Source of the DNA: Promethearchaeota archaeon
GTDB taxonomy: Archaea > Asgardarchaeota > Lokiarchaeia > Sigyniarchaeales > SOKP01
NCBI GenBank assembly: GCA_019058245.1
Contig: JAHPZJ010000023.1
Location: forward strand, 1-64,000
Direction: 5' to 3'
Length of the DNA: 64,000 nucleotides
In this document: positions 1 to 64,000 of the stretch, piece by piece
Numbering within the stretch: the first letter of the stretch is position 1
Layout of the letters: each line of letters begins with the position of its first letter
Made by a program: the position numbers and the translations under genes
The notes under the pieces: generated by a model
Databases searched by the model: none
What the model saw: the letters and a program-made list of their open reading frames with translations, nothing else
Told to the model about the DNA's origin: nothing

Positions 1-63
1 TAATTTTTTTCTTTAAATATAGTCAACCCTAACATAGCATAATCAGTTTATAATTGTTAAATT

Positions 64-1218
64 ATGGTTCAAGTATTAAAAAAAATTGATATTAGTCAAG
101 TAAGAGTCAGAGAAGTATATGATTTAGCAGAGATTAAAGAAGCATTAGAGAGCAAGTTATATGTCCCCGATTACAATATTAGAAACAAAATAATATCTGA
201 ATTAATCACATATCTGAAATCAAAATTTAAAGATCCAAGATATAAAATTAAACCACTTATCGCTTATAATAACACTAAAATTGTAGGATTTGTAATAGGC
301 CAGATTGACCCATTTTTTACAAGTTATAGTAGGAAATGCGGTACATTTGGTTGGCTCTTTGCTGATTCATTTAAAGTGTGTCATACTTTAATAAAAGAAT
401 GTGAAATATTTTTAAAAGAAAATAAAGTAAGGAAAGTTAGAGGGAATATCAATTTTCCAAAAAATTTAGGAGGCTTTGGGATACAATTCATGGGATTTAA
501 ACAACAAATGCTTTATGGTGTTGCTTATACCAATCCTCAATCCAAATTACTTGATTATTTATCAGAGTTAGGATATCGGAAAGAATCTGAATATTCTTGC
601 GTATATGTCGCTCAAAAATCATGGGATAAAGGAAAAAAAATTGATCGAAATATTGAATTTAGATATGGATCTATGAAAGAATTATATGATTATGTGGATG
701 ATATTAGAAATTTAGCTATTGATTCTTTTCATGAAATTCTACCAGATGCCTCAGGTTCAAATCGTATTTTGGAGTTTTTTAAAGCATTTGAAAGTATACC
801 AAAATCTTTTTATAGAATAAAAGCATTTAATCCAAAAATATACTCTGATGTACCTCATTTTGTGGAAACTTGGGAGACTCAGAACTTAGAAAAAATAGAA
901 CCACTTGCACCAATGGCTTTTGATAAGAATAAAAATGAATTAATAGGTATTCTATTAGGACTTCCTGATCTATTCCAAACATGGAGAGGAGACGCTATTA
1001 CACGTTGTAATGTTGACACTGCGATGGTAAAGAAAGGATATTTTGGAAAGGGTATTTTTTCAGCATTAAATAATTTAGGGCAACTTACAGCCAATTTATT
1101 TGGAGTGAATTATTTTGAAGGAACAGGTATTTGGTCAAACAATTCACGTGCTATTAGCACGATATTTCCCCATTGTGAACAAATTAGAAAGCATTATGTT
1201 GTCCATAAACGTTTGTAA
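64..1218 (+). CDS. YghO-like GNAT-fold acetyltransferase
   Basis: 384 aa; GTFGW, RKVRGNIN, YxxPxxxxxxLxxLGY and C-terminal GYFGKGI acetyl-CoA-binding-like motif. Confidence 0.6.
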   Translation: MVQVLKKIDISQVRVREVYDLAEIKEALESKLYVPDYNIRNKIISELITYLKSKFKDPRYKIKPLIAYNNTKIVGFVIGQIDPFFTSYSRKCGTFGWLFADSFKVCHTLIKECEIFLKENKVRKVRGNINFPKNLGGFGIQFMGFKQQMLYGVAYTNPQSKLLDYLSELGYRKESEYSCVYVAQKSWDKGKKIDRNIEFRYGSMKELYDYVDDIRNLAIDSFHEILPDASGSNRILEFFKAFESIPKSFYRIKAFNPKIYSDVPHFVETWETQNLEKIEPLAPMAFDKNKNELIGILLGLPDLFQTWRGDAITRCNVDTAMVKKGYFGKGIFSALNNLGQLTANLFGVNYFEGTGIWSNNSRAISTIFPHCEQIRKHYVVHKRL

Positions 1219-1242
1219 ATCATAAGAAAATCCTAAAATCCC

Positions 1243-2364
1243 TTAGCTGAAAGAAAATTTATAATGATCCAGTTTCAGTTCTTTTTGCATGGTTTTAATA
1301 TCATTCTGTAAACTTTTATTGAGTGGAATGCCTTTACTTTTTCTTATGTCTTCCATGATTTTTTCTTTTTCTCCAGCAGTATAAATTCTTTCAGCATTAG
1401 GTATTTTTCTGGATCCTCGTAAATCTCTCATTATATTTCCAGCTGTTTGTTTAAATGACTCTAGCCCTATAAAGTTATCAATATTTATTGCTAAAAAGAA
1501 ATGTCCTACCTTTAATCGTTTTTGACCATCCTCAACTATTCCAAGGGTATCTCTTAAATAAATACCCTCTTGTAATGCAGCAGACAGAAGTTCAACAATA
1601 GTAGCATAGCCATACCCTTTATATCCTGCTGTTTCCTCACCCTTGCCTCCTAAAGGCAATAAAGATGCTTTCCGTTCTAACATTTTTTCTAAAATTTTAT
1701 TAGGATCCCTCATAATATCACCATTTTCATCAATCACAGTATTTTCAGGAACCATTTTATTAATTCGTGCATTTAATTCAACTTTTCCTCTTTGAATGAT
1801 TGATGTGGCACAATCAAGAACAAATGGAAAATCTTCGTCAGTAGGAGCCCCTACTGTTAGAGGATTGGTACCTAACATTGGTTCGCTTCCAAATGTGGGA
1901 GGAATAGAAGGTCTTGCATTGGTTACAGTTAATCCTATCATCCCTTCCTTAATAGCCATAAGTGAATAATATCCCGCAATTCCAAAATGAGTAGAATTCC
2001 TAACCGCTACAGCACCTAACCCATATTTCTTAGCTTTCTTAATTGCCATTTTCATTGCTTTATAAGCTATTACGTGCCCCATTCCACAATTACCGTCTAA
2101 AAGAGCAGTTGTTGGACCTTCTTTTATAATGTCAATTTTTGTTATTGGATTATAAAGCCCTTCCTTGATACGATCATAATACATTTTACATCTCTGAATA
2201 CCATGTGACTCAATCCCTCTTAAATCGGATGTAATCAGAACATCAGCTATAATACTAGCATCTTCTTTAGGTACGCCAAGACCTACAAAGACGTCTTTTA
2301 TAAAATTCTCAAGTGTACTAGCATCTATATTTATAATATCTTCTGACATTTTAGAACCTACCAA
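1243..2364 (-). CDS. Ldh_2 family (type 2 malate/L-lactate) oxidoreductase
   Basis: DLRGIESHG, RNSTHFGIAGYY, GTNPL, GYKGYG motifs; true start may be ATG at 2349. Confidence 0.9.
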   Translation of the reverse strand: MVGSKMSEDIINIDASTLENFIKDVFVGLGVPKEDASIIADVLITSDLRGIESHGIQRCKMYYDRIKEGLYNPITKIDIIKEGPTTALLDGNCGMGHVIAYKAMKMAIKKAKKYGLGAVAVRNSTHFGIAGYYSLMAIKEGMIGLTVTNARPSIPPTFGSEPMLGTNPLTVGAPTDEDFPFVLDCATSIIQRGKVELNARINKMVPENTVIDENGDIMRDPNKILEKMLERKASLLPLGGKGEETAGYKGYGYATIVELLSAALQEGIYLRDTLGIVEDGQKRLKVGHFFLAINIDNFIGLESFKQTAGNIMRDLRGSRKIPNAERIYTAGEKEKIMEDIRKSKGIPLNKSLQNDIKTMQKELKLDHYKFSFS

Positions 2365-2601
2365 TTATTTATTCATTTTAAAAAATTTTTAAAGTATTAA
2401 ATAAAAATAATTTTTTCAACCAAATTTTAATTCTTGTTATGTGATGAATAGTAATTTTCACTATTTCATAAGGTTAAAAAAATATTCTCCTTATAAAATA
2501 TGTTACACATATTATTTTGGTATATATATTATCAATTGTATTAAAAATTGTAATATTTAACAATTAATTAAATGATAATTATATATAAGTTTTAGAGTAT
2601 C

Positions 2602-3456
2602 ATGAATAAAAAAGAAAAGTTAAAATGCCCACTTTGTAGTACTAAATTCATTCCAAGAACATTCTATCCAGAGGAAGCCACATTTTCTTCTAATGGTAAA
2701 TTATTATCAGGTTTCAATGGGTATATCAGTTCTAGTGGTGTGAAACCAGCAGAAGTTATTCTGAGTTCTTGGATTACCTATTGCCCTAATTGCAATTATA
2801 TTATGAAATTTGTAAAGGAAATTGTGAAAAAAGAGAAAATTCAATCTCAGACTTTTACTAAAAAAGATATTAATCAAAAATATAACAGCTATTATTTTGG
2901 GTTTCCATTTGAAGATTATTCTCAATACTTAACTGGAGTTATCCATGAGATTAGAAAAGAAATAGAAGCCTCTCTTAAAGGTTTAGATTTAAAAATTTGG
3001 AAAAATATGTATGAAATAAATGATACATTTAAACTTTTAGTAAGATTTTATGCGAATTTAGAAAATTATTGTAATTCTCAACTTGAGAATAAAGAAGATA
3101 AACCATTAGCCACAAAAATAAAAATGCTGAACCTTAATCCAGAGTTACAAAATGCTTTAATAGAGCTAAATGATTTGAGAAATAAAACCATTCAAGGTAT
3201 TTATGAACTCTCTTCTGAGGATAAAGAAAAGGTCAATAATTCAGTTGTCAATTTTACTTTAAGTTTATTAGAGAAACATATAAAACCATTAATCGATGAA
3301 AAGAAATTTAAAGAAAAATATAGCTATGTGGATATCAAAGATCTTAATTTTGAAATCAAGATCTTTCTAAATACCTTTCTAAATAGTATTTTTAATCATG
3401 GAAAATCAGCCAACCAAGAAATAACCTCGTTTCTTGAGCAAATTATTACTAATTAA
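2602..3456 (+). CDS. Zn-ribbon plus HEPN/DUF4145-like helical domain protein
   Basis: CPLC...CPNC pairs; LNDLRNKTIQG resembles the HEPN RNxxxH site lacking His. Confidence 0.4.
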   Translation: MNKKEKLKCPLCSTKFIPRTFYPEEATFSSNGKLLSGFNGYISSSGVKPAEVILSSWITYCPNCNYIMKFVKEIVKKEKIQSQTFTKKDINQKYNSYYFGFPFEDYSQYLTGVIHEIRKEIEASLKGLDLKIWKNMYEINDTFKLLVRFYANLENYCNSQLENKEDKPLATKIKMLNLNPELQNALIELNDLRNKTIQGIYELSSEDKEKVNNSVVNFTLSLLEKHIKPLIDEKKFKEKYSYVDIKDLNFEIKIFLNTFLNSIFNHGKSANQEITSFLEQIITN

Positions 3457-3561
3457 TTATTAAAATTATTATCATTTCTACCTAAATTTTTAGTTACTTT
3501 TATCGATGTATCATCACCATGTTATAGTTTTATTTGAATCTTTAGCTCATATCTTTAATTC

Positions 3562-3726
3562 ATGATTCTAAATGATTTAAAAGCAAAGGTTAAAGGAAAA
3601 TTCTATAAAGAGATTACAATCGAGGATGATGGGGAAGATCTTGTCTATATTTTTCCAGACACGAAAGAATTTCTCTCAATTATTAGAAGAAAAGAGATTA
3701 AAAAAAATCTTCATTCTTCAGATTGA
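3562..3726 (+). CDS. small hypothetical protein (54 aa, below ORF-track cutoff)
   Basis: ATG 3562 to TGA 3726: MILNDLKAKVKGKFYKEITIEDDGEDLVYIFPDTKEF... Confidence 0.4.
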   Translation: MILNDLKAKVKGKFYKEITIEDDGEDLVYIFPDTKEFLSIIRRKEIKKNLHSSD

Positions 3727-3796
3727 TTTTAATAGATACTAAAAAAGAAACTCAATTATCTCACTGAAAATATAAATTTAAATTTTATAGCACATT

Positions 3797-4111
3797 ACTA
3801 TAGTTGGACACCTTGGGCAATGTCTGAAGCCCCTTTAGCTGGGTGGACCACAAAATGCTCATAGTGGAAATTGCCTGAATTCAGATTTTATGAATAATAT
3901 TAACCAGTCTTATGTTCCGTCGAAGCATTCCCCATAATGGTAGGTATCAGAGTAGTATTTTTTGTAGGAAAAGTATAAACTCGTAATTAGAAAACCGGCT
4001 AGGCTCGGGAGAGAGCAACCGTAACTATAGGTATTTACGCTTTATGGTAAGGGTGTGGAGGGCCATGAGATCTTTTGGTCATAATATTAGGATTATAATC
4101 GAGGTTCAGGT
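3797..4111 (+). ncRNA. ffs: archaeal signal recognition particle (7S) RNA
   Basis: GC-richer non-coding island. Helix 8 CGG-CUAGG-CUC-GGGA-GAG-AGCAA-CCG (3996-4021), helix 6 with GUAG tetraloop (~3950-3982), helix 5 CCUGAAUUC.../...GAGGUUCAGG, followed by a T-run. Confidence 0.9.
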
Positions 4112-4126
4112 TTTTTAAACCTAATT

Positions 4127-4594
4127 TTATTCATCATTTTTGTCTTTTGATTCTTTTATTAATTGGTATATACAATTTTTATGATTTGTATCTAAAATGC
4201 ATTCTATCGTTTTGATATTGTATTTAATTTCAGGTTGAGCAATAGTTATAATTGCCATAGTATATGGTTTGCAGATTGTAGCTCGAACAAGTTCACCTCG
4301 TTCTGGGTTAGGTTTTCCCCCAATTGGACAGAAATTTGAAGAATGGCGTACTGTAATTTCTATAGTATTATCATTTATGCTTTTTATTTGAGTTTTAGCT
4401 TTAAGGGCACTGTATATTTGTTTTAGAGTATTTTCTAATCCATTGATTCCTCGTTTTTTTAATAATTTACCTAATTTAGCACCTAAAGCAGTAGAGATCG
4501 ATTTAGGTAGATTAACGCCACCAATATCAATCATCTCGTTAATATATGCTTGGAAGAATTTTAAAGCATCCTTGTTTTTTGACATCTTTGTCAA
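4127..4594 (-). CDS. V4R/methanogen-output-domain-like Cys-containing protein (paralog 1)
   Basis: FCPIGG, ICxPYT, C-x7-C; strongly similar to the neighbouring ORF. Confidence 0.55.
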   Translation of the reverse strand: MTKMSKNKDALKFFQAYINEMIDIGGVNLPKSISTALGAKLGKLLKKRGINGLENTLKQIYSALKAKTQIKSINDNTIEITVRHSSNFCPIGGKPNPERGELVRATICKPYTMAIITIAQPEIKYNIKTIECILDTNHKNCIYQLIKESKDKNDE

Positions 4595-4790
4595 GGTATA
4601 ATTTCTTATTAGGCTAAAAGATAGATAAATCTCAATGTTAAAGTATTTAAGACTTGTTATAAGAATTATTTATTTAACAATAATTCATATCTTCATAATG
4701 AGTTGATTTTTTTTCATAAACTATGCTTTAATTTAGATTATAAAAAAGGTTTTACTTCAAAAAAAAGGATTCATAATAATTATTTGATAT

Positions 4791-5243
4791 TTAGCCATTG
4801 GTATCTTTTCTTTTAAGTTTTAAAATATAATGACAACTTTTATTATTATTTTGCAGAATGCATTTTAATATTTCTGACTTAGTTATGAATTGGGGAAATA
4901 ATTCATTCAAGAATCCTCTTGTATAAGGAATACAGATATTCTCTTGAAAGATTGGCGCTCTAGAGGGATTATAAGAACCTCCAATTGGACAAAATTTCTT
5001 AGGATATTTTATGATTACTTCATAAGTATTCTCATCTATTTGATTTATTATTGGTTTTCCATTTAGAACAGAATAGACTTGTTTTAATGTATTTCCGATA
5101 TTTAGAGATACTCCCTTTTTTTTATAATATTTACCTAGTTTTGCACCAGATTTTGTGGAAATTGCTTTTGGTAAATTTTCTCCACCTATATCAATCATTT
5201 CTTTAATATATGCTTGAAAAAATTTCAGAGCGTCTTTATTGAT
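4791..5243 (-). CDS. V4R/methanogen-output-domain-like protein (paralog 2), probable ATC start
   Basis: Homology to paralog 1 (NKDALKFFQAYI) extends 15 codons upstream of the track ATG to ATC 5243, preceded by GAGGTGA. Confidence 0.6.
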   Translation of the reverse strand: MNKDALKFFQAYIKEMIDIGGENLPKAISTKSGAKLGKYYKKKGVSLNIGNTLKQVYSVLNGKPIINQIDENTYEVIIKYPKKFCPIGGSYNPSRAPIFQENICIPYTRGFLNELFPQFITKSEILKCILQNNNKSCHYILKLKRKDTNG

Positions 5244-5377
5244 AAAATCACCTCTTAGAAAAAATTATTATTTTGTTATTTAAAATATAATTTCCTTATA
5301 CCGTAATTTACAAGAGAAAATCATAAATACAGATATATAAATCTATCCATTAATGTCAAATTTAAGCAAAAAAGAAA

Positions 5378-5983
5378 TTATAAGATTTCATTTTCTAAAG
5401 TAAATCTTAGTAATCGATCTTTATCTTCCTCGGCATAATCTATGCCAATTCTCTTGTTTAATATGATTTTTTTATTTGATGATTTCTCTCCTTGTGTAAA
5501 ATATAACTTTGAATCAGATTTACACGAATCTTTTCCATTAAACTTTTCTTTAGTGATATTTAAAGCATTACAGAGCTTACTTGGTCCATCTACTAAATTT
5601 TTATAATTTTTCCCAATCTTAGCATTACGATTTTCAATCATTAATTCAATTCCACTGACAGGAAACAGTTGTCGAATTAAAATAGCACAAGGAATTTCTT
5701 TTGGTTCTGTAATAACGTTTAAACAATAATATAATCCATATATCATATAAATATAAAGAGTTCCTGGTTTCATATACATTGTTTTTGTTCTTTCTGTTTT
5801 TTTATAATTATAGGAATGACAAGCTTTATCATTTGGTCCAAGATAGGCTTCTACTTCAATAATTTTACCAATCATTTGTCTTCCTCGTTCTTTTCGTATC
5901 AAATATTTGCCTAATAACTCTTTCGCAATGAATTCTGTGTTCTTAGTAAAAAAATCCCTATTTAAACGTTTCAATTCAGTCAT
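5378..5983 (-). CDS. mpg: DNA-3-methyladenine glycosylase (AAG/MPG family)
   Basis: IIEVEAYLG, YIYMIYGLYYCLNV, GPSKLC, RIGI. Confidence 0.95.
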   Translation of the reverse strand: MTELKRLNRDFFTKNTEFIAKELLGKYLIRKERGRQMIGKIIEVEAYLGPNDKACHSYNYKKTERTKTMYMKPGTLYIYMIYGLYYCLNVITEPKEIPCAILIRQLFPVSGIELMIENRNAKIGKNYKNLVDGPSKLCNALNITKEKFNGKDSCKSDSKLYFTQGEKSSNKKIILNKRIGIDYAEEDKDRLLRFTLENEIL

Positions 5984-6042
5984 AAATTTTAACTTAAATA
6001 TTTTTTAGATGTTCTAAAAAATTCAGAATCTTATCTTATATT

Positions 6043-6861
6043 TTAATTAAATACATCTTTTAGAAATAATTCTAACTTAGCATTACAAGCAATAAACGGA
6101 AATTTTTCATTGATGGATAATGGTCTTTTAATTTCCGCCCCTTCAAGAGAAAAAATCCTTCCTCCAGCTTCTTTTAAAATTAGTATACCCGCTGCTACAT
6201 CGACTAATCGATTGCTTTTTCTCATGTTAATAAAAGCATCCATACTGCCTTTAGCTATTTGACATAAAGATAATGCGCTACTACCCAGTATTCGTATTTT
6301 ATAAAATTTTCTTATTATTGGATTTAACAAATTTAAATTCTTCATCAAATTTTTCTTTGGTAAATTTATCTCAAAAAAGCATTCTTGTGGAATTTCATAA
6401 TCAGAAACATAGATCCTTGAATCATTCAAATAAGCTCCTTTTCCCTTTTCTGCCGAGTAAATATCTTTTGTAGTCAAATCAAGTACTACAGCTTTTTCTA
6501 TATCATTTATATTATCTCCAATCGCATAAGCAATAGAGACTGAACAATAAGGGATACCTCTAACCGCATTATTTGATCCATCAATGGGATCAACAATTAG
6601 TACCTTTTTTTTTTTCCTTGCTATCTCTTCATCTCCGATATATTTCTCTCCAATTTCTTCACTTATCAATAATATATCAGTATTTTTATCTTCTAATAAT
6701 TTAATAAGAGTATTTTCAGCAACAAGATCAATATACATAGAAACGTCTCCTCCTGCACCTCTCTTAGATTTTTTCGCTGCTTGTTTTAATCCTACTAGTG
6801 GTTTTATTGCATCATATACAGTTATAACAAGCTGCTTTAAAAAATTTATATTATATTCCAT
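6043..6861 (-). CDS. suhB: inositol monophosphatase / FBPase family
   Basis: SEEIG, VDPIDGSNN, RILGSSAL, DVAAG. Confidence 0.9.
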   Translation of the reverse strand: MEYNINFLKQLVITVYDAIKPLVGLKQAAKKSKRGAGGDVSMYIDLVAENTLIKLLEDKNTDILLISEEIGEKYIGDEEIARKKKKVLIVDPIDGSNNAVRGIPYCSVSIAYAIGDNINDIEKAVVLDLTTKDIYSAEKGKGAYLNDSRIYVSDYEIPQECFFEINLPKKNLMKNLNLLNPIIRKFYKIRILGSSALSLCQIAKGSMDAFINMRKSNRLVDVAAGILILKEAGGRIFSLEGAEIKRPLSINEKFPFIACNAKLELFLKDVFN

Positions 6862-6916
6862 TAAAATCAGATTTTATTTTTAATTACAGAAGAAAATCCA
6901 AATAAATAATTAATTT

Positions 6917-8176
6917 TTATGAAGAATTTCCATAATTCAATTCATAGTCTATTATTTCACTTAATTCATTATAAGGTGTTATTACGATTTGAATAAAACC
7001 TTTTTCAAAAATTAAATTAGGTCCTATCTTTAATTCCTTCTTTAAATAAATTTTATCTATTCTCATTGAGATTAGCCAATCTGAAATTATAATCCCTTTT
7101 CTCTTCTCTTCATTTATATATTGATTATTAAAGATATTATAATCTAATAATTGTCTCTCTTTTTCATTTTCCTTAATTTCAAATAAAGCAAAATAAAGAG
7201 CTTCACCAAAATGATCGGATAATATAGAATTTAACCCATTATTATCGATTAATGGAACCGCCACCTTAGTTATAGGATTCGCTTGAGTTTGAAATAAGAT
7301 TAATACTTTGAAAATTTGTGGATATTTTTCTTTTATTTTGACAATTAATTGATTCTTTAACGATTGGATTTGAATTAGAGAAAGATCTTTGTTTAAACTA
7401 ATACTTATTTCTAAAAATATATATTTTCCATAGGCTCTTATATTTAAACTCTCTATTTCTTTAATTTTTGGGAAATTCTTTATCATATTATTAAGTTCAG
7501 TTCTTTTATCAAAGTCTATTACCGCGTCAAGTAAAACTTTTGTAGAGTTTAAGAAAATATCAAAACCACCTTTAATTATAAAAATAGTAATAATTAGTCC
7601 GATAAATGAATCCAAAAAATAAAGATTAAAAATGTAGCCTATAAATCCCACTAAAACAGATAATGATATAACATTGTCATAGAGTTTTTCACTTGCCTCT
7701 GACTTAATTACGGGTGAATTAGTTTTTTTTCCTACTTTTTTTAAATAGTAAGTTATGATTAAAGATACTATGAGAGAAATTATTAAAAAGATTAAAGATA
7801 AGTTTGATATTTTTATAATTCTAAAATTGCCCTGGGTAAAATTAATGATATCTTGAAAAGTTCCCAGAATAATAATATAGGCTGTATAAAAAATGAATAA
7901 TGATATGAATAAGCTTATGATATTTTCAATTTTATAATAACCATAAGGAAATTTCTCATTTGGTTTCTTTCTGGAATATAGAAACCCTATAAAAGCTGCA
8001 AATACCATAACTATATCTGTAAGTGTATCAAAAGCATCAGCTCGAAGTGCCATACTATGAGTTAGAAATGAAAACATTAATTTTAAAATAAAAAAGACTA
8101 TATTAACAATTAACAAAAAGAAGTTTAAGAATATTGGATTTTCATAAAATCTTGGATTATAATCACTATCTATCAT
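6917..8176 (-). CDS. cation diffusion facilitator with C-terminal NifB/NifX-like domain
   Basis: ADAFDTLTD, FPYGYYKIE, TM helices; C-terminal VAVP...HFGEALYF. Confidence 0.85.
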   Translation of the reverse strand: MIDSDYNPRFYENPIFLNFFLLIVNIVFFILKLMFSFLTHSMALRADAFDTLTDIVMVFAAFIGFLYSRKKPNEKFPYGYYKIENIISLFISLFIFYTAYIIILGTFQDIINFTQGNFRIIKISNLSLIFLIISLIVSLIITYYLKKVGKKTNSPVIKSEASEKLYDNVISLSVLVGFIGYIFNLYFLDSFIGLIITIFIIKGGFDIFLNSTKVLLDAVIDFDKRTELNNMIKNFPKIKEIESLNIRAYGKYIFLEISISLNKDLSLIQIQSLKNQLIVKIKEKYPQIFKVLILFQTQANPITKVAVPLIDNNGLNSILSDHFGEALYFALFEIKENEKERQLLDYNIFNNQYINEEKRKGIIISDWLISMRIDKIYLKKELKIGPNLIFEKGFIQIVITPYNELSEIIDYELNYGNSS

Positions 8177-8178
8177 TT

Positions 8179-8904
8179 TTAAATTTTATGTCTTTCAATG
8201 ATCCATTTATCTACAATAAATTTTTGAAGTTTATTTTTTTGATTAACTTCATATTCAGAGTGTACAGTGCTCTTTGGTATCCAAAACTCCTCTCCGGATT
8301 GCAAAGTAATTAATAAAGCTTTAGGACTTTCGACTTTTATTTCAGCTTTAATTTCAACTGTGCTTCTTGATGCACTATATTCTGTAGTTTCTACTATGTG
8401 TAAACCATCTCTGGCAGTTATATGCTCAGCAAAAAGCCCAAATTCAGCTTCTTCATCAACCTCTCCTTTTTGCATCGTTTTGGTTTCAAAAGTTCCACTT
8501 GTAGCAAATTCAATTTTTTCATTAAGGATATGATCCAAAAGTAATGCCATCATATTTAGATTTGGAAATCGAAGTTTCTTAATATACTCACCTATTTTAA
8601 CACGTAAGACTTGACGAGATTCATCTTCCCATCCAACATATATCTCTGTTTTGCGATCTTGAAAAATATGATATCCTCTCCAATTTGCATTTCTCCTATA
8701 AAGAACTTCTATAATGCATATAATTTCCTCAATTGATAAACGTACTGTTTTTCCTTCTCCCTCAGAAATTTTTTCCCAGGACCCATCATTCTTTCGGTTT
8801 ATACAACTTAAGAATATATAAGGAACTTGCTTAGATGGACTACTAACTCTTAAGCTTTTTTTTTGCCCATAAAAGGTTTTAATATGAAAATCAGCCAATT
8901 TCAC
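8179..8904 (-). CDS. conserved hypothetical two-domain protein
   Basis: 241 aa; C-terminal ESPKALLI...FWIPKS beta domain. Confidence 0.6.
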   Translation of the reverse strand: MKLADFHIKTFYGQKKSLRVSSPSKQVPYIFLSCINRKNDGSWEKISEGEGKTVRLSIEEIICIIEVLYRRNANWRGYHIFQDRKTEIYVGWEDESRQVLRVKIGEYIKKLRFPNLNMMALLLDHILNEKIEFATSGTFETKTMQKGEVDEEAEFGLFAEHITARDGLHIVETTEYSASRSTVEIKAEIKVESPKALLITLQSGEEFWIPKSTVHSEYEVNQKNKLQKFIVDKWIIERHKI

Positions 8905-9079
8905 TCACTTCAAAAAAATATTTCAAGTTGACTCATGAGTATTCACAAAAAAAATAATTATTTATTAATTTAAATCTGAGTAATTAAACTGTTGTTTTTT
9001 AAAAATTTCTACAAAAGAGAAAAGGTTTTATAAAAATTGCTGTTATTTAATAGTAAATATCTTTTTCAAGCGAAATAAT

Positions 9080-9841
9080 ATGATTAAGAAAAATGAAGAT
9101 AATTCTGGTATAAAAGATAAGAAAAGAGCTGTAATAAGTAGCTCTGGAGATTTAATAGAATTACAGGAACATGTTAGTGCTTCTGGCTCTACTAACATCT
9201 CAGGGGGAAAAATTGATAAATCTATTCGAATCTCAGGCTCAGGAATAATTAATGGAGATTTAGAATGTAATGGTCTGACTTCAAACGGAATAATAAAAGG
9301 ATCTGGGAATTTAACTGTACATGGGGATGTTAGTAGTTCGGGTTCATTTAATATTGCTGGATTTCTTACTGGAGAGGAAGATGTTGATTTTTCAGGTTCA
9401 ACAGAGATAGGAAATTTGATAAATATTCAAGGATCTTTAGTAGTATCGGGAAGTTTTAAAGCAGGACATTTTGTCCGAGGAGATAAAGGAATTTCTCTTT
9501 CTGGTTCTTCAGAAATAAATGGGAATTTATCTTCTGAGAAAAAAATTACGATCGATGGAACCACTTATATTGAAGGGAATGTTGTAGCAGAGGATGTCCT
9601 TTTTGGAGTTTCAAGAGAAAAGATAAAAAAACAACATTATAGAATCCAAGGGAGTATACTGGCTAAGAATAATGTAGATATTATCCGATCCCATATAGAA
9701 GGAGATATTAAAGGTAAAGAAGTAGCAATCGGTCAAGGATCTGAAATTCTAGGTAACATTTATTATGTAGATAATATTGAAATCGATAAAAAAGCAAAAT
9801 TGGCTAATGAGCCAACTCAAATCGATTTAGGGGAATTATAG
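9080..9841 (+). CDS. bactofilin-like polymer-forming beta-helix protein
   Basis: repeated (I/V)SGSxxIxG units along the whole length. Confidence 0.75.
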   Translation: MIKKNEDNSGIKDKKRAVISSSGDLIELQEHVSASGSTNISGGKIDKSIRISGSGIINGDLECNGLTSNGIIKGSGNLTVHGDVSSSGSFNIAGFLTGEEDVDFSGSTEIGNLINIQGSLVVSGSFKAGHFVRGDKGISLSGSSEINGNLSSEKKITIDGTTYIEGNVVAEDVLFGVSREKIKKQHYRIQGSILAKNNVDIIRSHIEGDIKGKEVAIGQGSEILGNIYYVDNIEIDKKAKLANEPTQIDLGEL

Positions 9842-9867
9842 TTAAAAGTTATTTTAAGAAAATAAGT

Positions 9868-10173
9868 TTACATTAATTCAATTTCTACTAGTACTGATTC
9901 AGGAATCTGAATTTTCATAATAAGATGCATACTTCTTTCATTAGCAATAATCTCAAAAAGACGCTTATGGATCCGCATTTCAAACTTAGCCCAAGTACTA
10001 GTACCTTGGCCACTAGGAGCCTTTAAAACTGGGACACGTAATCTTTTTGTTGGGAGAGGTATAGGACCATTCTTTCGAATCCCTTGAGAACTACATACCG
10101 CTTGCACTTGCTCGCATACTGATTGTAATGCATTTAATTGAGTAGATGACAATCGTATGCGCGCTTTTTGTAT
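9868..10173 (-). CDS. rps10: 30S ribosomal protein uS10, ATA start
   Basis: GPIPLPT, MRIHKRL; N-terminus (M)QKARIRLSST begins at ATA 10173, in-frame TAA two codons upstream, GGTGA SD. Confidence 0.95.
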   Translation of the reverse strand: MQKARIRLSSTQLNALQSVCEQVQAVCSSQGIRKNGPIPLPTKRLRVPVLKAPSGQGTSTWAKFEMRIHKRLFEIIANERSMHLIMKIQIPESVLVEIELM

Positions 10174-10439
10174 GTTTTACTCACCACGAAAATTTATTTA
10201 AAATCACGTTTGCTGTATTATCGAAATTATTCCTATTAAATAAATTTTTTTATCGAATTATAAGTGAGAATCTATTTTTAATGATTTCTATTTGTTTGAT
10301 AAAAAAGGATAAACGCACGCTCATTTTTTGTTCATAAATTAGTTTGTATTTCATAGATTTCCATAAAATTTAAAATTGAAATTTTCAATATAATAAGTGG
10401 CATTTATTCAATAAGAAAAATAAGAATAATTAAAAAATC

Positions 10440-10858
10440 ATGAAAGAGGACCCTTTTAAGTCCAGTAACGATGATTTTACATTTAGAAAAAAAAACCTAA
10501 GAAAAAAATATGCTATAATTATAGTAAGCTTCATAGTTATAATTTCAGTTGTGAGTATTCCAGTCGTCATTTATGCATATAATGCAATAAAGATGATATT
10601 TAATTACAATCCAGAACTGCCTTGTGAGGATTTACCAGATATAAAAATCGTTAGACAAGTTGTTGAAGATCACCAGGATGTTATACAGGAAATTAAAAAT
10701 TTAAATCCTGACAATATTTGGGTTTCAATTAATGAAAGATGTAATGGAAAAGGGGAATTATTTATTTATTATGATACAGTCTCTAATAAAGAAAAAATAT
10801 AGAGATTATAGGTTCTGATATGTTTTTTGGCGTACCTTATAGATTATTTAACGTGTGA
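10440..10858 (+). pseudogene. membrane-anchored hypothetical protein with 1-nt frameshift near 10800
   Basis: ORF stops at 10802, but EIIGSDMFFGVPYRLFNV continues in a shifted frame to TGA 10858. Confidence 0.55.
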
Positions 10859-10876
10859 TGTATCATTATAAAATTA

Positions 10877-11263
10877 GTGAAAATAGGTTTAAGCTTAAGT
10901 ATGATTGGTGGTACTCTATTCTTTATCTTAATATATATTTTTTTTAAACATTATTATTCCATGTGGCAATTACAAGAAGAATTATTAATTTTGTTTCTCT
11001 TTTTTCTCTTCATTAATGTGGGTGCTATAACGGGTGCATTTTTAGGATTTTTTGATAAAAGAATCGGTATTTATTTATGTTTTATTGCAGGAATCATATA
11101 TCCACTATTATGTTTCTATTATTTTTTATTAAGTCCATCTACTTTTTTTATAGGTTTTTTTGAATCTTTAATTGAATCATTTTACATTTCTATCCCAATG
11201 CTACTATTATTCACTGGTGGTTCTATTAGTTTTATAAAAATGCAATTAGAATTAAAAAAATAA
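10877..11263 (+). CDS. hypothetical membrane protein (4 TM)
   Basis: hydrophobic segments. Confidence 0.6.
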   Translation: MKIGLSLSMIGGTLFFILIYIFFKHYYSMWQLQEELLILFLFFLFINVGAITGAFLGFFDKRIGIYLCFIAGIIYPLLCFYYFLLSPSTFFIGFFESLIESFYISIPMLLLFTGGSISFIKMQLELKK

Positions 11264-11270
11264 TTTAGCA

Positions 11271-12413
11271 TTAAATGAATCCTAATAAGAATTTATTACC
11301 TAAATTCACATATTTTAAAGATTTTTTAGCTGCATCCAAACATTTTAAAGCCTGTTTACGAGTTGTAATTCCTAAATCTCGCATTTGATAATCCCCATGA
11401 AATATTAACAAACTATAAGGAATTTCTTTGTTAATAGAACTAATAAAGTTTGCAATTTGTTCCACTTCCTTATGATTTGTATAGTCTGGAACCATTAATG
11501 TACACGCACTCATCTCAGGTAAGTTTTTTCTTGTTCCAAAGTATTTTTCAGCTAAAAATTTAAAGTTATCGAGAGTTCTTTTGTTACTTACACCACATAG
11601 AGCTAAATTTAATTTTTCATTAAATGTTTTTAAATCAAACTTAATATTTCCTCCAGTTTTAATTGCAATTTGCATACACTTTTCAACCAAATCCTTATTT
11701 CCGGAACCATTCCATTCCCAACATATCCTCATTATCCTTTTTTCTCCCAATTTTCCAATTTTTTCAAGAATTTTATTTGCAAGATTTATTGAAAAAGGTA
11801 ATTGAGCTTCTGGGGTACCTCCAAAATAACATAAACAAGTAATCTTCTCATTTTTAACTATTTGATTTGCTAATGTGTGAACATCAAATAAATACCTCTT
11901 TGTAAACAATTTATGAGAGGCATTTTGACAAAAGAGACAGTCAAAAGTACAACCATATAAAAATGCAGCATAACTATATGTACCAAATTCAGGACCCTCA
12001 AAATTTGAATATTCTGGATAACCCGCTGAAGTTCCAGCAGGACAAAACCAACTATTACAACAATTTGTAGGATTAGCATCTATATACCCATGAATGTAAC
12101 CCTCTGATTTAGACGGATAAGGTAATTGACCTGAATTTTTAAGTTGAATATTTCTTAAACCACAATAACTAACATCATTTTCTGATAAAGCGCATTCATT
12201 AATACATAATTTACATTTCAATATGATATTAGGTTTTTCTGCTTTAGGTGGTTTTTCTGGCAAATTGACCAGTTGACGAACTTGTTTGTGGACGTTTAGA
12301 ATATGTGGTTTAATTTTATTCTCCCAATCTTCTTCTAAAATACATTTTCTACATACTTCTAAAATGTTAGAAACTACTCTATCAGTTTTGCCACAAAACT
12401 TACACGTTCCCAT
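11271..12413 (-). CDS. radical SAM protein (PflA/AmmeMemoRadiSam-like)
   Basis: GCTFDCLFCQN CxxxCxxC motif plus N-terminal Cys clusters. Confidence 0.9.
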   Translation of the reverse strand: MGTCKFCGKTDRVVSNILEVCRKCILEEDWENKIKPHILNVHKQVRQLVNLPEKPPKAEKPNIILKCKLCINECALSENDVSYCGLRNIQLKNSGQLPYPSKSEGYIHGYIDANPTNCCNSWFCPAGTSAGYPEYSNFEGPEFGTYSYAAFLYGCTFDCLFCQNASHKLFTKRYLFDVHTLANQIVKNEKITCLCYFGGTPEAQLPFSINLANKILEKIGKLGEKRIMRICWEWNGSGNKDLVEKCMQIAIKTGGNIKFDLKTFNEKLNLALCGVSNKRTLDNFKFLAEKYFGTRKNLPEMSACTLMVPDYTNHKEVEQIANFISSINKEIPYSLLIFHGDYQMRDLGITTRKQALKCLDAAKKSLKYVNLGNKFLLGFI

Positions 12414-12415
12414 TT

Positions 12416-13075
12416 TTACATCTTCTTCTTTAATAATAAAAAAGTTTGACCAGATTTTTGGTTTGGATTACTTTTTACCATATATCCTTCAAAATTATTA
12501 TTAATAAATGAATTATTAAACATTTTCAATTCGCTCTCATTTTGAGGATAAAATTCAATTACAATTCTTCCATTCTTCTTTAGTATTTTATGTAAATACT
12601 GTGCTGTGTCATTAAGGAGTTTAACTTTCTCCCCATATTTTTCTAATCCATAAGTTATAAAATTGTATGATGATATTGAGATAATAAAATCGATTTTATT
12701 CATTTTAAAAGGTAAATGGTTAGTATCTGCTAAAATAAATTCCAAATCATTATAACTTTTTATAAGTTTTTTTTTTTCTCTTGCCTTTAATAGCATATCA
12801 TTTAAAATATCAATTCCAATAACTCGAAAACCATTTTGAATTAAAATTTCCGATGAAAATCCTGTTCCACAGCCTAAATCCAAAATTAAAGGTGAATCTT
12901 CTGTCATTATCTCATCCTTGTTATCACCTTCTAATCTTCTATCATAAAGATATTCAATACTCTGAAGAGTAGTTTTGTTTTGGTTACGTTTCATCCATTT
13001 TGAATTATTATACTCTTCTGCCTTTTCATGTAAGTAATCCTCAGGGAATTTTGGGAGTCGATTTTTTCTTACCAT
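12416..13075 (-). CDS. Bud23/WBSCR22-like class I SAM methyltransferase
   Basis: PEDY..EKAEEY, ILDLGCGTGFS, ISISS, LKKNGRIVIEFYPQN, F.G.MV..P motifs parallel Bud23. Confidence 0.75.
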   Translation of the reverse strand: MVRKNRLPKFPEDYLHEKAEEYNNSKWMKRNQNKTTLQSIEYLYDRRLEGDNKDEIMTEDSPLILDLGCGTGFSSEILIQNGFRVIGIDILNDMLLKAREKKKLIKSYNDLEFILADTNHLPFKMNKIDFIISISSYNFITYGLEKYGEKVKLLNDTAQYLHKILKKNGRIVIEFYPQNESELKMFNNSFINNNFEGYMVKSNPNQKSGQTFLLLKKKM

Positions 13076-13215
13076 TTCTATAAAATGTTTTTCTATTCGT
13101 GATCACAAATGTCAAAAATAAGCTGATTTATATAAATAACTAAATTCAATTATATATAGAGGTTTTTATATATTCCATATAAAGACAGATAATTATTGTA
13201 AGGATTTGTACAAAA

Positions 13216-13627
13216 ATGTCATACAGGATATTAGTAGTTGATGATGAACCAGAAAAGTGAAGAACTCCTTCAACTTTGATTAGACATTGTCAACTTAACT
13301 GAAAAATTCTTAAAATTAGGGGGTTTTGAGATACTTACAAGTAATAATGCCAAGGAGGCTATGAAAATCATAGAAGAAAACTATGATAATATTGATTTAA
13401 TCTTATTAGACATAATGATGCCTGGACGATCAGGTTATAGTGTTCTTGAAGAAGTTAAGAATAATGAAAAATTTAAAGATATTCTTGTCGTTTTATTTAC
13501 TGTGAAAAGTTTTAATGAGGATGTTCAAAAAGGGAAGAAATTAGGTGCTGATGCATATATCACTAAACCATTCTCAGGTAAGGAACTCCTAGAAAGATTA
13601 AAAGAAATATTAAATATAAAGAATTAA
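13216..13627 (+). CDS. CheY-like response regulator, split by a 31-nt intron (exons 13216-13252 and 13284-13627; 126 aa)
   Basis: Spliced product MSYRILVVDDEP-DIVNLTEKFLKLGGFE...LLDIMMP...FT...GADAYITKPF is a complete receiver domain. Confidence 0.88.
13253..13283 (+). other. bulge-helix-bulge mRNA intron (31 nt)
   Basis: Outer stem 13236-13246/13285-13295, central helix AACC/GATT, AGA bulges 13251-53 and 13282-84, inner hairpin; in-frame TGA and frameshift if retained. Confidence 0.85.
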
Positions 13628-13795
13628 AAAATTAAACACAGTATTAGTATTACATTAATTTTATTATCTTTTTATCAATATTAATTTATAATTTTAATTT
13701 AGATTTATTACTTATCTAAAAAAATATTAAATACTATTATATATAAGATTGAAATATTACCTTTTTTAATAAAAAATCGTGATTAAAATTGGTTT

Positions 13796-14476
13796 ATGAA
13801 GCAGAAAGTGATAAAATCCCCTTTTTTAAACAAACAATATTTTTCTGTAATTATATTAATTGCAAATATTGTTGTATTTATCTGGCAGATGTTAGATCCA
13901 ACAGGTAAGATGCATATTGAGTATGCTTTTGTTCCTTCTGAATTCTTTAAAGGTCAAAAATTATGGACCCTCTTTACCTCAATGTTCATGCATGGTGATA
14001 TTGTACATATATTTATGAATATGTGGTTTTTTTTTGTAATAACTGATAATTGCGAGCATGCAATGGGACATTGGTTATATCTAGTTACTTATTTTCTTTC
14101 CGGACTATTTGGGAGTTTACTTCATGCATTGAGTACATTAATTATTCCCGTTTGGGGACCTATTTTGGCGAAAATTCCTTCTTTAGGTGCTTCTGGAGCT
14201 ATATTCGGTTTAATGGCGGTATATGTTATACTTTATTCAGGCAATAAATTTTACATTCCTGGAACAACAGGTATGCGAAAAGTAAGTGCAGGTTATTTTA
14301 TAATAACATACTTTATTGCAGAATTAACTTATGCGATATATTCAATAATGGATCCGTTTAGTATAGGTCAAACGGCTCATTTTGCTCATGTTGGTGGATT
14401 CATAGCTGGAGCTATAATAGCGAGTATATTTAAAGCTGTAAAAGGATCATCATATAAAAAGAAACCAAAAGAATAA
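13796..14476 (+). CDS. rhomboid intramembrane serine protease
   Basis: FMHGDIVHIFMN, GASGA, AHFAHVGG. Confidence 0.95.
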   Translation: MKQKVIKSPFLNKQYFSVIILIANIVVFIWQMLDPTGKMHIEYAFVPSEFFKGQKLWTLFTSMFMHGDIVHIFMNMWFFFVITDNCEHAMGHWLYLVTYFLSGLFGSLLHALSTLIIPVWGPILAKIPSLGASGAIFGLMAVYVILYSGNKFYIPGTTGMRKVSAGYFIITYFIAELTYAIYSIMDPFSIGQTAHFAHVGGFIAGAIIASIFKAVKGSSYKKKPKE

Positions 14477-14596
14477 TTTCGTTTTCTATATTTTCTTTTT
14501 TTTTTCATAAAGTTATTTGAATAATGGGAAATTTAGAAATTTATTATTATTAACACTAATTTTATATCCAAATAGTTCGAAATTTCCACGTATAAT

Positions 14597-15208
14597 ATGA
14601 TTACTAAAATATCATTGATTTTTTTTTGGATGGTTATGATTATCGTTTTAATACATATATTCTATAGAAAATTATCATATAAAATTGAAAGAGCAGTTAA
14701 TTTTCCTGAAATTCCTCATTGGATTTATCCATTAATAATAATTTGTATTTTTGGATATATCTATATATGCTTTTTGACAATAACTTATATTTTTAATCCT
14801 ATTTTTGCATTTAATCTTTTCTTACCAATTACAATGCTAAATATAGACCTTTTAAAAGTAATAGGAGATATTTTTGTTATAATTGGGACTATTATATTTT
14901 TAATAGCATATTTTAATCTAAATTTATTAGCAGATTTAGCAGATAAATCCAACTTATCTAAATTAAAATCAACAGGAATATATGCGATATCAAGAAATCC
15001 TATTTATCTCGGATTGCATATTATAACAATCGGATTTAGTTTAATAATTCCAACATGGATAACATTCATATGTATTATCATATTCATTATTAATTTTCAT
15101 TATAGGATTAAGTTAGAAGAAAAAGAATTAGAGGAAATATTTGGAAAGGCTTATATTGATTATCGAAGAAAAGTTTTGAGATATATTGGTCGAAGGATTA
15201 GAAGTTAA
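14597..15208 (+). CDS. isoprenylcysteine carboxyl methyltransferase (ICMT/PEMT) family
   Basis: TGIYAISRNPIYLG, EEKEL...FG..Y..Y. Confidence 0.85.
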   Translation: MITKISLIFFWMVMIIVLIHIFYRKLSYKIERAVNFPEIPHWIYPLIIICIFGYIYICFLTITYIFNPIFAFNLFLPITMLNIDLLKVIGDIFVIIGTIIFLIAYFNLNLLADLADKSNLSKLKSTGIYAISRNPIYLGLHIITIGFSLIIPTWITFICIIIFIINFHYRIKLEEKELEEIFGKAYIDYRRKVLRYIGRRIRS

Positions 15209-15390
15209 ATTTTAATTTTAGCTTAAGATTAAAGGCTCGAAAGGATATAAACTATATTTAACTTGAATAAAAACTTTCTTTTTTCGCTTTTACTTCATAA
15301 AAAATACTATTTTATAATAAACTTTTTTTGATAATAAATTATATCAATAATGATTTATTTAGGAATTTAATAATTGTTAGAAAGAGAACT

Positions 15391-16785
15391 ATGAGTATGA
15401 CTCAGATCGTTGTCATAGGAATGGGCTATAAGTTCTGAGACTTCCTCAGTATTGGTTAAGTTGGTATTCCCATGGCAGCATTACTTGCTGATGTTGATGA
15501 TTTTAATGTCACCGGAATTCAGCGAAGATCACAAAGATCAGGGTGGAAAATCGATTGGCTCAATCAAGGAAAGAATCCTTTTGAAGGAGATGAACCAGGT
15601 TTAGATGAGTTAATTTCAAGAGTTGTTAAAAATGGGAAATTTAAAGTAACTGATAAGTATAATCTTGTAAATAAAGCAGATTATATTTTAATCGATGTGC
15701 AAACCCCTGTTGATGAAAATAAAATACCTAGGTATGAATCATTAATTGAAGTTTCTCGTAAAATCTCAAAACACTTAAAAAAAGGAGTAACAATCATTAT
15801 TGAATCCACAGTAGCTCCAGGTACTACTAATAATATAGTACAAACAATGTTAGAAGAAGGTAGTGGACTTAAAAGAGGTCAAGATTTTTATCTCGTATTT
15901 TCTTTTGAACGAGTTATGCCAGGAAAATTATTGGAATATATCACTGATTTTCCTAGAGTTATTGGAGGTGGTTGTAAGGAGGCAAATGAACGAGCAAAAT
16001 TCTTATATGGAAAGGTTGTTAAGAAAGAGCTTCAAGTTACAGATACTCTTACTGCAGAACTTACCAAATGTATTGAAAATTCATATAGAGATGTTAATAT
16101 AGCATTTGCTAATGAAATGGCTTTACTATGTGAAGATTTCGACAGAAATATATACGACATTGTTGAGTTTATAAATCACAGACATGATAGGATGATGCAT
16201 TATCCCGGTAGTGGAGTAGGAGGCCATTGTCTCACAAAGGATCCCTGGTTATTATTATACGGTTATGATAAATATACAGAAAAGAAAAACAAAGAGAAAA
16301 TAAAGCTTATACCAAACTCTAGAAATTTAAATGACTATATGCCCAATCATATGGTTGAATTGATGGAGGATATATTTAGAGAAGCTCATAAATTAGTAGA
16401 TAATATAAAAATTGTTCTTTTGGGAGTTTCTTATAAAGCAGATACTGATGATACACGAAATACTCCTACAGAAAATATTGTGAAAGTATTACAAGGACGA
16501 TATCACTCTCATAATATTATCTATATTGCTCATGACCCATATGTTAATGAGAGGGATTATAGGCTTACAGAACTTACGGATGACTTTAATGAAGCTGTTG
16601 ATAATGCTGATGTTCTTATCTTTGCAACAAATCATAGTGAATATTACAATATTGATTTAGATGATTTAAAAAAAAGAGTGAGGACACCTATTATCATTGA
16701 TGGTAGAAATATCTTTAACAAAAAATTACTACTAGAAAAAGGTTTTATTTATCGAAAAGTTGGAGAAGGTCCTGGAGTACTATAA
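15391..16785 (+). CDS. UDP-sugar (ManNAc/GlcNAc/glucose) dehydrogenase, split by a 30-nt intron (exons 15391-15429 and 15460-16785; 454 aa)
   Basis: Spliced N-terminus IVVIGMGY-VGIP restores the Rossmann GxGxxG; ESTVAPGT, GVGGHCLTKD, YKADTDDTRN. Confidence 0.9.
15430..15459 (+). other. bulge-helix-bulge/BHL mRNA intron (30 nt)
   Basis: Central helix GGCT/GGTT, bulges ATA 15428-30 and AAG 15458-60, inner hairpin CTGAG-ACTTC-CTCAG; contains in-frame TGA and TAA. Confidence 0.82.
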
Positions 16786-16817
16786 AAAAATTTAAAAAAA
16801 AATTTTGTTCTTATCTC

Positions 16818-16836
16818 TGAGTTCTTGCAGAACTCA
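16818..16836. terminator. perfect hairpin between convergent genes (terminator or 3'-UTR recoding element)
   Basis: TGAGTTCT-TGC-AGAACTCA. Confidence 0.4.
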
Positions 16837-16860
16837 AAATTAAATCCTAACATTTTTGAC

Positions 16861-17016
16861 TTAATTCTTTGAGATTTCTTTATCACTTTCGATTTTTTCA
16901 TTGCGTAGTTTTTGTAGTTTTTGAATTCTTTTATACCACATCTTAATCATATCTCAACTTGTACTGTAACACTCATCATCAAATCCAATATCTAAATAGT
17001 CAATTTCATCTTTCAT
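16861..17016 (-). CDS. small protein with in-frame UGA (candidate selenoprotein B, 51 aa)
   Basis: MKDEIDYLDIGFDDECYSTS(U)DMIKMWYKRIQKLQKLRNEK...; TGA at 16956-16954; GAAGG upstream of ATG. Confidence 0.5.
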
Positions 17017-17227
17017 GATTTTTTAACCTTCTACTTTCTGATTTTTATGGATTAAACTAAAAATAAAAGAGTAGTGATTATAAATAATTAAAATTCAATT
17101 ATATAAACTAATTTTCTATAAAACTTTTAAGACTTTTATTTATTCTCAATAAAAAATAATAAGTCATAATGTTACGTTCTCGAATTTTTTGCGGAATTCA
17201 TAGGTTTAGATTCTAAAATTTAACAAT

Positions 17228-17401
17228 CTATTCCTTGAGAGCTTTTGATTTAATTTTTAATTGTTTTCTTAATCGATATCGTTTTTTTAGATTAACTATC
17301 CCATTTATAACACCATCAATAATACCTCAACCAGTACAAGAGATTTTACTGTAATTCGAATCATTAGTGTCATTTTCCAATTTATGTTTCCATTCTGACA
17401 T
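17228..17401 (-). CDS. small protein with CxxU motif (candidate selenoprotein A, 57 aa)
   Basis: MSEWKHKLENDTNDSNYSKISCTG(U)GIIDGVINGIVNLKKRYRLRK...; TGA at 17329-17327. Confidence 0.55.
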
Positions 17402-17552
17402 AGTTTGGATACTTTATAGTTTTTTTAGATAGAAAAACAAGTAAGGAAATAAATAGATTATTATTATAATTTTAAACTTAGTTTTCAATAGATTTTTAAG
17501 AGCCTAACCTAACTGTTATTTAATTCACATTTTTTTATAAGAGCTGATATGA

Positions 17553-18233
17553 TTGCTATTCGATTATTGGGATGTAATAAAAGGATTTTTTAATTGGGTT
17601 GCTGAATCCGCAGCAATAATGATGATTTTAAGTGGTATAATGGCTATTACATGGTTGGGGTATGAACGAAAACGTAGAGGATCGTTTTTAAAAAGAAAAG
17701 CTGAAGTAGAGAAATTTGATATTACAAAGTTTCTTAGAGGATTATCATATATTGGATTGATTCTTGGGATATTTGTTGTATGGTCAGGTGCAGTTAGTCT
17801 CATCTTAAATATACCTCCTAGTTTTCAATATAGAGATGTGACTAAAAATGCAGCAAATCATTTTACTAGTATTTTCTTGATTGTTATTGGAATCACTATG
17901 TTTTTTAAGCCTATTAGTGATCTTCCACTTTCAAGTATACTAGGATTATTAGCAGGTACAGTTACAATATTTATTATCGCTTTACTTGTTCCTGATGGAG
18001 TAGTACAATTAATTGGTGGTTTTATAAATCCAAAATGGATACTTGTAATAATATTTATAATTGTGACAGTTATCGTAGGACTCATGGCTAAATTTTCTAT
18101 AGGAACATTGCAGAAAGTCTCCAAATTCTTATCTTGGCCTCCAATTGCTTTAATAATTATGATATTTTGCTTTATTCAAGGTTTTGCATTATGGATTTGG
18201 GGTGTGAGTATCTTTGGGCTTAATATTTTATAA
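17553..18233 (+). CDS. hypothetical multi-pass membrane protein
   Basis: about 6 hydrophobic segments. Confidence 0.7.
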   Translation: MLFDYWDVIKGFFNWVAESAAIMMILSGIMAITWLGYERKRRGSFLKRKAEVEKFDITKFLRGLSYIGLILGIFVVWSGAVSLILNIPPSFQYRDVTKNAANHFTSIFLIVIGITMFFKPISDLPLSSILGLLAGTVTIFIIALLVPDGVVQLIGGFINPKWILVIIFIIVTVIVGLMAKFSIGTLQKVSKFLSWPPIALIIMIFCFIQGFALWIWGVSIFGLNIL

Positions 18234-18352
18234 ATTAATTTTATCCTTCTTCTTTTTTATTTAATTTTAAAAAACCTAGTTTTAATAAATATCTACTAAT
18301 TTTAATAAATATTAGAGATTTATTTAGATTAAGGACTATAATTGTTGAAAAA

Positions 18353-18631
18353 ATGGCAGGATTTAAAGAATTAAAAGAAGAAATTTCTGAGATGCGAAAG
18401 AGTATGGAAAAATTAACAGCAGAATTGCAAGAGACAAACTTAGCTATAAGAGAATCTTTAAAGATGACATCTCAAGCAATTAAAGAGGCAAGTGAAATAT
18501 TTTCAAAATCTCTTGAGGATGCTATGATGAAAATGTCTGATTTAACAATTCAGATGAATGTAAGAGATACTATTTTAAAGAATCTTGGAATTGATGGAAT
18601 GATTCCAGACTTTTTAAAGAAAAAGAAATAA
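18353..18631 (+). CDS. small coiled-coil protein
   Basis: heptad pattern, 92 aa. Confidence 0.65.
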   Translation: MAGFKELKEEISEMRKSMEKLTAELQETNLAIRESLKMTSQAIKEASEIFSKSLEDAMMKMSDLTIQMNVRDTILKNLGIDGMIPDFLKKKK

Positions 18632-18633
18632 AC

Positions 18634-18825
18634 CTAAGTCTTTTCTTTCTCCCTCCGCCTAAATGCAAAATACATAATTATTATTGAAATCAAATATATG
18701 ATAGTAATTAGTGACCATATAATAAATTCATTTGAATTATCAGTAATTACTCCCATGATCGCTTTATAAATGAAAAAGATACTAAATAAAGCTAATAATC
18801 GAATTGTCGAACTTATTTTATCCAT
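18634..18825 (-). CDS. small 2-TM membrane protein
   Basis: two hydrophobic helices and basic tail. Confidence 0.6.
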   Translation of the reverse strand: MDKISSTIRLLALFSIFFIYKAIMGVITDNSNEFIIWSLITIIYLISIIIMYFAFRRREKEKT

Positions 18826-18920
18826 GATTCAGTGAAAATTATATTTAATAATTAAAATAATATATACTTAAAATTAAAAGTATAATAAAGAATAATATAT
18901 AATTGGATATTATTTTAAAA

Positions 18921-19124
18921 ATGTCAGACCGAACCCCTCCTATCTGCTACATCTGTGGTAAAAATTGTGAATCATCAGTTAAATCTTCTCATTACTGCAT
19001 TTGTGATATAGCAGTATGTCATGAATGTATTAATTCTGTAAAAAAGAATGATAAAGTATGGATTTGTCCTCATTGTAATGAAGAAAATGATATTGAAGGT
19101 AGTAAATTATTCCGAACTCCTTAA
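18921..19124 (+). CDS. RING/FYVE-like zinc-finger protein
   Basis: CYIC...C.CDIAVCHEC...WICPHC; ATG 18921 preferred over TTG 18903. Confidence 0.65.
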   Translation: MSDRTPPICYICGKNCESSVKSSHYCICDIAVCHECINSVKKNDKVWICPHCNEENDIEGSKLFRTP

Positions 19125-19173
19125 TCTTTGTACTTATCTTTTTTCTAATAATATTTTCTATTTCAAAATACAT

Positions 19174-19236
19174 AGCCGATGATGAAAATTAACTCACAAT
19201 GATTCCTAAATGATTAAATCTTGGAAGACTGAGGCT
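19174..19236 (+). ncRNA. C/D-box guide sRNA
   Basis: Terminal stem AGCC/GGCT; box C ATGATGA 19179-85, D' ATGA 19199-202, C' ATGATTA 19210-16, D CTGA 19229-32; 12-13 nt guides. Confidence 0.8.
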
Positions 19237-19325
19237 TTATTCTTCAGATAAGTATTAAAAATTCAAAAAGCTAAAAAGTTATTATCATTATTCTTACTTA
19301 AAAAGAAACAAAAATTGGATTTTTT

Positions 19326-19814
19326 ATGTCAAGTAATATAATATCTAAAGTTATGGAAATAGATAACTGTAATAAAGCGTCTTTTATAAATGCTATTTAT
19401 AAACCAGAGTTTTGGTTGATAGTTAATCCAGCTAAAGAAATGCATGCCGAATTCTTAGCCCCAAATGTTTTATTTACAAAAATAACAGATGAAATCATTA
19501 ATATTAAAGTAGAAATGGAAGGAGAATTAGTATTACAAGATAAAGGTGAACAAGAAGGCGGAAAAGGTCGATTAATCGAATTAAATGTTCGGAATAATAA
19601 AGATGTTAGAGAGTTAGAAGGTCGTATTCGAATAAAGGAAATTTCGAATAATAAATCTAAAATTGGAATTTTTATAACCAGCTTTAAGCTAAGTAATGAC
19701 TTTCTTGGTTTAATTGGAAGAAACGCAGCGGAACTTGCTTTGAGGACAAAAATTACAGATATATTGCGAAATTTAGGAAGATGGTTAAAATCTAATTCTT
19801 TTGATAATTTATGA
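19326..19814 (+). CDS. hypothetical protein, possible SRPBCC/START-like fold
   Basis: beta-rich core with long C-terminal helix. Confidence 0.45.
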   Translation: MSSNIISKVMEIDNCNKASFINAIYKPEFWLIVNPAKEMHAEFLAPNVLFTKITDEIINIKVEMEGELVLQDKGEQEGGKGRLIELNVRNNKDVRELEGRIRIKEISNNKSKIGIFITSFKLSNDFLGLIGRNAAELALRTKITDILRNLGRWLKSNSFDNL

Positions 19815-19881
19815 TATTATTCAGATACGATATATTTTAATTAACATAAAATTTTATTAATTATTGGAGAAATTTGAATAA

Positions 19882-20739
19882 TTGGGTTTAATTATGAATA
19901 TCTGGATTATGGAAAGTGACTCGGGAATTACTCTTGTCTACAAACCATATATGGATTTTCCTGTAAATGAGGATCTAGTATCTGGACTTTTAACAGCTCT
20001 AAATCAGTTTACAATGGTTGAGTTTAAGCAAGGAATTGAATCTATTGAGATGGGAGGGTTACGATGGGTTTATATAATGGATAAGGATACAAATTTATTG
20101 TTTATAGCTGCGGATTCCAAAGATGTAACCACTGAAATTTTAAGAGCTCGGTTAGATATAATTCGTACTACTTTTGTTCAGCAATATGCCAATAAAGGAA
20201 ATCGTTGGGGATCAAAGTGGGCTGGCAACGTTGAAATTTATAAACCATTTGAAAATGTAATTGATGAATATTATACCCAATGGAAGCAAGCAGAGCGTAT
20301 TACAACTGTTGCTGAATTCTTTGACATTTTAGGAATATTTCAACAAATATTAAACTTAGCAATAAATGTAATTGGAGGTCATTTATCTCAGAGTAAAAAA
20401 GAGATAATTTATGATGACATAGAAATTATGTTTAAAGATTATTCAGATGTGGAGATCGTGAAAAAAAATCCAGAATTGAACAAAATAACATTTGAAAGAG
20501 ATATAGGATTCAATATCATTAATATAGATCCTATGAATTGTGATATGTTTATTGTTGAAAAACAAATATTAGGTTTAATTAGGAGAATTATTGAAATTAT
20601 AAAAAAGGAAGAGGGTTATTTTACCAGTTTAAAATATTTTATCGAAGAAAATATTTTCGACTATTTATTATCAAACTTCAATTTATTGAATGATTTAAAT
20701 CTATTTACCTTTTTACTCAAACTTTTTTTGATAAAATGA
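19882..20739 (+). CDS. longin-like domain protein
   Basis: IWIMESDSGITL...DLVSGLLTALNQF...IESIEMGG pattern typical of Asgard longin-like domains. Confidence 0.7.
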   Translation: MGLIMNIWIMESDSGITLVYKPYMDFPVNEDLVSGLLTALNQFTMVEFKQGIESIEMGGLRWVYIMDKDTNLLFIAADSKDVTTEILRARLDIIRTTFVQQYANKGNRWGSKWAGNVEIYKPFENVIDEYYTQWKQAERITTVAEFFDILGIFQQILNLAINVIGGHLSQSKKEIIYDDIEIMFKDYSDVEIVKKNPELNKITFERDIGFNIINIDPMNCDMFIVEKQILGLIRRIIEIIKKEEGYFTSLKYFIEENIFDYLLSNFNLLNDLNLFTFLLKLFLIK

Positions 20740-20912
20740 AATTTAATAATTCAATTTTTTAATCTTTATAATTTTTAATTAGATTTAACAAAAATATTTA
20801 TCCTCTTCAATTTATTCACGTTAAAATTAAGTCTCGCTTATAATAAATAGATTTATTAGAATATATTTATTAAATTTATTAACCGTCTTCTAATAATCAA
20901 TTTACAAAAACA

Positions 20913-22226
20913 ATGGATCTTGTACTACTTATAATCATTTTTATCCTCTTCGTCTTAATCATTTTAAGTTACTCAATTTCTAGTCTTGATTTCGTAGCTA
21001 TTTCTTTAATTTGTGGTTTTACTGCAGCTACAATAACAGGCCTAACAAAAGGTGTAGGGATAAACTTTTTTATTGGTGAAATTCAGTGGGAGGCAATTAT
21101 TATTATATTAAGTATGAGTCTTATAACTAAAATAGCTCAAGATTCGAATATATTAGAATTTGTTGCTGTTAAACTTTTTAAAATATCAAGAGGAGAACAA
21201 AGAATCTTTTTCTGGCTACTGTGTACAATAACGACTCTTTTAGCGGCAATAATTAGTGATGTAGTGGTAGTTTTAATTTTGGCTCCAATAGTTGTAAGAT
21301 TATGTCATTTCTTAAAAATAAGAGCAGGAACTTATCTATTAGGAATGACGATTTGTATTAATATAGGGTCAATTATTACTCCATTCTCAAGTGGAGAAAA
21401 TATCATAATCTCTACGGCATTTAACCTTGATACGGCGTATTTCATTCAATATTTTTGGATTTTTTCCTTTTTTCTGCTATTTATCACAATTTTCTTAATA
21501 GATAGATATATTTTAAGGAAAGAGCCAAAAGTCGAAGAAATGCAAAAAAAATTTGTTATCGATCTAGTAGATACAGATACTATGGTAAAAAATAAAAAAA
21601 TGTTTTATTTTAATAGCATTGCTATAATAATAACTATAATACTTTTTGCTATACTCCCCTTATTATACTTAACTGCGGCTATATCTGCATTAGTTTTAGT
21701 TTTAGTAAATAAAGGATATACTAAAAAGCCTATGAGTGAACTTTTAAGAGATATTGAATGGGAAATAATCTTTTTTTTTATTAGTTTATATATTGTTATA
21801 GCGTGTCTTATAAAAGCAGGATTTAACGAAATCTTTGAAGCAATTCCATTCCAAACACTTAATCCCTTTCTTGTATCTTTTCTTATACTTATAATTGTCA
21901 GCTTTATATCTGGTGTAGTTGCTAATACCCCAACAGCCTTAATATTTATACCAATTGTTAATTTATTGATAACCCCCATTGCTGATAATGGCTTTGGTTT
22001 TTCTTCAGTTCCTATACTCTTTGCTTTCATAATTGCAATAAACCTAGGAGGTAATTTTATACCTCAAGGTGCAGCTTGTGATATGATGACATTGAAGATT
22101 GCACGTGATTCAGGAGTAGAAAACCTGAATTACAAGCGTTTATTTAAAATGGGGGCTAGTTTCGCATTAATTCATTTAGGACTTGCAATAGTTTTTCTAT
22201 TGATCCTAATCCCAATTTTTGGATGA
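20913..22226 (+). CDS. ArsB/CitMHS/SLC13 family ion transporter
   Basis: about 12 TM; NIGSIITP..SGENII, SGVVANTP, NLGGNF. Confidence 0.85.
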   Translation: MDLVLLIIIFILFVLIILSYSISSLDFVAISLICGFTAATITGLTKGVGINFFIGEIQWEAIIIILSMSLITKIAQDSNILEFVAVKLFKISRGEQRIFFWLLCTITTLLAAIISDVVVVLILAPIVVRLCHFLKIRAGTYLLGMTICINIGSIITPFSSGENIIISTAFNLDTAYFIQYFWIFSFFLLFITIFLIDRYILRKEPKVEEMQKKFVIDLVDTDTMVKNKKMFYFNSIAIIITIILFAILPLLYLTAAISALVLVLVNKGYTKKPMSELLRDIEWEIIFFFISLYIVIACLIKAGFNEIFEAIPFQTLNPFLVSFLILIIVSFISGVVANTPTALIFIPIVNLLITPIADNGFGFSSVPILFAFIIAINLGGNFIPQGAACDMMTLKIARDSGVENLNYKRLFKMGASFALIHLGLAIVFLLILIPIFG

Positions 22227-22301
22227 AAGTTAAATTAAATAAAATAACTAAGAAATGAAAATAGAAAATTCTTTAATATAGAGACTTTTGATATCCTAAA
22301 A

Positions 22302-23552
22302 TTAAAGCCAACCTCTTAGTTTCATAGCTTCAATCACCCGTTCTAAGGAGATTATATATGCACCCATTCGATTATAGGTATCAAATTTATTTGCTTCTTC
22401 AACTGTAGAACGATAAGCTCTGGTCATAACTCGATCTAATGCTTCAATTACTTCTTTTTCTGTCCAGAAATAACTATAGTATCCTTGAACCATTTCAAAG
22501 TATGAAACTGTAACTCCCCCAGCATTGCATAAAAAGTCGGGAATAACTTCGATTCCTTTTTCTTGTAGTATTTTATCTGCATCCGGAGTTGTAGGACCAT
22601 TAGCAAGTTCGGCAACAATTTTACAGTTAAGATTATTAGCATTTTTTTGTGTAATAACATTTTCAAGAGCTGCTGGAATAAGTACATCACATTCAATTTC
22701 CAATAATTCTTCGTTGGATATTTGATTAGTACCATTTAATCCAATAACAGATCTTGTTTGACTTTTATGGTCTGCTGCAGCTTGTGCATCAATTCCATTA
22801 TTTTTGAATATTGCTCCTTGAGAGTCTGAAACAGCGATAATTTTACAATTATAGTCATTTTGCAAAATTCTAGCTGCCCAAGAACCTGCATTTCCAAAAC
22901 CTTGAACAGCTACTTTTGCACCGTTTAAGTTTAATCCAATATCTTTCGCTGCTTCCCTGATTGAATAAATACCACCTTGTGCTGTAGCAATAGAACGTCC
23001 TGCACTACCACCTAAAGGGAGTGGTTTTCCTGTTATAATTGAAGGAGCATGTCTTCTGATAATCTTTTCATATTCATCCATCATCCAAGCCATAATTTGC
23101 GGATTGGTATACACATCGGGGGCTAGGATGTCAATATGGGGTCCTATAAAGTCAGCGATTTGTTGGATATAGCTTCTAGCAAGTGTTTCAAGTTCTCTCT
23201 CACTCATGATTCTTGGATCGCAAATAATACCTCCTTTTGCACCGCCTAAAGGTATATCGACACATGCTGTCTTCCAAGTCATCCATGCAGACAAGGCTTT
23301 TACAAGAGAAGCACTTTCATCAGGGTGCCACCTAATACCCCCCTTCATTGGCCCTCTTGCTGAATTATATTGAGAACGAAATCCTTGGAATGTTTTAATT
23401 GAGCCATCATCCATTTTTATTGTAATTTTTACCTGTACAAATCGTTCGGGCTCACTTAATACATTATAAATATCTCTAGTATATTCAGCAAGTTTACAGG
23501 CTTCAGAAAGTTGTTTCTGAGAAATTTTGAATGGATCCAGTATTTCACTCAA
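22302..23552 (-). CDS. gdhA: glutamate dehydrogenase
   Basis: [43 protein letters not shown]. Confidence 0.95.
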
Positions 23553-23671
23553 AACATATCCACTCTGAAATTTTTTTTATTGTAAGTAATAAAATAATAA
23601 AGTAATAGAATAAAAGTTTGCTGTGGGATGAAGATGGGTGATTATCTATTCTTAAACCTTTGATGATGAAT

Positions 23672-25075
23672 TTATAGGTATTTTGATCGTAAATATTGAT
23701 TAATTGATTTTGCCGCTCTACGACCTGCACCCATCGCGCTGATAACTGTTGCTGACCCAGTTACAATGTCTCCACCGGCAAAAACACTTTCTAAATTTGT
23801 TTTTCCCATTTCATCTACTTCAATATAACCCCATTTAGTTAATTTTAAATCTGGGATTGATTTTGTTAAAACTGGATTTGCATTTGTACCAATTGCTATA
23901 ATGACAGTATCGCAATTAATAATATATTCCGAATTTTCTATTGGAATTGGTCTTGGTCTTCCAGAAGCATCAGGTTCTCCCAATTTCATCTTAATAACCT
24001 CCATCCGATTGACATTTCCTTTATCATCTCCAAGAAATTTTGTGGGATTTGCTAAAAATTGAAATTCTATTCCTTCTTCTACTGCATGATGGTATTCTTC
24101 TTTTCTTGCAGGCATTTCCACTTCAGTTCGTCTATATACTATAATAACTTTTTCGGCACCAAGTCTTAGTGCAACACGAGCAGAATCTAAAGCTACATTT
24201 CCTCCGCCAATTACAGTAATAATTTTGCCTATTTTGATAGGCGTATCGTATTCTGGAAATTTATATGCTTTCATTAAATTAGTTCTTGTTAGAAATTCAT
24301 TCGCAGTTAGAACTCCATTTAGATTCATTCCTGGTATTTTTCTCATTGAAGGTAATCCTGCTCCAACACCTATAAAAAATGCCTTGAAACCCATCTCCTT
24401 TAGATCCTCTATATTTAATATCTTCCCTATTATCATATTGTACTTAATTTTAACTCCTAACATTTTTAAAGTCTCAATTTCATCATTAACAATTTCTTTA
24501 GGAAGTCGAAATTCTGGGATTCCATAAGCTAAAACGCCTCCCCCTTTATGAAATGCCTCAAATATAGTTACATCAAACCCAAATCTTGCAAGATCAGCAG
24601 CGCAAGTGAGACCAGCGGGTCCTGATCCGATGACTGCAACTTTAATATTATTAGGAGCCTCACAATCAGGACATTCTTTCAATTGATTTCTTCTTTCCCA
24701 ATCTGCAACATATCTTTCAAGTGATCCAATTGCTACTGGTTCCCATCTTTTACTTAGAATACATGCTTCTTCACACTGAATTTCTTGAGGGCATACTCTT
24801 CCACATATTGCAGGTAAAATATTGTAATCTTTTATAGAGCGAATTGCTTCTAATAAATTACCTTCCTTAATTAATCGGATAAAGTTCGGGATATCAATAT
24901 TGACAGGACATCCATTTACACATTTTGGGTCACCACATTGTAGACATCGTTGTGCCTCTATTTCAGCCATTTCTTTAGTAAAACCTAAAGCAACCTCAGA
25001 AAAGTTATGTATTCTTTCCGAAGGGTCTTGTTCTCTCATTTTTTGCCTTGGTATTTTAACCATGTAATCCCTCAT
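23672..25075 (-). CDS. sudA: SudA/NfnB (GltD-like NADPH flavoprotein)
   Basis: CLQC..PKC..GCP, GRVCPQE.QCE, GSGPAG, GGGNVA, FAGGD. Confidence 0.9.
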   Translation of the reverse strand: MRDYMVKIPRQKMREQDPSERIHNFSEVALGFTKEMAEIEAQRCLQCGDPKCVNGCPVNIDIPNFIRLIKEGNLLEAIRSIKDYNILPAICGRVCPQEIQCEEACILSKRWEPVAIGSLERYVADWERRNQLKECPDCEAPNNIKVAVIGSGPAGLTCAADLARFGFDVTIFEAFHKGGGVLAYGIPEFRLPKEIVNDEIETLKMLGVKIKYNMIIGKILNIEDLKEMGFKAFFIGVGAGLPSMRKIPGMNLNGVLTANEFLTRTNLMKAYKFPEYDTPIKIGKIITVIGGGNVALDSARVALRLGAEKVIIVYRRTEVEMPARKEEYHHAVEEGIEFQFLANPTKFLGDDKGNVNRMEVIKMKLGEPDASGRPRPIPIENSEYIINCDTVIIAIGTNANPVLTKSIPDLKLTKWGYIEVDEMGKTNLESVFAGGDIVTGSATVISAMGAGRRAAKSINQYLRSKYL

Positions 25076-25951
25076 TTATTGTGTATCAAATTTTTTGCAT
25101 TTTTTTTTATAAAGGTCATAAGATTGTTTTTCAAACTCAGCAAATCTTTTTTCTCTATTTAGTAATATATTAAAATCTACAATATGTCCGTCAATATCGG
25201 GACCTTCAACACAAGCAAAATGGATTTCACCATCCTTTGAAGGAAAACGGCATCCTCCACACATTCCAGTACCATCTATCATAATTGTATTTAAAGATAC
25301 AAAGGTCTTTACTCGTGGTAAACCTTCATTACCACTAGTTAATTCTGCAACATTCTTCATCATGATCATGGGACCTATTGCTATAACTAGACTAATTTTC
25401 TGTTTACTAATTAATTCTCGAAGTGGTTTAGTTACAAATCCTTCAATACCTTCACTTCCATCATTAGTACAAATAATTAATTCTTCACTCACACTAGCCA
25501 TCTTATCTCTCCAAAAAATCAGATTTTTTGTCCGAGCACCTAAAATCGAAATAATTCTATTGCCTGCTTGCTTTAATTCTTTTGCTTGAGGATAACAAGG
25601 TGCGATCCCTACTCCACCCCCTATTATAACTATTGGATCTTCAAATTTCTCAATATGAATCCTATTACCTAGCGGTCCGGCAATATCTAAAAGTTCATCC
25701 CCTATATTTTGATGAGAAAGTAATAATGTTGATTTTCCAACTACTTGAAATACAATAGTAATTACTCCGTTCTCCCTATCATAATCTGCAATTGTGAGTG
25801 GTATTCTTTCACCTTCTTCATTTATTCTAATTATAATGAAATTTCCAGCATATGCTTTTTTTGCTATTAAGGGTGTATGAAGATCCATTTCAAATAATGT
25901 CCCACTATCACCAAGTTGATTTTTTTTCAAAATTTTATAAGGCATTTTCAA
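25076..25951 (-). CDS. sudB: SudB/NfnA ferredoxin:NADP+ reductase beta subunit
   Basis: GERIPLTIAD, GGGVG, MIDGTGMCGGCR, ACVEGP. Confidence 0.9.
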   Translation of the reverse strand: MKMPYKILKKNQLGDSGTLFEMDLHTPLIAKKAYAGNFIIIRINEEGERIPLTIADYDRENGVITIVFQVVGKSTLLLSHQNIGDELLDIAGPLGNRIHIEKFEDPIVIIGGGVGIAPCYPQAKELKQAGNRIISILGARTKNLIFWRDKMASVSEELIICTNDGSEGIEGFVTKPLRELISKQKISLVIAIGPMIMMKNVAELTSGNEGLPRVKTFVSLNTIMIDGTGMCGGCRFPSKDGEIHFACVEGPDIDGHIVDFNILLNREKRFAEFEKQSYDLYKKKCKKFDTQ

Positions 25952-26162
25952 CCACCCTTATATTAAATAATACTCATAGTTTAATTTTGCATTTTATATA
26001 CTGATGTATTGTTCTTTATGTATTAAATAAAGGCTTTCAAGACAAAAAAAGTAATTGGTTAATTGAAAAAGTTAATTTTCTAAAAAGGTTTTTTTATATT
26101 AAGAATAAATTATTTTCATAATATAAAATATAAATTAAGGCTATTTTCCAATTAAGTAGTAA

Positions 26163-27734
26163 ATGAGAGAAGTTATGGACGTTATAATTGTTTTAGATTT
26201 TGGTGGGCAATACGCACATCTAATAACCAGAAGGATTCGAGATTTAGGAGTATATGCTGAAATTCTACCTTATGATGTTAATCTCAGGATGTTGGAAGAA
26301 AATAAACCAAAAGCAATTATTTTATCTGGTGGTCCAGGTAGTGTATATGAGGAAAACAGCCCCCAATTATCTGAACAATTTCTAGAATACACTATTAAAA
26401 ACAAAATTCCTGTTCTTGGTATTTGCTATGGTCATCATTTAATTATGAAACTTCAAGGTGGAAAAGTCGAATTAAAAACAAAAAAGGAGTATGGAAAAAC
26501 TAAAATCATTATTGAAGAACCAAATCTACTATTTGATTCACTAGAGAAGGAACAAATTGTCTGGATGTCACATGGAGATCAAATAACAGAACTAGCAGAT
26601 GGATTTAAAATATATGGTAAAACAAAAACTTGCCCTGTTGCTGCTTATGGAAATCAAGAAAAAAAGTTATTTGGAGTACAATTTCATCCAGAAGTTTCCA
26701 ATACTCCAAAAGGCGATAAAATTCTTGAGAATTTTATCTATAAAATTGCACAATGTAAAAAAGAGTGGAAATTGGAAGGATGGATTGACAATTCGATTAA
26801 TGATATCAAAAAAGTTGTAGGTCCAAAGAAAAAAGTAATTTTAGGAATAAGTGGTGGTGTCGATTCGTCAGTGGTCGCTGTTTTGCTAAATAAAGCAATA
26901 GGAGATAGACTACATAGTATCTTTGTAAATAATGGAGTGTTAAGAAAAAATGAGGAAATAGAGGTTCAAGAAACATTTAAAAATAAGTTAAAATTTAAAA
27001 ACTTTCATTATATAGATGCTGAAGATCTATTTTTAGAAAGGCTTAAGGATATCGAAGATCCAGAAGAAAAACGCCGTATTATTGGTCATACATTTATAGA
27101 AGTTTTTGAAAACAAAACCATTGAACTAGAAAAAGTAAATTCAGACATAAAATTTTTAGCACAAGGTACCATTTATCCTGATCGTGTAGAAACAAGTGCT
27201 ACAAGTAAAGCATCAGCAAAAATTAAATCACACCATAATTTAACTTTACCTGATGATATGATGTTAGAAATTCTCGAACCATTGAAAGATTTATATAAAG
27301 ATGAAGTAAGAGAAATAGGAAAAAAGTTAGGAATTCCTCAGGAAATAATTTCAAGACATCCATTTCCAGGTCCAGGATTAGCAGTAAGAATTATTGGTCC
27401 AGTTGATAAAATAAAACTTGATATCTTAAGAGAAGCAGATGAGATCCTTATCGAGGAAATTAAAAAAGCTGGAATTTATGAAAATCTTTGGCAAGCGTTT
27501 TGTGTGTTCTTACCATTAAAAACTGTTGGCGTGATGGGAGATTTTCGAACCTATGAATATATATGTGCAATTAGAGCAGTTGAATCTATGGATGCTATGA
27601 CCGCTAATTTTTCTAAATTAGATTGGGCATTACTAGAAAAAATTGGTACTCGAATTATTAATGAAGTTAAGGGAATTAATCGTGTGGTTTATGATATATC
27701 GAATAAACCTCCCAGTACTATAGAATATGAGTAA
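26163..27734 (+). CDS. guaA: GMP synthase (fused GATase and ATPPase)
   Basis: LDFGGQY, GICYG, QFHPEV, SGGVDS, KPPSTIEYE. Confidence 0.97.
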   Translation: MREVMDVIIVLDFGGQYAHLITRRIRDLGVYAEILPYDVNLRMLEENKPKAIILSGGPGSVYEENSPQLSEQFLEYTIKNKIPVLGICYGHHLIMKLQGGKVELKTKKEYGKTKIIIEEPNLLFDSLEKEQIVWMSHGDQITELADGFKIYGKTKTCPVAAYGNQEKKLFGVQFHPEVSNTPKGDKILENFIYKIAQCKKEWKLEGWIDNSINDIKKVVGPKKKVILGISGGVDSSVVAVLLNKAIGDRLHSIFVNNGVLRKNEEIEVQETFKNKLKFKNFHYIDAEDLFLERLKDIEDPEEKRRIIGHTFIEVFENKTIELEKVNSDIKFLAQGTIYPDRVETSATSKASAKIKSHHNLTLPDDMMLEILEPLKDLYKDEVREIGKKLGIPQEIISRHPFPGPGLAVRIIGPVDKIKLDILREADEILIEEIKKAGIYENLWQAFCVFLPLKTVGVMGDFRTYEYICAIRAVESMDAMTANFSKLDWALLEKIGTRIINEVKGINRVVYDISNKPPSTIEYE

Positions 27735-27827
27735 ATAATTTAGTGAAGACACGCAAATAATTATTATTAAATATTAGATTTTAATATGAGTTTTGATTAA
27801 ATCCAATAAAAACTGATTTCTTATAAA

Positions 27828-29627
27828 ATGATAAAAATGACTAAAGAAAATATTACCTGGGATCTCAGCAAATTATTCAGTAGTCCTAATGATCCTAAAA
27901 TCGAGAATTTAATTAACAGTTCAAAGAATCAGGTCGATCAATTTATTAAAGATTATAAAGGAAAGATAAAAGAACCTGAGTTTAGAACAGAAGATCTACT
28001 AAATTTGTTTCAAAAACAAGAAGAATTTCAAGCAAATTTGGACGAATTATTTACATTTGTACATATTTTATATGATGCAGATATGCAAATAACCGAACAT
28101 GAAGCTTTAAAAAATAAAGTTATTGAATTTGGCACTGAAGTAGAAAAAAAATTAACCTTTTTAGAATTAGAAGTAGGAAAATTCATTTCTGAGAATAAAG
28201 ATTTAGTTAATGATCCAGTATTACAAAATTATAGCCATTATATGGATAAAATTGTCAGAGCATATCCTTATTTATTATCGGAAGTAGAAGAACAATTAAT
28301 TCTTGAGAAAGATCAGTATGGTGTCGATCAATGGGGTCAATTGCAGGGAAAATGGCTGAACACACGTCAATTTCATGTTATGGTTGAAGGCGTAGAAAAA
28401 ATCTTATCCTATGGAGAAGCAAATGCTTTATTACGTCATCCGGATAGAGAAACCAGAATTTCAGCAGAAAAATCTATATATAGTACTTTAGGAAAAGATG
28501 AATATATTTTCTCCACAGCCCTACGAAATATATGTAGTGATTGGATGAAAATGGTAGAAAGAAGAAAGTATGATAGTGCTATACATCATAGCCTAATTGT
28601 TAATGATACAGAAAAAGAAATTATTGAAAACCTAATGAAAACTATAGAAAAAAATGCGGGAATTTATCAGAGATATTTAAAACTTAAAGCAAAACTCCTA
28701 AAATTACCGAGATTAAATTATGCTGATGTTCTTGGTCCTCTTCTTGAAATGCCTGATAAAAAATATTCATGGGATGGTACAAAAAAATTAATTTTAGATG
28801 CTTATGAAGGATTTGATAAAGAATTTGCAGAAATTTCAGCAGATATGTTTGAAAAACGTCATATCGATGCTACTATCAGGATGGGAAAAAGAAATGGTGC
28901 ATATTGTGCCTCTTGGTATAAAGGAAATTCTGCCTTTATTCTAACGAACTTTAATGGGCAAATGGGTGATATATACACATTAACACATGAACTTGGTCAT
29001 GCTATTCACGATTATCTTGCTTCTGAAAAACAAACTTATTTAAATTTGCATCCAGGATATACAACTGCAGAATGTGCATCTATATTTGGAGAATTATTAA
29101 TGACTGATTTATTATTAAAAACTTCCGATTCAGATAGTCTCAAAAAAGCAATTTTAGCACATGTTCTGGATGATGCAGGAATGGCGGCATTTCAAGTTAG
29201 CGCCCGATATTGGTTTGAATGGAATTTGTATAACGCTATAAAAAATAATGAATATTTAGATGGACAAACTATTTCTAAATATTGGGTTGCTGGTAGAGAA
29301 AAAATATATGGAGATTCGATTGATTTTTTTGATGAATTGATATGGGAATGGACAATGAAACCGCATTATTTCCGTGTTGGCTTTAGGTTCTATAATTACC
29401 CTTATGTATATGCTCAACTTTTTGTATACGCCCTTTATCAAGTCTACAAAAAAGAAGGAAAAGAATTTGTTCCTAAATTTAAAAAACTTCTTGCTAGTGG
29501 AGGTAGTCTTTCCCCGAAAGAATTAGCTAAAATTGTGGGATTAGATATAACCAAACCTGAGTTTTGGGAACTAGGTATAAAACAATATGAAGAATTTGTA
29601 AACCAACTAGAGATACTAATTAAATGA
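27828..29627 (+). CDS. pepF: M3B oligoendopeptidase F
   Basis: WDLS, GKRNGAYC, THELGHAIH, FYNYPY. Confidence 0.92.
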   Translation: MIKMTKENITWDLSKLFSSPNDPKIENLINSSKNQVDQFIKDYKGKIKEPEFRTEDLLNLFQKQEEFQANLDELFTFVHILYDADMQITEHEALKNKVIEFGTEVEKKLTFLELEVGKFISENKDLVNDPVLQNYSHYMDKIVRAYPYLLSEVEEQLILEKDQYGVDQWGQLQGKWLNTRQFHVMVEGVEKILSYGEANALLRHPDRETRISAEKSIYSTLGKDEYIFSTALRNICSDWMKMVERRKYDSAIHHSLIVNDTEKEIIENLMKTIEKNAGIYQRYLKLKAKLLKLPRLNYADVLGPLLEMPDKKYSWDGTKKLILDAYEGFDKEFAEISADMFEKRHIDATIRMGKRNGAYCASWYKGNSAFILTNFNGQMGDIYTLTHELGHAIHDYLASEKQTYLNLHPGYTTAECASIFGELLMTDLLLKTSDSDSLKKAILAHVLDDAGMAAFQVSARYWFEWNLYNAIKNNEYLDGQTISKYWVAGREKIYGDSIDFFDELIWEWTMKPHYFRVGFRFYNYPYVYAQLFVYALYQVYKKEGKEFVPKFKKLLASGGSLSPKELAKIVGLDITKPEFWELGIKQYEEFVNQLEILIK

Positions 29628-29712
29628 TTATAGTTAATAATATTTCTTATATAATCTTGTTAATTTTTTTCTTAATTTAAAAAATAAAAAAAAGAAGATA
29701 AAAAAAATGAAA

Positions 29713-31362
29713 TTAATAATTTCCTTCAAAAATTTCTTTCTTAACCAATTCAAATTCAAGTGATTCTTGAGATTTAATCCCTAAATTCCACTTTTCACAA
29801 ACATCCTTTGCTCTTTGAGATAAATATGCAATATCACTACGATCAATTAAATCCATATTAAATTTCCTTGTACCTGCGAGTAATTGCTTTATACCAGTAC
29901 CTAATTTACTAAAAAGATAGGTGTATACTCCAACTGCAGAAGGAGGGATATCTCTATCTGGATAAATTCTTTTTAAATTATCATATTCAACGAAAGCTTC
30001 ATTAAGTCTTAATCTCTCATGCTGCTTATGGTCTCTTAGAATGCCTAGACTTTTTAGCATTGCTGGCGATGCCTTATTTTTTTCAATTATTTCGCCAACA
30101 TATTTTGCTTTCATTGCTGCTGTTATAGGAGCTCTTGCCATGGCAATGCATTTAACAAATGGTGCGCCCATTGCAAAAGCTTTAAACATTTGAGTTTCGT
30201 TTGCAAATCCTCCTGCAATAGCTATTGTTGGAATAGAGACGTTAGGATTTCGCTCTTTAATTAGATCTAAACAACCAACTACTAAAGCTTCTAAATAGGT
30301 TGTAGGAATTGATCCTTCATTCATCATACTTACAGGACTCATGCCAGTACCTCCACCAGCGCCATCAAAAGTCATTCCATCTACTTTTCCTTCAATACCC
30401 AATCGTATAATCCATGCTGTAGCTGCAGGTCTATAAGCTCCTGTTTTAATAAAAATATTTTTAGCTCCGCCTGAACGCAATTGATCGATTTCTTCTAAAA
30501 CTTCATCAGTAGTTGATAGCCCTACTCTACTATGTCTTTCAAAATCAGGAATTAAACCCTCTTTCCATTGTTCAATAACTTTGGGATCAGATGGGTCAGG
30601 AAATACTAAATATCCTCTACTCTGTAATAATTGGGCTCTCTCTAAACTTTCCAATCTTACTTCGCCACCTATTGCTTTTGCTCCTTGACCAAATTTAATT
30701 TCAAGTGATTCTATATCTAATTTTGAGGTTACATAGTCAAAAACTCCTAATCTTGTATCTTCAACATTTTTCTGAACAATGATATCCCCATGCTTACCAT
30801 CCCATAATTCTCGATATGTATTGATTCTACACTTCATATCCTGTGTATCAATAACTTGTGGAAATGCTTGGTGATTTGCAAATTTTGCATCTGGGTCCAT
30901 ACCTACTACATTTTCTCCGATTGTAAGACTTATACCTGATAATGCGGCTCCCATTGCTAATCCATCCCAATTTCTTTTTGCAACATATGTACTTCCTAAT
31001 CCTGCTATAACAAGAGGTAATTTTTGTTTGATATTTCCCCATTTTGATGTCAGATCGACATTAGGAAAGATTACTTTATCTTCATCAGCTTCAATACCTT
31101 GGGCACCTCGAACTTCAAACTGAATTTGAAAATCACCATATGATAATCCAAAATCTTTTGGAGAACCTGCTGTAGAATCTCCAAAATATTCTCTTTGAGG
31201 ATATAACACTTCTCGACCTCTTAGAGCAGATTTTGAAACTTCACAAAAGACAGGGCAATCAGCTATACAGATTGGACATAATCCGCTTTCACAAGAATCT
31301 TCAACTCTTGTTCTCGATCCAATCATACTTGATGTGTGGGTAACCATTGAAAATTTTGTCAT
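29713..31362 (-). CDS. stand-alone FMN-binding glutamate synthase family protein
   Basis: SGLCPIC..DC..FCE, EIKFGQGAK.IGGE, DGAGGGTGMSP. Confidence 0.88.
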   Translation of the reverse strand: MTKFSMVTHTSSMIGSRTRVEDSCESGLCPICIADCPVFCEVSKSALRGREVLYPQREYFGDSTAGSPKDFGLSYGDFQIQFEVRGAQGIEADEDKVIFPNVDLTSKWGNIKQKLPLVIAGLGSTYVAKRNWDGLAMGAALSGISLTIGENVVGMDPDAKFANHQAFPQVIDTQDMKCRINTYRELWDGKHGDIIVQKNVEDTRLGVFDYVTSKLDIESLEIKFGQGAKAIGGEVRLESLERAQLLQSRGYLVFPDPSDPKVIEQWKEGLIPDFERHSRVGLSTTDEVLEEIDQLRSGGAKNIFIKTGAYRPAATAWIIRLGIEGKVDGMTFDGAGGGTGMSPVSMMNEGSIPTTYLEALVVGCLDLIKERNPNVSIPTIAIAGGFANETQMFKAFAMGAPFVKCIAMARAPITAAMKAKYVGEIIEKNKASPAMLKSLGILRDHKQHERLRLNEAFVEYDNLKRIYPDRDIPPSAVGVYTYLFSKLGTGIKQLLAGTRKFNMDLIDRSDIAYLSQRAKDVCEKWNLGIKSQESLEFELVKKEIFEGNY

Positions 31363-31389
31363 AGTTATAATTTAATTAAATTAATTTTG

Positions 31390-31403
31390 GGGAATATAAT
31401 CCC
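31390..31403. promoter_or_regulatory. GGGA-N6-TCCC operator, copy 1
   Basis: GGGA ATATAA TCCC between TATA box (~31438-45) and start codon 31362. Confidence 0.65.
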
Positions 31404-31440
31404 ATTATATTTAGTTATATTATATTAGAAATATTCATTA

Positions 31441-31468
31441 ATAAACTTTAAGGTGAAAAATTAAACAA
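31441..31468 (-). promoter_or_regulatory. BRE/TATA promoter block shared with the hdrBC-gltB operon
   Basis: ATAAACTTTAAGGTGAAAAATTAAACAA, 27 of 28 nt match 36869-36895. Confidence 0.7.
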
Positions 31469-31733
31469 CTATGTAACAATTATTAAATTTTCAATAATTT
31501 TCTTTAGTATTTTGAACTCTAATATGAACAAACTAAAAGAAAAGATAAAGCTTGTTGAAAAGGTTTTAATAATAGATATTTTATTATTAAAACTTAATGG
31601 TTTTTATTGAACAAATTTTATATTTTTAAAAAAATGAATGATAAAATTACTACGATAGGGAATTTTTTCTATATTTTACATCCTATAAGATAGTAATTAT
31701 ATGAACCATTGAACTATAACTCTAAATAAGAGT

Positions 31734-32585
31734 TTACACTAAGTAACCGCAGTAATTTGATTCAAAAGGTCTTTTTGAAATTGGTTTAATAACTTTAAAA
31801 GGTTTTTCATCAATAGTGGTAATAGGAATATTAAATGTTTCACAGAAATCTTTTATATCATTTTCGATTTCTTTTTGATCTTCTTCTGAAAGTTCAAAAA
31901 TTTTAGCTCCAACTCCTAGTCTGTCTTCAATATTTTCATCTGTTCGAAGAAATATAGCACCCCTATGAATACCTGTACCTAGTTCTGAACCACAAATTGG
32001 TTGCGGATTCTCAATTATAGTACCATCTTGCAAAATTTTCAGACCAAGTACAATAATTTTACCACCAGCCATAGATTCACCTAAGAAATCTTTAGCGGTG
32101 CCACCGATTATTAAAGTGGGGAATTGATCTTCATATTCTTTCATATGTATACCAACCCTATAACCTACATCTCCCTTGACATAGATTTTCCCTCCTCTAG
32201 AAGACAATCCAATAACGTCTCCACCATCACCGTCAATAATCATTTTCCCGTGATTCATGGTATTTCCTGATTGATCCTCACAATTACCATTAACCTTGAT
32301 TATTGGACCATCCATAAAAATACCTAAATCATTTCCGGGAATACCATTAATCGTAATTTCAATATTTCCTTGTAGTCCAGCACCTATAAATCTCTGCCCA
32401 CAAACATTATTCAAGATGATATTTGTGAAATTTTCATTAATTGCTCCATGGATCTGTGTATTAAGATTTCTATAATCAATTGGATTTCCATTTGGAGCAG
32501 CATCTATCTCTATCATATCATCCATTCCAATTTCGTAAATTTTTTGTTTTGTTTTCTCAACTATCATATTTTTATTCACCAGCAT
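31734..32585 (-). CDS. gltB3: glutamate synthase GXGXG domain (GltB3)
   Basis: VCGQRFIG, GIPGNDLG, GYRVGIHMKEY. Confidence 0.9.
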   Translation of the reverse strand: MLVNKNMIVEKTKQKIYEIGMDDMIEIDAAPNGNPIDYRNLNTQIHGAINENFTNIILNNVCGQRFIGAGLQGNIEITINGIPGNDLGIFMDGPIIKVNGNCEDQSGNTMNHGKMIIDGDGGDVIGLSSRGGKIYVKGDVGYRVGIHMKEYEDQFPTLIIGGTAKDFLGESMAGGKIIVLGLKILQDGTIIENPQPICGSELGTGIHRGAIFLRTDENIEDRLGVGAKIFELSEEDQKEIENDIKDFCETFNIPITTIDEKPFKVIKPISKRPFESNYCGYLV

Positions 32586-34092
32586 GTTTTACTCCTAAAA
32601 TTTCCGCAATATGCGGATTTGGACCAATATATCTTAATCGGTCTCTATTTGAGCGGAGCGATTCTACTGAATCAATACCCATCGCTCCTAAAACTTCTTT
32701 TAATTCTTCATTCCAAGAATGAAATAAATTTTTTATCCTATTTTTTGCTATATCAACATCTAATCTTTTTACTAAATATTTTTGCTGAGTAGCTATACCC
32801 CAAGAACACAGCCCTCTAAAGCATTGCTGACAGACTCTACATCCCATTGCTATTAAAACAGGCATAGCACACATACCAATATCTGCCCCTAAAGCAATAG
32901 CTTTTATCAGATCAGCAGAATATCGAATCGAACCACCAGCAATTAAGGTGACTTGATCTCTTAGTCCTTCTTGCCTTAATCTCTCATCCACAGCAGCAAT
33001 GGCCAGCTCAATGGGAATCCCTGCATGGTTCCTAATAATTCTTGGAGCTGCCCCAGTTCCACCACGAAAACCGTCTAATGTTAAAAAATCGGCTCCACCT
33101 CTAACTATACCTACGGCAATTGGAGCAGAATTATGAACTGCTGCTATTTTCACTCCAACTGGTACTTTGTAACGTGTAGCTTCTTTTAAAGCAGCAATCA
33201 GTTGAGCCAAATCTTCAATTGAATATATATCATGATGAGGATATGGTGATAACGCATCACTTCCCTTAGGAATCATTCGAGTTTGGGAAATTAAACTACT
33301 AACTTTCTCACCTGGTAAATGCCCACCATGACCTGGTTTTGCACCTTGTCCTATTTTTATTTCTAATGCAGCAGCATTGTGTAGATAATTCAAATCCACC
33401 CCAAATCTTCCTGAAGCAACTTCTGTAATGATATTTGGAGCGTATTCAAAAAAATCGGGATGTAATCCCCCTTCACCTGTACCTGCTACAATATTTAATT
33501 CCTTTGCTGCTTTATAGATTGCATGACATGCATTATAACTAATGGAGCCTAAAGACATATGACCTACCATAATAGGCATGTCCATTTCAAAATTTGGCAT
33601 TAATTTTGTTTTTAAAGAGACTCCTTCCAAATCATCTTGATCAGAGACAAAAGTTAATTTCTCTGGTCTTCTTCCAAAAAATATCTTAGTTTCAATTTTT
33701 TCTCTTAAAGGATCAATGGAGGGATTGGTAACTTGACATGCATCTAAAAGCAAATCATCAAATATTGAACGTATTGGTCTATCATTACCAGTAGCAGCTA
33801 ATAAAACACCCCCATCTCCAGATTGGGCCCATATAATGTTTCTAATTTTTCTTGTATAATTTCCATGAGGAGGCAGAAATGATTCATTTTGAACTATTCT
33901 TATTGCATTTCCAGGACACATAACAGCACACCTCTGACAAGCAACGCATTTTTGATCATCAGACACAATTTTTTCCCCATTGAAGGATAAAACTCCATAT
34001 GAACAGTGATTAACACATCGTTTACACTTTTTGCATTGTTCTCTGTTTATCTCAACCTTAAAATAATTAAGGATTTCATGCACAATTGCCAT
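32572..34092 (-). CDS. gltB2: archaeal glutamate synthase FMN subunit with 2[4Fe-4S] (GltB2)
   Basis: two CxxCxxCxxxC, GTGEGG, EIKIGQGAKPG, PHHDIYSIEDL. Confidence 0.93.
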   Translation of the reverse strand: MAIVHEILNYFKVEINREQCKKCKRCVNHCSYGVLSFNGEKIVSDDQKCVACQRCAVMCPGNAIRIVQNESFLPPHGNYTRKIRNIIWAQSGDGGVLLAATGNDRPIRSIFDDLLLDACQVTNPSIDPLREKIETKIFFGRRPEKLTFVSDQDDLEGVSLKTKLMPNFEMDMPIMVGHMSLGSISYNACHAIYKAAKELNIVAGTGEGGLHPDFFEYAPNIITEVASGRFGVDLNYLHNAAALEIKIGQGAKPGHGGHLPGEKVSSLISQTRMIPKGSDALSPYPHHDIYSIEDLAQLIAALKEATRYKVPVGVKIAAVHNSAPIAVGIVRGGADFLTLDGFRGGTGAAPRIIRNHAGIPIELAIAAVDERLRQEGLRDQVTLIAGGSIRYSADLIKAIALGADIGMCAMPVLIAMGCRVCQQCFRGLCSWGIATQQKYLVKRLDVDIAKNRIKNLFHSWNEELKEVLGAMGIDSVESLRSNRDRLRYIGPNPHIAEILGVKHAGE

Positions 34093-35323
34093 TAACTAAA
34101 CCTCCTTCATATTTTGATTTTAGTTTCATCAAAGATGGTTCGAGACCATTTCTGACTAATCCTTTCCCTAACATGGCAATAGTTGCTGTCCCGCTTTTGG
34201 GATGCCAAATTTCTTTCATTGAAAAATTATTATTTGAGGAAGTCAATCGTTTAAATGAGGCTTCTTCACTACTCATGTATATAGTATTTTCATCATCCGA
34301 AATTGCTGCAACTAGAGGTCTTAATTTCTTTCTATCAGTTAATCCAATCATTGTAGGAACGGGGTTTGAATACCCAACAACAATGGAAAATGGTCCATTT
34401 AACATTGCACTCCTGTATGTTGCTCTTATTGATTTAAGAATTATTTGATCTTTCTTGTCTAACTTTTCAATCTCATCATATAATGGAGGTGCCAATGCCA
34501 TAGTTGCAATGGATAATGGTAATTTGTGTTTACGACATAATAAATCGAATAAGTATGCAATGACTTCTGTATCAGTGAAAAGAGTGCATTTATACCCATA
34601 TGAACTTAAATATCTTTGATTCGTTCCATAAGAAGTTATTTCTCCATTATGTATAACTGAACAATTTAACAAATTAAAGGGATGAGCACCCCCCCACCAT
34701 CCAGGAGTATTAGTAGGAAACCTAGAATGTGCTAACCACATATATGCATTATAACCTGAAATCATGTAAAAATCAGCAATCTCATGAGACCAGCCATTTC
34801 CTTTAAATACACCCATATCTTTACCAGATGACATAACAAATGCATTATTAATATTTGCATTGATTTCCATTACAATCTTTAATATTATTTCATCTGGTTC
34901 AAGATTATTGCTTTTTTTAGGATCGAAAAAAGCTCTCCAGATAATTGGGGGATTATCAATATTAGTTGGTGTATTTGTTGGAATAGCTTCTGATGCGATA
35001 ATTGTACCATTATTTCCTAAATAATGCAAAGTGTTTGTTTTTGCCGCAATAGTGTCGAAAAGGAAATGAAATGCGTAGTAATCCTTATATTTTGGATAGA
35101 TACCGTAAGCCGCAAAACCCGCTCCTAATCCATTTTCTCTTTCCTTTAGAATACTTATCATATCAATAACTTTATCACCTGAAACTCTACTACCATCAAT
35201 ATTAATAAAACCAGAGATTCCACATCCATCAAATACCCTCTGATTTCTGTATTGTTCTGGTAATGATGTATAGTTTTCCCATCTCATGTTATTACTCCTC
35301 CAGTTTGGTATTTTCTCTTTCAA
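34076..35323 (-). CDS. gltB1: glutamate synthase class II amidotransferase domain (GltB1)
   Basis: GCGISG, RENGLGAG, HSRFPTNT.GWWGGAHPF, HNGEI. Confidence 0.92.
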   Translation of the reverse strand: MKEKIPNWRSNNMRWENYTSLPEQYRNQRVFDGCGISGFINIDGSRVSGDKVIDMISILKERENGLGAGFAAYGIYPKYKDYYAFHFLFDTIAAKTNTLHYLGNNGTIIASEAIPTNTPTNIDNPPIIWRAFFDPKKSNNLEPDEIILKIVMEINANINNAFVMSSGKDMGVFKGNGWSHEIADFYMISGYNAYMWLAHSRFPTNTPGWWGGAHPFNLLNCSVIHNGEITSYGTNQRYLSSYGYKCTLFTDTEVIAYLFDLLCRKHKLPLSIATMALAPPLYDEIEKLDKKDQIILKSIRATYRSAMLNGPFSIVVGYSNPVPTMIGLTDRKKLRPLVAAISDDENTIYMSSEEASFKRLTSSNNNFSMKEIWHPKSGTATIAMLGKGLVRNGLEPSLMKLKSKYEGGLVNGNCA

Positions 35324-36617
35324 TTATATTAAATAGTTCTTTTAAATCTCCAACATCAGGTTTAACGGTTGGCAATCCAACCCTTTTTCTAGCTGTTTTT
35401 GAAAGCATTCCTATGATTCCTTTGTCATGGAATGTGTTAAATTCATTTTCATATCCTTTAGTAATAAACCCTCTTTCTTTTGCTAAATTTCTTAAAACTG
35501 TAAAAATTTTGATTAATCCGACATCAAATGGACAAAGCTCAAAACATAAATAACAGTCGAGACACATCCAAATAGCAGGATCCGAAATTACTTCATTTAA
35601 TTTTCCTTTAAGAATCTTACCTATAATCATATTAGGACTAAATTCAGTCATCTTTGAAATGATGCAATCATTATCACATGCCCCACATGAGTAACATTTA
35701 ATTAAAAAATTTAAATCAAAGAATTTTTCTATCTCTTTGTTCTTTTCCTGGATAAGATCAATCTTTTCAAAAAATGAATCTACTTGAGTTCTATGATGTT
35801 TCTTAATAATATCTTTGATGTCTAAACCTAATGCAATACATAATAGTTCAGAATAATATAACACAGGGATGTCATATATAGCATCATTTTTTTTTAATTC
35901 CTGTTGCAGATGATCAAATTGCATATAACATTGAGGACAACAGACAACAATGCAATCGATATCTTTTTCTTTTATACTGTCTAATTTCGCCTGAATAATT
36001 TCTAAAGATAAACTCGTATTTCCGGCTCTCTCAAGACTGCCTCCACAACAATCCATTTTAAGATCATAATCAATACTCTCAGCACCCAAATCTTCAATCA
36101 ACTCATCAAAAATTTTTGGTTCTATAGGATCATCTGTCTGGACTTTATTGCTTGGTCTGAGGAAATGGCATCCATAATGCACCGCAACTCTTAATCCAGT
36201 CAAGGGGTATCTTAAATTATCTGCAATTGTACTTCTTTTGAACTTATAAATAAATTCAACCAGATGAAATACTTCAGATTGACCCTCTGCTTTAATGTCA
36301 ATCTTATCTAAGTAATTATTTATTTTCCTTTTGAAATGGGAATCTGTATTAAGTTCTATTTTTATTTTTTTTAATGTTGTAAAACAACCATTACAAGGTG
36401 TTAAAATTGCTTTATTTTCAACCTCGGCAAGTCCAAGATTGCGAGCAGCGGTAATAGAATATAACAACTTATCACTATTTTTAATCCCATTTGGATCTGG
36501 ACAACAAGAAAATTTAGGGTTTTCAGCAAATGGTATTCCGAGATTATCTAACACTTTTCTTATTGAAACTTCAATAAAGGGAAATCTGTTTGCTATCACG
36601 CATCCCGGGAATAACAT
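35292..36617 (-). CDS. HdrB-HdrC fusion (CCG domains plus 2[4Fe-4S])
   Basis: LFPGC, SCCP, CNGC, HYGCH, CCGG, CPQC, then CYSCGAC..C and CLDCYLC..LCP. Confidence 0.88.
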   Translation of the reverse strand: MLFPGCVIANRFPFIEVSIRKVLDNLGIPFAENPKFSCCPDPNGIKNSDKLLYSITAARNLGLAEVENKAILTPCNGCFTTLKKIKIELNTDSHFKRKINNYLDKIDIKAEGQSEVFHLVEFIYKFKRSTIADNLRYPLTGLRVAVHYGCHFLRPSNKVQTDDPIEPKIFDELIEDLGAESIDYDLKMDCCGGSLERAGNTSLSLEIIQAKLDSIKEKDIDCIVVCCPQCYMQFDHLQQELKKNDAIYDIPVLYYSELLCIALGLDIKDIIKKHHRTQVDSFFEKIDLIQEKNKEIEKFFDLNFLIKCYSCGACDNDCIISKMTEFSPNMIIGKILKGKLNEVISDPAIWMCLDCYLCFELCPFDVGLIKIFTVLRNLAKERGFITKGYENEFNTFHDKGIIGMLSKTARKRVGLPTVKPDVGDLKELFNIIERENTKLEE

Positions 36618-36821
36618 TATTTCTTGCTGAATTTTTTTTAAACCTCTTGTATTATTTTAATTTTTTAGAAAAATATAGAGAAAAATTAAGTAAAAAAGCT
36701 AAAAATATAACTCAATATTTTTAAATTAGTATAGTACCATCTTTACTATCGGGTTCTTATACTTTTTATCAATCAATATCATAATTTTTTGCTTTTTTTT
36801 CAATTTCATTTTTTTATTTAT

Positions 36822-36835
36822 GGGAAAAAAATCCC
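36822..36835. promoter_or_regulatory. GGGA-N6-TCCC operator, copy 2
   Basis: GGGA AAAAAA TCCC about 30 nt downstream of TATA (36866-73) of the hdrBC-gltB operon. Confidence 0.65.
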
Positions 36836-36868
36836 TTTTATTTTAATAATATAAAGATAATGTTATTT

Positions 36869-36895
36869 ATAAACTTTAAGGTAAAAATTAAACAA
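36869..36895 (-). promoter_or_regulatory. BRE/TATA promoter block of the hdrBC-gltB operon
   Basis: ATAAACTTTAAGGTAAAAATTAAACAA. Confidence 0.7.
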
Positions 36896-37328
36896 AAAAG
36901 TAATGTTTCTAATTTTTATAATATTTTTTTTTAGATTAAATTTAAAAACCTGAAAATATTTAGGAATAATCCAAAAAAAATGAAAATCTTTTTTTTCCAA
37001 AATAACTCATATTAAAACTTATTGTTTTTTTTTGAACATTATTATAAAAGTTATATTAATATATATTATGAAATTTTAAATAATTAATTTTTTGTTGAAA
37101 TTTGTATATAAAATAATAGATTTTGTTTTACAAAATAAAATTTTGTTTATGCTATATTATATCGTAAAGACATACCTGGTTATGGTTATAATATAAACAT
37201 AAAAAATCCCCATAACAAAGATTTTAACCTATTTTTTTGATATGCTTTTTTTCATTGCTGTAAATACAATAATATAATAGTTTGAATTTTATATTTGAGT
37301 ATAATAAAGAGTACGAATAATCTTCAAT

Positions 37329-37529
37329 TTATTCAAGGATATAAATTGAAGAGTCAACTTTTTTAGAAATTTGATTATTATTACAGTTCATTTTAGAAGT
37401 ACAATTCCATTTATATTCTTTCTGTTTCTCACTAAATATACTTCCAAAACAAATAGTATTATTTTCGCATTGATGGAAAATAAACTTACCATAGGAATAC
37501 TCATTCCTACAACATGGACATTTTATCAA
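37329..37529 (-). CDS. small Zn-ribbon KWNC protein (paralog of 44146-44499)
   Basis: KCPCC.NEY...HQCE...KWNC; GAGG SD. Confidence 0.6.
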   Translation of the reverse strand: MIKCPCCRNEYSYGKFIFHQCENNTICFGSIFSEKQKEYKWNCTSKMNCNNNQISKKVDSSIYILE

Positions 37530-37577
37530 TTTTTAATTACCTCGTAAGATTTTTATCGTTTTTTCTATTTCATCAAT

Positions 37578-37799
37578 TTAATTTTCTTCAGAAACTTCAT
37601 ATAAACGTGGCTTCGTATTATTATATATTTTTAATTTTTCTGGTGTGGTTTCTTGAATTCTCTTTATGATTTTTATCAAACCATTAGAACTATTATACCC
37701 CATTGCTGTCGACCATTCTGCTACCGATGATCTTCCAAGTTCTCTCAATTTATCTAAGCATATTTGTTCGTATGTTTTAAACGTTTCCTGTGAAGTCAT
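37578..37799 (-). CDS. small winged-helix-like protein
   Basis: EQICLDKLRELG.SSVAEW..AMGY...KPRLYEV helix-helix-helix-hairpin pattern. Confidence 0.55.
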   Translation of the reverse strand: MTSQETFKTYEQICLDKLRELGRSSVAEWSTAMGYNSSNGLIKIIKRIQETTPEKLKIYNNTKPRLYEVSEEN

Positions 37800-37876
37800 A
37801 CTTAATATTTCAATTTATTATCTTAGTTTTTTAATTTTAAACTTACATTCTTTATAGAAATATATCTTATATTAAT

Positions 37877-37890
37877 GGGATGTCTCTCCC
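37877..37890. promoter_or_regulatory. GGGA-N6-TCCC operator, copy 3
   Basis: ATGGGA TGTCTC TCCCAT abutting minus-strand BRE-TATA (GAAAAACTTAAATA). Confidence 0.65.
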
Positions 37891-38249
37891 ATATTTAAGT
37901 TTTTCTAAACAATATTATAATTTTTTAGATATTTTATAAAATATATTACAACAAAAACTTTAACCAATGAACGGATCATTAGGAGTCATGGTTTTTAGTA
38001 AACAAAGTTTAAATGACTAGAATTTAATTAAAATATTTTATCAATTTTGTTGAACAAATTTTAAATTTTCAAATTGGAAATGATTGAATCTAAAGAAATA
38101 TGATAAACAATAAAAAATCTACTTAACTAAAGAAAGTAAAAAAATTATGAAATGAATAATAATTTAATAAAATAGAAATCTTAAATATTATATCCAAAAT
38201 TTCATATTTCTAATCTAACAAATCAACTAAAAATCCAATTAATTAAAAG

Positions 38250-40706
38250 ATGTTTGAAAAAAAAACCCTAATAATTATTATTTATACGATTATTAGTATA
38301 TGTCTTTTAATATCATCAATGTACTTCCTATCTTGGTTATATAGTTTAAAAGATCCTACATGGATGATTTCCTGGGGGTATGGAAATAGAGATAATTGGG
38401 GTCATGATATTACCGTAGATGCAAATGATAACCTATATGTTGTTGGTGATACAGAATCATATGGTGCTGGAGATGAAGATATTATAGTTCTTAAATTTGA
38501 TGATAAGGGAAATATTTTATGGTCTACAACATGGGGTGGTAATAAATTAGATAATGGTTATGCAATCATCTCAGATTCATTTGATAATTATTATATAACT
38601 GGAAGAACTCAGAGTTATGGACAAGGAAATGACGACATTATTCTATTAAAATACAATAAAGATGGTTTTTTGGTTTTTAATAAAACATGGGGAGGAACTA
38701 GAAGCGATATTGGGTATGATCTAATAATTGATCAGAATGAAAACATATATATCACGGGAGAAACTTGGAAAGCGGGAAATCTTTATGGAGATATCGTATT
38801 AATAAAATTTAATAGCACTGGTTCAGAAGTATGGAATGTAACTTGGGGTGGAGAATATACACAAGAAAGCTATGGAATAGCTCAGGATTCAAATGAGGAT
38901 ATCTATATTGTAGGATATTCTACTGGTTATTCGGAATTGGGAACAACTGAATTGGTAGTTCTAAAGTATAGTTCATCTGGTAATCTTATTTGGAATTTAA
39001 CTTGGTCTCCATATTTTGAAACATTTGGTAGAGATATCGTAATTGATTCAAATGATAATCTGTATATTGTTGGAAATATTCAACAATCAGGTAGTTTATC
39101 TCAAGAAGGGGTGGTATTAAAATTAACCAAAATGCGAGATATTTTATGGAATAAAACATTCTCAGGAGGAGTTTATGATATTAAAATTACTTCTGATCAA
39201 TCTATTTATTTACTAGGAGGAAAAAGTATGGGTTTTACTAGACGTTCTATTATCTTATATCAGATTGATAATAATGGAAATCAAAAAAATCAATACACAC
39301 ACTATGTAGAATATGGATATTATGCCTATGGCGAAAATATTATATTTGACTCCAAAAATAATTTCTATATTATTGGCTATTATCATACTTTAGATAATGG
39401 TAAGAATTCATTACTTTTTATTAAAAATCCAGCACCTTCTCTTAATTTACCATTGATTATTTCAATTTCAATTGGGATATTAATATTTTTACAAATGCAA
39501 TTTTCTTACTTTACATTTAGAAAGAATACAAGGATTTTTCTCACATTAGAGAAATTAGATGAATCCATAAGTGCCCCCCTCCCTCCTGAAATTAAGTCTA
39601 TGACATCTTCGAAGGAAATCTCGTTACTTGGAAAGAATTTGGAACATAGTTCCGACAATTTTCAAATTGTTTTCATAAGTGGCATAATACTCCCTATAAT
39701 TTTTGGTATCATGACTTTTCTTATTAGTTCATGGAGTATCACAGATATATCTTTAGAGATCTACTTATTTTTTCCACTTTTAATGTTCATATTTATAATT
39801 ATATCTTTGTATTTTCTAATAAGACCTTTGAGTATTAAAGAGAGATTTTTGGCAATTACCAACAGAGATGTATTTTATAAAAATTATAACAAACAAAATG
39901 TATTTGTTAAATCCCTAAGTATTAGTCAAATAAAAATAGTGATATTTAAAAAAAAACGATTTAAAAGGGATAAAGATTTGGGTTCAATTCTCTTTATTCC
40001 TAATGAAAAGGATAATGAAAGCTTAAAAATTTTAGTAGAAAAAGTTCCTCAATTTTCTTTAATTCAAAATAAAATCGAATCCATAATATATCATCATAAT
40101 GATATAGAAGGAAGACTAAATGAATTACAAACTAAGCTTAAAGTAATTATTCCACATGAATTGAGAATTTCCAAAGAACTGATAAGAGAATTAATAAGAT
40201 TTAGCTCTATATATTTGATTGGTGTGATTGTAGCAATTACATGTTATATCCTTTTTGGAATATTAACTTTAAATTTAATAGAGAATGAAATTGATTGGAT
40301 TGATTTGATTATAGAGTTTTTTCTAATCATAAGTATATTTTTATTTTTCTTTCTTATACAAATAATTATTAGAATTTTCTATAGTATAAAGTCGATTTTA
40401 CACCAGAATCGAAAATTAATAATTAGAGGAAATAATATTGAATGTTGCTCTAGTAAATATTCACTTGTTCTTCCTTTTGATCCGGCATTCTCTATAAATT
40501 TTTCTTGGACAAAAAAGCTTTATTCAAGAAAAGCAAATTGGTTTAATGCAACTCATTTTGTTATAGTTTCCCCAAGTATAAAAAAGAAAATTAGATTTGG
40601 TCCAGTTGATAATTTTCCTGAGTATCTTGAATTTTTATATTGTTATCACTTAACTTGGAAGGCTAAAAATAATTTTCTAATACCAGAGACAGATATTCTA
40701 AAATAA
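38250..40706 (+). CDS. SBBP-repeat beta-propeller membrane protein
   Basis: repeats of D..DN.Y..G.T...D....K...G...WN.TWGG followed by TM segments. Confidence 0.8.
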   Translation: MFEKKTLIIIIYTIISICLLISSMYFLSWLYSLKDPTWMISWGYGNRDNWGHDITVDANDNLYVVGDTESYGAGDEDIIVLKFDDKGNILWSTTWGGNKLDNGYAIISDSFDNYYITGRTQSYGQGNDDIILLKYNKDGFLVFNKTWGGTRSDIGYDLIIDQNENIYITGETWKAGNLYGDIVLIKFNSTGSEVWNVTWGGEYTQESYGIAQDSNEDIYIVGYSTGYSELGTTELVVLKYSSSGNLIWNLTWSPYFETFGRDIVIDSNDNLYIVGNIQQSGSLSQEGVVLKLTKMRDILWNKTFSGGVYDIKITSDQSIYLLGGKSMGFTRRSIILYQIDNNGNQKNQYTHYVEYGYYAYGENIIFDSKNNFYIIGYYHTLDNGKNSLLFIKNPAPSLNLPLIISISIGILIFLQMQFSYFTFRKNTRIFLTLEKLDESISAPLPPEIKSMTSSKEISLLGKNLEHSSDNFQIVFISGIILPIIFGIMTFLISSWSITDISLEIYLFFPLLMFIFIIISLYFLIRPLSIKERFLAITNRDVFYKNYNKQNVFVKSLSISQIKIVIFKKKRFKRDKDLGSILFIPNEKDNESLKILVEKVPQFSLIQNKIESIIYHHNDIEGRLNELQTKLKVIIPHELRISKELIRELIRFSSIYLIGVIVAITCYILFGILTLNLIENEIDWIDLIIEFFLIISIFLFFFLIQIIIRIFYSIKSILHQNRKLIIRGNNIECCSSKYSLVLPFDPAFSINFSWTKKLYSRKANWFNATHFVIVSPSIKKKIRFGPVDNFPEYLEFLYCYHLTWKAKNNFLIPETDILK

Positions 40707-40781
40707 AAAGTGGTTGCTGGGTAATGCTATCGTTTGGGCTGATGGTTTTTTTTAGTCTACTTTTATCTAAGAAAACTAATA

Positions 40782-41279
40782 TTACTTTTTTTCCCTTTCT
40801 TTCCCAATCAAATCCACAAAAGAACTGGATTCTTTAATGGTGTTTAATACAAAATGAGTATTTGTACGCTCTACATTTGGAGATTTATGAATTTGCTTTA
40901 TCATTTTACTTAATTCCTCTCGCGTTTTAAACTTTGCTAATATAAGAGCATCATAAGTTCCTGTGATATCGTAAACAGCAAAAACATTAGGATTGTTAGC
41001 AATTTCTTCTTCAACTTCGAACATTTTTCCTTTGGAAATGGTTACTTCAATAATTGCTACAACTTCATATCCTAATCGCTCAAAATTAATCTTGGCACCA
41101 TAATCTACTATAATACCATTAGTCTCTAGATTTTCAAGGTGATTTTTAATAGTAACTGGGGATTTATTGCCTAAAGCTTTAGCAATTTGTCGAAGAGAGA
41201 ATCGACCATCTGTACTTAGTTTTTTCAGGATCTCAATATCTAAGTCAGATAAATCATAAGTACTCATTCGTTCAGTCAT
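40782..41279 (-). CDS. Lrp/AsnC transcriptional regulator (paralog 1)
   Basis: DIEILKKLSTDGR HTH, VYDITGTYD; start ATG 41279 follows TATA at ~41302-09. Confidence 0.92.
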   Translation of the reverse strand: MTERMSTYDLSDLDIEILKKLSTDGRFSLRQIAKALGNKSPVTIKNHLENLETNGIIVDYGAKINFERLGYEVVAIIEVTISKGKMFEVEEEIANNPNVFAVYDITGTYDALILAKFKTREELSKMIKQIHKSPNVERTNTHFVLNTIKESSSFVDLIGKEREKK

Positions 41280-41471
41280 ATTATTAGTAAGATAATTAAT
41301 TAATATAAAATTATTCATTTGTCCATTAAATATAAGAAAAAAGACCCATATGATCATGTTATTGTCTTTATCTTACAAGTCCTTCAATAATGATTTTATT
41401 ATAATGATTTAAATTTTCTAGATTCTTGATTTCTATTATCATTTAATTTGTTATATAAGAGAGTATTTTTT

Positions 41472-42174
41472 ATGAAAAATGTATCATATATTAGATTTAA
41501 CGAGGCGGATATACTTCAAAAAGCAAGCAACGAAAAGTGGATTGGAAATGGAACTTCAGAAAAGCCTTTTATAATCGAATCTAGCACAGCGTATTACTAT
41601 ATCCCTCCATACTTAAAAATATCTCTCTATACATTGTAATAAAAAACTGCACATTCGATAAGATCTTTTTATCTAAATGTAAAAATTTCAGGTTTGAGGA
41701 TGTTCTTTTAACTATTTAGAGTTATCTAAATGTTCGGAAATTGAAATTAATAATTGTTCCTTTGAAGACAGATTAAAACTTCATAAAATTGCTAATGTGT
41801 CTATTCAAGATTCTCTTATACCATCTCTTTTTCTTTTTGTATGTTATGAAAATCATTTTAATAAATGTACAATTACTGAAATCCGTAATAAATTTAGTAG
41901 AGCTAATAAATTTTAAAATAATTCTACTCATGTTGATTTATATAATATTTTAAGTGATAATTTGATATCTATTCTTCTTAAAAATTTAGGATTTGTTGGG
42001 CTAGGAATCATTTTCTTACTAGGTCTAATATTTTTATATTATACTTATTCCGATAGTTTTCCCCATATGAAGACTCTTTTTTTTAGACTTAGTATTATTT
42101 TTTTTGTAATCCCTATTATTAATTACCAAGCTTATAATAAAACGAAAAATTATCCAGATAATCAAATTAGTTAA
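41472..42174 (+). pseudogene. beta-helix-repeat membrane-anchored protein pseudogene
   Basis: Paralog of 42321-42965 (GNGTS..PFIIE, LSKCKNFRFE, FSRANKF, PDNQI) with two frameshifts (~41600, ~41700) and TAA at 41914. Confidence 0.8.
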
Positions 42175-42264
42175 AAAAGATTAGGATAATTTAAATATAT
42201 AAATAATTAAACCTCTGTGGCTCTCAAATTTAAATATTAATAAACTTATATAATACATGAAATC

Positions 42265-42965
42265 ATGAACCAAATGAATAATGAATTTGTCTTATACAAA
42301 GGGGCAAAGATCGAAGTGAAAAATGGAGTGGAAATGGAACTTCCGTAGATCCCTTTATCATTGAAACTACTCATTCATTCTCAGATGATTCTGTTATCAG
42401 AAACACATATTTACACATATTGGTAAGGAATTGTGAGTTTGGTTTATTATCTTTAAAAAAATGTAAAAATTTCAGATTTGAGAGTTGTACATTTGAGGTT
42501 TTAGGATTATCTAAATGCTCGGAAATGAATGTTAAGAACTGTTCTTTCAATCATTCAATAGAGATTCGATATGGTCAAAATATACATATTCAGAACTCTC
42601 ATATACCATTTCTTATCTTTTCCATGAGTTATGGAAACTATTTTAAAAACTGTACAATTAACAAAATTTTTAATTACTTCAGTAGAGCAAATAAATTTGA
42701 AAACATTAATTCACCTGGTAATTTTAGTATTATTTTAAGAGAAAGTTTGAAAAAATATTATCTAAAATGCCTAGGACTTATTATAGTAGGAGTTATTTCT
42801 CTATTATCTGCCATTATAATTTTTTCTAATAATTATGCGGATTCAGTTGATTGGTTATTAGTAGGAGGTCTAAGCTTAATGACTATTATCACTTTTACAA
42901 TAACTATCGCTCTTTACCTTGATTCTAGAAAAATGAATCATCTTTCAGATAATCAAGTTATTTAA
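42265..42965 (+). pseudogene. out-of-frame chimera: LRR-gene 5' end fused to a beta-helix gene
   Basis: 42265-42329 matches the LRR N-terminus (EFVLYKG.KIEV.NGV); 42321-42965 encodes KWSGNGTSVDPFIIE... in another frame. Confidence 0.7.
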
Positions 42966-43051
42966 ATAAGATTAGTTATTTTTCAAAAAATATAAAGAAT
43001 TAAATCTTCTTAACTCTTAAATATAAGTATGAAAAAAACTTTCACGAAATT

Positions 43052-43774
43052 ATGAATAATAGTAAAGTAGAGTTTGTTTTATACAAAGGAAATAAGATCG
43101 AAGTAAGAAATGGAGTATTAGAACTCCCATATGATATTGAATTTGAAACCTTCGATGAAATTGAAGGGCTTGAAAAAATGACCTCCTTGAAGAAATTGAA
43201 ATGCAAATCATTTTACCTTAAAAAAATAGATAACCTTGAACACCTCCAAAGTCTAGAGTCTTTAATTCTTAAAGAAAGCCCTTGGCTCACTAAAATTGAA
43301 AATCTTGGCACCCTTACTAATTTAAAACTCCTCAATCTTACTGATAGTCATATTGCTGAAATCGAAAATTTAGAAAACCTTAGAAATTTGGAAGTCTTGA
43401 TTCTAAGAAAATCATTTTTTAATAATACCTACGAAAATTATATTACAGAAATTAAAGGCCTTGAAAATTTAATTAACTTAAAAAACCTCGACCTGTTTGG
43501 TAATAAAATCAAAATAATTAAAGGCCTCAATGCTCTAATCAATCTTAAAATTTTATGTCTTACCTGTAATCAAATTACGGAAATTAAAGGGCTCGAAAAT
43601 TTAATCAATCTAGAACAATTATATCTTGAACATAATAAAATTACTAAAATAAAAGGACTTGAGAACTTTGGCAATTTAAAGGTATTAAGAATCCAAGATA
43701 ACGGTCCTTTTGATGAAGACTCTATTAGTCGCTTAAAAGATATGAAAAATTCAGGGATTGACGTCTGGTATTGA
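43052..43774 (+). CDS. leucine-rich repeat protein (SDS22-like)
   Basis: repeated LxxLxLxxNxIxxIxGLENL. Confidence 0.92.
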   Translation: MNNSKVEFVLYKGNKIEVRNGVLELPYDIEFETFDEIEGLEKMTSLKKLKCKSFYLKKIDNLEHLQSLESLILKESPWLTKIENLGTLTNLKLLNLTDSHIAEIENLENLRNLEVLILRKSFFNNTYENYITEIKGLENLINLKNLDLFGNKIKIIKGLNALINLKILCLTCNQITEIKGLENLINLEQLYLEHNKITKIKGLENFGNLKVLRIQDNGPFDEDSISRLKDMKNSGIDVWY

Positions 43775-44097
43775 GAATATTTTTACTACTCAAGTTAGCG
43801 AATATCCGTTTTTAAAAGTATGAGTTATTAATTGATCTTTTAATGTATCCTACTTCTGTTAAAAATTTTAGAATTTTTATATTAATTTATGCAGGTGTTC
43901 ATTATGAAATAAATATATTGACCCATGTGATCATTTTATATCTCGACAAAAATCATAGGTTAAATCAATTGATCACTTTCTAAGTATAATATATATCAAG
44001 CACTAATATTTGTTTCCAATTATGTAAGCAAATAAGGTAAAAAATGTGAAGGTTTATATATATGTGATCACAATTATATTTATAGAACAAAAAATGA

Positions 44098-44111
44098 GGG
44101 AATTAATTCCC
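44098..44111. promoter_or_regulatory. GGGA-N6-TCCC operator, copy 4
   Basis: AGGGA ATTAAT TCCCT between TATA (44053-60) and ATG 44146. Confidence 0.65.
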
Positions 44112-44145
44112 TTTAAATAATAAAAAATTTGAAAAATGGTTAAAA

Positions 44146-44499
44146 ATGTCATTAAAATGCCCTGTTTGTGGAACGGAATATTATCATGACCGAAAAATAT
44201 GTCAAGTATGTGAAGATAAATCAATCTATAGTGGTTTAATATGTACTGATGAAAATAAACCTCAAAAGTGGAATTGCGATATCTTCTTAGAATGTGATAC
44301 ATTAGCATTTGGAAGATATAAACCAAATAATGCTTATGTTCAAATCGCCAGTGAACCGAAATTTTCAGACTTTAATACAAAAAATGCATACAACTGGAAT
44401 TGTGTTTCAATAAATAAAATTGAAAGTATAGAAGCACCATTAATAACATTTCCAACGATTCCTAAAAGAGATGTAAATACTTCACTGGTTTATGAATGA
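44146..44499 (+). CDS. Zn-ribbon protein with two WNC motifs
   Basis: CPVC...CQVC, KWNC, NWNC. Confidence 0.7.
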   Translation: MSLKCPVCGTEYYHDRKICQVCEDKSIYSGLICTDENKPQKWNCDIFLECDTLAFGRYKPNNAYVQIASEPKFSDFNTKNAYNWNCVSINKIESIEAPLITFPTIPKRDVNTSLVYE

Positions 44500-44897
44500 A
44501 AACTTGAAGATTATGTTTCGTATAATCTTAACCAAATTTCAAATCAAATAATTTTATTAGAGTTTTTTGATAATTTTTTTCTGTATTGATTTTCTGTAAG
44601 AGGAGTACCACTATCAATTAATCCATTATTTTTACAATATATTAATTTCGAATATATTTCAAAACGTGCTTTTAACACTACCTATTGTTTAAATCTTGTT
44701 TTTAACTATTTTTACTTGGATAGAAGCTTCTTTGAAAATGCTACTTCGCTAGAATTTCAATTGATTTATTTCTTTTTTTATTTCTCTTTTAATTTTCTTT
44801 TGTTGAAAGCTGAATAAATTTTTTTCAATTAAAATACCATAAGAAGTTTTGAGAATCAATTTTAAAGTGGATTTTAAAATTTAAAATTTAATCTTAA

Positions 44898-45383
44898 TTA
44901 TTTCTGCTCGGATAATAGTTCCTCTGATTGTATCAATTGATTAAAATCAGTTCGTTCTTTAATTACATTGAGTACTAAATGAGTATTAGTTTTTACTATA
45001 TATTCCAAACTGTTTAAATTTTTTACAAAAGTATTCAAATCTTTACGAGATTTAAATCTTGTTAAAAGTACTGCATCATATTCTCCAGTTATGTCATATA
45101 CGCCAAAAATGTGTGGATCTTGGGATATTCCGCGCTCTATCTCAATCATCTTACCTTTAGAGATGGTTAATTCGATTAGTGCAATTATATCAAATCCCAG
45201 TTTTTCATAATCAATATTTAAACTATAATTTTTTATGATTTTAGCTTCTTCTAATTCATTAATATGTTTATTAATGGTGGTTGGAGATTTATTTAATCTG
45301 TCAGCGATGGGACGTAGCTTTAATCGTGAATCTTCATTTAAAATACCCAAAATTTCTAGGTCTAATTCCTCTGCTTTTTTCAT
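44898..45383 (-). CDS. Lrp/AsnC transcriptional regulator (paralog 2), divergent from glnA1
   Basis: HTH plus VYDITGEYD; shares TISKGKM and TNTH.VLN with paralog 1. Confidence 0.92.
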   Translation of the reverse strand: MKKAEELDLEILGILNEDSRLKLRPIADRLNKSPTTINKHINELEEAKIIKNYSLNIDYEKLGFDIIALIELTISKGKMIEIERGISQDPHIFGVYDITGEYDAVLLTRFKSRKDLNTFVKNLNSLEYIVKTNTHLVLNVIKERTDFNQLIQSEELLSEQK

Positions 45384-45438
45384 TTTTTATCTACCTATTA
45401 ATAATATTGTACGATCTTAAATATAAATTATTTCATTT

Positions 45439-45617
45439 TGTCCAATGAATTTGGAGATATATTATAATATTTCCAATTTAATTATTTATTGTTATTAAAA
45501 TTAGATCACTTGTCCAGAATTTATTTTAATATAATTGTATATGTCCAAAAATACTTAATATTATTGAACAGAGGCAAAGTTTTTATAATGATTATACAAT
45601 ATTTGATCATAATATAA
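45439..45617 (+). promoter_or_regulatory. glnA1 promoter with phased TGTCCA boxes
   Basis: TGTCCA 45439, 45511, 45542; TGAACA 45565; TATA 45581; TGATCA 45604. Confidence 0.75.
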
Positions 45618-45667
45618 CTTTTAAATAAAAATATAACTAGAAAAAAAAATATAATTTAAGAAATATT

Positions 45668-47170
45668 ATGACATCAACAAAAGTTAGTCTTCAAAGCGGT
45701 AAGATTAGTCCAGATTTAGAAACGATTAGTACCGCGAAAAAGATATTAGAACAAGAAAAGGTAAAATTTGTCCTATGTGCATTTACTGACGTTCGAGGAA
45801 TATTTCAGAGTTTTACTACTCCTGTACACCATTTTTTGAAAGGAGATCAATATTTTGAAACTGGAATTGGGTTCGATGGTTCTAGCATAAGAGGCTTTAG
45901 AGAGCTTCATACAAGTGATATGATTTTTTATCCAGATCCTCAAGCACTATATGTCCTCCCATGGACAGAAGGAATTCAAAAAACAGCGGTTATAATAGGT
46001 AGTATAAGAGAGCCTTTTGGGAGTATAGAAGCGGCAGATTGTGATCCTCGAGGTTATGTTGGTCAGCGAGCAGTAGATAAAGCTGCTAGTATGGGATATA
46101 CCCCATATTTTGGACCTGAAATTGAGTTTTTTGTGTTTAAATCGATTGATCCAAGTACCTTACACTATGATCTTTTTGTTAGTCCTAAAGGCGGTGCTGG
46201 CGACAGTTGGGGACCCCCTCGGGTTGATCCAGTATCACCAGAAACGGATATTGGAGGGTACATCTTACGACCTAAGGAAGCATATTTTAGAAATCCCCCA
46301 GAAGATACAACTTATGCTTATCGTAATGATCTCACATATGCTCTTGAAACAATGGGATATACCGTTGAGATGCATCACCATGAAGTTTCAACAAAAGGTC
46401 AAGTTGAACTTAATTACCGATATAGCGATTTAATTGATACAGCGGACAAAGTCCAAATATACAAACTCGCAGCAAGAAACATTGCTGCTAAATACGGATG
46501 GATCGCAACATTTATGCCGAAACCTATTTATTTAGATAACGCAAGTGGAATGCATGTCCATAATTCAATATTTAAGGACGGTGAGAACGCTTTTTGGGAT
46601 CCTGATGATGATTATGCGGAAATAAGTCAAATATGTCGGTATTATATTGGAGGTCTTTTAGAACATGCTGAAGCTCTAACAGCAATCTGTTGTCCAACTG
46701 TTAATTCATATAAGCGATTAGTACCTGGTTTTGAAGCACCAATAAACATTATGTATAGTAGAAGAAATAGATCGGCATTAATCCGTATACCAATGTATCT
46801 AAAAGGTGAAAAATATAAAAATCGTCGAAGACTAGAATATCGAGGGGTGGATCCTTCAACAAACTCTTATTTTGCATTTGCTGCTATTCTTACTGCAGGA
46901 TTGGATGGAATAAAGAAGAAAATCGATCCTGGTGATCCAGTAGATAGAGATGTTTATGAAATGTCAGAATCAGAGAAAAAAGCCGCAGGGGTAAAACAAT
47001 TACCAACTACTTTAAAAGATGCGCTAGATGTATTAGAGAGTGATTCAATATCTAAAGAAATTTTAGGTTCACATCTCTATGATGCTTTTGTAGAATACAA
47101 AACAAATGAATGGAATCAGTACTGTCTTTATGTAACTCCATGGGAGATTATGAAGTATCTAGATTACTAA
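45668..47170 (+). CDS. glnA: glutamine synthetase type I (with GSI-beta-like insertion)
   Basis: FDGSSI, GPEIEFF, HHHEV, FMPKP, SGMHVH, SYKRLVPGFEAP. Confidence 0.96.
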   Translation: MTSTKVSLQSGKISPDLETISTAKKILEQEKVKFVLCAFTDVRGIFQSFTTPVHHFLKGDQYFETGIGFDGSSIRGFRELHTSDMIFYPDPQALYVLPWTEGIQKTAVIIGSIREPFGSIEAADCDPRGYVGQRAVDKAASMGYTPYFGPEIEFFVFKSIDPSTLHYDLFVSPKGGAGDSWGPPRVDPVSPETDIGGYILRPKEAYFRNPPEDTTYAYRNDLTYALETMGYTVEMHHHEVSTKGQVELNYRYSDLIDTADKVQIYKLAARNIAAKYGWIATFMPKPIYLDNASGMHVHNSIFKDGENAFWDPDDDYAEISQICRYYIGGLLEHAEALTAICCPTVNSYKRLVPGFEAPINIMYSRRNRSALIRIPMYLKGEKYKNRRRLEYRGVDPSTNSYFAFAAILTAGLDGIKKKIDPGDPVDRDVYEMSESEKKAAGVKQLPTTLKDALDVLESDSISKEILGSHLYDAFVEYKTNEWNQYCLYVTPWEIMKYLDY

Positions 47171-47457
47171 TTATTTTTTTTTTTCAAAAATTTTAAGAAG
47201 AAAAATCTAAGAAATAATAAAAAAAATTATTATAACCATAGATGTATTGGTTGTTATATTATTACAATTTTCAAAAAATAGTTTTGAGCAATAATACCAT
47301 TATTAAATCAAATTTTAGAATAGTAAATTATCGAAATATATCGTTATGAGTCTAATGTAGGAGATATATTAATCAAAAAGTGATTAATTAATTTTCCAAC
47401 TCAGAAAATTTATCCAAGGATATAAATAAATTAAAAAAAGAAAAATGTGAAAAGAAT

Positions 47458-48417
47458 ATGGTATATAGTAGAAGTTTTGAGAGAAGTATAATTAAACTTG
47501 GTAATTCTATGGCAATAACATTTCCTCAGGAATGGTTCCAAAACTCAGATTTACAGGAACATTCAAAAGTATTTGTTCTCCCCGTTGATGATGATACCTT
47601 AATTATTCAAAGAAATAATTATATAGATTCTGACTCAATTTTGCACATAGATTTAAATAAATGGCCTTCAGATCTATCAGAGCAATTAATTTTAACTGCT
47701 TTCAAACTGAATGTAGATCAATTATATGTGAAGTATGATCTCAAGAAAAACAAACAAGATTATTTAGTTATGATTAACAAGCTTCAAAGAAAAATAATAG
47801 GCTTTGATTATAGTGTATTAAATGATAATAGTGGTATAATTATTCGATTTTTATTAGATTCTACAAAAACCACCTTACCTGAAATTTTGATTGAATTGTT
47901 TAATACTCTGAAAGAATTTATTATAGGGGTGCTTGATAAATCATTGGTAATTGATCAAGGTATTTATCAAGAAAAATTTGCGCGAAAATATCATCTAGGA
48001 ATACGATTATTGCTTGCAACTCTTTTAAAATATCCTAAATTAGAAGGTGCTATTAATAGACCAATTATTCGTACACTTGGAGATAGAATTACATTGTTAT
48101 ATTCTAGAGAATTAATGAATCATGTTCTTGCAATAAAAAATCTACCAAAAGAAATGTTGGAAAAATATTCACAAATTCTAATTGATTTCTCTGATCTAAT
48201 CTTGAGTATCATTGAAAAATATAATAATAATATTAAGGAGGAGCTTTTAATATCTTTTCAAAAAAAAATAGATAAATTAAAAAAATCACTTGATACCATT
48301 GATCTTGACATAAAACAAGAGGAAAATATGATTAGAAATGTTATATCAAGATTCTTCAGTATTTGTACAGATTTAATAGAAATATCAATTACAAGAATAT
48401 TAGAAGCGAAATTGTAA
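47458..48417 (+). CDS. AbrB-domain PhoU-like regulator
   Basis: RSIIKLGNSMAITFPQEW N-terminal AbrB motif plus helical bundle. Confidence 0.75.
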   Translation: MVYSRSFERSIIKLGNSMAITFPQEWFQNSDLQEHSKVFVLPVDDDTLIIQRNNYIDSDSILHIDLNKWPSDLSEQLILTAFKLNVDQLYVKYDLKKNKQDYLVMINKLQRKIIGFDYSVLNDNSGIIIRFLLDSTKTTLPEILIELFNTLKEFIIGVLDKSLVIDQGIYQEKFARKYHLGIRLLLATLLKYPKLEGAINRPIIRTLGDRITLLYSRELMNHVLAIKNLPKEMLEKYSQILIDFSDLILSIIEKYNNNIKEELLISFQKKIDKLKKSLDTIDLDIKQEENMIRNVISRFFSICTDLIEISITRILEAKL

Positions 48418-48423
48418 TAAAAA

Positions 48424-49011
48424 ATGAATGAATTAGAAAATAGTCACAAAATAAAAAATAGGATAACTATTGCAATAGATGAAGATACAAAACTAATATT
48501 AAATAAGCTAAATAATCACTCGGAAAGTTCTCGATCTGAAACAATAAGAAAAGCAATTAAATTTTATCATAAATTTAAGAAAGTGTTTGATAAAAAAGAA
48601 AATGGAGTATCTGCTAAGGTGAACACTTACTTAGAATTACTCTCTCATGGAGAACACATTATTTTAGATGTAGATCATTATTTAAGTTTCTTAAAGTTCA
48701 TAGAAAATTCACCTGAAAGAGAAAAATTTGAGGACATAAATAAATCAATAGGAAGAGCTCATGCGGAAGAATTTTCTCAGGATCTTGATATTACAACTGT
48801 ACAGAAAGTGGTGGAACGTCTTGAAGCATGTAATTTCTTTAAAATTGTTAAAGATTCATCAAATAGATACACATTATTATTGGGTTCTGATATTCAAAAA
48901 AACTTCATTAAAACTTTTCTTGAAGAAGTGTTAAGAGGTATGGGTTTCAATGTTCAAGTAAAAGAAGGCTTCTCAAAACTTAAAATTAGTTTGGATAATA
49001 TGTCTTATTAA
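48424..49011 (+). CDS. ribbon-helix-helix (CopG) regulator with V4R-like C-terminal domain
   Basis: RITIAID...SRSETIRKAI; GEHIILDVDH. Confidence 0.8.
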   Translation: MNELENSHKIKNRITIAIDEDTKLILNKLNNHSESSRSETIRKAIKFYHKFKKVFDKKENGVSAKVNTYLELLSHGEHIILDVDHYLSFLKFIENSPEREKFEDINKSIGRAHAEEFSQDLDITTVQKVVERLEACNFFKIVKDSSNRYTLLLGSDIQKNFIKTFLEEVLRGMGFNVQVKEGFSKLKISLDNMSY

Positions 49012-49060
49012 AATAATTTTAAAAAAAAATTAAAAAAAAGACTAAAAAATTAATTTGTAT

Positions 49061-49402
49061 CTATAAAATATCTTCACCTTTCTCTTTTGTCCTGATTCTT
49101 ATTGCATTTTCAATGGGAATTATAAATATTTTTCCATCGCCAGGTTTGCCTGTTTGAGCATTTTCTATAATGGTATTAATAATTTCATCGATATTTATTT
49201 TATCGCTAATAACTATCTCCAGTTTCAATTTATCAATCCATTCGACACAATATTCCCCAGTTCTCCCCACAAACTTTATTCCCCTTTGACTGCCATGTCC
49301 TTTGACTTCATTTACGCTCATTCCTTTAATTCCTTTATCAAATAATCCAGATTTTACAGCTTCTAATTTTTCTGGTCGTATAAAACATTCAATTTTTTTC
49401 AT
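49061..49402 (-). CDS. glnK: nitrogen regulatory protein P-II
   Basis: MKKIECFIRPEKL, TGKPGDGKIF, IRIRT. Confidence 0.96.
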   Translation of the reverse strand: MKKIECFIRPEKLEAVKSGLFDKGIKGMSVNEVKGHGSQRGIKFVGRTGEYCVEWIDKLKLEIVISDKINIDEIINTIIENAQTGKPGDGKIFIIPIENAIRIRTKEKGEDIL

Positions 49403-49420
49403 TTTTATTTTATACCTCCT

Positions 49421-50620
49421 TTATACTTTTTCTCCATGGATTGAAATATCTATTCCAACATACTCTTCTTCCTCAGATGCTCTTAAACCCATAAATTTAT
49501 CAATCACTTTAGCTATTACCCAAGTTACTACAAAAGTATATACAATTGTAACTATAACTCCTACTGTTTGAGTCCATACTTGTCCAGAGTTGCCTGTAAT
49601 TAAACTTGTAGCCCCCACACTAGCAAAAATTCCAGTAGCAATTGCTCCCCAGATACCACCCCATCCATGAACAGCCCACGCATCTAAAGATTCATCAATT
49701 TTCGATTTTGAACGCCAAGTAAGTGCACCATAACAGATTGCAGCAACAACAGCTCCAATTATCAATGCAGCCCATGGTTGAACATAGCCAGCAGCAGGAG
49801 TAATTGCAACTAGTCCCGCTAAACCACCTGTTGCTAATCCAAGAACACTAAATTTTCCTGTTTTATAGTATTCTATAATCATCCAAATTAAACCAGAAGT
49901 ACTCGCCGCTATGTGAGTATTAACCATAGCTAATACCGCAGTACTGTTTGCAGCTAAAGCACTTCCACCATTAAATCCAAACCATCCAATCCAAAGTAGT
50001 CCCATTCCAAGTAATACATAAGGAATATTTGAAGGCTCCATGGGTTCTTTCTGATATCCTTTCCTTGGACCAATAACCAAGGCGATTGCTAAAGACGCAA
50101 ATCCTACATTTATATGAACGACCGTGCCTCCAGCGAAATCTAGGGCGCCTAGAGCTTTTAACCACCCGCCATCACCCCAAACCCAATGAGCTATAGGAGA
50201 ATATACTATTACGAGCCAGATTGAAATAAATATCATGAATGCCTTAAAATTTACTCTCTCTGCGAAAGGACTTGCTATAATCGCTACAGTAATTATTGCA
50301 AACATTAACTGAAACACCATATATAATAGATGTGGTATTGCATCAGAATATACTGGATATGCATCCGTTCCTACTCCAAAAAGTCCAAGGAAATTAAAAC
50401 CTCCAATAAATCCACCACCAATATCAGGAGCAAAAGCAAAACTATAACCAATTATAAACCATGCAACTGTTACAATTGATATTGAGACAAAACACATTGC
50501 CATCATATTTATAATATTCTTTTTACGTAATAGCCCCCCATAAAAGAATGCTAGACCCGGAGTCATAATAAAAACTAACCCAGTACATATTAAGACAAAA
50601 GCTATATCTGCACCCGCCAA
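49421..50620 (-). CDS. amtB: ammonium transporter
   Basis: PGLAFFYGG, DFAGGTVVH, WFGFNGGS, VHGWGG. Confidence 0.97.
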   Translation of the reverse strand: MAGADIAFVLICTGLVFIMTPGLAFFYGGLLRKKNIINMMAMCFVSISIVTVAWFIIGYSFAFAPDIGGGFIGGFNFLGLFGVGTDAYPVYSDAIPHLLYMVFQLMFAIITVAIIASPFAERVNFKAFMIFISIWLVIVYSPIAHWVWGDGGWLKALGALDFAGGTVVHINVGFASLAIALVIGPRKGYQKEPMEPSNIPYVLLGMGLLWIGWFGFNGGSALAANSTAVLAMVNTHIAASTSGLIWMIIEYYKTGKFSVLGLATGGLAGLVAITPAAGYVQPWAALIIGAVVAAICYGALTWRSKSKIDESLDAWAVHGWGGIWGAIATGIFASVGATSLITGNSGQVWTQTVGVIVTIVYTFVVTWVIAKVIDKFMGLRASEEEEYVGIDISIHGEKV

Positions 50621-50904
50621 ATTTATCCACTTTTTTAATATTTTAATTTTATTAATATAATTACTTTTAATTTAGATAATATATATTAAATCTTAAATAT
50701 AATGAAGAATATGAACTATAAAAGGTTAATTGAGAATTAAAATTATAGGTTAAGATCATTTAGTTAATTTTATTAACAATTATGCATTGTATAATAACAA
50801 ATTCTTTCATTTTATGAAAAAGTATGAATTACTCATAATAGTATAAATAAATAATAATCATTAATCAAATTATAAAGGAAAATTATCTAAATTCTTATAA
50901 TATC

Positions 50905-52560
50905 ATGAGAAAATTAAAAATTTGTATAGGGCAAATTAATCCAATTGTTGGAGATATTGAATATAATGCAGATAAAATCATTACAATTATTAGAAAAAAT
51001 CAAGATGTTGATATTATTGTATTTCCGGAAATGGGTCTTGTGGGATATCCTCTGATGGATCACATTCATGATCCGTTAATTAAACATAAAAACTCAGATG
51101 CTATTAAAAGAATCAAAAATCTAAATTCTAAAGCTTCTGTTATTTTAGGAACATTTACAGAACCTAAAGAATTAAAAGGTAAGTTTCAGCCTTTTTACAA
51201 CTCAGGTTTAGTTATTGAAGGTGAAGAATTAAGTTATATTGAAAATAAAAGACTATTGCCAAATTATGATGTATTCGATGAGAGAAGATACTTTTCTTTC
51301 GATAACAAGTTTAAACCTGTGAAAATTAAAGGAGTGAAATGTGGGATCTTAATTTGTGAGGACATATGGGATGAACATTATGAGAAAAATGTTTCAGAGA
51401 ATTTGGTGATGAATGGAGCAGAAATATTGATAGTAATTAATGCTTCTCCATATCATATTAATAAATTTAAACAAAGGGTTGAACTTATTTCTGATAAAGC
51501 TAGAAATCTAGCAGTTCCTATCTTTTATATTAATATGGTTGGGGGTCTTGACGAAATTATATATGATGGACAGAGTTTTGTAAGTAATAAGTATGGTCAG
51601 ATAATTTTCAAAGCGAAAGCGTTTGAAGAAGATGACCCTATTGTAGAAATAGCAATTGATTCAGATAGTCCTATTGAAGAAATAAATTATGAAATAGATT
51701 GGAGAGAAGAAGTACTTGAAGCACTTAAATTAAATATAAGAGATTATTTTTCTAAAACGGGTTTTTTTAAAGGTATAGTTTTAGGATTAAGTGGGGGAAT
51801 TGATTCAGCTTTTACTGCTTATACTTGTGCTAAGGCAATTGGATCGGATAAAGTAACGTGTATTATGATGCCAACCCGTTTTACTTCAGAACAGAGTATT
51901 AATTTAGCTCGTGATTTATGTGAAAACTTAGATATAAAATATATCATTCATCCAATTGACGATATTTTTCTGAGCTATAATCAGGATTTTAAGAAAAATT
52001 TGGGAGATTTACCATTTGATATTGCAGATGAGAATCTACAGGCTAGAATTCGTGCAACAATATTAATGTATTATTCCAATAAATTTAATTGGCTATTAGT
52101 TTCCACAGGCAATAAATCTGAGATAGCTGTTGGATATTGCACGCTTTATGGAGATACCTGTGGGGGAAAGAATATTCCAGGAGATCTTTTAAAAATACAA
52201 ATCTATGATATTTGCAAATGGATTAATCGAGAAAAAGAAGTAATCCCTAAAGGTATTATTGAAAGACCTCCAACTGCTGAATTGAGAGAAAATCAAAAAG
52301 ATGAAGACTCATTACCACCTTATAACATATTAGATCTTATTTTGAATGAGATTATTAAACATGGAATAGGCAATGAATTAAATCACTTGGAAAAAAAAGC
52401 AATTGATAAAGAAACCATAAATTATGTAAGAAAATTATACTTGAATTCAGAATTTAAACGTAGGCAATTAGTTCAATCAATAAAAGTGAGTGAAAGTGCC
52501 TTTGGTATAGGACGTCGATATCCAGTATTAAAAAAAATAAATTTAGATAATGAAATTTGA
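50905..52560 (+). CDS. nadE: glutamine-dependent NAD+ synthetase
   Basis: FPEM, LPNYDVFDERRYF, ICEDIW, LSGGIDS, ENLQARIR, TGNKSE. Confidence 0.96.
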   Translation: MRKLKICIGQINPIVGDIEYNADKIITIIRKNQDVDIIVFPEMGLVGYPLMDHIHDPLIKHKNSDAIKRIKNLNSKASVILGTFTEPKELKGKFQPFYNSGLVIEGEELSYIENKRLLPNYDVFDERRYFSFDNKFKPVKIKGVKCGILICEDIWDEHYEKNVSENLVMNGAEILIVINASPYHINKFKQRVELISDKARNLAVPIFYINMVGGLDEIIYDGQSFVSNKYGQIIFKAKAFEEDDPIVEIAIDSDSPIEEINYEIDWREEVLEALKLNIRDYFSKTGFFKGIVLGLSGGIDSAFTAYTCAKAIGSDKVTCIMMPTRFTSEQSINLARDLCENLDIKYIIHPIDDIFLSYNQDFKKNLGDLPFDIADENLQARIRATILMYYSNKFNWLLVSTGNKSEIAVGYCTLYGDTCGGKNIPGDLLKIQIYDICKWINREKEVIPKGIIERPPTAELRENQKDEDSLPPYNILDLILNEIIKHGIGNELNHLEKKAIDKETINYVRKLYLNSEFKRRQLVQSIKVSESAFGIGRRYPVLKKINLDNEI

Positions 52561-52639
52561 AGAATTTCAATATAATTTTTACATAAAATATTATCTTATT
52601 AATAAAATTGTATCATCTTCATCTTAAATGGGATTCTTT

Positions 52640-52818
52640 TGTCCAGTGAATTTTATCAATTATCATAAATTTTTCATTATAATTTAGGTTCTATAGAAAA
52701 TTTAATAATCTTGTCCAGAGAATATTCTAGGATTTGCTTTTCTGTCCATAATATATAGGTTTTACTGGTCAAATATAAACCTTTATATATTGTTTCACAC
52801 TATTTGTTCATAATATAA
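52640..52818 (+). promoter_or_regulatory. glnA2 promoter with phased TGTCCA boxes
   Basis: TGTCCA 52640, 52712, 52743; TGGTCA 52766; TATA 52782; TGTTCA 52805. Confidence 0.75.
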
Positions 52819-52884
52819 TTTAAAAAAGAAAATATAATTTAGTATAATAAAATATATTTGAAGAAAAAAATAGAATGAAAAGAA

Positions 52885-54237
52885 ATGATTGAAAAAGATG
52901 ATCCAGAACGCTGGAAAATTTGCGATAAAGTTATAGAGACGGTAAAAGAGCAGGATATCAAACTAGTTTACTTTCAATGGACCGATATTCATGGTATACT
53001 TAAATCATTTGAGATTAATGCAAAACGAATCGAAGATTTTCTCCAAGATGGAGAACATTTCGATGGAAGTTCAATTACTGGATATGGAGCTATAGAAGAA
53101 TCCGATAAAACTGCTATACCAGATCCTAGTACTTTTGCAATTATGCCTTGGCGAAAGGAGAAAAAAGTCGCTAGATTCATCTGTGATATATACAAACCAG
53201 ATGGAAATAGATATGAAGGTGATCCGCGTTATATCCTTCAAAAAGCAGTTAAAAAAGCTTCTGAATTTGGATATACTTATTATTGCGCTCCTGAACTTGA
53301 GTTTTTCGTAATCGATACAGATACTGAGAAGGCATTTAAACCTGGCGATTTGCGTGGATATTTTGATTATGATCCTTATGATATCAACGAACGAATGAGA
53401 TATAGGATTAATGAATATTGTGATGCTATGGGAATTGAAACTGAAGCAATACATCATGAAGTTGCCTATGGTCAACATGAAGTAGATTTTAAATATGATA
53501 AAGCAGTAACATCAGCGGACAATACGGTTACCCTTAAAACCATAATTAAAACTGTTGCAGCTGAAGATGGTATGATTGGAACCTTTATGCCAAAACCATT
53601 TGCAGGTATCAATGGTAGTGGTATGCATGTTCACCAAAGTATGATGAAAGATGGAAAAAACGCTTTCTATGATGAGAAGGATAATAATTATATATCAATG
53701 ACCATGAAGAAATTTATCGCAGGACAATTAAAACATGCAAAAGCGATGTGTGCAGTGTTAAGTAGTTGGCCAAACTCTTATAAACGTCTAGTTCCTGGAT
53801 ATGAAGCTCCAGTATATATAGCTTGGGGTTTTAGGAATAGATCACCATTAATAAGGGTCCCCGATTTTAGTGGAAAGCCAAGTTCTGCTCGCTGTGAGAT
53901 ACGATGTCCAGATCCTGCAGGGAATCCCTATCTTCAATTTGCTGTTTTATTAGCGACAGGTTTGGAGGGAATAATATCTGATGATATTGAAGTTCCTGAA
54001 GCTACTGATAAAAATGTATATCATTTTTCATCCAAAGATCTTGAAAAAGCAGGAATTGATGCATTACCGGGAAGTTTAAGGCAGGCCATTATAGAATTTA
54101 GGAATTCAGAATTTATGAAAGAAATATTTGGAGAAGAGCCTTGGAAAAACTTCTATTATGCTAAATTGGAGGAATTTGACGCCTATAGAATTAATGTAGG
54201 TCAATGGGAAAGAGATAGATATATTGTAAAATTGTAA
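52885..54237 (+). CDS. glnA: glutamine synthetase type I-alpha-like
   Basis: FDGSSI, PELEFF, HHEVA.GQHE, FMPKP, NGSGMHVH, SYKRLVPGYEAP. Confidence 0.95.
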   Translation: MIEKDDPERWKICDKVIETVKEQDIKLVYFQWTDIHGILKSFEINAKRIEDFLQDGEHFDGSSITGYGAIEESDKTAIPDPSTFAIMPWRKEKKVARFICDIYKPDGNRYEGDPRYILQKAVKKASEFGYTYYCAPELEFFVIDTDTEKAFKPGDLRGYFDYDPYDINERMRYRINEYCDAMGIETEAIHHEVAYGQHEVDFKYDKAVTSADNTVTLKTIIKTVAAEDGMIGTFMPKPFAGINGSGMHVHQSMMKDGKNAFYDEKDNNYISMTMKKFIAGQLKHAKAMCAVLSSWPNSYKRLVPGYEAPVYIAWGFRNRSPLIRVPDFSGKPSSARCEIRCPDPAGNPYLQFAVLLATGLEGIISDDIEVPEATDKNVYHFSSKDLEKAGIDALPGSLRQAIIEFRNSEFMKEIFGEEPWKNFYYAKLEEFDAYRINVGQWERDRYIVKL

Positions 54238-54401
54238 TTTTTTTTTTATTTTTTTTTTTTAATGAGTTCAGATGATAAAAAATATTAAAATCAGCAAAAG
54301 CTTTTTTAGATTTATAATAGATTTTCTTGCTTTTAATAAGATAATAATTATCTTACAAGATAATGAACAATATTAGACTAAAAAAAAACGATGGACGTTA
54401 C

Positions 54402-54653
54402 TTAAAATAAATCTGGGTACATCTTTTCGATATTTTCCATAGTCTCAGAAAACAAATTGTATAAAACAATATTGTCATAAACAAGTATATTCTCATAAAA
54501 ATAATCTAAAATTTCATTAGCAAGTTTCTTATCATTCTTAGGATCAATTTTAGGTTTTAAATTGAATAAAATTTCAAATTCTTCTCTCAACCATGTTAAT
54601 TCATTTTTTAAGCTTTCCTCTAAAACTTGTAGATAATTTATACTAACTTCCAT
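54402..54653 (-). CDS. small acidic hypothetical protein
   Basis: 83 aa, GAGG SD. Confidence 0.6.
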   Translation of the reverse strand: MEVSINYLQVLEESLKNELTWLREEFEILFNLKPKIDPKNDKKLANEILDYFYENILVYDNIVLYNLFSETMENIEKMYPDLF

Positions 54654-55004
54654 ATCAATACCTCAATCCCTTAATTTATTTTAATAAATCCTTTTTCTTT
54701 GTATTAAATGAAATAATATGGTTATTTATAATTTTCATAGACCAATCTTTACATAAACTAAGATTTGAAAAAGCTTTTCTTTGGAATCTATTATTATTTT
54801 TTTTTTAATTCTTTTGAGTTATAACCATACTATCTGAAGTATATTATGGTATCAAAAATAAAGTCTTAATCTATATATATAATGAGCATGGTTATTTCAG
54901 CCTTAATTTATGTTGTGTTGAAAATATTATAAGTTTTTTAAAAATTGTTTATTATTTCTTGTAATCTCAAAATTTTAAGAAATTTTAAGAAGGTTGGAAA
55001 TTAA

Positions 55005-55532
55005 ATGTCTGGAAAATGGATAGGAATTTTTCCTATTATATGTGTTGTGTTACTGATCGTTTCATTGTTTTTACCAATAATGGGGCTAAGTATTTTTAGT
55101 TTTGGATTGATAGATCCTGCTATAACTGGAGATATCATGCCTTTTGGAGGAGGAATCTTAGATGAGCTTGAGCCATATGTTGCGACAGTTCCAAAAGCTG
55201 GTGACATACAAAATGCTTTTTTTTGGGTTGGGATAATTTTTGCTGTATTCTTCGCGCTTGATGCTTTATTCTTGTTTATTGGAGGAATTAGAGTAATGAC
55301 TGGAAGCAAAGAACTCGAAAAAGCTAGAAAAAAGTGGTTAACGGGAGGATTATCAAGGATTATAAGTCAAGTTATCCTAATTGTAGTGCTGCTTTTTTTT
55401 GTTCCCGACTTAATATCAGATTATGCCCCTGGACTAGAAATAACTTTTTCAATAGGACTAGGGATGATAATGATAATCATTGTAGGCGGAATTTTAGTTT
55501 TCGCATGGATCTTAGCCAAAATCGCTGATTAA
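55005..55532 (+). CDS. hypothetical 4-TM membrane protein
   Basis: hydrophobic segments. Confidence 0.7.
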   Translation: MSGKWIGIFPIICVVLLIVSLFLPIMGLSIFSFGLIDPAITGDIMPFGGGILDELEPYVATVPKAGDIQNAFFWVGIIFAVFFALDALFLFIGGIRVMTGSKELEKARKKWLTGGLSRIISQVILIVVLLFFVPDLISDYAPGLEITFSIGLGMIMIIIVGGILVFAWILAKIAD

Positions 55533-55686
55533 ATAAAGATATAATTATAAATCATTTTTTTTAAGTAAAAATAATCAATCTAATTTTACAGCCTCGAATA
55601 TTATTTATTAACTTATTTTTCTTATCAACTTTCTCATTAAAGAGGAATTTTCTTTCTTTAGATAGATATCAAGTATATTTTCTCTT

Positions 55687-57519
55687 TCAGATTTGTTTTA
55701 TTTCCTTCATTTTTTCTATATATTCTAAAGATTGGTGGCGGAAATATGTATTGTAAAGCTCAGCATACATTCCACCCTTAGCCATTAACTCTTCGTGATT
55801 TCCTTCTTCTATAATTTTCCCATGATCAAGTACAATTATTCTATTGACATGTCTTACGGTCCAAAGATGATGAGCAATTATAATTGATGTTCGTCCTTCT
55901 ATTGTTTTTTGCAAGGCATCTTGTATTTTTGTTTCGGTGAAGGGATCAACTGAAGCAGTAGCTTCGTCTAAGATGAGAATCGCTGGGTTTTCTAATAGAA
56001 CTCGGGCAAAAACCACTAATTGTCTTTGACCCATTGAAAGACGGCTACCCCTTTCACCAGTATCAGTTTCTAATCCTCTTGATAAATCCTCGATCCAATC
56101 AGAACCACTAGTTGCATTTAATGAATTAATAACATCTTCTTTTTTTGCATTTGAACAACAATATTTTATATTATTTTCAATTGAATCTGCAAAAAGAAAT
56201 GGTGATTGAGGAATAATTCCAATTTGTCTACGATATTCTTTAAGGTCATAATTTCTGATGCTTATCCCATCTATTAAGATATCTCCGCCTTGGAATTCAT
56301 AAAATCTTGCTAGAAGCTTAGCTAAGCTAGATTTTCCAGCACCAGTATGCCCAACAATGGCTATAGATTCTCCAGAATTAATTGATAAATTAAAATTATT
56401 AAAAACACCCTTATTATTTTCATACTGGAACAAAAGGTTCCTGATTTCTATATTACCTTTTAATCTTGATGGCTTAATACTATCGTTTTGAATGATCAAT
56501 GGTAAAGTATCTATTAGTGCAAAAATTCGTTCGGATGCCGCCATTCCCGCTTGAAAAGTTGGCCAAAATGCAGCAATCGATAATAACGGAAAAAATAAAT
56601 AATTCACACCTTGAAGAAATAAATTCAGGTCTCCAGCGCTTATTGTCCCTCCCAAGACATTTTTTCCACCAAAAAGAACTAATAAAGTTATTGTAATTCC
56701 TTGTATGATTCCTAAGGATGGGAAAATGGCATTTAATATAAATGCCCTTCTTAAATTGACCTTATAAGAAGTATCATTTACTTTATTAAATTTTTCATAC
56801 AATTTTTCTTCTTGACGAAATGTTTTTGCTATTTGAATGCCAGAAAAACTCTCTTTAACAAAATCATTAACAGATGCTAGAGCTCTTTGACCTAATAATG
56901 TCTTTTTTCTAGCTATTTTTCGAAATGATAATGCTAGGATAAAAAAGATTGGAACTGCAATTATTACTGCTAATGTTAATAAAATATTTATAAAGAACAT
57001 AATGATCAGTAAAAAAAAGACAATCAATATTGATGAAATTAATTGAATAGATAAATCTACAGTAGTTCCAAAAGTCTCACTATCTGAATTTACTCGACTA
57101 ACTATTTTACCTGTTGGATTTCTGTCAAAAAACGAAAGATCATGATTTAAAACGGCATCCGTGGCATTTTTTCTTAGATCTAAAACAACACCACCTATAA
57201 CTCTAAAAGCATATCGTTGCTGAAAATAATTAAAAACATAACTTAATAAATTAAAAATAAGAATTAGAATAATTACAGCGAATATACTGAAAATATTTCT
57301 ATTTGTCTCTAAATTATTAATAATTATACTGGTTAAAACTGGAACAAAAGCAGAAGTAATAGATGCAACAGATATAAAAAAAATAACAATTGACATTGAA
57401 CGTTTATATGGATGAAAATAAGATAATATCCGTTTTAATAAAAACCTATCAGAAAATTCTCTATCATATTCTTCAGCTTCTAAAGCCCACCCATACGCCA
57501 ATAACTTATGCCTCCTCAC
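55687..57519 (-). CDS. ABC exporter subunit (TMD plus NBD)
   Basis: GHTGAGKS, LSMGQRQ, ILDEATA. Confidence 0.93.
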   Translation of the reverse strand: MRRHKLLAYGWALEAEEYDREFSDRFLLKRILSYFHPYKRSMSIVIFFISVASITSAFVPVLTSIIINNLETNRNIFSIFAVIILILIFNLLSYVFNYFQQRYAFRVIGGVVLDLRKNATDAVLNHDLSFFDRNPTGKIVSRVNSDSETFGTTVDLSIQLISSILIVFFLLIIMFFINILLTLAVIIAVPIFFILALSFRKIARKKTLLGQRALASVNDFVKESFSGIQIAKTFRQEEKLYEKFNKVNDTSYKVNLRRAFILNAIFPSLGIIQGITITLLVLFGGKNVLGGTISAGDLNLFLQGVNYLFFPLLSIAAFWPTFQAGMAASERIFALIDTLPLIIQNDSIKPSRLKGNIEIRNLLFQYENNKGVFNNFNLSINSGESIAIVGHTGAGKSSLAKLLARFYEFQGGDILIDGISIRNYDLKEYRRQIGIIPQSPFLFADSIENNIKYCCSNAKKEDVINSLNATSGSDWIEDLSRGLETDTGERGSRLSMGQRQLVVFARVLLENPAILILDEATASVDPFTETKIQDALQKTIEGRTSIIIAHHLWTVRHVNRIIVLDHGKIIEEGNHEELMAKGGMYAELYNTYFRHQSLEYIEKMKEIKQI

Positions 57520-59344
57520 ATCTTTTAATTAATGTATCAATTTCAACATCAAATTTTTTGATAAAAATTCGTTGATAATCTTCTGAAGTTTTTAATAATT
57601 CTTCATGAGTTCCTTTTGCTACAATCTCTCCTTTATTCAATACAATTATTAAATCAGCCCATCGAATTTGACTTAAACGATGTGTGATAAGAATTGTTGT
57701 CCGATTTTTGAGGATATTTCGAATAGCTCTCTGAATTTTATCCTCTGTATTAGAGTCAATTGCTGAAGTAGAATCATCCAATATTAAAATCTTGGGGTTT
57801 ACAAGAAAAGCACGAGCAATAGCGATTCTTTGTCTTTCACCACCACTTAATTGAACACCTCTCTCTCCAACTTCTGAATAATATTGATTTGGTAAATTAG
57901 AGATAAATCCATGTGCTTGAGCTTCTTTTGCCACTTCAACTACTTGTTCTATTGAACCTGTATATCCAAATGATATATTTTCAAAGATAGTTGTAGAAAA
58001 CAAAAATACATCTTGATCTACATATGAAATTTGATTTCTCAACGAATTTAAAGCATAATTACGAATATCAACATTATCAATCAAAATTCTGCCTTCATCG
58101 ACATCATATAATCGTGAAATTAATTTTGTTAAAGTTGTTTTACCTGATCCAGTAGTTCCTACTAATGCTAATGTTTGACCAGGTTTAACTTCAAAACTAA
58201 TATTTTTTAATACTTTTTTTTCACTCCCAGGATAGCTAAAAATTACATTTTCGAATTTAATATCACCTTTAATTTCATTTTTATAACCTCCAACATTTTC
58301 ATCAATTTCTGTTTTCTTATTCATGAATTCAAGTAATCTTTGAGCACTGGACACCGCTAGTCTAATTATTGCAAAAACAAAAATAGATATAAATGTAGGA
58401 AATCGTAATAATGCTAATAATCCTAAATATGCTATTACTTGACCGATATTCATTAACCCTATTAAATTAAGGATTATAGCATGTATGAGCCCTCCAGTTA
58501 TAGTTAAAGCTAAAATTAGCAGTGGGAGATATTTTGCTTCAACATCACCTTGTTCAACATATGCATCTCGATAATTATTAGCATTTTCATAATATTTTTT
58601 ACTTTCTCCGCTTTCTTGGGCACTTGCTTTAACAACTTCAATTCCAGTTAAAGCTTCATTCAATGTTGAGTTCATCATTCCATAGAAACTACGCAATTTC
58701 CCAGTGATAGGGCCAATTTTTCTAGTATATGATTTTAGAGCAAAGAAAAACAATAATGAGAAAATTAATGGAGCTAAAATTAATTGCGAAGGATAAAAAG
58801 CGAGAATATAGAAAAGAGGGACTATTAATGAAGTAAAGGACTCAAAAATAAGGGAAATTGCTGGACTAATTAAGAAATTCATTGTTCGAACATCATCGGT
58901 TGCACGAGCCATTAATTCTCCAATTTTCTGTTGATCATGAAATGATTGACTTTTGCCCAGTAGATTAGAAAAGAATTCTTTTCTACAATCTCTCTCCAAT
59001 CTCTGTGCTATTACTTCACGTAACATATAATTAATTAAACGTAATATAGGAGTTCCTACACTTAATAATAATATAAAAGTAGTATAAAAAAGCAAACTTG
59101 ATTGTTTACCAATTAGAAAATCTGTAATAGCGTTCCCAATAACTACTAGGATAGCTGATGATAGATTAGCTGCTAAAATTGTTGTAAATAATACAATAAT
59201 AAATAAAAGTTTATTAGAGCGATAAAAAATATGAGATAAAATCCATCTTCTCGACCCTATCTGTCGTGCTTTTTCAAAAGGATCGTTTCCTGGAGAAAAT
59301 TCAACGTAATTTGTATTAATATTTTTATTTGTAATGCTCCGCAT
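57506..59344 (-). CDS. ABC exporter subunit (TMD plus NBD), heterodimer partner
   Basis: GTTGSGKT, LSGGERQR, degenerate ILDDSTS. Confidence 0.93.
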   Translation of the reverse strand: MRSITNKNINTNYVEFSPGNDPFEKARQIGSRRWILSHIFYRSNKLLFIIVLFTTILAANLSSAILVVIGNAITDFLIGKQSSLLFYTTFILLLSVGTPILRLINYMLREVIAQRLERDCRKEFFSNLLGKSQSFHDQQKIGELMARATDDVRTMNFLISPAISLIFESFTSLIVPLFYILAFYPSQLILAPLIFSLLFFFALKSYTRKIGPITGKLRSFYGMMNSTLNEALTGIEVVKASAQESGESKKYYENANNYRDAYVEQGDVEAKYLPLLILALTITGGLIHAIILNLIGLMNIGQVIAYLGLLALLRFPTFISIFVFAIIRLAVSSAQRLLEFMNKKTEIDENVGGYKNEIKGDIKFENVIFSYPGSEKKVLKNISFEVKPGQTLALVGTTGSGKTTLTKLISRLYDVDEGRILIDNVDIRNYALNSLRNQISYVDQDVFLFSTTIFENISFGYTGSIEQVVEVAKEAQAHGFISNLPNQYYSEVGERGVQLSGGERQRIAIARAFLVNPKILILDDSTSAIDSNTEDKIQRAIRNILKNRTTILITHRLSQIRWADLIIVLNKGEIVAKGTHEELLKTSEDYQRIFIKKFDVEIDTLIKRCEEA

Positions 59345-59484
59345 TTTCTGAATCTTCTTTGGTAAACATTTTAATTCACTTTATATTATTTACGAAATAT
59401 TTAATTCTTAATAGGTTTTTTACATTTAAATTATAAATTTTTATAATTCTATATTATTAGAGTTAACTTTGGAGTAGGAAAACT

Positions 59485-59979
59485 TTGGAATTCTTGATTA
59501 GAAAAGCCTCTGTTGAAGATGCTGAGAAAATAGCCTCTATATGGTCAATTATTTGCTCGGAAAGAACGTATTCTGCTGTAAATAAACCTTTTACCCCTGA
59601 ACAAGAGAAAGAATATATATCTAATCTTTCTGATCGTGAAGGTATCTTTGTGGCTGAATATAAAAGCCAAATTATAGGATTTCAGTCATTAGATATATGG
59701 ATGGATTATATAGATTCATTTGACCATGTTGGGACTATCGGGACTTTTATCCATCCTAATTGGCGTAAAAAACAAATAGGAAAAAAATTAGCTACCTTTA
59801 TGTTTAATTTTGCCCGAAATAACAGCTATGAAAAACTTGTTATATATGTTCGAGCTAGAAATAAAATTGCAATAGATTTCTATAAAGATCTAGGTTTTGT
59901 CGAAAAAGGTGTCCTTACAAAACAAGTAAAAATTGATAATGTTTATGAAGATGAAATATTTATGGAAAAGTTTCTTTAG
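59485..59979 (+). CDS. GNAT family N-acetyltransferase
   Basis: IHPNWRKKQIG, N..AI.FY..LGF. Confidence 0.88.
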   Translation: MEFLIRKASVEDAEKIASIWSIICSERTYSAVNKPFTPEQEKEYISNLSDREGIFVAEYKSQIIGFQSLDIWMDYIDSFDHVGTIGTFIHPNWRKKQIGKKLATFMFNFARNNSYEKLVIYVRARNKIAIDFYKDLGFVEKGVLTKQVKIDNVYEDEIFMEKFL

Positions 59980-60098
59980 TTTTGCTGATACTTTTTGTAC
60001 ACAAAAAATATTGCTAATGTTAACCAGTTAATAATTCCGACAAATTTCTATGATTTATTAAGGATTAATTTAAATATAAAAACAATTATAAACTAGTT

Positions 60099-60239
60099 GT
60101 GTCCGATAAAGTAATTGCATATGATATAAGGTTGGAAGAAGAACTAGAGAAAGCAAAGCTTAAAATCTGGTTATTAGAAGAGTTGCAACTAATTCCAAGA
60201 GAATATCATAAATTGATCCTAGAGAATTTATCTAAATAA
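60099..60239 (+). CDS. small helical hypothetical protein (46 aa, probably leaderless)
   Basis: GTG about 23 nt after TTTAAATA; MSDKVIAYDIRLEEELEKAKLKIWLLEEL... Confidence 0.4.
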   Translation: MSDKVIAYDIRLEEELEKAKLKIWLLEELQLIPREYHKLILENLSK

Positions 60240-60278
60240 TTACAACGTTCACATACTTTCTAAATTTCTATAATATTC

Positions 60279-60563
60279 TTAATCTTCATAATTCCTCTTT
60301 GTACTAATTAAAGTCGTCGTTGTTTCTATACATTGAGATAATTCTATGTCAGTTCTGCAAAATGTGACAATTTCATCTAAATCCTCTAGATTGCTAAATT
60401 TACATTCAATTAATAGATCCCAACCACCATATAATGGCGTTACATAAGTGATCTGCCATTTTTCACTTTTTTTCTCAAAATTCAAATTTCTTAATTTTTC
60501 TGATACTTTCCACTGTGTTCCAATGATTTTCAGTCGAATTAAAATGTAGCCACGATAATAGAT
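60279..60563 (-). CDS. stand-alone Lrp/AsnC ligand-binding (RAM) domain protein, probable ATC start
   Basis: Frame extends 26 codons upstream of the track start to ATC 60563 directly after TAG; RGYILI first strand, LYGGWDLLI, TTTLI; AGGTG SD. Confidence 0.7.
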   Translation of the reverse strand: MYYRGYILIRLKIIGTQWKVSEKLRNLNFEKKSEKWQITYVTPLYGGWDLLIECKFSNLEDLDEIVTFCRTDIELSQCIETTTTLISTKRNYED

Positions 60564-60722
60564 CTATTTAACACCTAAATTATATCTTTAGATATAGCAT
60601 AAATAATAAGTTGAATTATATATACAATATTTTTCAAGATTTCTATTAATCTCAAAATTAAAGATTTATTACCTCACTTACTTGTTAAAATTATAAAAAG
60701 TGCATAATTACAGAAAACTCTT

Positions 60723-63700
60723 CTACCAGTAAATCTCTTTTAATGTTTTATGGTATTCATTAAGCGATTTAATTTCAAGTTCTTTTCTGCGAAATTTCTC
60801 TATAGCATCTACTAATGCTTCGGCAAGTTGTAAGTTAATAAATACAGGGATATTATAATCAACAGCCATTCTTCTAATTTTGTATTCATCTTCCATTATA
60901 GTCCTGAATTTTTCTTGAACAGTTGTAGGAAGGGGAATATTAATTACGAGATCAATAGCTCCGTTTTGCAGACATTCCATGATGTTTGGTTCCATACCAT
61001 ATTCATGTATCTTATAAAGTTTGACAGCATAGATGCCATTATTTTTTAACGCAATAGAAGTGTCTTCTGTTGCAAAAATTGTAAAACCTAAATCCTTTAA
61101 TTTATGTGCTAATGGAATTACTTTCTTTTTGAGCTCTTCTCCGCCTACAGATATTAAGACATTACCTCCATTAATTGGGATATTCATCTCTGCAGCTTCC
61201 ATTGATTTAATTAACGCATCAGAAAAATCATCCCCAATGCATGCAATTTCACCTGTTGATGCCATCTCAACAGAAAGTATTGGATCGGCTTTATCTAATC
61301 TCATAAAGGAGAACATAGGAGATTTGATTGCGACATAGTTTCCATATGGCATATTCATTAATCTATCTGGAATCTGCTTGCCCATAAACACTTCAGCAGC
61401 TAGACGCATTAGGTTGATACCACGAGTTTTTGAAACATAAGGCATACTACGACTTGATCGAAGGTTACACTCAATTACATAGACTGCTTCATTCTTTACA
61501 AGGTATTGGACATTGAAAGGACCCTTAATTTTTAATGCTAATGCAATTTCTTTAGTGTTTTTCTCAATTGTTTTAATAACTTTATCAGAAATCGTCTGTG
61601 GAGGGATTGTCATTGTTGCATCGCCACTATGCACCCCTGCATTCTCTATGTGCTCAACTATTGCACCTATAAAGACATTAGTTCCATCAGATACTCCATC
61701 AGCTTCCACTTCCCTTGCTCCGGTAAAGAATTTAGTGATTACGACAGGATATTCTTGAGAGACTGCTGCTGCGAGGTCAAGAGTATCTCTTAGAGTCTTT
61801 TCATCATATGAAACTCTCATTGCAGCACCACTTAAAACATATGAAGGTCGTACTAATACGGGATATCCTACTTTTTTAGCGAATTTAAGAGCTTCCTCTT
61901 TATTCATCAACATGCTCCATTGAGGCTGACTAATCTTTAATTGATCTAATAGGTTACTGAATTTTGAACGGTCTTCTGCCATGTCAATTCTGCTACCATG
62001 TGTCCCTAATATGTTTAGATTTACCTTTCTGAAAAATTCAGAATATTTTGAAAACTTTGCAGCAAGATTTTGTGCAATTTGACCACCTACAGATACTATT
62101 ACTCCATCGGGTTTTTCAAGTTCAACAATATCTAATACTCTCTCTCCAGATAATTCTTCAAAATAAAGTTTATCGGAAGTGTCATAATCAGTAGAGACCG
62201 TTTCTGGATTGTAATTTACCATAATTGCTTGATCAATCCCTAACTTTTTTAAACCCCAAAGGCAATTCACTGAACCCCAATCAAATTCTACAGAAGCTCC
62301 AATACGATAAGTTCCAGAACCAAGAACAATTAACTTTCTTAAATTTTGTTTACTTTCATGTTCAAAGTCAATATCATGTTCAGACGCTGCATAGGTCAAA
62401 TAAAGATAATTAGTAATTGCAGGCCATTCTGCAGCTAACGTATCTATTCTTTTTACATATGGTTGAATTTGATATTTTCTCTTTAAAATCTGTCTTATTG
62501 TAATTACATCTAATCCCATAATTTTAGCTATTTGCCCATCTGAGAATCCAAAACGCTTTGCTCGTTCAAACCAATAGATTTTATCATCATCACTGGTCTC
62601 TAAAAATTCGATATTTTCTAATTCTTTTTCAATACCAATAATATTTTTTATTTTATAGAGAAACCATTTATCTATTCGAGACAGTTGGTATATTTCATGA
62701 ATAGAAATTCCTTTCTTTATTGCTTCTACTATTCTAAATATCCTTAAATCTGTAGGATTATGCAATGCATATTTTAATTCATTAATATCTTCAATTAAAT
62801 TTATCTCATTCCCCACTATTCCTTTCATACCAATATCTAACATGCGGATACCTTTTTGAAGAACCTCCTCAAAAGTACGACCAATTGCCATTATTTCTCC
62901 AACACTTTTCATTTGTGAACCGATTTTTCGATCTACTCTTTGGAATTTTGTTAAGTCCCATCTAGGTATTTTTAAGACTAGATAATCCAAAGCAGGTTCA
63001 AAGCATGCTGTAGTAATCCCAGTAATTTTATTCTTTAGCTCTGGTAACGTGTATCCAATTGCTAGTTTTGCTGCAATATATGCCAATGGATATCCCGTAG
63101 CTTTTGAAGCCAACGCAGAAGAACGGGATAAACGAGCATTTACTTCTATTGCTCTAAATTCTTTTGAAAATGGATCTAATCCATATTGGATATTGCATTC
63201 ACCAATAATTCCAAGATTTCTTATAACACGGATAGAAGCCGAACGTAACATTTGGTATTCTTCATTTGTTAAGGTTTGGCTAGGAGCAACAACAATAGAT
63301 TCGCCTGTGTGAATTCCTACAGGGTCAAAATTTTCCATATTACAATTAATAAAACAATTATCTTCAGTATCTCTTACTACTTCATATTCTATTTCCTTCC
63401 AACCCCATATACTTTCTTCTATTAATATTTGGTTTATTCTTGATTGAGCAAGTCCTTTCCTAGCCATCTTTTCAAATTCCTTCATATTACTACATATCCC
63501 TGATCCTCTGCCACCCAATGTATAAGCCACTCGAATCATACATGGAAATCCAATCTCTTCTGCTGCTTTTATCGCATCACTATAAGAAGATACAGCTTTA
63601 CTTTTACACACTTTAACTCCCGATTTATCCATAGCTTGTATAAAAAGATCTCTATCTTCTGTTGCTTCAATGGCTTCTATTGGAGTACCTAAAACCTGCA

Positions 63701-64000
63701 CATTATACTTCTTAAGAATTCCCAATTCGTTCAATTCAACACCAACATTTAAGGCAGTTTGTCCCCCAAAAGCTAATAAAATTCCATTAGGTTTCTCTTT
63801 TTTGATTACCTCCTCTACATAATTTACATTAATAGGTAATAAATAAACCCTATCCGATAATTCAGGATCAGTTTGAATAGTTGCGATATTAGGATTGATT
63901 AGGATAGTTTCTATACCTTCTTCCTTAAGAGCTTTAAGTACTTGAGAACCACTATAATCAAATTCACCTGCTTGACCGATCCTAATACCTCCACTTCCTA
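60723..64000 (-). CDS. carB: carbamoyl-phosphate synthase large subunit (5' end outside window)
   Basis: Frame open to window edge: GSGGIRIGQAGEFDYSGSQ; two ATP-grasp domains plus MGS domain. Confidence 0.97.
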   Translation of the reverse strand, partial: GSGGIRIGQAGEFDYSGSQVLKALKEEGIETILINPNIATIQTDPELSDRVYLLPINVNYVEEVIKKEKPNGILLAFGGQTALNVGVELNELGILKKYNVQVLGTPIEAIEATEDRDLFIQAMDKSGVKVCKSKAVSSYSDAIKAAEEIGFPCMIRVAYTLGGRGSGICSNMKEFEKMARKGLAQSRINQILIEESIWGWKEIEYEVVRDTEDNCFINCNMENFDPVGIHTGESIVVAPSQTLTNEEYQMLRSASIRVIRNLGIIGECNIQYGLDPFSKEFRAIEVNARLSRSSALASKATGYPLAYIAAKLAIGYTLPELKNKITGITTACFEPALDYLVLKIPRWDLTKFQRVDRKIGSQMKSVGEIMAIGRTFEEVLQKGIRMLDIGMKGIVGNEINLIEDINELKYALHNPTDLRIFRIVEAIKKGISIHEIYQLSRIDKWFLYKIKNIIGIEKELENIEFLETSDDDKIYWFERAKRFGFSDGQIAKIMGLDVITIRQILKRKYQIQPYVKRIDTLAAEWPAITNYLYLTYAASEHDIDFEHESKQNLRKLIVLGSGTYRIGASVEFDWGSVNCLWGLKKLGIDQAIMVNYNPETVSTDYDTSDKLYFEELSGERVLDIVELEKPDGVIVSVGGQIAQNLAAKFSKYSEFFRKVNLNILGTHGSRIDMAEDRSKFSNLLDQLKISQPQWSMLMNKEEALKFAKKVGYPVLVRPSYVLSGAAMRVSYDEKTLRDTLDLAAAVSQEYPVVITKFFTGAREVEADGVSDGTNVFIGAIVEHIENAGVHSGDATMTIPPQTISDKVIKTIEKNTKEIALALKIKGPFNVQYLVKNEAVYVIECNLRSSRSMPYVSKTRGINLMRLAAEVFMGKQIPDRLMNMPYGNYVAIKSPMFSFMRLDKADPILSVEMASTGEIACIGDDFSDALIKSMEAAEMNIPINGGNVLISVGGEELKKKVIPLAHKLKDLGFTIFATEDTSIALKNNGIYAVKLYKIHEYGMEPNIMECLQNGAIDLVINIPLPTTVQEKFRTIMEDEYKIRRMAVDYNIPVFINLQLAEALVDAIEKFRRKELEIKSLNEYHKTLKEIYW

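What the first reader, a model, noticed from the sequence alone, without database searches (positions are those of the whole stretch)
13216..13295. tRNA-type BHB intron inside a response-regulator mRNA
Seen: ATG 13216 encodes MSYRILVVDDEP and then hits TGA, while the rest of the receiver domain (DIVNLTEKFL...) resumes in another frame 31 nt later. The junctions fold into a near-canonical bulge-helix-bulge: an 11-bp exon-exon stem (AGTTGATGATG/CATTGTCAACT), two 3-nt AGA bulges, a 4-bp helix AACC/GATT with one C-A mismatch, and an intron hairpin AAAGT-GAAG/CTTC-A-ACTTT. Established: archaeal EndA cuts after the second nucleotide of each bulge and RtcB ligates. Applying that rule removes 13253-13283 and gives ...GAA CCA GAC ATT..., an intact 126-aa protein. 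The well-known archaeal mRNA intron example is crenarchaeal cbf5. Inference: a signalling protein whose expression needs mRNA splicing in an Asgard-like archaeon.
Basis: partly seen in the sequence, partly recalled or inferred. Interest (0 to 1): 0.95.

Follow-up and report, generated by a model that had tools for sequence, protein, structure and literature searches.

The report
tRNA-type intron splits Asgard signalling gene
A 31-base insert that breaks a small signalling-protein gene of an Asgard archaeon has exactly the RNA shape cut by the tRNA-splicing enzymes, and three related species carry such inserts at the same spot while about forty do not, so this messenger RNA is very probably spliced, which has been shown so far for only one archaeal protein-coding sequence.

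Summary
ATG 13216 gives 12 receiver-domain codons and then a stop. The rest of the domain resumes out of frame. Removing 13253-13283 gives a 126-aa CheY-like protein.

The junctions form a canonical bulge-helix-bulge: an 11-bp exon helix, a 4-bp helix AACC:GATT with one C-A mismatch, two AGA bulges and an inner hairpin.

New evidence here:
- Of 54 genomes of the genus, about 40 carry the uninterrupted gene and their sequence equals the predicted spliced product.
- Three other species carry a 30-31-nt insert at the same site, in two unrelated sequence types. Each fits the cut rule in the one register that restores the frame.
- The inner helix covaries between the types.
- Exons are under strong purifying selection (dN/dS 0.01-0.07).
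- Independent assemblies from two studies contain the insert.
- The genome encodes two EndA paralogues and RtcB.

No RNA data were available, so splicing itself is inferred (confidence about 0.8).

The same genome has similar 30-31-nt inserts in at least three other genes. One is in this window at 15430-15459.

Printed precedent for a coding sequence is the crenarchaeal cbf5 intron. This is therefore a new member of a known kind, in a new phylum. The scan had already noted a like intron on other DNA (e1-5604475).

The parts
13163..13174 (+). A/T-rich TATA-like box about 45 nt upstream of the ATG of exon 1 (putative promoter)
   Evidence: Read directly from the sequence. The same block is kept in the closest relatives G024 and G052 upstream of their uninterrupted genes. 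That it is a promoter is inference only.
13216..13252 (+). Exon 1: 12 codons (MSYRILVVDDEP) plus the first base of the split Asp codon
   Evidence: It is identical in protein to the N-terminus of the uninterrupted G052 gene. It supplies Response_reg profile positions 1-10.
13236..13246 (+). Outer helix h, 5' strand (exon 1)
   Evidence: It pairs with 13285-13295 over 11 bp. It is 100% paired in all four intron-bearing species.
13247..13250 (+). Central helix H, 5' strand (AACC, exon 1)
   Evidence: It faces GATT 13278-13281 with 3 of 4 pairs. The helix is perfect (AACC:GGTT) in G053 and G022.
13251..13253 (+). 5' bulge AGA; predicted cut between 13252 and 13253
   Evidence: The cut rule is from PMC2738675.
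13253..13283 (+). 31-nt BHB intron (contains the in-frame TGA 13258-13260)
   Evidence: It is absent from about 40 orthologues. It is present with 0 differences in independent contigs of runs X4, X5 and X6.
13254..13277 (+). Inner helix h' with 5-nt loop (intron hairpin)
   Evidence: Six of its 9 pairs change on both sides between the two intron types.
13278..13281 (+). Central helix H, 3' strand (GATT, intron)
13282..13284 (+). 3' bulge AGA; predicted cut between 13283 and 13284
13285..13295 (+). Outer helix h, 3' strand (exon 2)
13284..13627 (+). Exon 2: last two bases of the Asp codon, 113 codons of the receiver domain, and stop TAA
   Evidence: P0001. Pfam PF00072 E 6.5e-20, profile positions 11-110. 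dN/dS is 0.012-0.07 against relatives.
15430..15459 (+). Second 30-nt insert of the same kind, splitting GMGY|VGIP (GxGxxG motif) of a nucleotide-sugar dehydrogenase gene. The BHB is relaxed: H is GGCT:GGTT, and the outer helix is offset.
   Evidence: All 29 genus orthologues examined are uninterrupted, and removing the insert gives exactly their arrangement.

Best explanation
The 31 nt at 13253-13283 are an archaeal bulge-helix-bulge intron inside the coding sequence of a stand-alone CheY-like response regulator of an Asgard archaeon. In the transcript, exon 1 and exon 2 pair over 11 bp. The last four exon-1 bases before the bulge (AACC) pair with four intron bases (GATT). The rest of the intron forms a hairpin. 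This presents two 3-nt bulges on opposite strands, 4 bp apart.

The tRNA-splicing endonuclease EndA (two paralogues in this genome, probably a heterotetramer) cuts after the second base of each bulge. RtcB then joins the exons and probably circularises the intron. The mature mRNA encodes a 126-aa receiver domain. Without splicing, translation stops after 14 codons and the acidic DD pocket is separated from the rest of the domain.

Shown here: the structure, its exact register, its conservation and covariation across species, the intact exons, the enzymes, and the reality of the DNA. Inferred: the cleavage and ligation themselves.

The patchy spread of two intron types suggests that introns come and go at this site, by precise loss or by transfer with short exon flanks through recombination between species.
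For: (1) Anatomy and register.

(2) About 40 same-genus orthologues are uninterrupted and read ..DDEPDIVN.., which is exactly the predicted spliced product. The uninterrupted G024 protein covers Pfam Response_reg 1-111.

(3) Three further species have a 30-31-nt insert at the very same site. G053 has a type like G000 (25 of 31 bases identical, H perfect). G022 and G067 have an unrelated type. In all four, the BHB cut rule gives the one register that restores the frame. For G022 and G053 the minimum-energy fold itself shows H with 3-nt bulges.

(4) Pair counts: 93.8% of cells are paired, against 23-46% when partners are slid. h is 100% paired. Six of 9 h' pairs have changes on both sides.

(5) Helix h is 11/11 in all four intron alleles. 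It averages 9.0/11 in 28 uninterrupted alleles, and none of those is 11/11.

(6) Purifying selection on exon 2: dN/dS is 0.012 (G000-G052, dS 0.42), 0.041 (G000-G024) and 0.07 (G000-G053), as in uninterrupted pairs. The introns themselves have diverged (6 of 31 and 11 of 30 differences), so they are not brand new.

(7) Independent contigs from two studies contain the insert unchanged.

(8) Two EndA-domain genes and one RtcB are present.

(9) The same rule recovers the 37/38 intron of a tRNA-Ser of this genome.

(10) The same genome has like inserts in a dehydrogenase gene, RNase HII and Elf1.
Against: - There is no RNA evidence of any kind, because no RNA run was available.
- H has a C-A mismatch in G000 and a G-A mismatch in G067.
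- Helix h is partly given for free by the protein sequence: the VDD and IVN codons are reverse complements. Twelve of 28 uninterrupted alleles already have 10 of 11 pairs, so the long stem is weaker evidence than it looks.
- The closest relatives (G052, G024) lack the intron. The G000 copy could therefore be recent, and for G000 alone the lack of decay says less.
- My genome-wide BHB-plus-ORF scan showed no excess over shifted-cut controls, so such introns are few.
- The EndA subunit architecture is inferred only from the presence of two paralogues.
Confidence: 0.8

Rival explanations
1. The insert is a plain lesion. A small hairpin-forming insertion has killed the gene, which is a young pseudogene, and the BHB-like shape is a coincidence.
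For: The closest relatives G052 and G024 lack the insert, so it may be recent in G000. The outer helix exists anyway because of the VDD/IVN codon symmetry. There are no RNA data.
Against: Four species carry inserts of two unrelated sequences at the same site. Each fits the BHB rule in the only frame-restoring register, where the chance rate is about 1e-4 per site and length. The inner helix covaries. dN/dS is 0.01-0.07 in all interrupted lineages, while the introns themselves have diverged. A second essential-looking gene 2 kb away has the same kind of insert and no other damage.
Confidence: 0.08
2. The insert is not removed. A shortened protein is made from an internal start in exon 2 (for example ATG 13361, 88 aa), and exon 1 is a leftover.
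For: An ATG-initiated ORF 13361-13627 exists. Selection on exon 2 alone would also give a low dN/dS.
Against: Such a product lacks beta-1 and the two acidic residues of the phosphorylation pocket, as well as helix 1. Pfam needs residues from exon 1 for profile positions 1-10. Exon 1 is conserved in protein and keeps the upstream TATA-like and ribosome-binding-like blocks shared with uninterrupted genes. The codons between 13286 and 13360 are as conserved as the rest.
Confidence: 0.05
3. Translational bypassing: ribosomes hop over the 31 nt, as over the 50-nt gap of phage T4 gene 60.
For: A stop lies shortly after the break and a hairpin sits in the gap. In G000 the triplet AGA is repeated at both borders.
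Against: There are no matching take-off and landing codons in frame. The AGA repeat is absent in G022 (bulges AGT and TAA). What is conserved across the four species is the BHB geometry, not a hop signal.
Confidence: 0.02
4. Assembly or sequencing artefact.
For: The genome is a metagenome-assembled genome (31 contigs, 76% complete).
Against: Contigs of runs X4 and X5 (one study) and X6 (another study) span the insert with 0 differences. Contigs of a co-occurring relative lack exactly 31 nt there. Three other assemblies have inserts at the same site.
Confidence: 0.01

Closest known systems
BHB intron in the cbf5 (pseudouridine synthase) pre-mRNA of Crenarchaeota (Watanabe 2002; Yoshinari 2006; Yokobori 2009, PMC2738675)
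   Same: A short intron sits inside a protein-coding sequence and is cut by EndA between bulge residues 2 and 3. The host has a hetero-oligomeric endonuclease. Distribution among relatives is patchy, with gain and loss.
   Different: A different phylum (Asgard) and a different gene (a CheY-like receiver). The motif here is the canonical hBHBh', whereas most cbf5 introns are relaxed. Two unrelated intron sequences occupy the same site in different species. The intron is present in only 4 of about 45 species. Splicing is experimentally shown for cbf5 and not here.
BHB introns of archaeal tRNA genes, e.g. tRNA-Ser(CGA) of this genome (C28:265995-266101, minus strand)
   Same: Same geometry and cut rule: helix, 4-bp H, 3-nt bulge and helix on each strand. 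Similar size (22 nt there, 31 nt here). Presumably the same enzymes.
   Different: [quoted passage not shown] The product is an mRNA, so the cut must keep the reading frame.
BHB intron in the 5' UTR of HVO_1309 mRNA of Haloferax volcanii (Schwarz 2020, PMC7714728)
   Same: An mRNA is a substrate of the splicing endonuclease.
   Different: That intron lies in the untranslated leader and does not interrupt the reading frame.
Unconventional splicing of HAC1/XBP1 mRNA in eukaryotes (IRE1 cut, tRNA ligase/RtcB joining; own knowledge, not tested here)
   Same: A short intron (26 nt in XBP1) whose removal shifts the frame. Cuts fall in small structured loops. Joining is by the tRNA ligase.
   Different: The nuclease is IRE1, not the tRNA endonuclease, and the splicing is stress-regulated. 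No regulation is known here.

Membership tests
Archaeal BHB (EndA-type) intron | [quoted passage not shown] | tested here: met
   The bulges are 13251-13253 and 13282-13284. H is AACC:GATT with one C-A mismatch. H is perfect in G053 and G022.
Archaeal BHB (EndA-type) intron | Flanking helices h (exon-exon) and h' (intron) | tested here: met
   h is 11 bp. h' is 9 bp with one bulged base. h is 100% paired and h' 89% paired over four species.
Archaeal BHB (EndA-type) intron | Cutting between bulge residues 2 and 3 yields the functional product | tested here: met
   Removing 13253-13283 gives EP|DI in frame, identical in arrangement to about 40 uninterrupted orthologues. The rule is checked on a tRNA of this genome and against PMC2738675.
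Archaeal BHB (EndA-type) intron | Host encodes the splicing endonuclease and an RNA ligase | tested here: met
   Two PF01974 genes (C28:126271-126495, C20:60077-60325) and RtcB (C25:55340-56647).
Archaeal BHB (EndA-type) intron | Spliced RNA and excised (circular) intron exist in the cell | not testable with these tools
   No RNA run holding this DNA was available.
Response regulator receiver domain (PF00072) | Full (beta-alpha)5 receiver with the acidic pair, the phospho-acceptor Asp, and the Thr and Lys | tested here: met
   Exon 2 matches profile positions 11-110. Exon 1 supplies ..VVDDEP. The uninterrupted G024 orthologue matches 1-111, E 1.7e-25, and aligns with solved receivers end to end.
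Self-splicing group I / group II introns and other described RNA families | Ribozyme core or another Rfam model | tested here: not met
   No Rfam match up to E 1 in 12900-15700. 31 nt is far too short for a ribozyme core.
Multi-copy mobile element (MITE-like) | Further copies elsewhere in the genome or genus | tested here: not met
   The intron core is unique in G000. In 54 genomes, both intron types occur only at this locus. The single extra hit in G042 lies antisense in an intact ORF and is a chance match.

The most novel reading that the evidence does not exclude
The response-regulator intron is one of a set of uniform 30-34-nt BHB micro-introns scattered over protein-coding genes of this Asgard genus. 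I read them in the receiver gene, a nucleotide-sugar dehydrogenase, RNase HII and Elf1. Earlier readers also noted cdhA, an ABC ATPase and a Rab-like GTPase. They mostly lie near the 5' ends of genes. They are gained, lost and passed between species together with short exon flanks. On this reading, mRNA splicing by the tRNA-splicing machinery is a regular step of gene expression in close relatives of eukaryotes, and possibly a point of control like HAC1/XBP1.
Probability: 0.4. Interest if true: 0.9.

Novelty: new member of a known kind. Interest (0 to 1): 0.8.

Why it matters
Papers I could search name a single archaeal coding sequence with a BHB intron, which is crenarchaeal cbf5. They also name one intron in a 5' UTR (PMC7714728). 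A recent preprint on Asgard introns deals with tRNA genes only.

A canonical BHB intron in an ordinary signalling gene of an Asgard archaeon, together with like inserts in other genes of the same genome, would have three consequences:
- Frame-restoring mRNA splicing by EndA and RtcB is not a crenarchaeal oddity.
- Gene callers mis-annotate such genes as fragments.
- The closest prokaryotic relatives of eukaryotes tolerate, gain and lose introns in protein genes.

The four alleles (two intron types, and about 40 empty sites) form a natural series. It can be used to test how such introns arise, since the exon sequence VDD..IVN already forms the outer helix, and how they spread.

Tried and rejected
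(1) Genome-wide de novo census. I scanned both strands for hBHBh' motifs (34,690 hits). I then asked whether the canonical cut fuses open frames more often than cuts shifted by 1-3 nt. At every setting it did not. The method is too noisy in a 29% GC genome, and it says only that such introns are few.

(2) RNA evidence. No RNA holder was listed for this DNA, so expression and splicing could not be examined.

(3) Exact-pattern scans. The scan of metagenome contigs for the exon-intron junction found nothing. The scan of genome contigs found only the G053 contig.

(4) The extra genus hit in G042 is a chance match, antisense in an intact ORF.

(5) ARAGORN intron calls in this genome are mostly unreliable because many tRNAs are heavily interrupted. 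Only tRNA-Ser(CGA) served as a clean control.

(6) My first tree of the neighbouring gene was built from a translation one base out of frame. I discarded it and redid it in frame.

(7) Aligning 400 kb of G024 contig C7 to G000 gave 168 kb of alignment. It showed no further 20-45-nt insert in G000 and four in G024, which I did not follow. The two inserts within 2.2 kb in this window are therefore not typical of the whole genome.

The uninterrupted G024 orthologue was used by reference instead.

Full report
WHAT IS THERE.
The + strand reads ATG 13216, then MSYRILVVDDEPEK, then TGA. One frame over, from 13286, an open frame of 113 codons runs to TAA 13625-13627 (P0001). Pfam Response_reg matches it at E 6.5e-20, but only from profile position 11. 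The missing first ten positions hold strand beta-1 and the two acidic residues of the phosphorylation pocket. They are what the 12 upstream codons encode.

Removing 13253-13283 (31 nt) joins ..GAA CCA G to AC ATT GTC.. and gives a 126-aa stand-alone receiver protein. Its neighbours are a methyltransferase and a radical-SAM gene on the minus strand and a rhomboid protease gene downstream.

THE FOLD.
- 13236-13246 pairs with 13285-13295 (11 bp).
- AACC 13247-13250 faces GATT 13278-13281 (one C-A mismatch).
- AGA 13251-13253 and AGA 13282-13284 are unpaired.
- 13254-13277 is a 9-bp hairpin with one bulged A.

RNAfold finds both long helices around a 7x7 interior loop. The energy is -18.5 kcal/mol, against -9.65 +/- 2.5 for shuffles.

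I checked the strand order of the motif, because it is easy to get wrong. With a tRNA intron at 37/38, each strand must read, 5' to 3', helix, then the 4-nt H, then the 3-nt bulge, then helix. This is the order seen here. As a control, the same rule applied to tRNA-Ser(CGA) of this genome (C28, minus strand) returns a 22-nt intron exactly between positions 37 and 38. The cut between bulge residues 2 and 3 is the rule used for the cbf5 introns (PMC2738675).

THE DNA IS REAL.
Contigs of three further public runs from two studies span the insert with no difference. Lower-depth contigs of a co-occurring relative lack exactly 31 nt there and read EPDIVHL. The intron core occurs once in the genome.

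COMPARISON WITH RELATIVES.
The genome (3.09 Mb, 29% GC, 31 contigs) belongs to a genus with 54 genomes held. Relatives are titled Promethearchaeota or Hermodarchaeota MAGs.

The orthologous gene is found in most of them at 83-99% protein identity. About 40 are uninterrupted and read ..(I/V)VDDEPDIVN... The uninterrupted G024 protein is a complete receiver, Pfam 1-111, and aligns with solved receivers end to end.

Three other species are interrupted at the very same point, after the first base of the Asp codon:
- G053 has a 31-nt insert, 25 of 31 bases identical to that of G000, with H perfect (AACC:GGTT).
- G022 and G067 have 30-nt inserts that are related to each other (19 of 30) but not to the first type.

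My BHB routine finds, in each of the four, a motif with h of 11 bp and H of 3-4 pairs at the one register that gives CCAG|AYAT. For G022 the minimum-energy fold is a textbook BHB.

On the four-way alignment A1, 93.8% of cells are paired. With partners slid by 1-3 columns the figure is 23-46%. h is paired in every cell, and 6 of the 9 h' pairs have changes on both sides. Four sequences in two types are few, and kin are not independent. Still, the structure rather than the sequence is what the two types share.

THE GENE IS ALIVE.
Nei-Gojobori dN/dS on exon 2 is 0.012 for G000-G052 (dS 0.42), 0.041 for G000-G024, 0.07 for G000-G053 and 0.02-0.03 for the other interrupted species against uninterrupted neighbours. 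This is the same as between uninterrupted genes. The introns have themselves diverged (6 of 31 and 11 of 30), so interruption has lasted for a measurable time without decay of the exons.

Helix h is complete (11/11) in all four intron alleles. Twenty-eight uninterrupted alleles average 9.0/11 and none is complete. The closest relatives of G000 have 8/11, with a mismatch next to H.

A caution applies here. The codons of VDD and IVN are reverse complements of each other, so much of h is given by the protein. The site looks pre-adapted for a BHB. That may explain why two intron types sit at one site.

HISTORY.
In a tree of the neighbouring dehydrogenase gene (440 columns), three placements stand out:
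- G000 groups with uninterrupted G024 and G052 (SH-aLRT 99).
- G053 lies in another supported clade, together with G067 and its uninterrupted sisters G018 and G062.
- G022 lies in a third clade.

Each intron type thus sits in two separated lineages. The short exon-2 tree agrees for G000.

Within the gene, G000 differs from G052 at 5 of the first 30 exon-2 bases, against 1-3 per 30 elsewhere. It differs from G053 at only 1 of those 30, against 3-8 elsewhere. This fits transfer of the intron with short exon flanks by recombination. It also fits selection for helix h. I cannot separate the two, and many precise losses remain possible.

Neither intron type occurs anywhere else in the 54 genomes, so this is not a multi-copy element.

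MACHINERY.
The genome has two EndA-domain genes of about 200 codons and one RtcB. Two paralogues are what the broad-specificity heterotetramer needs. That enzyme type is the one linked to cbf5 splicing (PMC2738675), and it is reported as common in Asgard genomes (bioRxiv 10.64898/2026.10.13.758758). The subunit architecture is inferred, not shown.

NOT ALONE.
Notes of earlier readers of this scan led me to look further.
- In this window, 15430-15459 is a 30-nt insert splitting GMGY|VGIP of a nucleotide-sugar dehydrogenase. All 29 orthologues examined are uninterrupted, and removal gives exactly their sequence arrangement. Its BHB is relaxed, because the outer helix is offset.
- On contig C25, a 30-nt insert (92012-92041) splits DEAGR|G of RNase HII.
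- Also on C25, a 31-nt insert (73704-73734, minus strand) splits the first CPEC knuckle of Elf1.

All of these are 30-31 nt and lie within the first 13-27 codons.

Such inserts are nevertheless rare. The window aligns with G024 over 48.6 kb and shows only these two. A further 168 kb of alignment shows none in G000. My de novo scan found no statistical excess.

WHAT IS KNOWN.
The searchable literature names cbf5 as the only archaeal coding sequence with a BHB intron, plus one intron in a 5' UTR of Haloferax (PMC7714728; further searches). The recent preprint on Asgard introns treats tRNA genes only. No Rfam family matches. A follow-up agent of this scan reached the same reading for a 31-nt receiver-gene intron on another genome (e1-5604475), probably the G053 allele that I found independently.

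VERDICT.
It is a new member of a known kind (an EndA-type intron in a pre-mRNA), in a new phylum and a new gene, with an unusually informative set of alleles.

Noticed in passing
window 15430-15459 (+): A second 30-nt BHB-like insert splits the GxGxxG motif (GMGY|VGIP) of a nucleotide-sugar dehydrogenase gene (exon 1 from ATG 15392, exon 2 to 16785). Only G000 has it. All 29 genus orthologues examined are uninterrupted.
   Followed up: yes
G000 contig C25:92012-92041 (+) and C25:73704-73734 (-): A 30-nt insert sits inside the DEAGRG motif of RNase HII, with an in-frame TAA. A 31-nt insert sits inside the first CPEC zinc knuckle of Elf1. Removal restores the motifs. I did not compare these with relatives.
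   Followed up: partly
window 13237-13245 with 13286-13294, and the same codons in loci L023-L051: The codons for VDD and for IVN are reverse complements. The receiver gene therefore forms most of the outer helix even where there is no intron (10 of 11 pairs in 12 of 28 uninterrupted alleles). The site looks pre-adapted for a BHB intron.
   Followed up: partly
window 13253, window 15430, C25:92012, C25:73734: All four inserts I read lie within the first 13-27 codons of their genes and are 30-31 nt long. This hints at a possible 5' bias and a uniform size, and it is untested.
   Followed up: no
G024 contig C7 near 233237 and 314151 (loci L188, L192): G024 has 30-nt and 29-nt inserts relative to G000 inside well-aligned sequence. 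They could be introns of tRNA or protein genes in that species.
   Followed up: no
window 13828 (+), inside the called rhomboid ORF 13796-14476: Contigs of runs X4, X5 and X6 all lack 4 nt here relative to the window. The start of the rhomboid gene, as called from ATG 13796, may therefore be wrong or may vary between strains.
   Followed up: no
whole genome G000: ARAGORN finds only 19 tRNA genes in 3.09 Mb, most with introns and several with doubtful calls. This fits the heavy interruption of tRNA genes reported for some Asgard archaea.
   Followed up: no

What the first reader, a model, noticed from the sequence alone, without database searches (positions are those of the whole stretch)
15391..15474. 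Second BHB-type intron splitting the GxGxxG motif of a nucleotide-sugar dehydrogenase
Seen: MSMTQIVVIGMGY is separated from VGIPMAALL by 30 nt that contain in-frame TGA and TAA. The structure is helix GGCT/GGTT (wobble-rich), bulges AT|A and AA|G, inner stem AGT.CTGAG-ACTTC-CTCAG.ATT, and exon stem GGAATG/TATTCC offset by 4 nt (a relaxed BHL form). Cutting after bulge position 2 removes exactly 15430-15459 and restores GMGYVG. The remaining 1.3 kb is intact, and the track ORF lacks the NAD-binding loop, so the enzyme should work only after splicing.
Basis: partly seen in the sequence, partly recalled or inferred. Interest (0 to 1): 0.92.

Follow-up and report, generated by a model that had tools for sequence, protein, structure and literature searches.

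The report
tRNA-type mini-intron in Asgard sugar dehydrogenase
A sugar-dehydrogenase gene of a Loki-type Asgard archaeon is broken in its NAD-binding loop by a 30-base hairpin shaped like a tRNA intron; related species carry different hairpins of the same shape at the same spot, so the mRNA is very probably cut and re-joined, which the papers I could search confirm inside an archaeal coding sequence only for cbf5.

Summary
Observation confirmed. 15430-15459 is a 30-nt stop-containing insert between Tyr and Val of the GMGY|VG loop. About 70 close orthologs lack it. Nine other alleles carry a 30-31-nt insert at the same base, and one a 29-nt insert one base further. Their interiors diverge but keep a hairpin (8 of 9 pairs with compensatory changes), a 3-nt bulge and a 3-4-bp helix. 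This fold fits only at the junction that restores the protein. Exon 2 is under purifying selection (45 silent against 4 replacement changes private to this genome). The genome encodes a two-subunit EndA with the relaxed-specificity loop, and RtcB. A motif-free comparison of about 720 genes with a sister species found six clean 29-31-nt inserts, all BHB/BHL; RNase HII is interrupted in 4 of 4 genomes. Carriers are scattered on the gene tree and one shows a recombination patch, which suggests lateral spread. Verdict: EndA/RtcB-spliced mRNA intron, about 0.9. Splicing is inferred: no RNA reads were available, and this allele's BHL fold lies 2 kcal/mol above its best fold. The scan has noted this class before, in this and other Asgard genomes; I found no paper on it.

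The parts
15391..15429 (+). Exon 1 (13 codons; start at 15391 or 15397): first beta-strand and GMGY half of the NAD-binding loop
   Evidence: aligns with the N-terminus of uninterrupted orthologs
15430..15459 (+). 30-nt intron with in-frame TGA (15436-38) and TAA (15457-59)
15424..15427 (+). Central helix, exon strand (GGCT), pairing with 15454-15457
15428..15430 (+). 5' bulge AT^A; predicted cut between 15429 and 15430
   Evidence: BHB cutting rule from the literature
15431..15453 (+). Intron hairpin: 9-position stem with one U-U mismatch, 5-nt loop at 15440-44
   Evidence: 8 of 9 pairs with both-side changes across alleles
15454..15457 (+). Central helix, intron strand (GGTT)
15458..15464 (+). 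3' bulge AA^G widened to a 7-nt loop (relaxed, BHL-type side); predicted cut between 15459 and 15460
15409..15479 (+). Exon-exon stem (15409-15423 with 15465-15479) that closes the motif; stronger in intron-bearing alleles
15460..16785 (+). Exon 2 (441 codons): rest of a UDP-glucose/GDP-mannose dehydrogenase family enzyme (spliced product 454 aa)
   Evidence: dN/dS 0.04
13253..13283 (+). Companion 31-nt BHB intron in the response-regulator gene, 2.2 kb upstream

Best explanation
The 30 nt are a tRNA-type intron in a pre-mRNA. The exon flanks pair into a long stem and the insert folds into a hairpin. Between them a 4-bp helix carries a 3-nt bulge on one side and a widened loop on the other (a relaxed BHB, or BHL). 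The two-subunit EndA cuts after the second base of each bulge (15429/30 and 15459/60) and RtcB joins the exons, restoring GMGYVG in a 454-aa nucleotide-sugar dehydrogenase. Unspliced RNA stops after 15 codons. Shown: the insert, the fold conserved across alleles, selection on the gene, and presence of the enzymes. Inferred: cutting, ligation and translation of the spliced mRNA.
For: Ten same-site alleles (9 distinct) in Promethearchaeota genomes and in metagenomes, against about 70 uninterrupted close orthologs. Across 8 alleles 95.8% of cells pair and 10 pairs change on both sides; 0 of 500 shuffles reach this, and slid registers give 21-53%. RNAalifold finds the same register unaided. With both cuts at the protein-defined junction, central-helix pairs are 40/44 and inner pairs 73/77; shifted junctions give at most 32/44 and 47/77. 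In L087 the exon Gly codon changes GGC to GGG and the intron partner changes with it. Alleles of 29 and 31 nt shift the frame, and all 30-nt alleles hold a stop. Exon 2: dN/dS 0.04, with 45 silent against 4 replacement changes private to this genome. The EndA alpha subunit (C28) keeps the catalytic Tyr/His/Lys region and the loop with the K44-equivalent lysine of Aeropyrum EndA; PMC5829648 ties that loop to relaxed motifs and reports it in Asgard. A second EndA-domain gene and RtcB are present. All six clean 29-31-nt inserts found without any motif between this genome and G024 are BHB/BHL on the coding strand; the two also tested on the antisense strand do not fit there. RNase HII (one copy found per genome) is split in DEAGR|G in 4 of 4 genomes.
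Against: No spliced RNA or peptide was seen. In this allele the central helix is weak (3 G-U pairs) and the BHL fold is 2.1 kcal/mol above the best fold (pair probability 0.03; the nine other same-site alleles 0.1-0.7), so EndA would have to capture a minor conformer. Three of the nine distinct alleles (L083/L104, L087, L109) have a mismatch at the first pair of the central helix. The alleles are related, so the covariation counts are not independent.
Confidence: 0.9

Rival explanations
1. Dead gene or assembly artefact: a hairpin insertion has inactivated the gene.
For: The closest relatives (96-97% aa) lack the insert, so it could be recent here. The genome has a distant paralog (29% identity). 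I could not lay DNA reads.
Against: No other lesion; 45 silent against 4 replacement private changes. Independent assemblies carry different inserts at the same base with covarying pairs. The same type of insert sits in RNase HII in 4 of 4 genomes.
Confidence: 0.03
2. Ribosome bypass: the ribosome hops over the hairpin, as in T4 gene 60 or mitochondrial byps, and the RNA is not cut.
For: Short insert with a stop codon and a hairpin; hopping would tolerate 29-31 nt.
Against: Bypass needs a landing codon that matches the take-off codon (own knowledge). Take-off is TAT/TAC, while the last triplet of the insert is TAA, AAA, CAA or GAA. Bypass does not explain the helix and bulges placed exactly in the EndA cutting register.
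Confidence: 0.03
3. DNA-level excision: a tiny transposon-like hairpin is cut out of the DNA in part of the population.
For: The insert is an inverted repeat, its presence is patchy, and GGCTA recurs at both ends in some alleles.
Against: G-U pairs are used in the stems, which points to RNA. There is no second copy in the genome: best match 22/30, the same as shuffles. There is no exact target duplication.
Confidence: 0.02
4. No removal: stop read-through, or a shortened protein from ATG 15472.
For: In this allele the insert is a multiple of 3, and an ATG follows 12 nt after it.
Against: Two different stops; 29- and 31-nt alleles cannot be read through. Ten extra residues would sit inside the NAD-binding loop, and the short form lacks the loop.
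Confidence: 0.02

Closest known systems
cbf5 pre-mRNA intron of Desulfurococcales and Sulfolobales (Watanabe 2002; Yoshinari 2006; Yokobori 2009, PMC2738675)
   Same: Short intron in a coding sequence, often relaxed BHB ends, variable interior, hetero-oligomeric EndA.
   Different: cbf5 is one gene, with one inferred ancestral gain and a few losses. Here the host is a metabolic enzyme of an Asgard archaeon, several unrelated genes per genome carry such introns, and presence is scattered (8-9 changes on the tree) with a second site 1 nt away.
HVO_1309 5'-UTR BHB intron of Haloferax volcanii (PMC7714728)
   Same: mRNA substrate of EndA, shown in vivo and in vitro.
   Different: It lies in the UTR, does not break a reading frame, and is cut by a different EndA type.
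Non-canonical tRNA introns of Asgard archaea (PMC11291895; bioRxiv 10.64898/2026.10.13.758758)
   Same: Same phylum-level group, same motif, repeated gains with unknown route of arrival. A 31-nt hairpin intron is predicted in a tRNA-Gly of this genome.
   Different: Those papers treat tRNA genes only; the preprint has no occurrence of 'mRNA' or 'cbf5'.
Homing archaeal rRNA introns and inteins (own knowledge; PMC2738675 for the rRNA introns)
   Same: Insertion in highly conserved motifs, patchy distribution, a patch of foreign flanking sequence in one allele.
   Different: No ORF in any allele found (inserts over about 40 nt were not searched by pattern), and no LAGLIDADG match on this gene's contig in the five genomes searched.

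Membership tests
Archaeal BHB/BHL (EndA-type) intron | 4-bp central helix formed by exon and intron strands | tested here: met
   4/4 here (3 G-U); 40/44 over 11 alleles; one both-side change
Archaeal BHB/BHL (EndA-type) intron | Cut after the second base of each 3-nt bulge gives the correct mature RNA | tested here: met
   The predicted cuts coincide with the only junction that gives the ortholog sequence; other registers score far lower
Canonical hBHBh' intron | Both bulges exactly 3 nt, closed by helices on both sides | tested here: not met
   The exon-side helix is offset by 4 nt, so the 3' bulge is a 7-8-nt loop in all same-site alleles: relaxed form only
Archaeal BHB/BHL (EndA-type) intron | Host encodes an EndA able to cut relaxed motifs (two-subunit type with the L1/CSL loop lysine) and RtcB | tested here: met
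   by sequence only
Archaeal BHB/BHL (EndA-type) intron | The motif is the fold the RNA adopts | tested here: inconclusive
   The consensus fold gives it; the single-sequence fold of this allele prefers another register by 2.1 kcal/mol
Archaeal BHB/BHL (EndA-type) intron | Excision and ligation in RNA | not testable with these tools
   No RNA run could be listed
Homing intron | Encoded or linked homing endonuclease | tested here: not met
   29-31-nt inserts cannot encode one; no LAGLIDADG match on the gene's contig in five genomes; HNH and GIY-YIG families were not searched
Homing intron | Co-conversion of flanking exon sequence | tested here: inconclusive
   Clear in L083 (15 of 60 differences against 1.9% elsewhere), weak in L172, absent in this genome; one of 30 intron-less control pairs also shows a patch
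Translational bypass element | Matching take-off and landing codons | tested here: not met
   TAT/TAC against TAA, AAA, CAA or GAA
Group I / group II intron | Large catalytic RNA core | tested here: not met
   30 nt; no Rfam match at E <= 1
UDP-glucose/GDP-mannose dehydrogenase family | Three Pfam domains, N-terminal NAD-binding loop, GGHC cysteine motif | tested here: met
   the loop is complete only after removal of the insert

The most novel reading that the evidence does not exclude
Loki-type Asgard archaea use EndA/RtcB as a routine mRNA-splicing system, with ten or more coding introns per genome. These roughly 30-nt ORF-less introns are mobile: they sit in conserved motifs where the exons already form a stem, and they spread between lineages by short recombination patches, in a homing-like way without an endonuclease of their own.
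Probability: 0.5. Interest if true: 0.92.

Novelty: new variant of a known kind. Interest (0 to 1): 0.8.

Why it matters
Papers up to 2020 name only cbf5 (coding) and one Haloferax UTR as archaeal mRNA introns, and a 2023 review lists archaeal RNA insertions as mainly in rRNA and tRNA. If Asgard archaea, the closest prokaryotic relatives of eukaryotes, must splice several mRNAs, then non-spliceosomal mRNA splicing is an ordinary part of their gene expression and bears on how tightly transcription and translation are coupled. It would offer a prokaryotic parallel to RtcB-ligated XBP1 splicing (abstract), and it means Asgard gene calls are truncated or taken for pseudogenes. This gene adds a natural series of intron-plus and intron-minus alleles, some only 2-5% apart, which makes the open question of how BHB introns arrive directly testable.

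Tried and rejected
RNA evidence: no RNA holder was listed, which is no evidence either way; read laying could not be used. The exact-protein contig look-up gave nothing. De novo genome scans for relaxed BHB plus ORF rescue do not discriminate: 5805 hits, and a tighter scan gave 148 sites against 131-146 for decoy geometries. The motif alone is therefore not evidence and no genome-wide count could be made; one script timed out. No source for the insert was found elsewhere in the genome. Viral contigs: 18 pattern hits, none homologous. Of 42 metagenome pattern hits, 36 had no homologous exon 2 and were discarded. No Rfam match. The terminator-like hit on the inner hairpin is at chance level (1 against 0.5), and the promoter scan is bacterial and was not used. 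A target-site-duplication origin (palindromic central helix) fits some introns but not all, and is left open. Tocchini-Valentini 2011 PNAS is not held; from memory it may propose further crenarchaeal mRNA introns, which I could not check. Literature searches found no paper on Asgard coding introns, but subscription journals are not covered.

Full report
1. Observation. The window reads MSMTQIVVIGMGY (15391-15429), then 30 nt with in-frame TGA and TAA (15430-15459), then VGIPMAALL and an open frame to 16785. Exon 2 carries all three UDP-glucose/GDP-mannose dehydrogenase domains, starting at model position 11. The best solved relative of the uninterrupted ortholog is an NDP-N-acetylgalactosaminuronate dehydrogenase, 3G79, whose loop reads GMGYVG. 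A 4/4 central helix with 8 of 9 inner pairs occurs at 1.1e-4 per coding position and length, and at 1.5e-4 in shuffles of the insert.

2. Organism and machinery. Close orthologs come mostly from records titled Promethearchaeota (Lokiarchaeia). The genome is 76% complete and has two EndA-domain genes and RtcB. The C28 product aligns over its length with Aeropyrum EndA alpha (E 4e-35), including the N-terminal loop with the lysine that I count as the K44 equivalent. The C20 product lacks the catalytic His region and looks like the beta subunit. PMC5829648 states that this loop confers cleavage of relaxed and BHL motifs and is present in Asgard.

3. Orthologs. Of 77 related loci with the N-terminus in view, 75 are uninterrupted (7 of them non-Asgard), including the two closest at 96-97% identity. 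A gapped pattern found same-site inserts in 4 of 135 family genomes, in three genera, and in six metagenome contigs. One genome has a 29-nt insert one base further on. Lengths are 29, 30 and 31 nt, and every 30-nt allele has a stop. The interiors differ widely (7-21 matches of about 23 between distinct alleles) but keep the fold. In 8 alleles 95.8% of cells pair, 8 of 9 hairpin pairs and 1 of 4 central pairs change on both sides, no shuffle reaches this, and slid registers fall to 21-53%. RNAalifold returns the same register. The fit peaks only where the EndA rule and the protein agree. The exon side is relaxed in all same-site alleles: the outer stem starts 4-5 nt beyond the 3' cut.

4. The gene is alive. 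dN/dS against the intron-less sisters is 0.04. Changes private to this genome are 45 silent and 4 replacement; the sisters show 25:6 and 29:8. The exons of intron-bearing alleles differ in silent positions in a way that suits the fold. None of 11 uses GGA for the Gly in the central helix, against 43 of 67 plain alleles, and the exon-exon hairpin averages -17.4 against -10.7 kcal/mol (related sequences, so the p-values overstate).

5. Not a single case. I aligned about 720 orthologous ORFs between this genome and 1.08 Mb of its sister G024, using no motif. Six clean inserts of 29-31 nt appeared, three in each genome. The other gaps were low-complexity, in-frame, or paired misalignments. All six fold as BHB or BHL on the coding strand at a junction that restores the ortholog. 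In this genome they are the response regulator at 13253-13283, this gene, and a P-loop (GKG|KTT) gene on C22. About 0.4% of shared genes thus carry a genome-specific intron; ten or more per genome is an extrapolation, and shared introns come on top. De novo scans could not give a count.

6. History. On the exon-2 tree the ten intron-bearing rows need 9 changes (shuffled mean 9.6). For the nine same-site rows, a single origin needs about 25 losses against 8 changes. L083 differs from its intron-less sister at 15 of 60 positions around the intron but at 1.9% further on (p 1e-9), and its nearest flanks belong to other intron-bearing lineages. That fits transfer of the intron with a short patch of exon. 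This genome's allele shows no such patch, one of 30 control pairs shows one too, and counts on a tree cannot tell gain from loss. I put lateral spread at about even odds. No endonuclease is encoded in the inserts, and no LAGLIDADG match lies on the gene's contig in five genomes.

7. Mechanism. Most likely (0.9) the pre-mRNA folds into exon stem, relaxed BHB and intron hairpin; EndA cuts at 15429/30 and 15459/60; RtcB ligates; a 454-aa enzyme is made. The weak point is that this allele's BHL fold is 2.1 kcal/mol above a competing register, so splicing may be slow, and no RNA data were available. Pseudogene, ribosome bypass, DNA excision and read-through each fail a direct test (see rivals).

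8. Comparison and novelty. It works like the cbf5 intron and meets the sequence-testable features of a relaxed EndA-type intron, though not of the canonical hBHBh' form. In print I found cbf5 and one Haloferax UTR intron, and Asgard introns in tRNA genes only. The scan's own notes report the class in this and many other Asgard genomes; these are leads, and I tested two of them. Verdict: a new variant of a known kind, a recurrent and possibly mobile coding mini-intron class in Asgard archaea. Interest 0.8.

Noticed in passing
window 13253-13283 (+): 31-nt BHB intron in a response-regulator gene; absent from the G024 ortholog.
   Followed up: yes
G000 C22:46679-46708 (+): 30-nt BHL-type insert with an in-frame stop in the GKG|KTT P-loop of a gene resembling cob(I)alamin adenosyltransferase CobA (name from memory of the motif); absent in G024.
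   Followed up: partly
L223 (G000 C25, near 92012), L220-L222: RNase HII is split in DEAGR|G by a 29-30-nt BHB intron in four of four genomes with a match.
   Followed up: yes
G024 C7, C15 and C20 (loci): Three BHB inserts of 29-31 nt present in G024 and absent here: one in a gene resembling methylmalonyl-CoA mutase (SGHG|TPE), one near an MHNWG motif, one near a GFHVTR motif.
   Followed up: partly
L172 / L224 (AMARA_1S record): 29-nt intron one base downstream of the common site, with its own 4/4 central helix; its sister L173 (about 5% apart) has none. Independent gain or intron sliding.
   Followed up: partly
L055 and L185 (G020): G020 holds two copies of this dehydrogenase, one with and one without the intron.
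   Followed up: no
G000 whole genome: ARAGORN finds only 19 tRNA genes, several with implausible calls, which fits many non-canonical tRNA introns.
   Followed up: no
   Followed up: partly
L134 against L187: Two intron-less alleles also differ in a dense patch around the intron site (14 of 60 against 7%): possibly a past intron loss or a recombination hotspot.
   Followed up: no
window 14597-15208 (+): The PEMT-like methyltransferase gene just upstream lies in a gap in the alignment with G024 (14546-15451), so this stretch differs between the two genomes.
   Followed up: no
L139 and several JBHL records: Record titles (an actinobacterium; Odin-, Thor-, Hod-, Hermodarchaeota) disagree with the position of these genes among Lokiarchaeia orthologs: probably mislabelled or misbinned.
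   Followed up: no

Follow-up and report, generated by a model that had tools for sequence, protein, structure and literature searches.

Does an in-frame TGA codon in a very short gene of a Lokiarchaeia genome specify selenocysteine (Sec), and if so, by what signal is it recoded? The gene in question, ORF B, occupies positions 16861-17016 of the minus strand of the window (the whole 64,000-nucleotide stretch of DNA analyzed), which lies on contig C23 of an assembly totaling 3.09 Mb, with 76% completeness. It comprises 51 codons and a TAA stop, the latter read from the sequence at 16861-16863 (minus strand). With TGA translated as Sec (U), the product is MKDEIDYLDIGFDDECYSTSUDMIKMWYKRIQKLQKLRNEKIESDKEISKN*, and an earlier note on this DNA, made from the sequence alone, had given exactly the same translation. 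The in-frame TGA is codon 21 (16954-16956, minus) and is taken as Sec on the basis of TGA/Cys conservation. Its partner in a C-x4-U motif is Cys16 (16969-16971, minus), an invariant column of the alignment. The protein is thus laid out as an acidic N-terminal coil, the C16-x4-U21 motif, and one long basic amphipathic helix.

Upstream of the ATG, the SD-like GAAGG claimed in the earlier note could be located as GAAGGT at a distance of 9 nt (17026-17031, minus, read from the sequence). Farther 5' lies an A/T-rich, TATA-like box (17074-17095, minus), a conserved block of the TTTTATTTTTTATAA type that is kept in the intergenic regions between ORF A and ORF B of approximately 24 genomes and is inferred to be ORF B's own promoter. 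The tandem arrangement described in the same note is also present: a second small gene, ORF A, with a ..SCTG-U-GIIDG.. motif, precedes ORF B on the same strand, with a spacing of 214 nt between the two.

ORF B, its homologs and an upstream paralog

Of 36 genomes belonging to the same genus, 32 gave a match to ORF B in a six-frame search; in these, ORF B adjoins a homolog of ORF A and nearly always contains one in-frame TGA, which is the synteny that the earlier note had proposed to check. A profile search extended the distribution to 64 of 134 other genomes of a single GTDB family of Lokiarchaeia (Promethearchaeota), spanning four genera. Among the matches in genomes of this family (n = 67), 63 carry one TGA and 4 carry none, and in these 4 (G022, G030, G033, and G219) the position is occupied by Cys. 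Genome matches with TGA at the same column share 40-86% identity. When 41 distinct ORF B genes located beside a dehydrogenase gene were compared, the codon was TGA in 38, TGT in 2, and TGC in 1. Neither TAA nor TAG was observed at this column in any of the 67 genome matches or the 41 distinct genes. The absence of homologs, which would have refuted the initial proposal, can thus be set aside, since homologs are abundant and align TGA with either TGA or Cys. The earlier note had already doubted independent nonsense mutations; the recurrence of this frame with TGA at a fixed column, in 63 genome matches, is far beyond chance.

A library of 5.8 billion proteins provided further homologs, including 33 full-length ORF B entries of 45-53 residues, all unnamed except for one "hypothetical protein". 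The column corresponding to Sec contains Trp in 25 of these entries and Cys in the other 8, which belong to several sub-lineages, and nothing else; near-identical Sec/Cys pairs occur among them. Trp at this position results from translation of TGA under genetic code 4; most of the library entries for these proteins (P0001-P0048) derive from short contigs called under that code, a systematic artifact by which small selenoproteins are concealed. Across the alignment, Cys16, Sec21, and Trp27 of ORF B are invariant, apart from a single library entry (1/33) in which Cys16 is replaced by Ser.

The upstream gene, ORF A (17228-17401, minus), encodes a small selenoprotein of 57 codons with a C22-T-G-U25 motif, its in-frame TGA being codon 25 (17327-17329, minus) in a CTG-UGA context. 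In a profile search it was found in 108 of the 134 genomes of the GTDB family, covering ten genera and always with one TGA, and no convincing match was obtained among 265 other Asgard genomes. Outside the family, the only matches were proteins of about 100 residues from family f18 that contain ..ICTGCVSGD.. (E values of 0.004-0.007), together with one LRR protein; they resemble chance hits and were rejected. All 61 distinct ORF A genes sampled beside the dehydrogenase gene have TGA at the column, all 16 ORF A entries in the protein library have Trp there, and no Cys form was found in either the family genomes or the library. Sec25 and Asp29 are invariant, and MSEWK, Cys22, and Gly24 are nearly so. 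In a neighboring family (f2), neither ORF A nor ORF B was present in 14 genomes, including single-contig ones of 4.4 and 6.0 Mb. No cultured members are included among the genomes searched of the family that bears the two genes.

ORF A is a paralog of ORF B. In a profile-profile comparison, the two matched from end to end and their Sec positions coincided (probability 66%, E 5.7e-5), and together with the homologous RNA elements described below this match points to an old tandem duplication of a gene plus its element, an inference drawn from sequence alone. In a single-contig genome of the genus, a second locus (L014, G006:C1:190018-191487) contains two extra ORF B copies, each with its own B-type element, plus one A-type element. 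In addition, ORF A homologs at five loci (L039, L043, L117, L128, and L130) terminate at a TGA (..NLKE-TGA), the earlier TGA being the Sec codon. In these homologs, one mRNA would have to use UGA both as Sec and as a stop, approximately 100 nt apart.

A three-way-junction RNA at the 3' ends of both genes

The second part of the question concerns the signal. A SECIS-like RNA element of about 63 nt, here termed B-type, lies at 16813-16875 (minus) and overlaps the last five codons of ORF B, starting 12 nt before the TAA. It is predicted to form a three-way junction, in which an outer helix (AUCUC/GAGAU, 16871-16875 paired with 16813-16817, minus, from the fold) encloses two hairpins supported by both fold and covariation: hairpin 1 (16837-16867, minus), with 10 bp and the loop AAAAAUGUUAG at 16847-16857, and hairpin 2 (16818-16836, minus), with 8 bp and the loop GCA. 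The corresponding A-type element (17176-17242, minus) starts 9 nt before the TAG of ORF A and covers the four final codons of that gene together with its stop. The two types can be aligned and belong to the same family. A covariance model built from B-type copies (R1) scores the two elements of the window at 80.6 and 28.7 bits, respectively, the A-type element being further supported by the joint alignment and by covariation.

The structure is well supported across the family. The B-type copy of the window folds into a Y shape with a minimum free energy of -18.0 kcal/mol (z -4.8), and a Y-shaped minimum-energy fold was obtained for 98 of 99 distinct elements versus 22 of 495 shuffled sequences, as counted with a pair-table parser. 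With A-type and B-type copies scored separately, 94-95% of cells in the two hairpins are paired, and the covariation scores exceed those of all 500 shuffles and all slid controls. RNAalifold recovered only hairpin 1 from the joint A and B alignment, because the hairpin 2 loops of the two types differ by one base. Family-wide, the stem of hairpin 1 measures 7-10 bp with compensatory changes, and its loop of 11-12 nt has an invariant AAA and an invariant terminal AG, while the loop of hairpin 2 is of the type YGC(R)A. The 5' junction reads AARR or AAGGAR in general terms and AAAG, AAGG, AUAG, GAUG, or the like in individual copies, with AUGA only occasionally, and the strand between the hairpins is UU, CUA, CUUAA, or UCCUAU. 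R1 matched just two sites in this genome, the A and B elements; in 26 genomes of the genus, every match fell at an A/B locus and none at the 3' end of any other gene, and two genomes without A and B (G012 and G013) yielded no matches at all.

The element is closely tied to Sec. It follows every Sec-form ORF B and every Sec-form ORF A gene, with the exception of three loci (L119, L126, and L133) in which the end of ORF A abuts the start of ORF B and a single element is left, 3' of ORF B. It is absent after the Cys-form ORF B genes at loci L114, L123, L136, and L070, and it is missing after three of the four Cys-form lineages, with independent loss in at least two of them. The Cys-form gene of G022 (locus L026) retains the element in a weaker form. 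At another locus (L072, G025:C84), where ORF B has been lost, a decayed B-type element persists 3' of ORF A, apparently as a relic left by the loss of the gene, with UAG changed to UUG in the loop and GAGAU changed to ACGAU.

How this RNA relates to known Asgard signals can be judged from two published surveys, both of which treat AUGA and GA as the core of the Asgard SECIS element (Mariotti et al. 2016, PMC4989117; Huang et al. 2024, PMC11227280). In the lokiSECIS described there, AUGA precedes and GA follows a stem of 9 bp, which is capped by a loop of 11 nt whose first positions are A-rich and whose last, nearly always G, usually comes after an A (PMC4989117; PMC11227280). Like the lokiSECIS, a type I eSECIS-like element, the RNA of ORF A and ORF B sits at or over the stop codon, and its hairpin 1 shares the stem length (9-10 bp), the loop of 11-12 nt, the A-rich loop start, and the AG loop end. 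Unlike the lokiSECIS, it has neither AUGA before the stem nor GA (or AA) after it. In copies whose hairpin 2 begins with GA, these bases form Watson-Crick pairs, with covariation from G-C to A-U. Given that these two defining features failed, the element was filed as a variant rather than a member of the lokiSECIS class. Although one can sketch a hidden kink-turn that uses the GA of GAGAU or the G-R of the 5' junction, it remains speculation. The canonical euryarchaeal SECIS, in which an asymmetric GAA_A bulge separates a GC-rich lower stem from an upper stem of 3 GC pairs, is not matched either: no bulge of this type is present and the helices here are AU-rich. An Rfam scan of positions 16500-17700, with E values up to 10, returned no SECIS and no other credible family.

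The genome offers an internal reference. Outside the window, it contains three FrhD/VhuD-type (FrhD/FlpD) genes with two in-frame TGAs each (G000 C13:38121-38489, plus; C17:90686-91054, plus; C28:244065-244427, minus). All three are associated with a canonical AUGA...GA hairpin followed by a small hairpin (loops GCG, GUGCA, and UGC) and closed by an outer helix of 6-7 bp, so that the canonical lokiSECIS of this genome looks like a three-way junction as well. No description of such a form was found in the published accounts of Asgard selenoproteins that were examined. The machinery for Sec synthesis and insertion is partially represented: SepSecS scores above the cut-off (472 bits), a PSTK-like gene was detected (E 1.5e-41), and an EFSec-like ORF scores 236 bits, just below the bacterial SelB cut-off. 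The EFSec-like ORF (G000 C14:77365-78255, minus) and the SepSecS gene (C14:82758-84059, plus) lie 4.5 kb apart on one contig. Neither tRNA-Sec nor SelD was found in this 76%-complete assembly; tRNA-Sec is above the cut-off in 2 of 5 genomes of the genus.

On this basis, the conserved Y-shaped RNA is inferred to be the SECIS element of ORF A and ORF B. Without an AUGA and GA core, this function rests on correlation and resemblance, and no experiment supports it. The strongest competing explanation, although an improbable one, accepts read-through of the UGA but assigns the RNA another role, such as a terminator, a stability element, or some other regulatory structure, with UGA being decoded through a different signal or by near-cognate read-through. 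The missing core and the retention of the element by the Cys-form gene of G022 are compatible with such a role, as is the position of the RNA: a run of nine U residues follows the B-type element (16794-16802, minus, read from the sequence) and is inferred to be a probable transcription stop, in a region that faces the convergent dehydrogenase gene. However, a plain terminator would have no need of the invariant AAA...AG loop, and hairpin 1 reproduces four lokiSECIS features, while the FrhD SECIS elements of the same genome also have the Y topology and a GC-centered loop in the second hairpin. The repeated loss of the element in Cys-form lineages and its decay where ORF B has disappeared likewise argue for the SECIS assignment. 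Whether this is a SECIS that dispenses with the AUGA/GA kink-turn core altogether, so that the three-way junction carries the Sec signal in this Lokiarchaeia family, is a more specific proposal on which the evidence is evenly balanced.

Evidence for translation across the TGA codon

If the UGA of ORF B is read as Sec, selection should be visible as coding constraint on both sides of it, and a set of observations bears on this point. Variation in ORF B decreases in the order third, first, and second codon position in one frame on both sides of the TGA, and the same order holds in ORF A. The dN/dS ratio of ORF B is 0.22 upstream of the TGA (14 codons, indicating purifying selection) and 0.30 downstream, and the values for ORF A are 0.14 before and 0.36 after the codon. 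In the alignment, neither the frame nor the spacing between the two halves of ORF B ever varies. Of 41 ORF B genes, 31 have an SD-like motif upstream of their first ATG, at a distance of 4-20 nt.

These data bear directly on the view that the TGA is an ordinary stop, separating a 20-residue acidic peptide from a 29-residue basic helix that starts at the ATG two codons later, as coupled products or two micro-ORFs. TGA does also act as a regular stop here: of the 37 long frames in the window, 7 terminate with it (28 with TAA), and it has thus not been reassigned genome-wide. An ATG within eight codons past the TGA is available in 35 of 40 Sec-form ORF B genes; consequently, separate initiation of the C-terminal helix cannot be excluded from the absence of start codons alone. 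Nevertheless, this explanation is very unlikely. No start codon (ATG, GTG, or TTG) occurs within eight codons after the TGA in 4 of the 40 Sec-form ORF B genes and in 50 of 61 ORF A genes, and the spacing and frame of the two halves are invariant. An ordinary stop would also be expected to appear as TAA or TAG at least occasionally, in view of the dominance of TAA, yet in 63 genomes it never does, and the codon alternates only with those for Cys, a change upon which the linked RNA element is lost. The possibility that translation starts only at the ATG after the TGA, which the earlier note had listed as a potential refutation, is disfavored by the purifying selection upstream, the frequent SD-like motifs, and the genes that lack a later start.

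The same note had left undecided whether the two genes encode small selenoproteins or peptide precursors. Sec-containing peptide precursors have been proposed in bacteria, and the small size, the acidic N-terminal part, and the tandem pairing of ORF A and ORF B would suit ribosomal peptides that are modified after translation and combine an acidic leader with a core containing Sec. This alternative has no support and is judged slightly less likely still. Two neighbors are conserved: in 27 of 31 loci a nucleotide-sugar dehydrogenase gene that is convergent, and in 24 of 31 a gene, divergent from ORF A, for a coiled-coil protein of 92 residues (in the window at 18353-18631, plus strand, with no Pfam family above the cut-off). 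No modifying enzyme, maturase, protease, or exporter is adjacent. A radical SAM gene is found about 4.5 kb away, with three unrelated genes in between. Furthermore, conservation runs over the whole length of both proteins, including the basic helix, and ORF A is often found without ORF B. The pair of small selenoproteins is the part of the original suggestion that is supported, both by the TGA/Cys homologs and by the selection upstream of the TGA. The dehydrogenase also bears out the placement in Lokiarchaeia that the earlier note had presumed, as its closest relatives occur in metagenome-assembled genomes mostly labeled Promethearchaeota or Promethearchaeia.

That the frame might be no gene at all, merely the remains of a pseudogene or a frame that happens to be open above a non-coding RNA, is barely credible despite its shortness, the lack of a Pfam match, and the overlap of its 3' end with structured RNA, given dN/dS ratios of 0.22-0.30 with an excess of third-position variation, retention of the frame across four genera behind an SD-like motif, and a confident helix in the AlphaFold2 model derived from the alignment.

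Taken together, ORF B is considered, with a probability of roughly 80%, to be a real gene for a 51-residue selenoprotein confined to one Loki-type Asgard family, although no evidence from transcripts, ribosome profiling, proteomics, or 75Se labeling backs this reading. The two genes are accordingly described as a new small selenoprotein family with a variant SECIS, the SECIS function being supported only by correlation.

Relation to known selenoproteins and possible function

Seven selenoprotein families have been recognized in Asgard archaea, all through homology to families already known: SelD, FrhA/VhuU, HdrA, FrhD/VhuD, Prx-like, AhpF-N-like, and DsbA-like (PMC11227280; PMC13188914). ORF B resembles them in its in-frame UGA, its Cys homologs, its 3' RNA element, and the lineage and machinery in which it is found. 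Unlike these families, ORF A and ORF B are limited to one GTDB family and were found de novo, and their products are unrelated to the seven in sequence, measure only 45-57 residues, and are modeled with a single long helix rather than an enzyme fold. No Pfam family matches either protein, and no homology to any known family was detected. In the AlphaFold2 models, ORF B forms a coil (residues 1-20) and a helix (21-50, pLDDT 84-96 in the helix), and ORF A a short helix (4-13), a coil, and a helix (24-55). In both, the long basic amphipathic helix has Sec at its N-terminal end.

Among selenoproteins more generally, the Rdx type (SelW, SelT, and SelH) is characterized by a CxxU motif and a beta-alpha-beta, thioredoxin-like fold that spans at least some 85 residues. 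ORF A (CxxU) and ORF B (Cx4U) are similar in having Cys a few residues before Sec at a helix start, but their models contain only coil and helix (plus the additional short helix of ORF A), and no homology to the Rdx type was detected. With regard to gene arrangement, HdrA-VhuD gene pairs share one SECIS (PMC4989117). The adjacent, same-strand ORF A and ORF B are comparable, particularly in the three genomes in which they abut and keep one element after ORF B; in contrast to HdrA-VhuD, they mostly possess separate elements, and ORF B has its own promoter-like box. No small Asgard-specific selenoprotein family is reported in the two Asgard selenoproteome studies or the 2026 review that were examined, and literature searches likewise turned up no comparable small selenoproteins in archaea.

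A mechanism can be outlined, most steps of which are inferred. The A/T-rich box would act as a promoter specific to ORF B, and translation would begin at the first AUG, which the SD-like motif precedes. UGA21 would then be decoded as Sec by the archaeal SepSecS, PSTK, and EFSec, whose genes are present and whose activity is presumed, with the three-way-junction RNA that begins in the last five codons instructing the insertion, as suggested by its correlation with Sec. In the predicted structure, Sec21 would cap the N-terminus of the helix, with the invariant Cys16 located five residues earlier in the acidic coil. The weakest step is the proposed chemistry: the Cys-Sec pair may form a reversible selenylsulfide, making the product a small redox-active or selenium/metal-handling protein. 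A redox role of this kind is the best guess that the motif and the single-helix model permit. The helix may dimerize, or it may bind a partner protein, a membrane, or a nucleic acid, and the amphipathic helices of ORF A and ORF B might associate with each other, uniting the Cys/Sec centers.

Several implications follow for the study of Sec utilization in Asgard archaea. The element appears to be an undescribed form of the signal for reading UGA as Sec, no description of it having been found. In the core-less reading, the signal would consist of the outer helix, the hairpin with the A-rich loop start and AG end, and the second hairpin with its GC-centered loop; the same Y scaffold also underlies the canonical FrhD elements. 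Lacking AUGA and GA, such elements are overlooked by pattern searches that demand GA_[G/A]A. To our knowledge, Asgard archaea have no homolog of SBP2, and the element bears on the standing question of which part of the Asgard SECIS is recognized. The published argument for a transition from Loki-type to eukaryotic SECIS elements leans largely on the AUGA/GA core. With the loop, stem length, and junction topology kept and the core dropped, the element of ORF A and ORF B constitutes a natural mutant for reporter tests.

Gene prediction truncates the genes themselves at the TGA or recovers them only by wrongly applying code 4, as the library entries with Trp at the Sec column show. The Asgard survey of 2024 was homology-based (PMC11227280). 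Two more families of fewer than 60 residues, both lineage-specific, would show that the census of Asgard selenoproteins misses small genes, and if the core-less reading is true, the two paralogs would be the earliest example of selenoprotein families specific to Asgard archaea being found de novo.

Follow-up and report, generated by a model that had tools for sequence, protein, structure and literature searches.

Tandem candidate micro-selenoprotein genes and a conserved three-way-junction RNA in a family of Loki-type Asgard archaea

Two small TGA-containing frames on the minus strand

The window (the whole 64,000-nucleotide stretch of DNA that was analysed) contains a 767-bp gap between two plus-strand genes, which encode a UDP-glucose/GDP-mannose dehydrogenase (15472-16785) and a 226-residue polytopic membrane protein without a Pfam family (17553-18233). 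A small minus-strand frame of 57 codons, ORF1, is located in this gap at 17231-17401 and reads MSEWKHKLENDTNDSNYSKISCTG-TGA-GIIDGVINGIVNLKKRYRLRKQLKIKSKALKE, remaining open for 32 codons beyond the TGA. A first-pass annotation made from the letters alone had described a small minus-strand ORF with a CxxU motif in a CTG-TGA context, 32 open codons after the TGA, a single Cys three residues before it and very AT-rich surroundings; each of these points held, and the G+C content of the DNA is 28%. The following features belong to ORF1.

17446..17468, minus strand: putative promoter, a conserved A/T block with a TATA-like box (consensus ATAAnAAnAAtaTATTTATTtcc across orthologs)
17228..17401, minus strand: ORF1, candidate selenoprotein gene with its TAG stop (17228-17230), MSEWK..CTG-U-GIIDG..basic tail..NLKE
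17336-17338, minus strand: sole Cys of ORF1, codon 22, forming CxxU with the codon-25 TGA
17327..17329, minus strand: TGA of ORF1, codon 25, proposed Sec codon (TGA in 33/33 genus orthologs)
17148..17160, minus strand: T-rich run, possible archaeal terminator ('ttttatt' is kept here in the spacer alignment)

The TATA-like box sits about 50 nt upstream of the ORF1 ATG. The dehydrogenase and the family-less membrane protein adjoin the locus in most species of the genus, not all; synteny was uninformative as a clue to function, such neighbors being expected among close kin. A plus-strand ORF that overlaps ORF1 (17235-17354) was rejected, as its open frame is not maintained in the orthologs. Counting ATG frames with one read-through TGA that has 20 or more codons before it and 30 or more after it gave 14 in the window, and ORF1 alone among them has a CxxU. 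At a Cys codon frequency of about 0.025, roughly 0.35 CxxU frames are expected per window by chance, and the observation in a single sequence is therefore not significant by itself. It becomes so through conservation, as judged from the sequence comparisons described below.

A second candidate, ORF2, begins 211 nt downstream on the same strand and reads MKDEIDYLDIGFDDECYSTS-TGA-DMIKMWYKRIQKLQKLRNEKIESDKEISKN, with the TGA in a C-x4-TGA arrangement. Its features are as follows.

17074..17090, minus strand: putative ORF2 promoter, a TATA-like box in the spacer (consensus TtTTATttTTTATAA.CaccA, conserved in 31 spacers)
17026..17030, minus strand: Shine-Dalgarno-like AAGGT, 9 nt upstream of the ATG of ORF2 (orthologs have a ggt / GGTGAT / GGAGGT column at the same distance)
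16861..17016, minus strand: ORF2, candidate selenoprotein gene of 51 codons with a TAA stop, M.D.EDYLDLEFDDDCYSTS-U-GMLNMWYRRAQKLRKL..
16969-16971, minus strand: Cys16 of ORF2, C-x4-U
16954..16956, minus strand: TGA of ORF2, codon 21, proposed Sec codon (the column holds TGA or TGT only)

Both the ATG and the Shine-Dalgarno-like GGT are conserved at the start of ORF2 among its orthologs. Alignment of the two profiles with hhalign gave an E-value of 7.6e-5 with the Sec columns aligned, and the sequence that encodes N-L-K-E at the end of ORF1 is still present in the 3' UTR of ORF2; for these reasons the two genes are probably paralogs.

The first-pass annotation had called for tBLASTn homologs with a conserved TGA or Cys. 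The search was run with ORF1 against 36 genomes of the same genus; nearly all of them yielded a match that contains one TGA and no more, at identities from 82% down to about 36%, and recognisable DNA-level similarity within the genus extends over the entire intergenic region. Weak matches with a TGA in longer frames (L052-L055) were discarded as unrelated, since the basic tail alone matched. ORF1 and ORF2 stand in tandem in 33 species of the window's genus. The ORF1 codon is TGA in all 33 aligned orthologs of the genus and in the 14 of 14 loci fetched from three sister genera, where ORF1 likewise lies directly upstream of ORF2. Of 30 aligned ORF2 orthologs, 27 have TGA at the corresponding codon and the other three (G022, G030 and G033) have TGT (Cys); a further genome, G097, also has an ORF2 without the stop. 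The anticipated exchange with Cys was thus found in the paralog and not in ORF1 itself, for which no Cys-form ortholog appeared among 47 loci and 15 public records. TGG was never seen at either site among the aligned orthologs. If the ORF2 profile was searched against 161 genomes of the class, ORF2 was found in 64, all within the family to which the window belongs (45 of the 53 genomes in the genus of the window, 18 of the 53 in the three sister genera), and nothing was found in six other families of the class. The four profile matches without a stop are the Cys forms.

A three-way-junction RNA at the end of each gene

Alignments of the spacer between ORF1 and ORF2 and of the sequence downstream of ORF2 revealed a conserved block behind each gene, an RNA of 65-67 nt that begins in the last codons and forms a three-way junction. 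The two copies in the window are:

17176..17242, minus strand: ORF1 3' element, SECIS-like RNA (model R1, 37.5 bits, E 1.9e-4)
16812..16876, minus strand: ORF2 3' element, SECIS-like RNA (model R1, 83.1 bits, E 5e-15)

In the ORF1 element, the 5' arm of helix I falls in the last codons, L-K-E, helix II contains the TAG stop and ends in the apical loop GUUAAAUUUUAG, and helix III reads GAAUU-CCGCAAAA-AAUUC. The minimum free energy (MFE) structure is the three-way junction (-11.5 kcal/mol, z -2.33), and the T-rich run at 17148..17160 comes after it. At 37.5 bits and with two A.A mismatches, the window's ORF1 element is among the weakest copies. The ORF2 element has AAUCUC/GAGAU as helix I, a helix II of 10 bp in the MFE fold (an extra A-U pair is possible) with the 11-nt loop AAAAAUGUUAG, and GAGUUC-UGCAA-GAACUC as helix III; here, too, the MFE structure is the three-way junction (-18.0 kcal/mol, z -4.55), with a stability reached by 0 of 200 shuffles. 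Across the family, helix I pairs AAUCUC with GAGAUU and is nearly invariant, its departures being mostly wobble pairs, helix II spans 9-11 bp and closes a loop of 11-12 nt in which AAA is invariant and (U)AG comes last, and helix III has 5-7 bp and a (C)GCAA(A) loop. The AAA and AG loop bases are invariant in 60 aligned copies from the window's genus. Elements start 0-20 nt from the stop codon and 78-85 nt from the UGA.

A covariance model, R1, was built from one element type and then realigned, and a search with it recovered 90 copies in 49 loci. In the resulting alignment, 92.5% of the cells were paired, compared with at most 61% if the partners were slid, and compensatory changes were present at 19 of 23 pairs (11/11 in helix II and 6/6 in helix III), counts that favor the structure in that they were made on an alignment fitted to R1. 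None of 500 shuffled controls reached any of the five measures. Helix II had been recovered beforehand by RNAalifold from a plain MAFFT alignment, with compensatory changes at 7 of 9 pairs, and 68 of 74 copies have the three-way junction as their own MFE structure. A MAFFT alignment of both element types together (A2) was set aside, as it misregistered helices I and III and predicted helix II alone. A search of positions 16000-18500 against Rfam with E-values up to 10 yielded no SECIS and no other credible family.

The distribution of the element was then compared with that of the UGA codons. R1 and nhmmer searches of the whole genome found the two elements only; the next match (C27:9260-9324, E 0.1) was dismissed because it lies inside a coding region. 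In five near-complete relatives, the element likewise occurs at this locus only. In the window's genus and in one of the sister genera, ORF1 and ORF2 each come with a separate promoter-like box, T-run and element; in two other genera, where 17-19 nt separate the genes or they share 13 nt, there is one element, located behind ORF2. Among the Cys forms of ORF2, the ORF2 element has decayed in G030, G033 and G097, and the element behind ORF1, which still has its TGA, remains. These three genomes are close kin, so the loss counts as one event rather than three. The independent Cys-form ORF2 of G022 retains its element (L043). The exclusivity to this locus, the number matched to transcripts and the loss with a Cys-form ORF2 suggest, by association, that the element is tied to UGA decoding.

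The SECIS described for Lokiarchaeota consists of AUGA, a 9-bp stem, an 11-nt loop, the returning stem and GA, with a loop that begins with five adenines and has G as its last base, mostly in AG; it lies directly behind its gene, and the adjacent HdrA and VhuD genes have one in common (PMC4989117; PMC11227280). Published SECIS elements of Asgard archaea and eukaryotes have the AUGA/GA core without exception (PMC4989117, PMC11227280). A strict pattern scan (AUGA-9bp-AAAAAnnnnAG-9bp-GA) detected canonical elements of this kind elsewhere in this genome, behind UGA-containing VhuD-like and Prx-like genes, and not at this locus. A relaxed AUGA/GA scan of 33 orthologous loci gave nothing conserved, and a loose scan for hairpins with AAA..TAG loops gave 680 matches in the AT-rich genome, rendering it useless without the extra helices. 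Most canonical elements of this genome have a closing helix and a downstream GCAA-type hairpin, and 6 of 9 form the full three-way junction by their own folding.

The ORF1 and ORF2 elements share with these lokiSECIS the position near the stop of a UGA-containing gene, a helix of 9-11 bp (about 9 bp in lokiSECIS) and a loop of about 11 nt that starts with A and ends in (U)AG; the loop of the ORF2 element, AAAAAUGUUAG, compares with AAAAAUGCUAG, AAAAAUCUUAG and similar loops in canonical elements of the same genome. They also share the three-way junction with its closing helix and downstream GCAA-type hairpin, and the ability of one element to serve two adjacent genes (HdrA/VhuD in one case and ORF1/ORF2 in the other). 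In contrast to lokiSECIS, they lack AUGA before the helix and GA (or AA) after it, helix I (AAUCUC/GAGAUU) is almost invariant in sequence, the 5' part of the element lies inside the ORF1 coding sequence and the element is restricted to the ORF1/ORF2 pair. The positions of the core are occupied by AA(A)G and U(AU) flanks that pair and covary; columns 10/43 and 11/42 hold A-U, G-C and G-U pairs, so that helix II simply extends. Because these positions are Watson-Crick paired, no kink-turn is possible, and the kink-turn core that defines lokiSECIS, the type I eSECIS-like elements of Asgard archaea, is absent. On sequence features, the element may thus be described as lokiSECIS-like by position, loop, scaffold and sharing, a variant of that group rather than a member. 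The eukaryotic SECIS (RF00031 and relatives) is similar in its location 3' of the UGA, its A-rich apical loop and its helix length, but it has the SBP2-binding G.A/A.G quartet that is absent here, and no Rfam SECIS model matched.

As the scaffold and loops equal those of the canonical lokiSECIS of the same genome, we infer the three-way junction to be a derived SECIS that lacks the kink-turn and is specific to the ORF1/ORF2 pair. It is likely, in our assessment, that the locus holds two paralogous genes for small selenoproteins (57 and 51 residues) whose UGA codons specify Sec by means of this core-less element. The single in-frame UGA of each gene would be decoded as selenocysteine rather than as a stop, the recoding signal would most likely be the 65-67-nt RNA reaching from the last codons into the 3' UTR, and Watson-Crick pairs would have replaced the AUGA...GA kink-turn core while the loop and scaffold were kept. 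Alternatively, the UGA could encode Sec and the junction could be something other than a SECIS, namely a stability, processing, terminator or protein-binding element that shares SECIS ancestry, and another signal would then direct the insertion of Sec. The missing AUGA/GA core, whose replacing columns covary as Watson-Crick pairs, the T-runs after the elements and the element retained behind one Cys-form ORF2 (L043) are in keeping with this explanation, which we nevertheless regard as unlikely: neither a canonical SECIS nor any further conserved structure was found at the locus, genuine SECIS of this genome have the same apical loop and GCAA hairpin, and the element accompanies these UGA genes exclusively, varies in number with the transcripts and was lost after the change from Sec to Cys in one clade.

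Decoding of the UGA codons

The first-pass annotation had also asked for tRNA-Sec, SelB and SepSecS in the genome. SepSecS was identified (370.7 bits to PF05889 and 426 bits to TIGR03531), as was a gene for a SelB-like GTPase 5 kb away (C14:77365-78255; 235.7 bits, with a bacterial cut-off of 242), together with a weak PSTK-like match. Neither SelD nor tRNA-Sec was found in this assembly, which is 76% complete; the two best matches for the latter were tRNA-Gly(UCC) and tRNA-Ser(GCU), and ARAGORN predicted about 20 tRNAs in all. In relatives from the genus, SelD with an in-frame TGA was present in 5 of 5, often twice, and tRNA-Sec scored above the Rfam cut-off in 2 of 5. Of the genes asked for, tRNA-Sec was detected in relatives, and SepSecS and a SelB-like gene in this genome, which also encodes known selenoproteins (VhuD-like and Prx-like, with canonical lokiSECIS) and at least five further UGA frames that have a canonical lokiSECIS and no known family.

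TGA serves as an ordinary stop codon here: of 1580 long frames in the genome, 222 end with it, with a median of 6 codons to the next stop, and reassignment of TGA throughout the genome was rejected on these figures. Public databases hold 15 protein records for ORF1 and 21 for ORF2, unnamed or labeled 'hypothetical' and without Pfam domains. W stands at the TGA site in 15 of 15 ORF1 records and in those of ORF2, except for the Cys forms (P0010, P0013 and P0021) and a fragment that begins after the site (P0022). Nearly all of the source contigs are about 0.5-2 kb long, and the ORF1 stretch is uncalled in annotated contigs that carry a Cys-form ORF2. Translation with code 4 is a known gene-caller artefact on AT-rich DNA, and we take the W in these records to come from a table-4 gene call on short AT-rich contigs.

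These data bear on the explanation that a standard residue such as Trp or Cys is inserted at the UGA, by near-cognate decoding or a TGA=Trp code, in which case the genes would not encode selenoproteins. The W of the public records and the failure to detect tRNA-Sec and SelD in this assembly would fit, but TGA is a regular stop here, the W calls are mostly on contigs under 2 kb, the genome has SepSecS, a SelB-like gene and genes for known selenoproteins, the orthologs have no TGG and have TGT (Cys) as their sole alternative, a Cys lies 2-4 residues upstream at both sites and a SECIS-like element follows each gene. Decoding as a standard residue is thus very unlikely.

Codon-level analysis was used to compare the parts of each gene before and after the TGA. 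The pN/pS ratio of ORF1 was 0.42 before and 0.54 after, and that of ORF2 was 0.24 before and 0.49 after. The values after the TGA, about 0.5, are only moderately low. Differences were most frequent at the third codon position, followed by the first and then the second (3>1>2), before and after the TGA and in both genes alike. Indels in both ORFs are in-frame, those in ORF1 amounting to 3-4 whole codons. All 33 ORF1 sequences contain exactly one stop in the sense frame, compared with averages of 1.6-7.2 in the other five frames, and all 31 ORF2 sequences contain at most one (1.5-7.3 in other frames, both genes considered). Invariant positions are M1, S2, W4, K5, G24, the TGA and D29 in ORF1 and D9, C16, Y17, the TGA column, W27 and R30 in ORF2; in the four most divergent ORF1 orthologs, the Cys is at -8 rather than -3. 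GIIDG.I..I and the basic tail are conserved after the ORF1 TGA, the tail ends early and at differing places in several orthologs, and the frame after the UGA is open for at least 20 codons in every ortholog. The RNA acts as a further constraint on part of this tail, since N-L-K-E falls in helix I; over these last four codons, the constraint from RNA helix I is as strong as that from the protein.

If the UGA were a true stop, the genes would encode micropeptides of 24 and 20 residues and the downstream sequence would be conserved as RNA only. The overlap of the last ORF1 codons with RNA helices I and II and the early, variable ends of the basic tail would agree with this explanation. It is rendered highly improbable by the 20-30 codons between the UGA and the element, with their 3>1>2 pattern, I/V and K/R replacements and in-frame indels, by the open frame in every ortholog and by the four species that have a Cys codon in place of the UGA and an undisturbed frame after it. 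That the frame is open by chance in AT-rich intergenic sequence, or belongs to a conserved noncoding RNA without a product, would accommodate the number of CxxU frames expected per window but is practically untenable given protein-like substitution patterns across four genera, a conserved ATG, a Shine-Dalgarno-like motif and one sense-frame stop against 1.5-7 elsewhere, all of which contradict it.

The proposal of a candidate selenoprotein is supported. The first-pass annotation had held that Trp or another residue in homologs, conservation ending at the TGA or a genome without Sec machinery would speak against it; the ORF1 homologs have TGA and never TGG, conservation continues past the TGA with the 3>1>2 pattern and the GIIDG.I..I segment, and the genome encodes SepSecS, a SelB-like protein and known selenoproteins. 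On the comparative evidence, ORF1 and its twin are very probably real genes for tiny selenium-containing proteins of one Loki-type Asgard family.

We lean toward the more specific proposal that this family makes two micro-selenoproteins of 45-57 residues with UGA recoded by a SECIS that has the loop and junction and no kink-turn. If so, the kink-turn would be dispensable for Sec insertion in these archaea and the SECIS-reading factor would recognize the loop and junction, a point relevant to the origin of the eukaryotic system with its dependence on SBP2 and the kink-turn. Asgard archaea are the reference point for that origin, and their SECIS have been called eukaryote-like because of the AUGA/GA core (PMC4989117, PMC11227280). 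A conserved, core-less element with loop and scaffold, covarying with the UGA codons to which it is linked, would amount to a natural dissection of SECIS parts in a setting without SBP2. Asgard selenoproteomes would also be undercounted, having been catalogued by homology to known families only: surveys searched for homologs of such families and listed seven (PMC11227280), and a 2026 review added none (PMC13188914). Standard annotation misses proteins of this kind, either skipping them or translating the UGA as Trp. To judge by this locus and the other UGA frames of the genome, a search that starts from SECIS elements or from conservation may be expected to enlarge the Asgard selenoprotein catalogue.

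The predicted proteins and known selenoprotein families

Pfam and NCBIfam searches with ORF1, ORF2 and their orthologs (E-values up to 10) returned only noise, in agreement with the earlier remark that no known family could be recognized. The name 'selenoprotein A' used in that annotation was a label only, with no match to GrdA or any other family. No description of the peptides or of a core-less Asgard SECIS was found in the literature searched; judged from sequence and against that literature, the proteins appear to be a new selenoprotein family outside those described, and the form of the RNA signal appears to be previously undescribed. To our knowledge, the ORF1 and ORF2 products would rank among the smallest selenoproteins.

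An AlphaFold2 model from the ORF1 alignment (A3) has helices at residues 3-14 and 25-56, with Sec at the N-terminus of the long helix and C22-T-G in the loop (mean pLDDT 71, with 83-89 over residues 31-50). The layout of ORF2, by sequence, matches that of ORF1, with an acidic N-terminus, C-x4-U and an amphipathic basic stretch. The proteins are thus predicted to be helix-loop-helix structures comprising an acidic N-terminal helix, a loop with Cys and Sec and a long amphipathic basic helix that starts at Sec. CxxC or CxxU at the N-terminus of a helix is an arrangement typical of redox-active motifs. By analogy and on the basis of this medium-confidence model, the peptides most likely cycle between selenol/thiol and selenylsulfide forms, the redox-active selenylsulfide being formed by Cys-x2-Sec in ORF1 or Cys-x4-Sec in ORF2. 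The basic helix may serve as a surface for docking the peptides to a partner, be it nucleic acid, a membrane or each other.

The ORF1 model resembles Rdx/SelW-like CxxU proteins and thioredoxin-fold CxxC/CxxU proteins in having Cys-x-x-Sec at the N-terminus of an alpha-helix. Unlike those proteins, the peptides, at 45-57 residues, are too short for a thioredoxin-like fold and have no predicted beta-strands, and ORF2 has Cys-x4-Sec. GrdA, the selenoprotein A of glycine reductase, is a small bacterial protein of about 150 residues with a CxxU; the ORFs are likewise small and CxxU is shared, but they have no Pfam match and no glycine reductase genes adjoin them. The family models for GrdA, Rdx/SelW and thioredoxin-fold proteins matched neither ORF. 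The 'selenobiotic' SbtA peptides in NCBIfam are Sec-containing precursors with a radical-SAM maturase, and ORF1 and ORF2 are similar to them in being short Sec peptides in tandem copies. The difference lies in the lack of an NCBIfam match and of an adjoining maturase gene, and in the conservation of the ORF1 and ORF2 peptides over their whole length rather than in a core alone.

Canonical SECIS elements and TGA-containing frames in the source assembly

At six canonical lokiSECIS sites in the source assembly (contig positions C13:146168(-), C27:41928(+), C27:42395(+), C28:244030(-), C17:91139(+), and C30:36811(-)), the AUGA/GA SECIS is more than a simple hairpin: each lies within a three-way junction that also comprises a helix closing the structure and, 3' of the GA, an inserted small hairpin of the GCAA type. 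No mention of this setting was found in the portions consulted of the two Asgard SECIS papers (PMC4989117, PMC11227280).

TGA-containing frames in the source assembly
C10, ~58.2-58.8 kb, minus: frame 1, paralog of frame 2
C10, ~60.1-60.6 kb, minus: frame 2, paralog of frame 1
C13, ~146.2-146.45 kb (fetched locus L104:285-542, minus), minus: 86-residue frame, context ..NNTGGUGCAV..
C27, 41.63-41.88 kb (fetched locus L105:330-578), plus: 83-residue small membrane-protein frame, context ..VVSUGEIV..
C27, 42.12-42.33 kb (L105:819-1031), plus: 71-residue small membrane-protein frame, context ..LMAUGTQV..

The two C10 frames (~154-164 residues; L103:391-882 and L103:2207-2668 of the fetched locus, minus) each contain two neighbouring TGA codons, in the contexts ..HADUUADVMK.. 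and ..DSGCUUEKVKK.., and each is followed downstream by a canonical lokiSECIS of its own. A Pfam search returned no family for either, and both fall outside all seven selenoprotein families listed for Asgard archaea. The C13 frame, with one predicted membrane helix and likewise no family in a Pfam search, has a perfect lokiSECIS 22 nt 3' of it. The C27 frames are arranged in tandem, each with a single in-frame TGA past its first hydrophobic stretch and its own canonical lokiSECIS; their Pfam matches were all sub-threshold.

In the window, a loose lokiSECIS-pattern match at 46380-46414 (+), consisting of ATGA-9bp-AAAAGGTCAA-9bp-AA with one mismatch, falls within a 500-residue ORF (45668-47170) and probably arose by chance.

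tRNA genes

Only ~20 tRNA genes were detected in the 3.09-Mb source assembly by ARAGORN, intron search included, and one match, a 'tRNA-SeC' with a 2.9-kb intron, is implausible. Either the tRNA set is largely unassembled or its genes are interrupted in ways that ARAGORN misses.

Annotation, neighbours, and duplication of the ORF1/ORF2 locus

In public gene calls for the peptides of the probably paralogous candidate mini-selenoprotein genes ORF1 and ORF2 (records P0002-P0037), the TGA is rendered as W; the contigs bearing these calls are mostly ~0.5-2 kb. Where ORF2 is in the Cys form (contigs L100-L102), it is annotated as a 46-residue hypothetical protein and the adjoining ORF1 is uncalled.

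Genes near ORF1
Window 17553-18233, plus: 226-residue polytopic membrane protein, divergent from ORF1
Window 18353-18631: 92-residue coiled-coil-like gene

The membrane protein, which matched no Pfam family, adjoins the locus in most, though not all, species of the genus; in the seven species lacking it, the 92-residue gene abuts the locus instead.

One relative (G006) carries a second locus (C1:188500-192900, L057), with two additional ORF2 copies, both TGA-containing, and three further copies of the SECIS-like element (190010-190076, 190380-190445, and 191415-191480), indicating that the unit can duplicate inside one genome.
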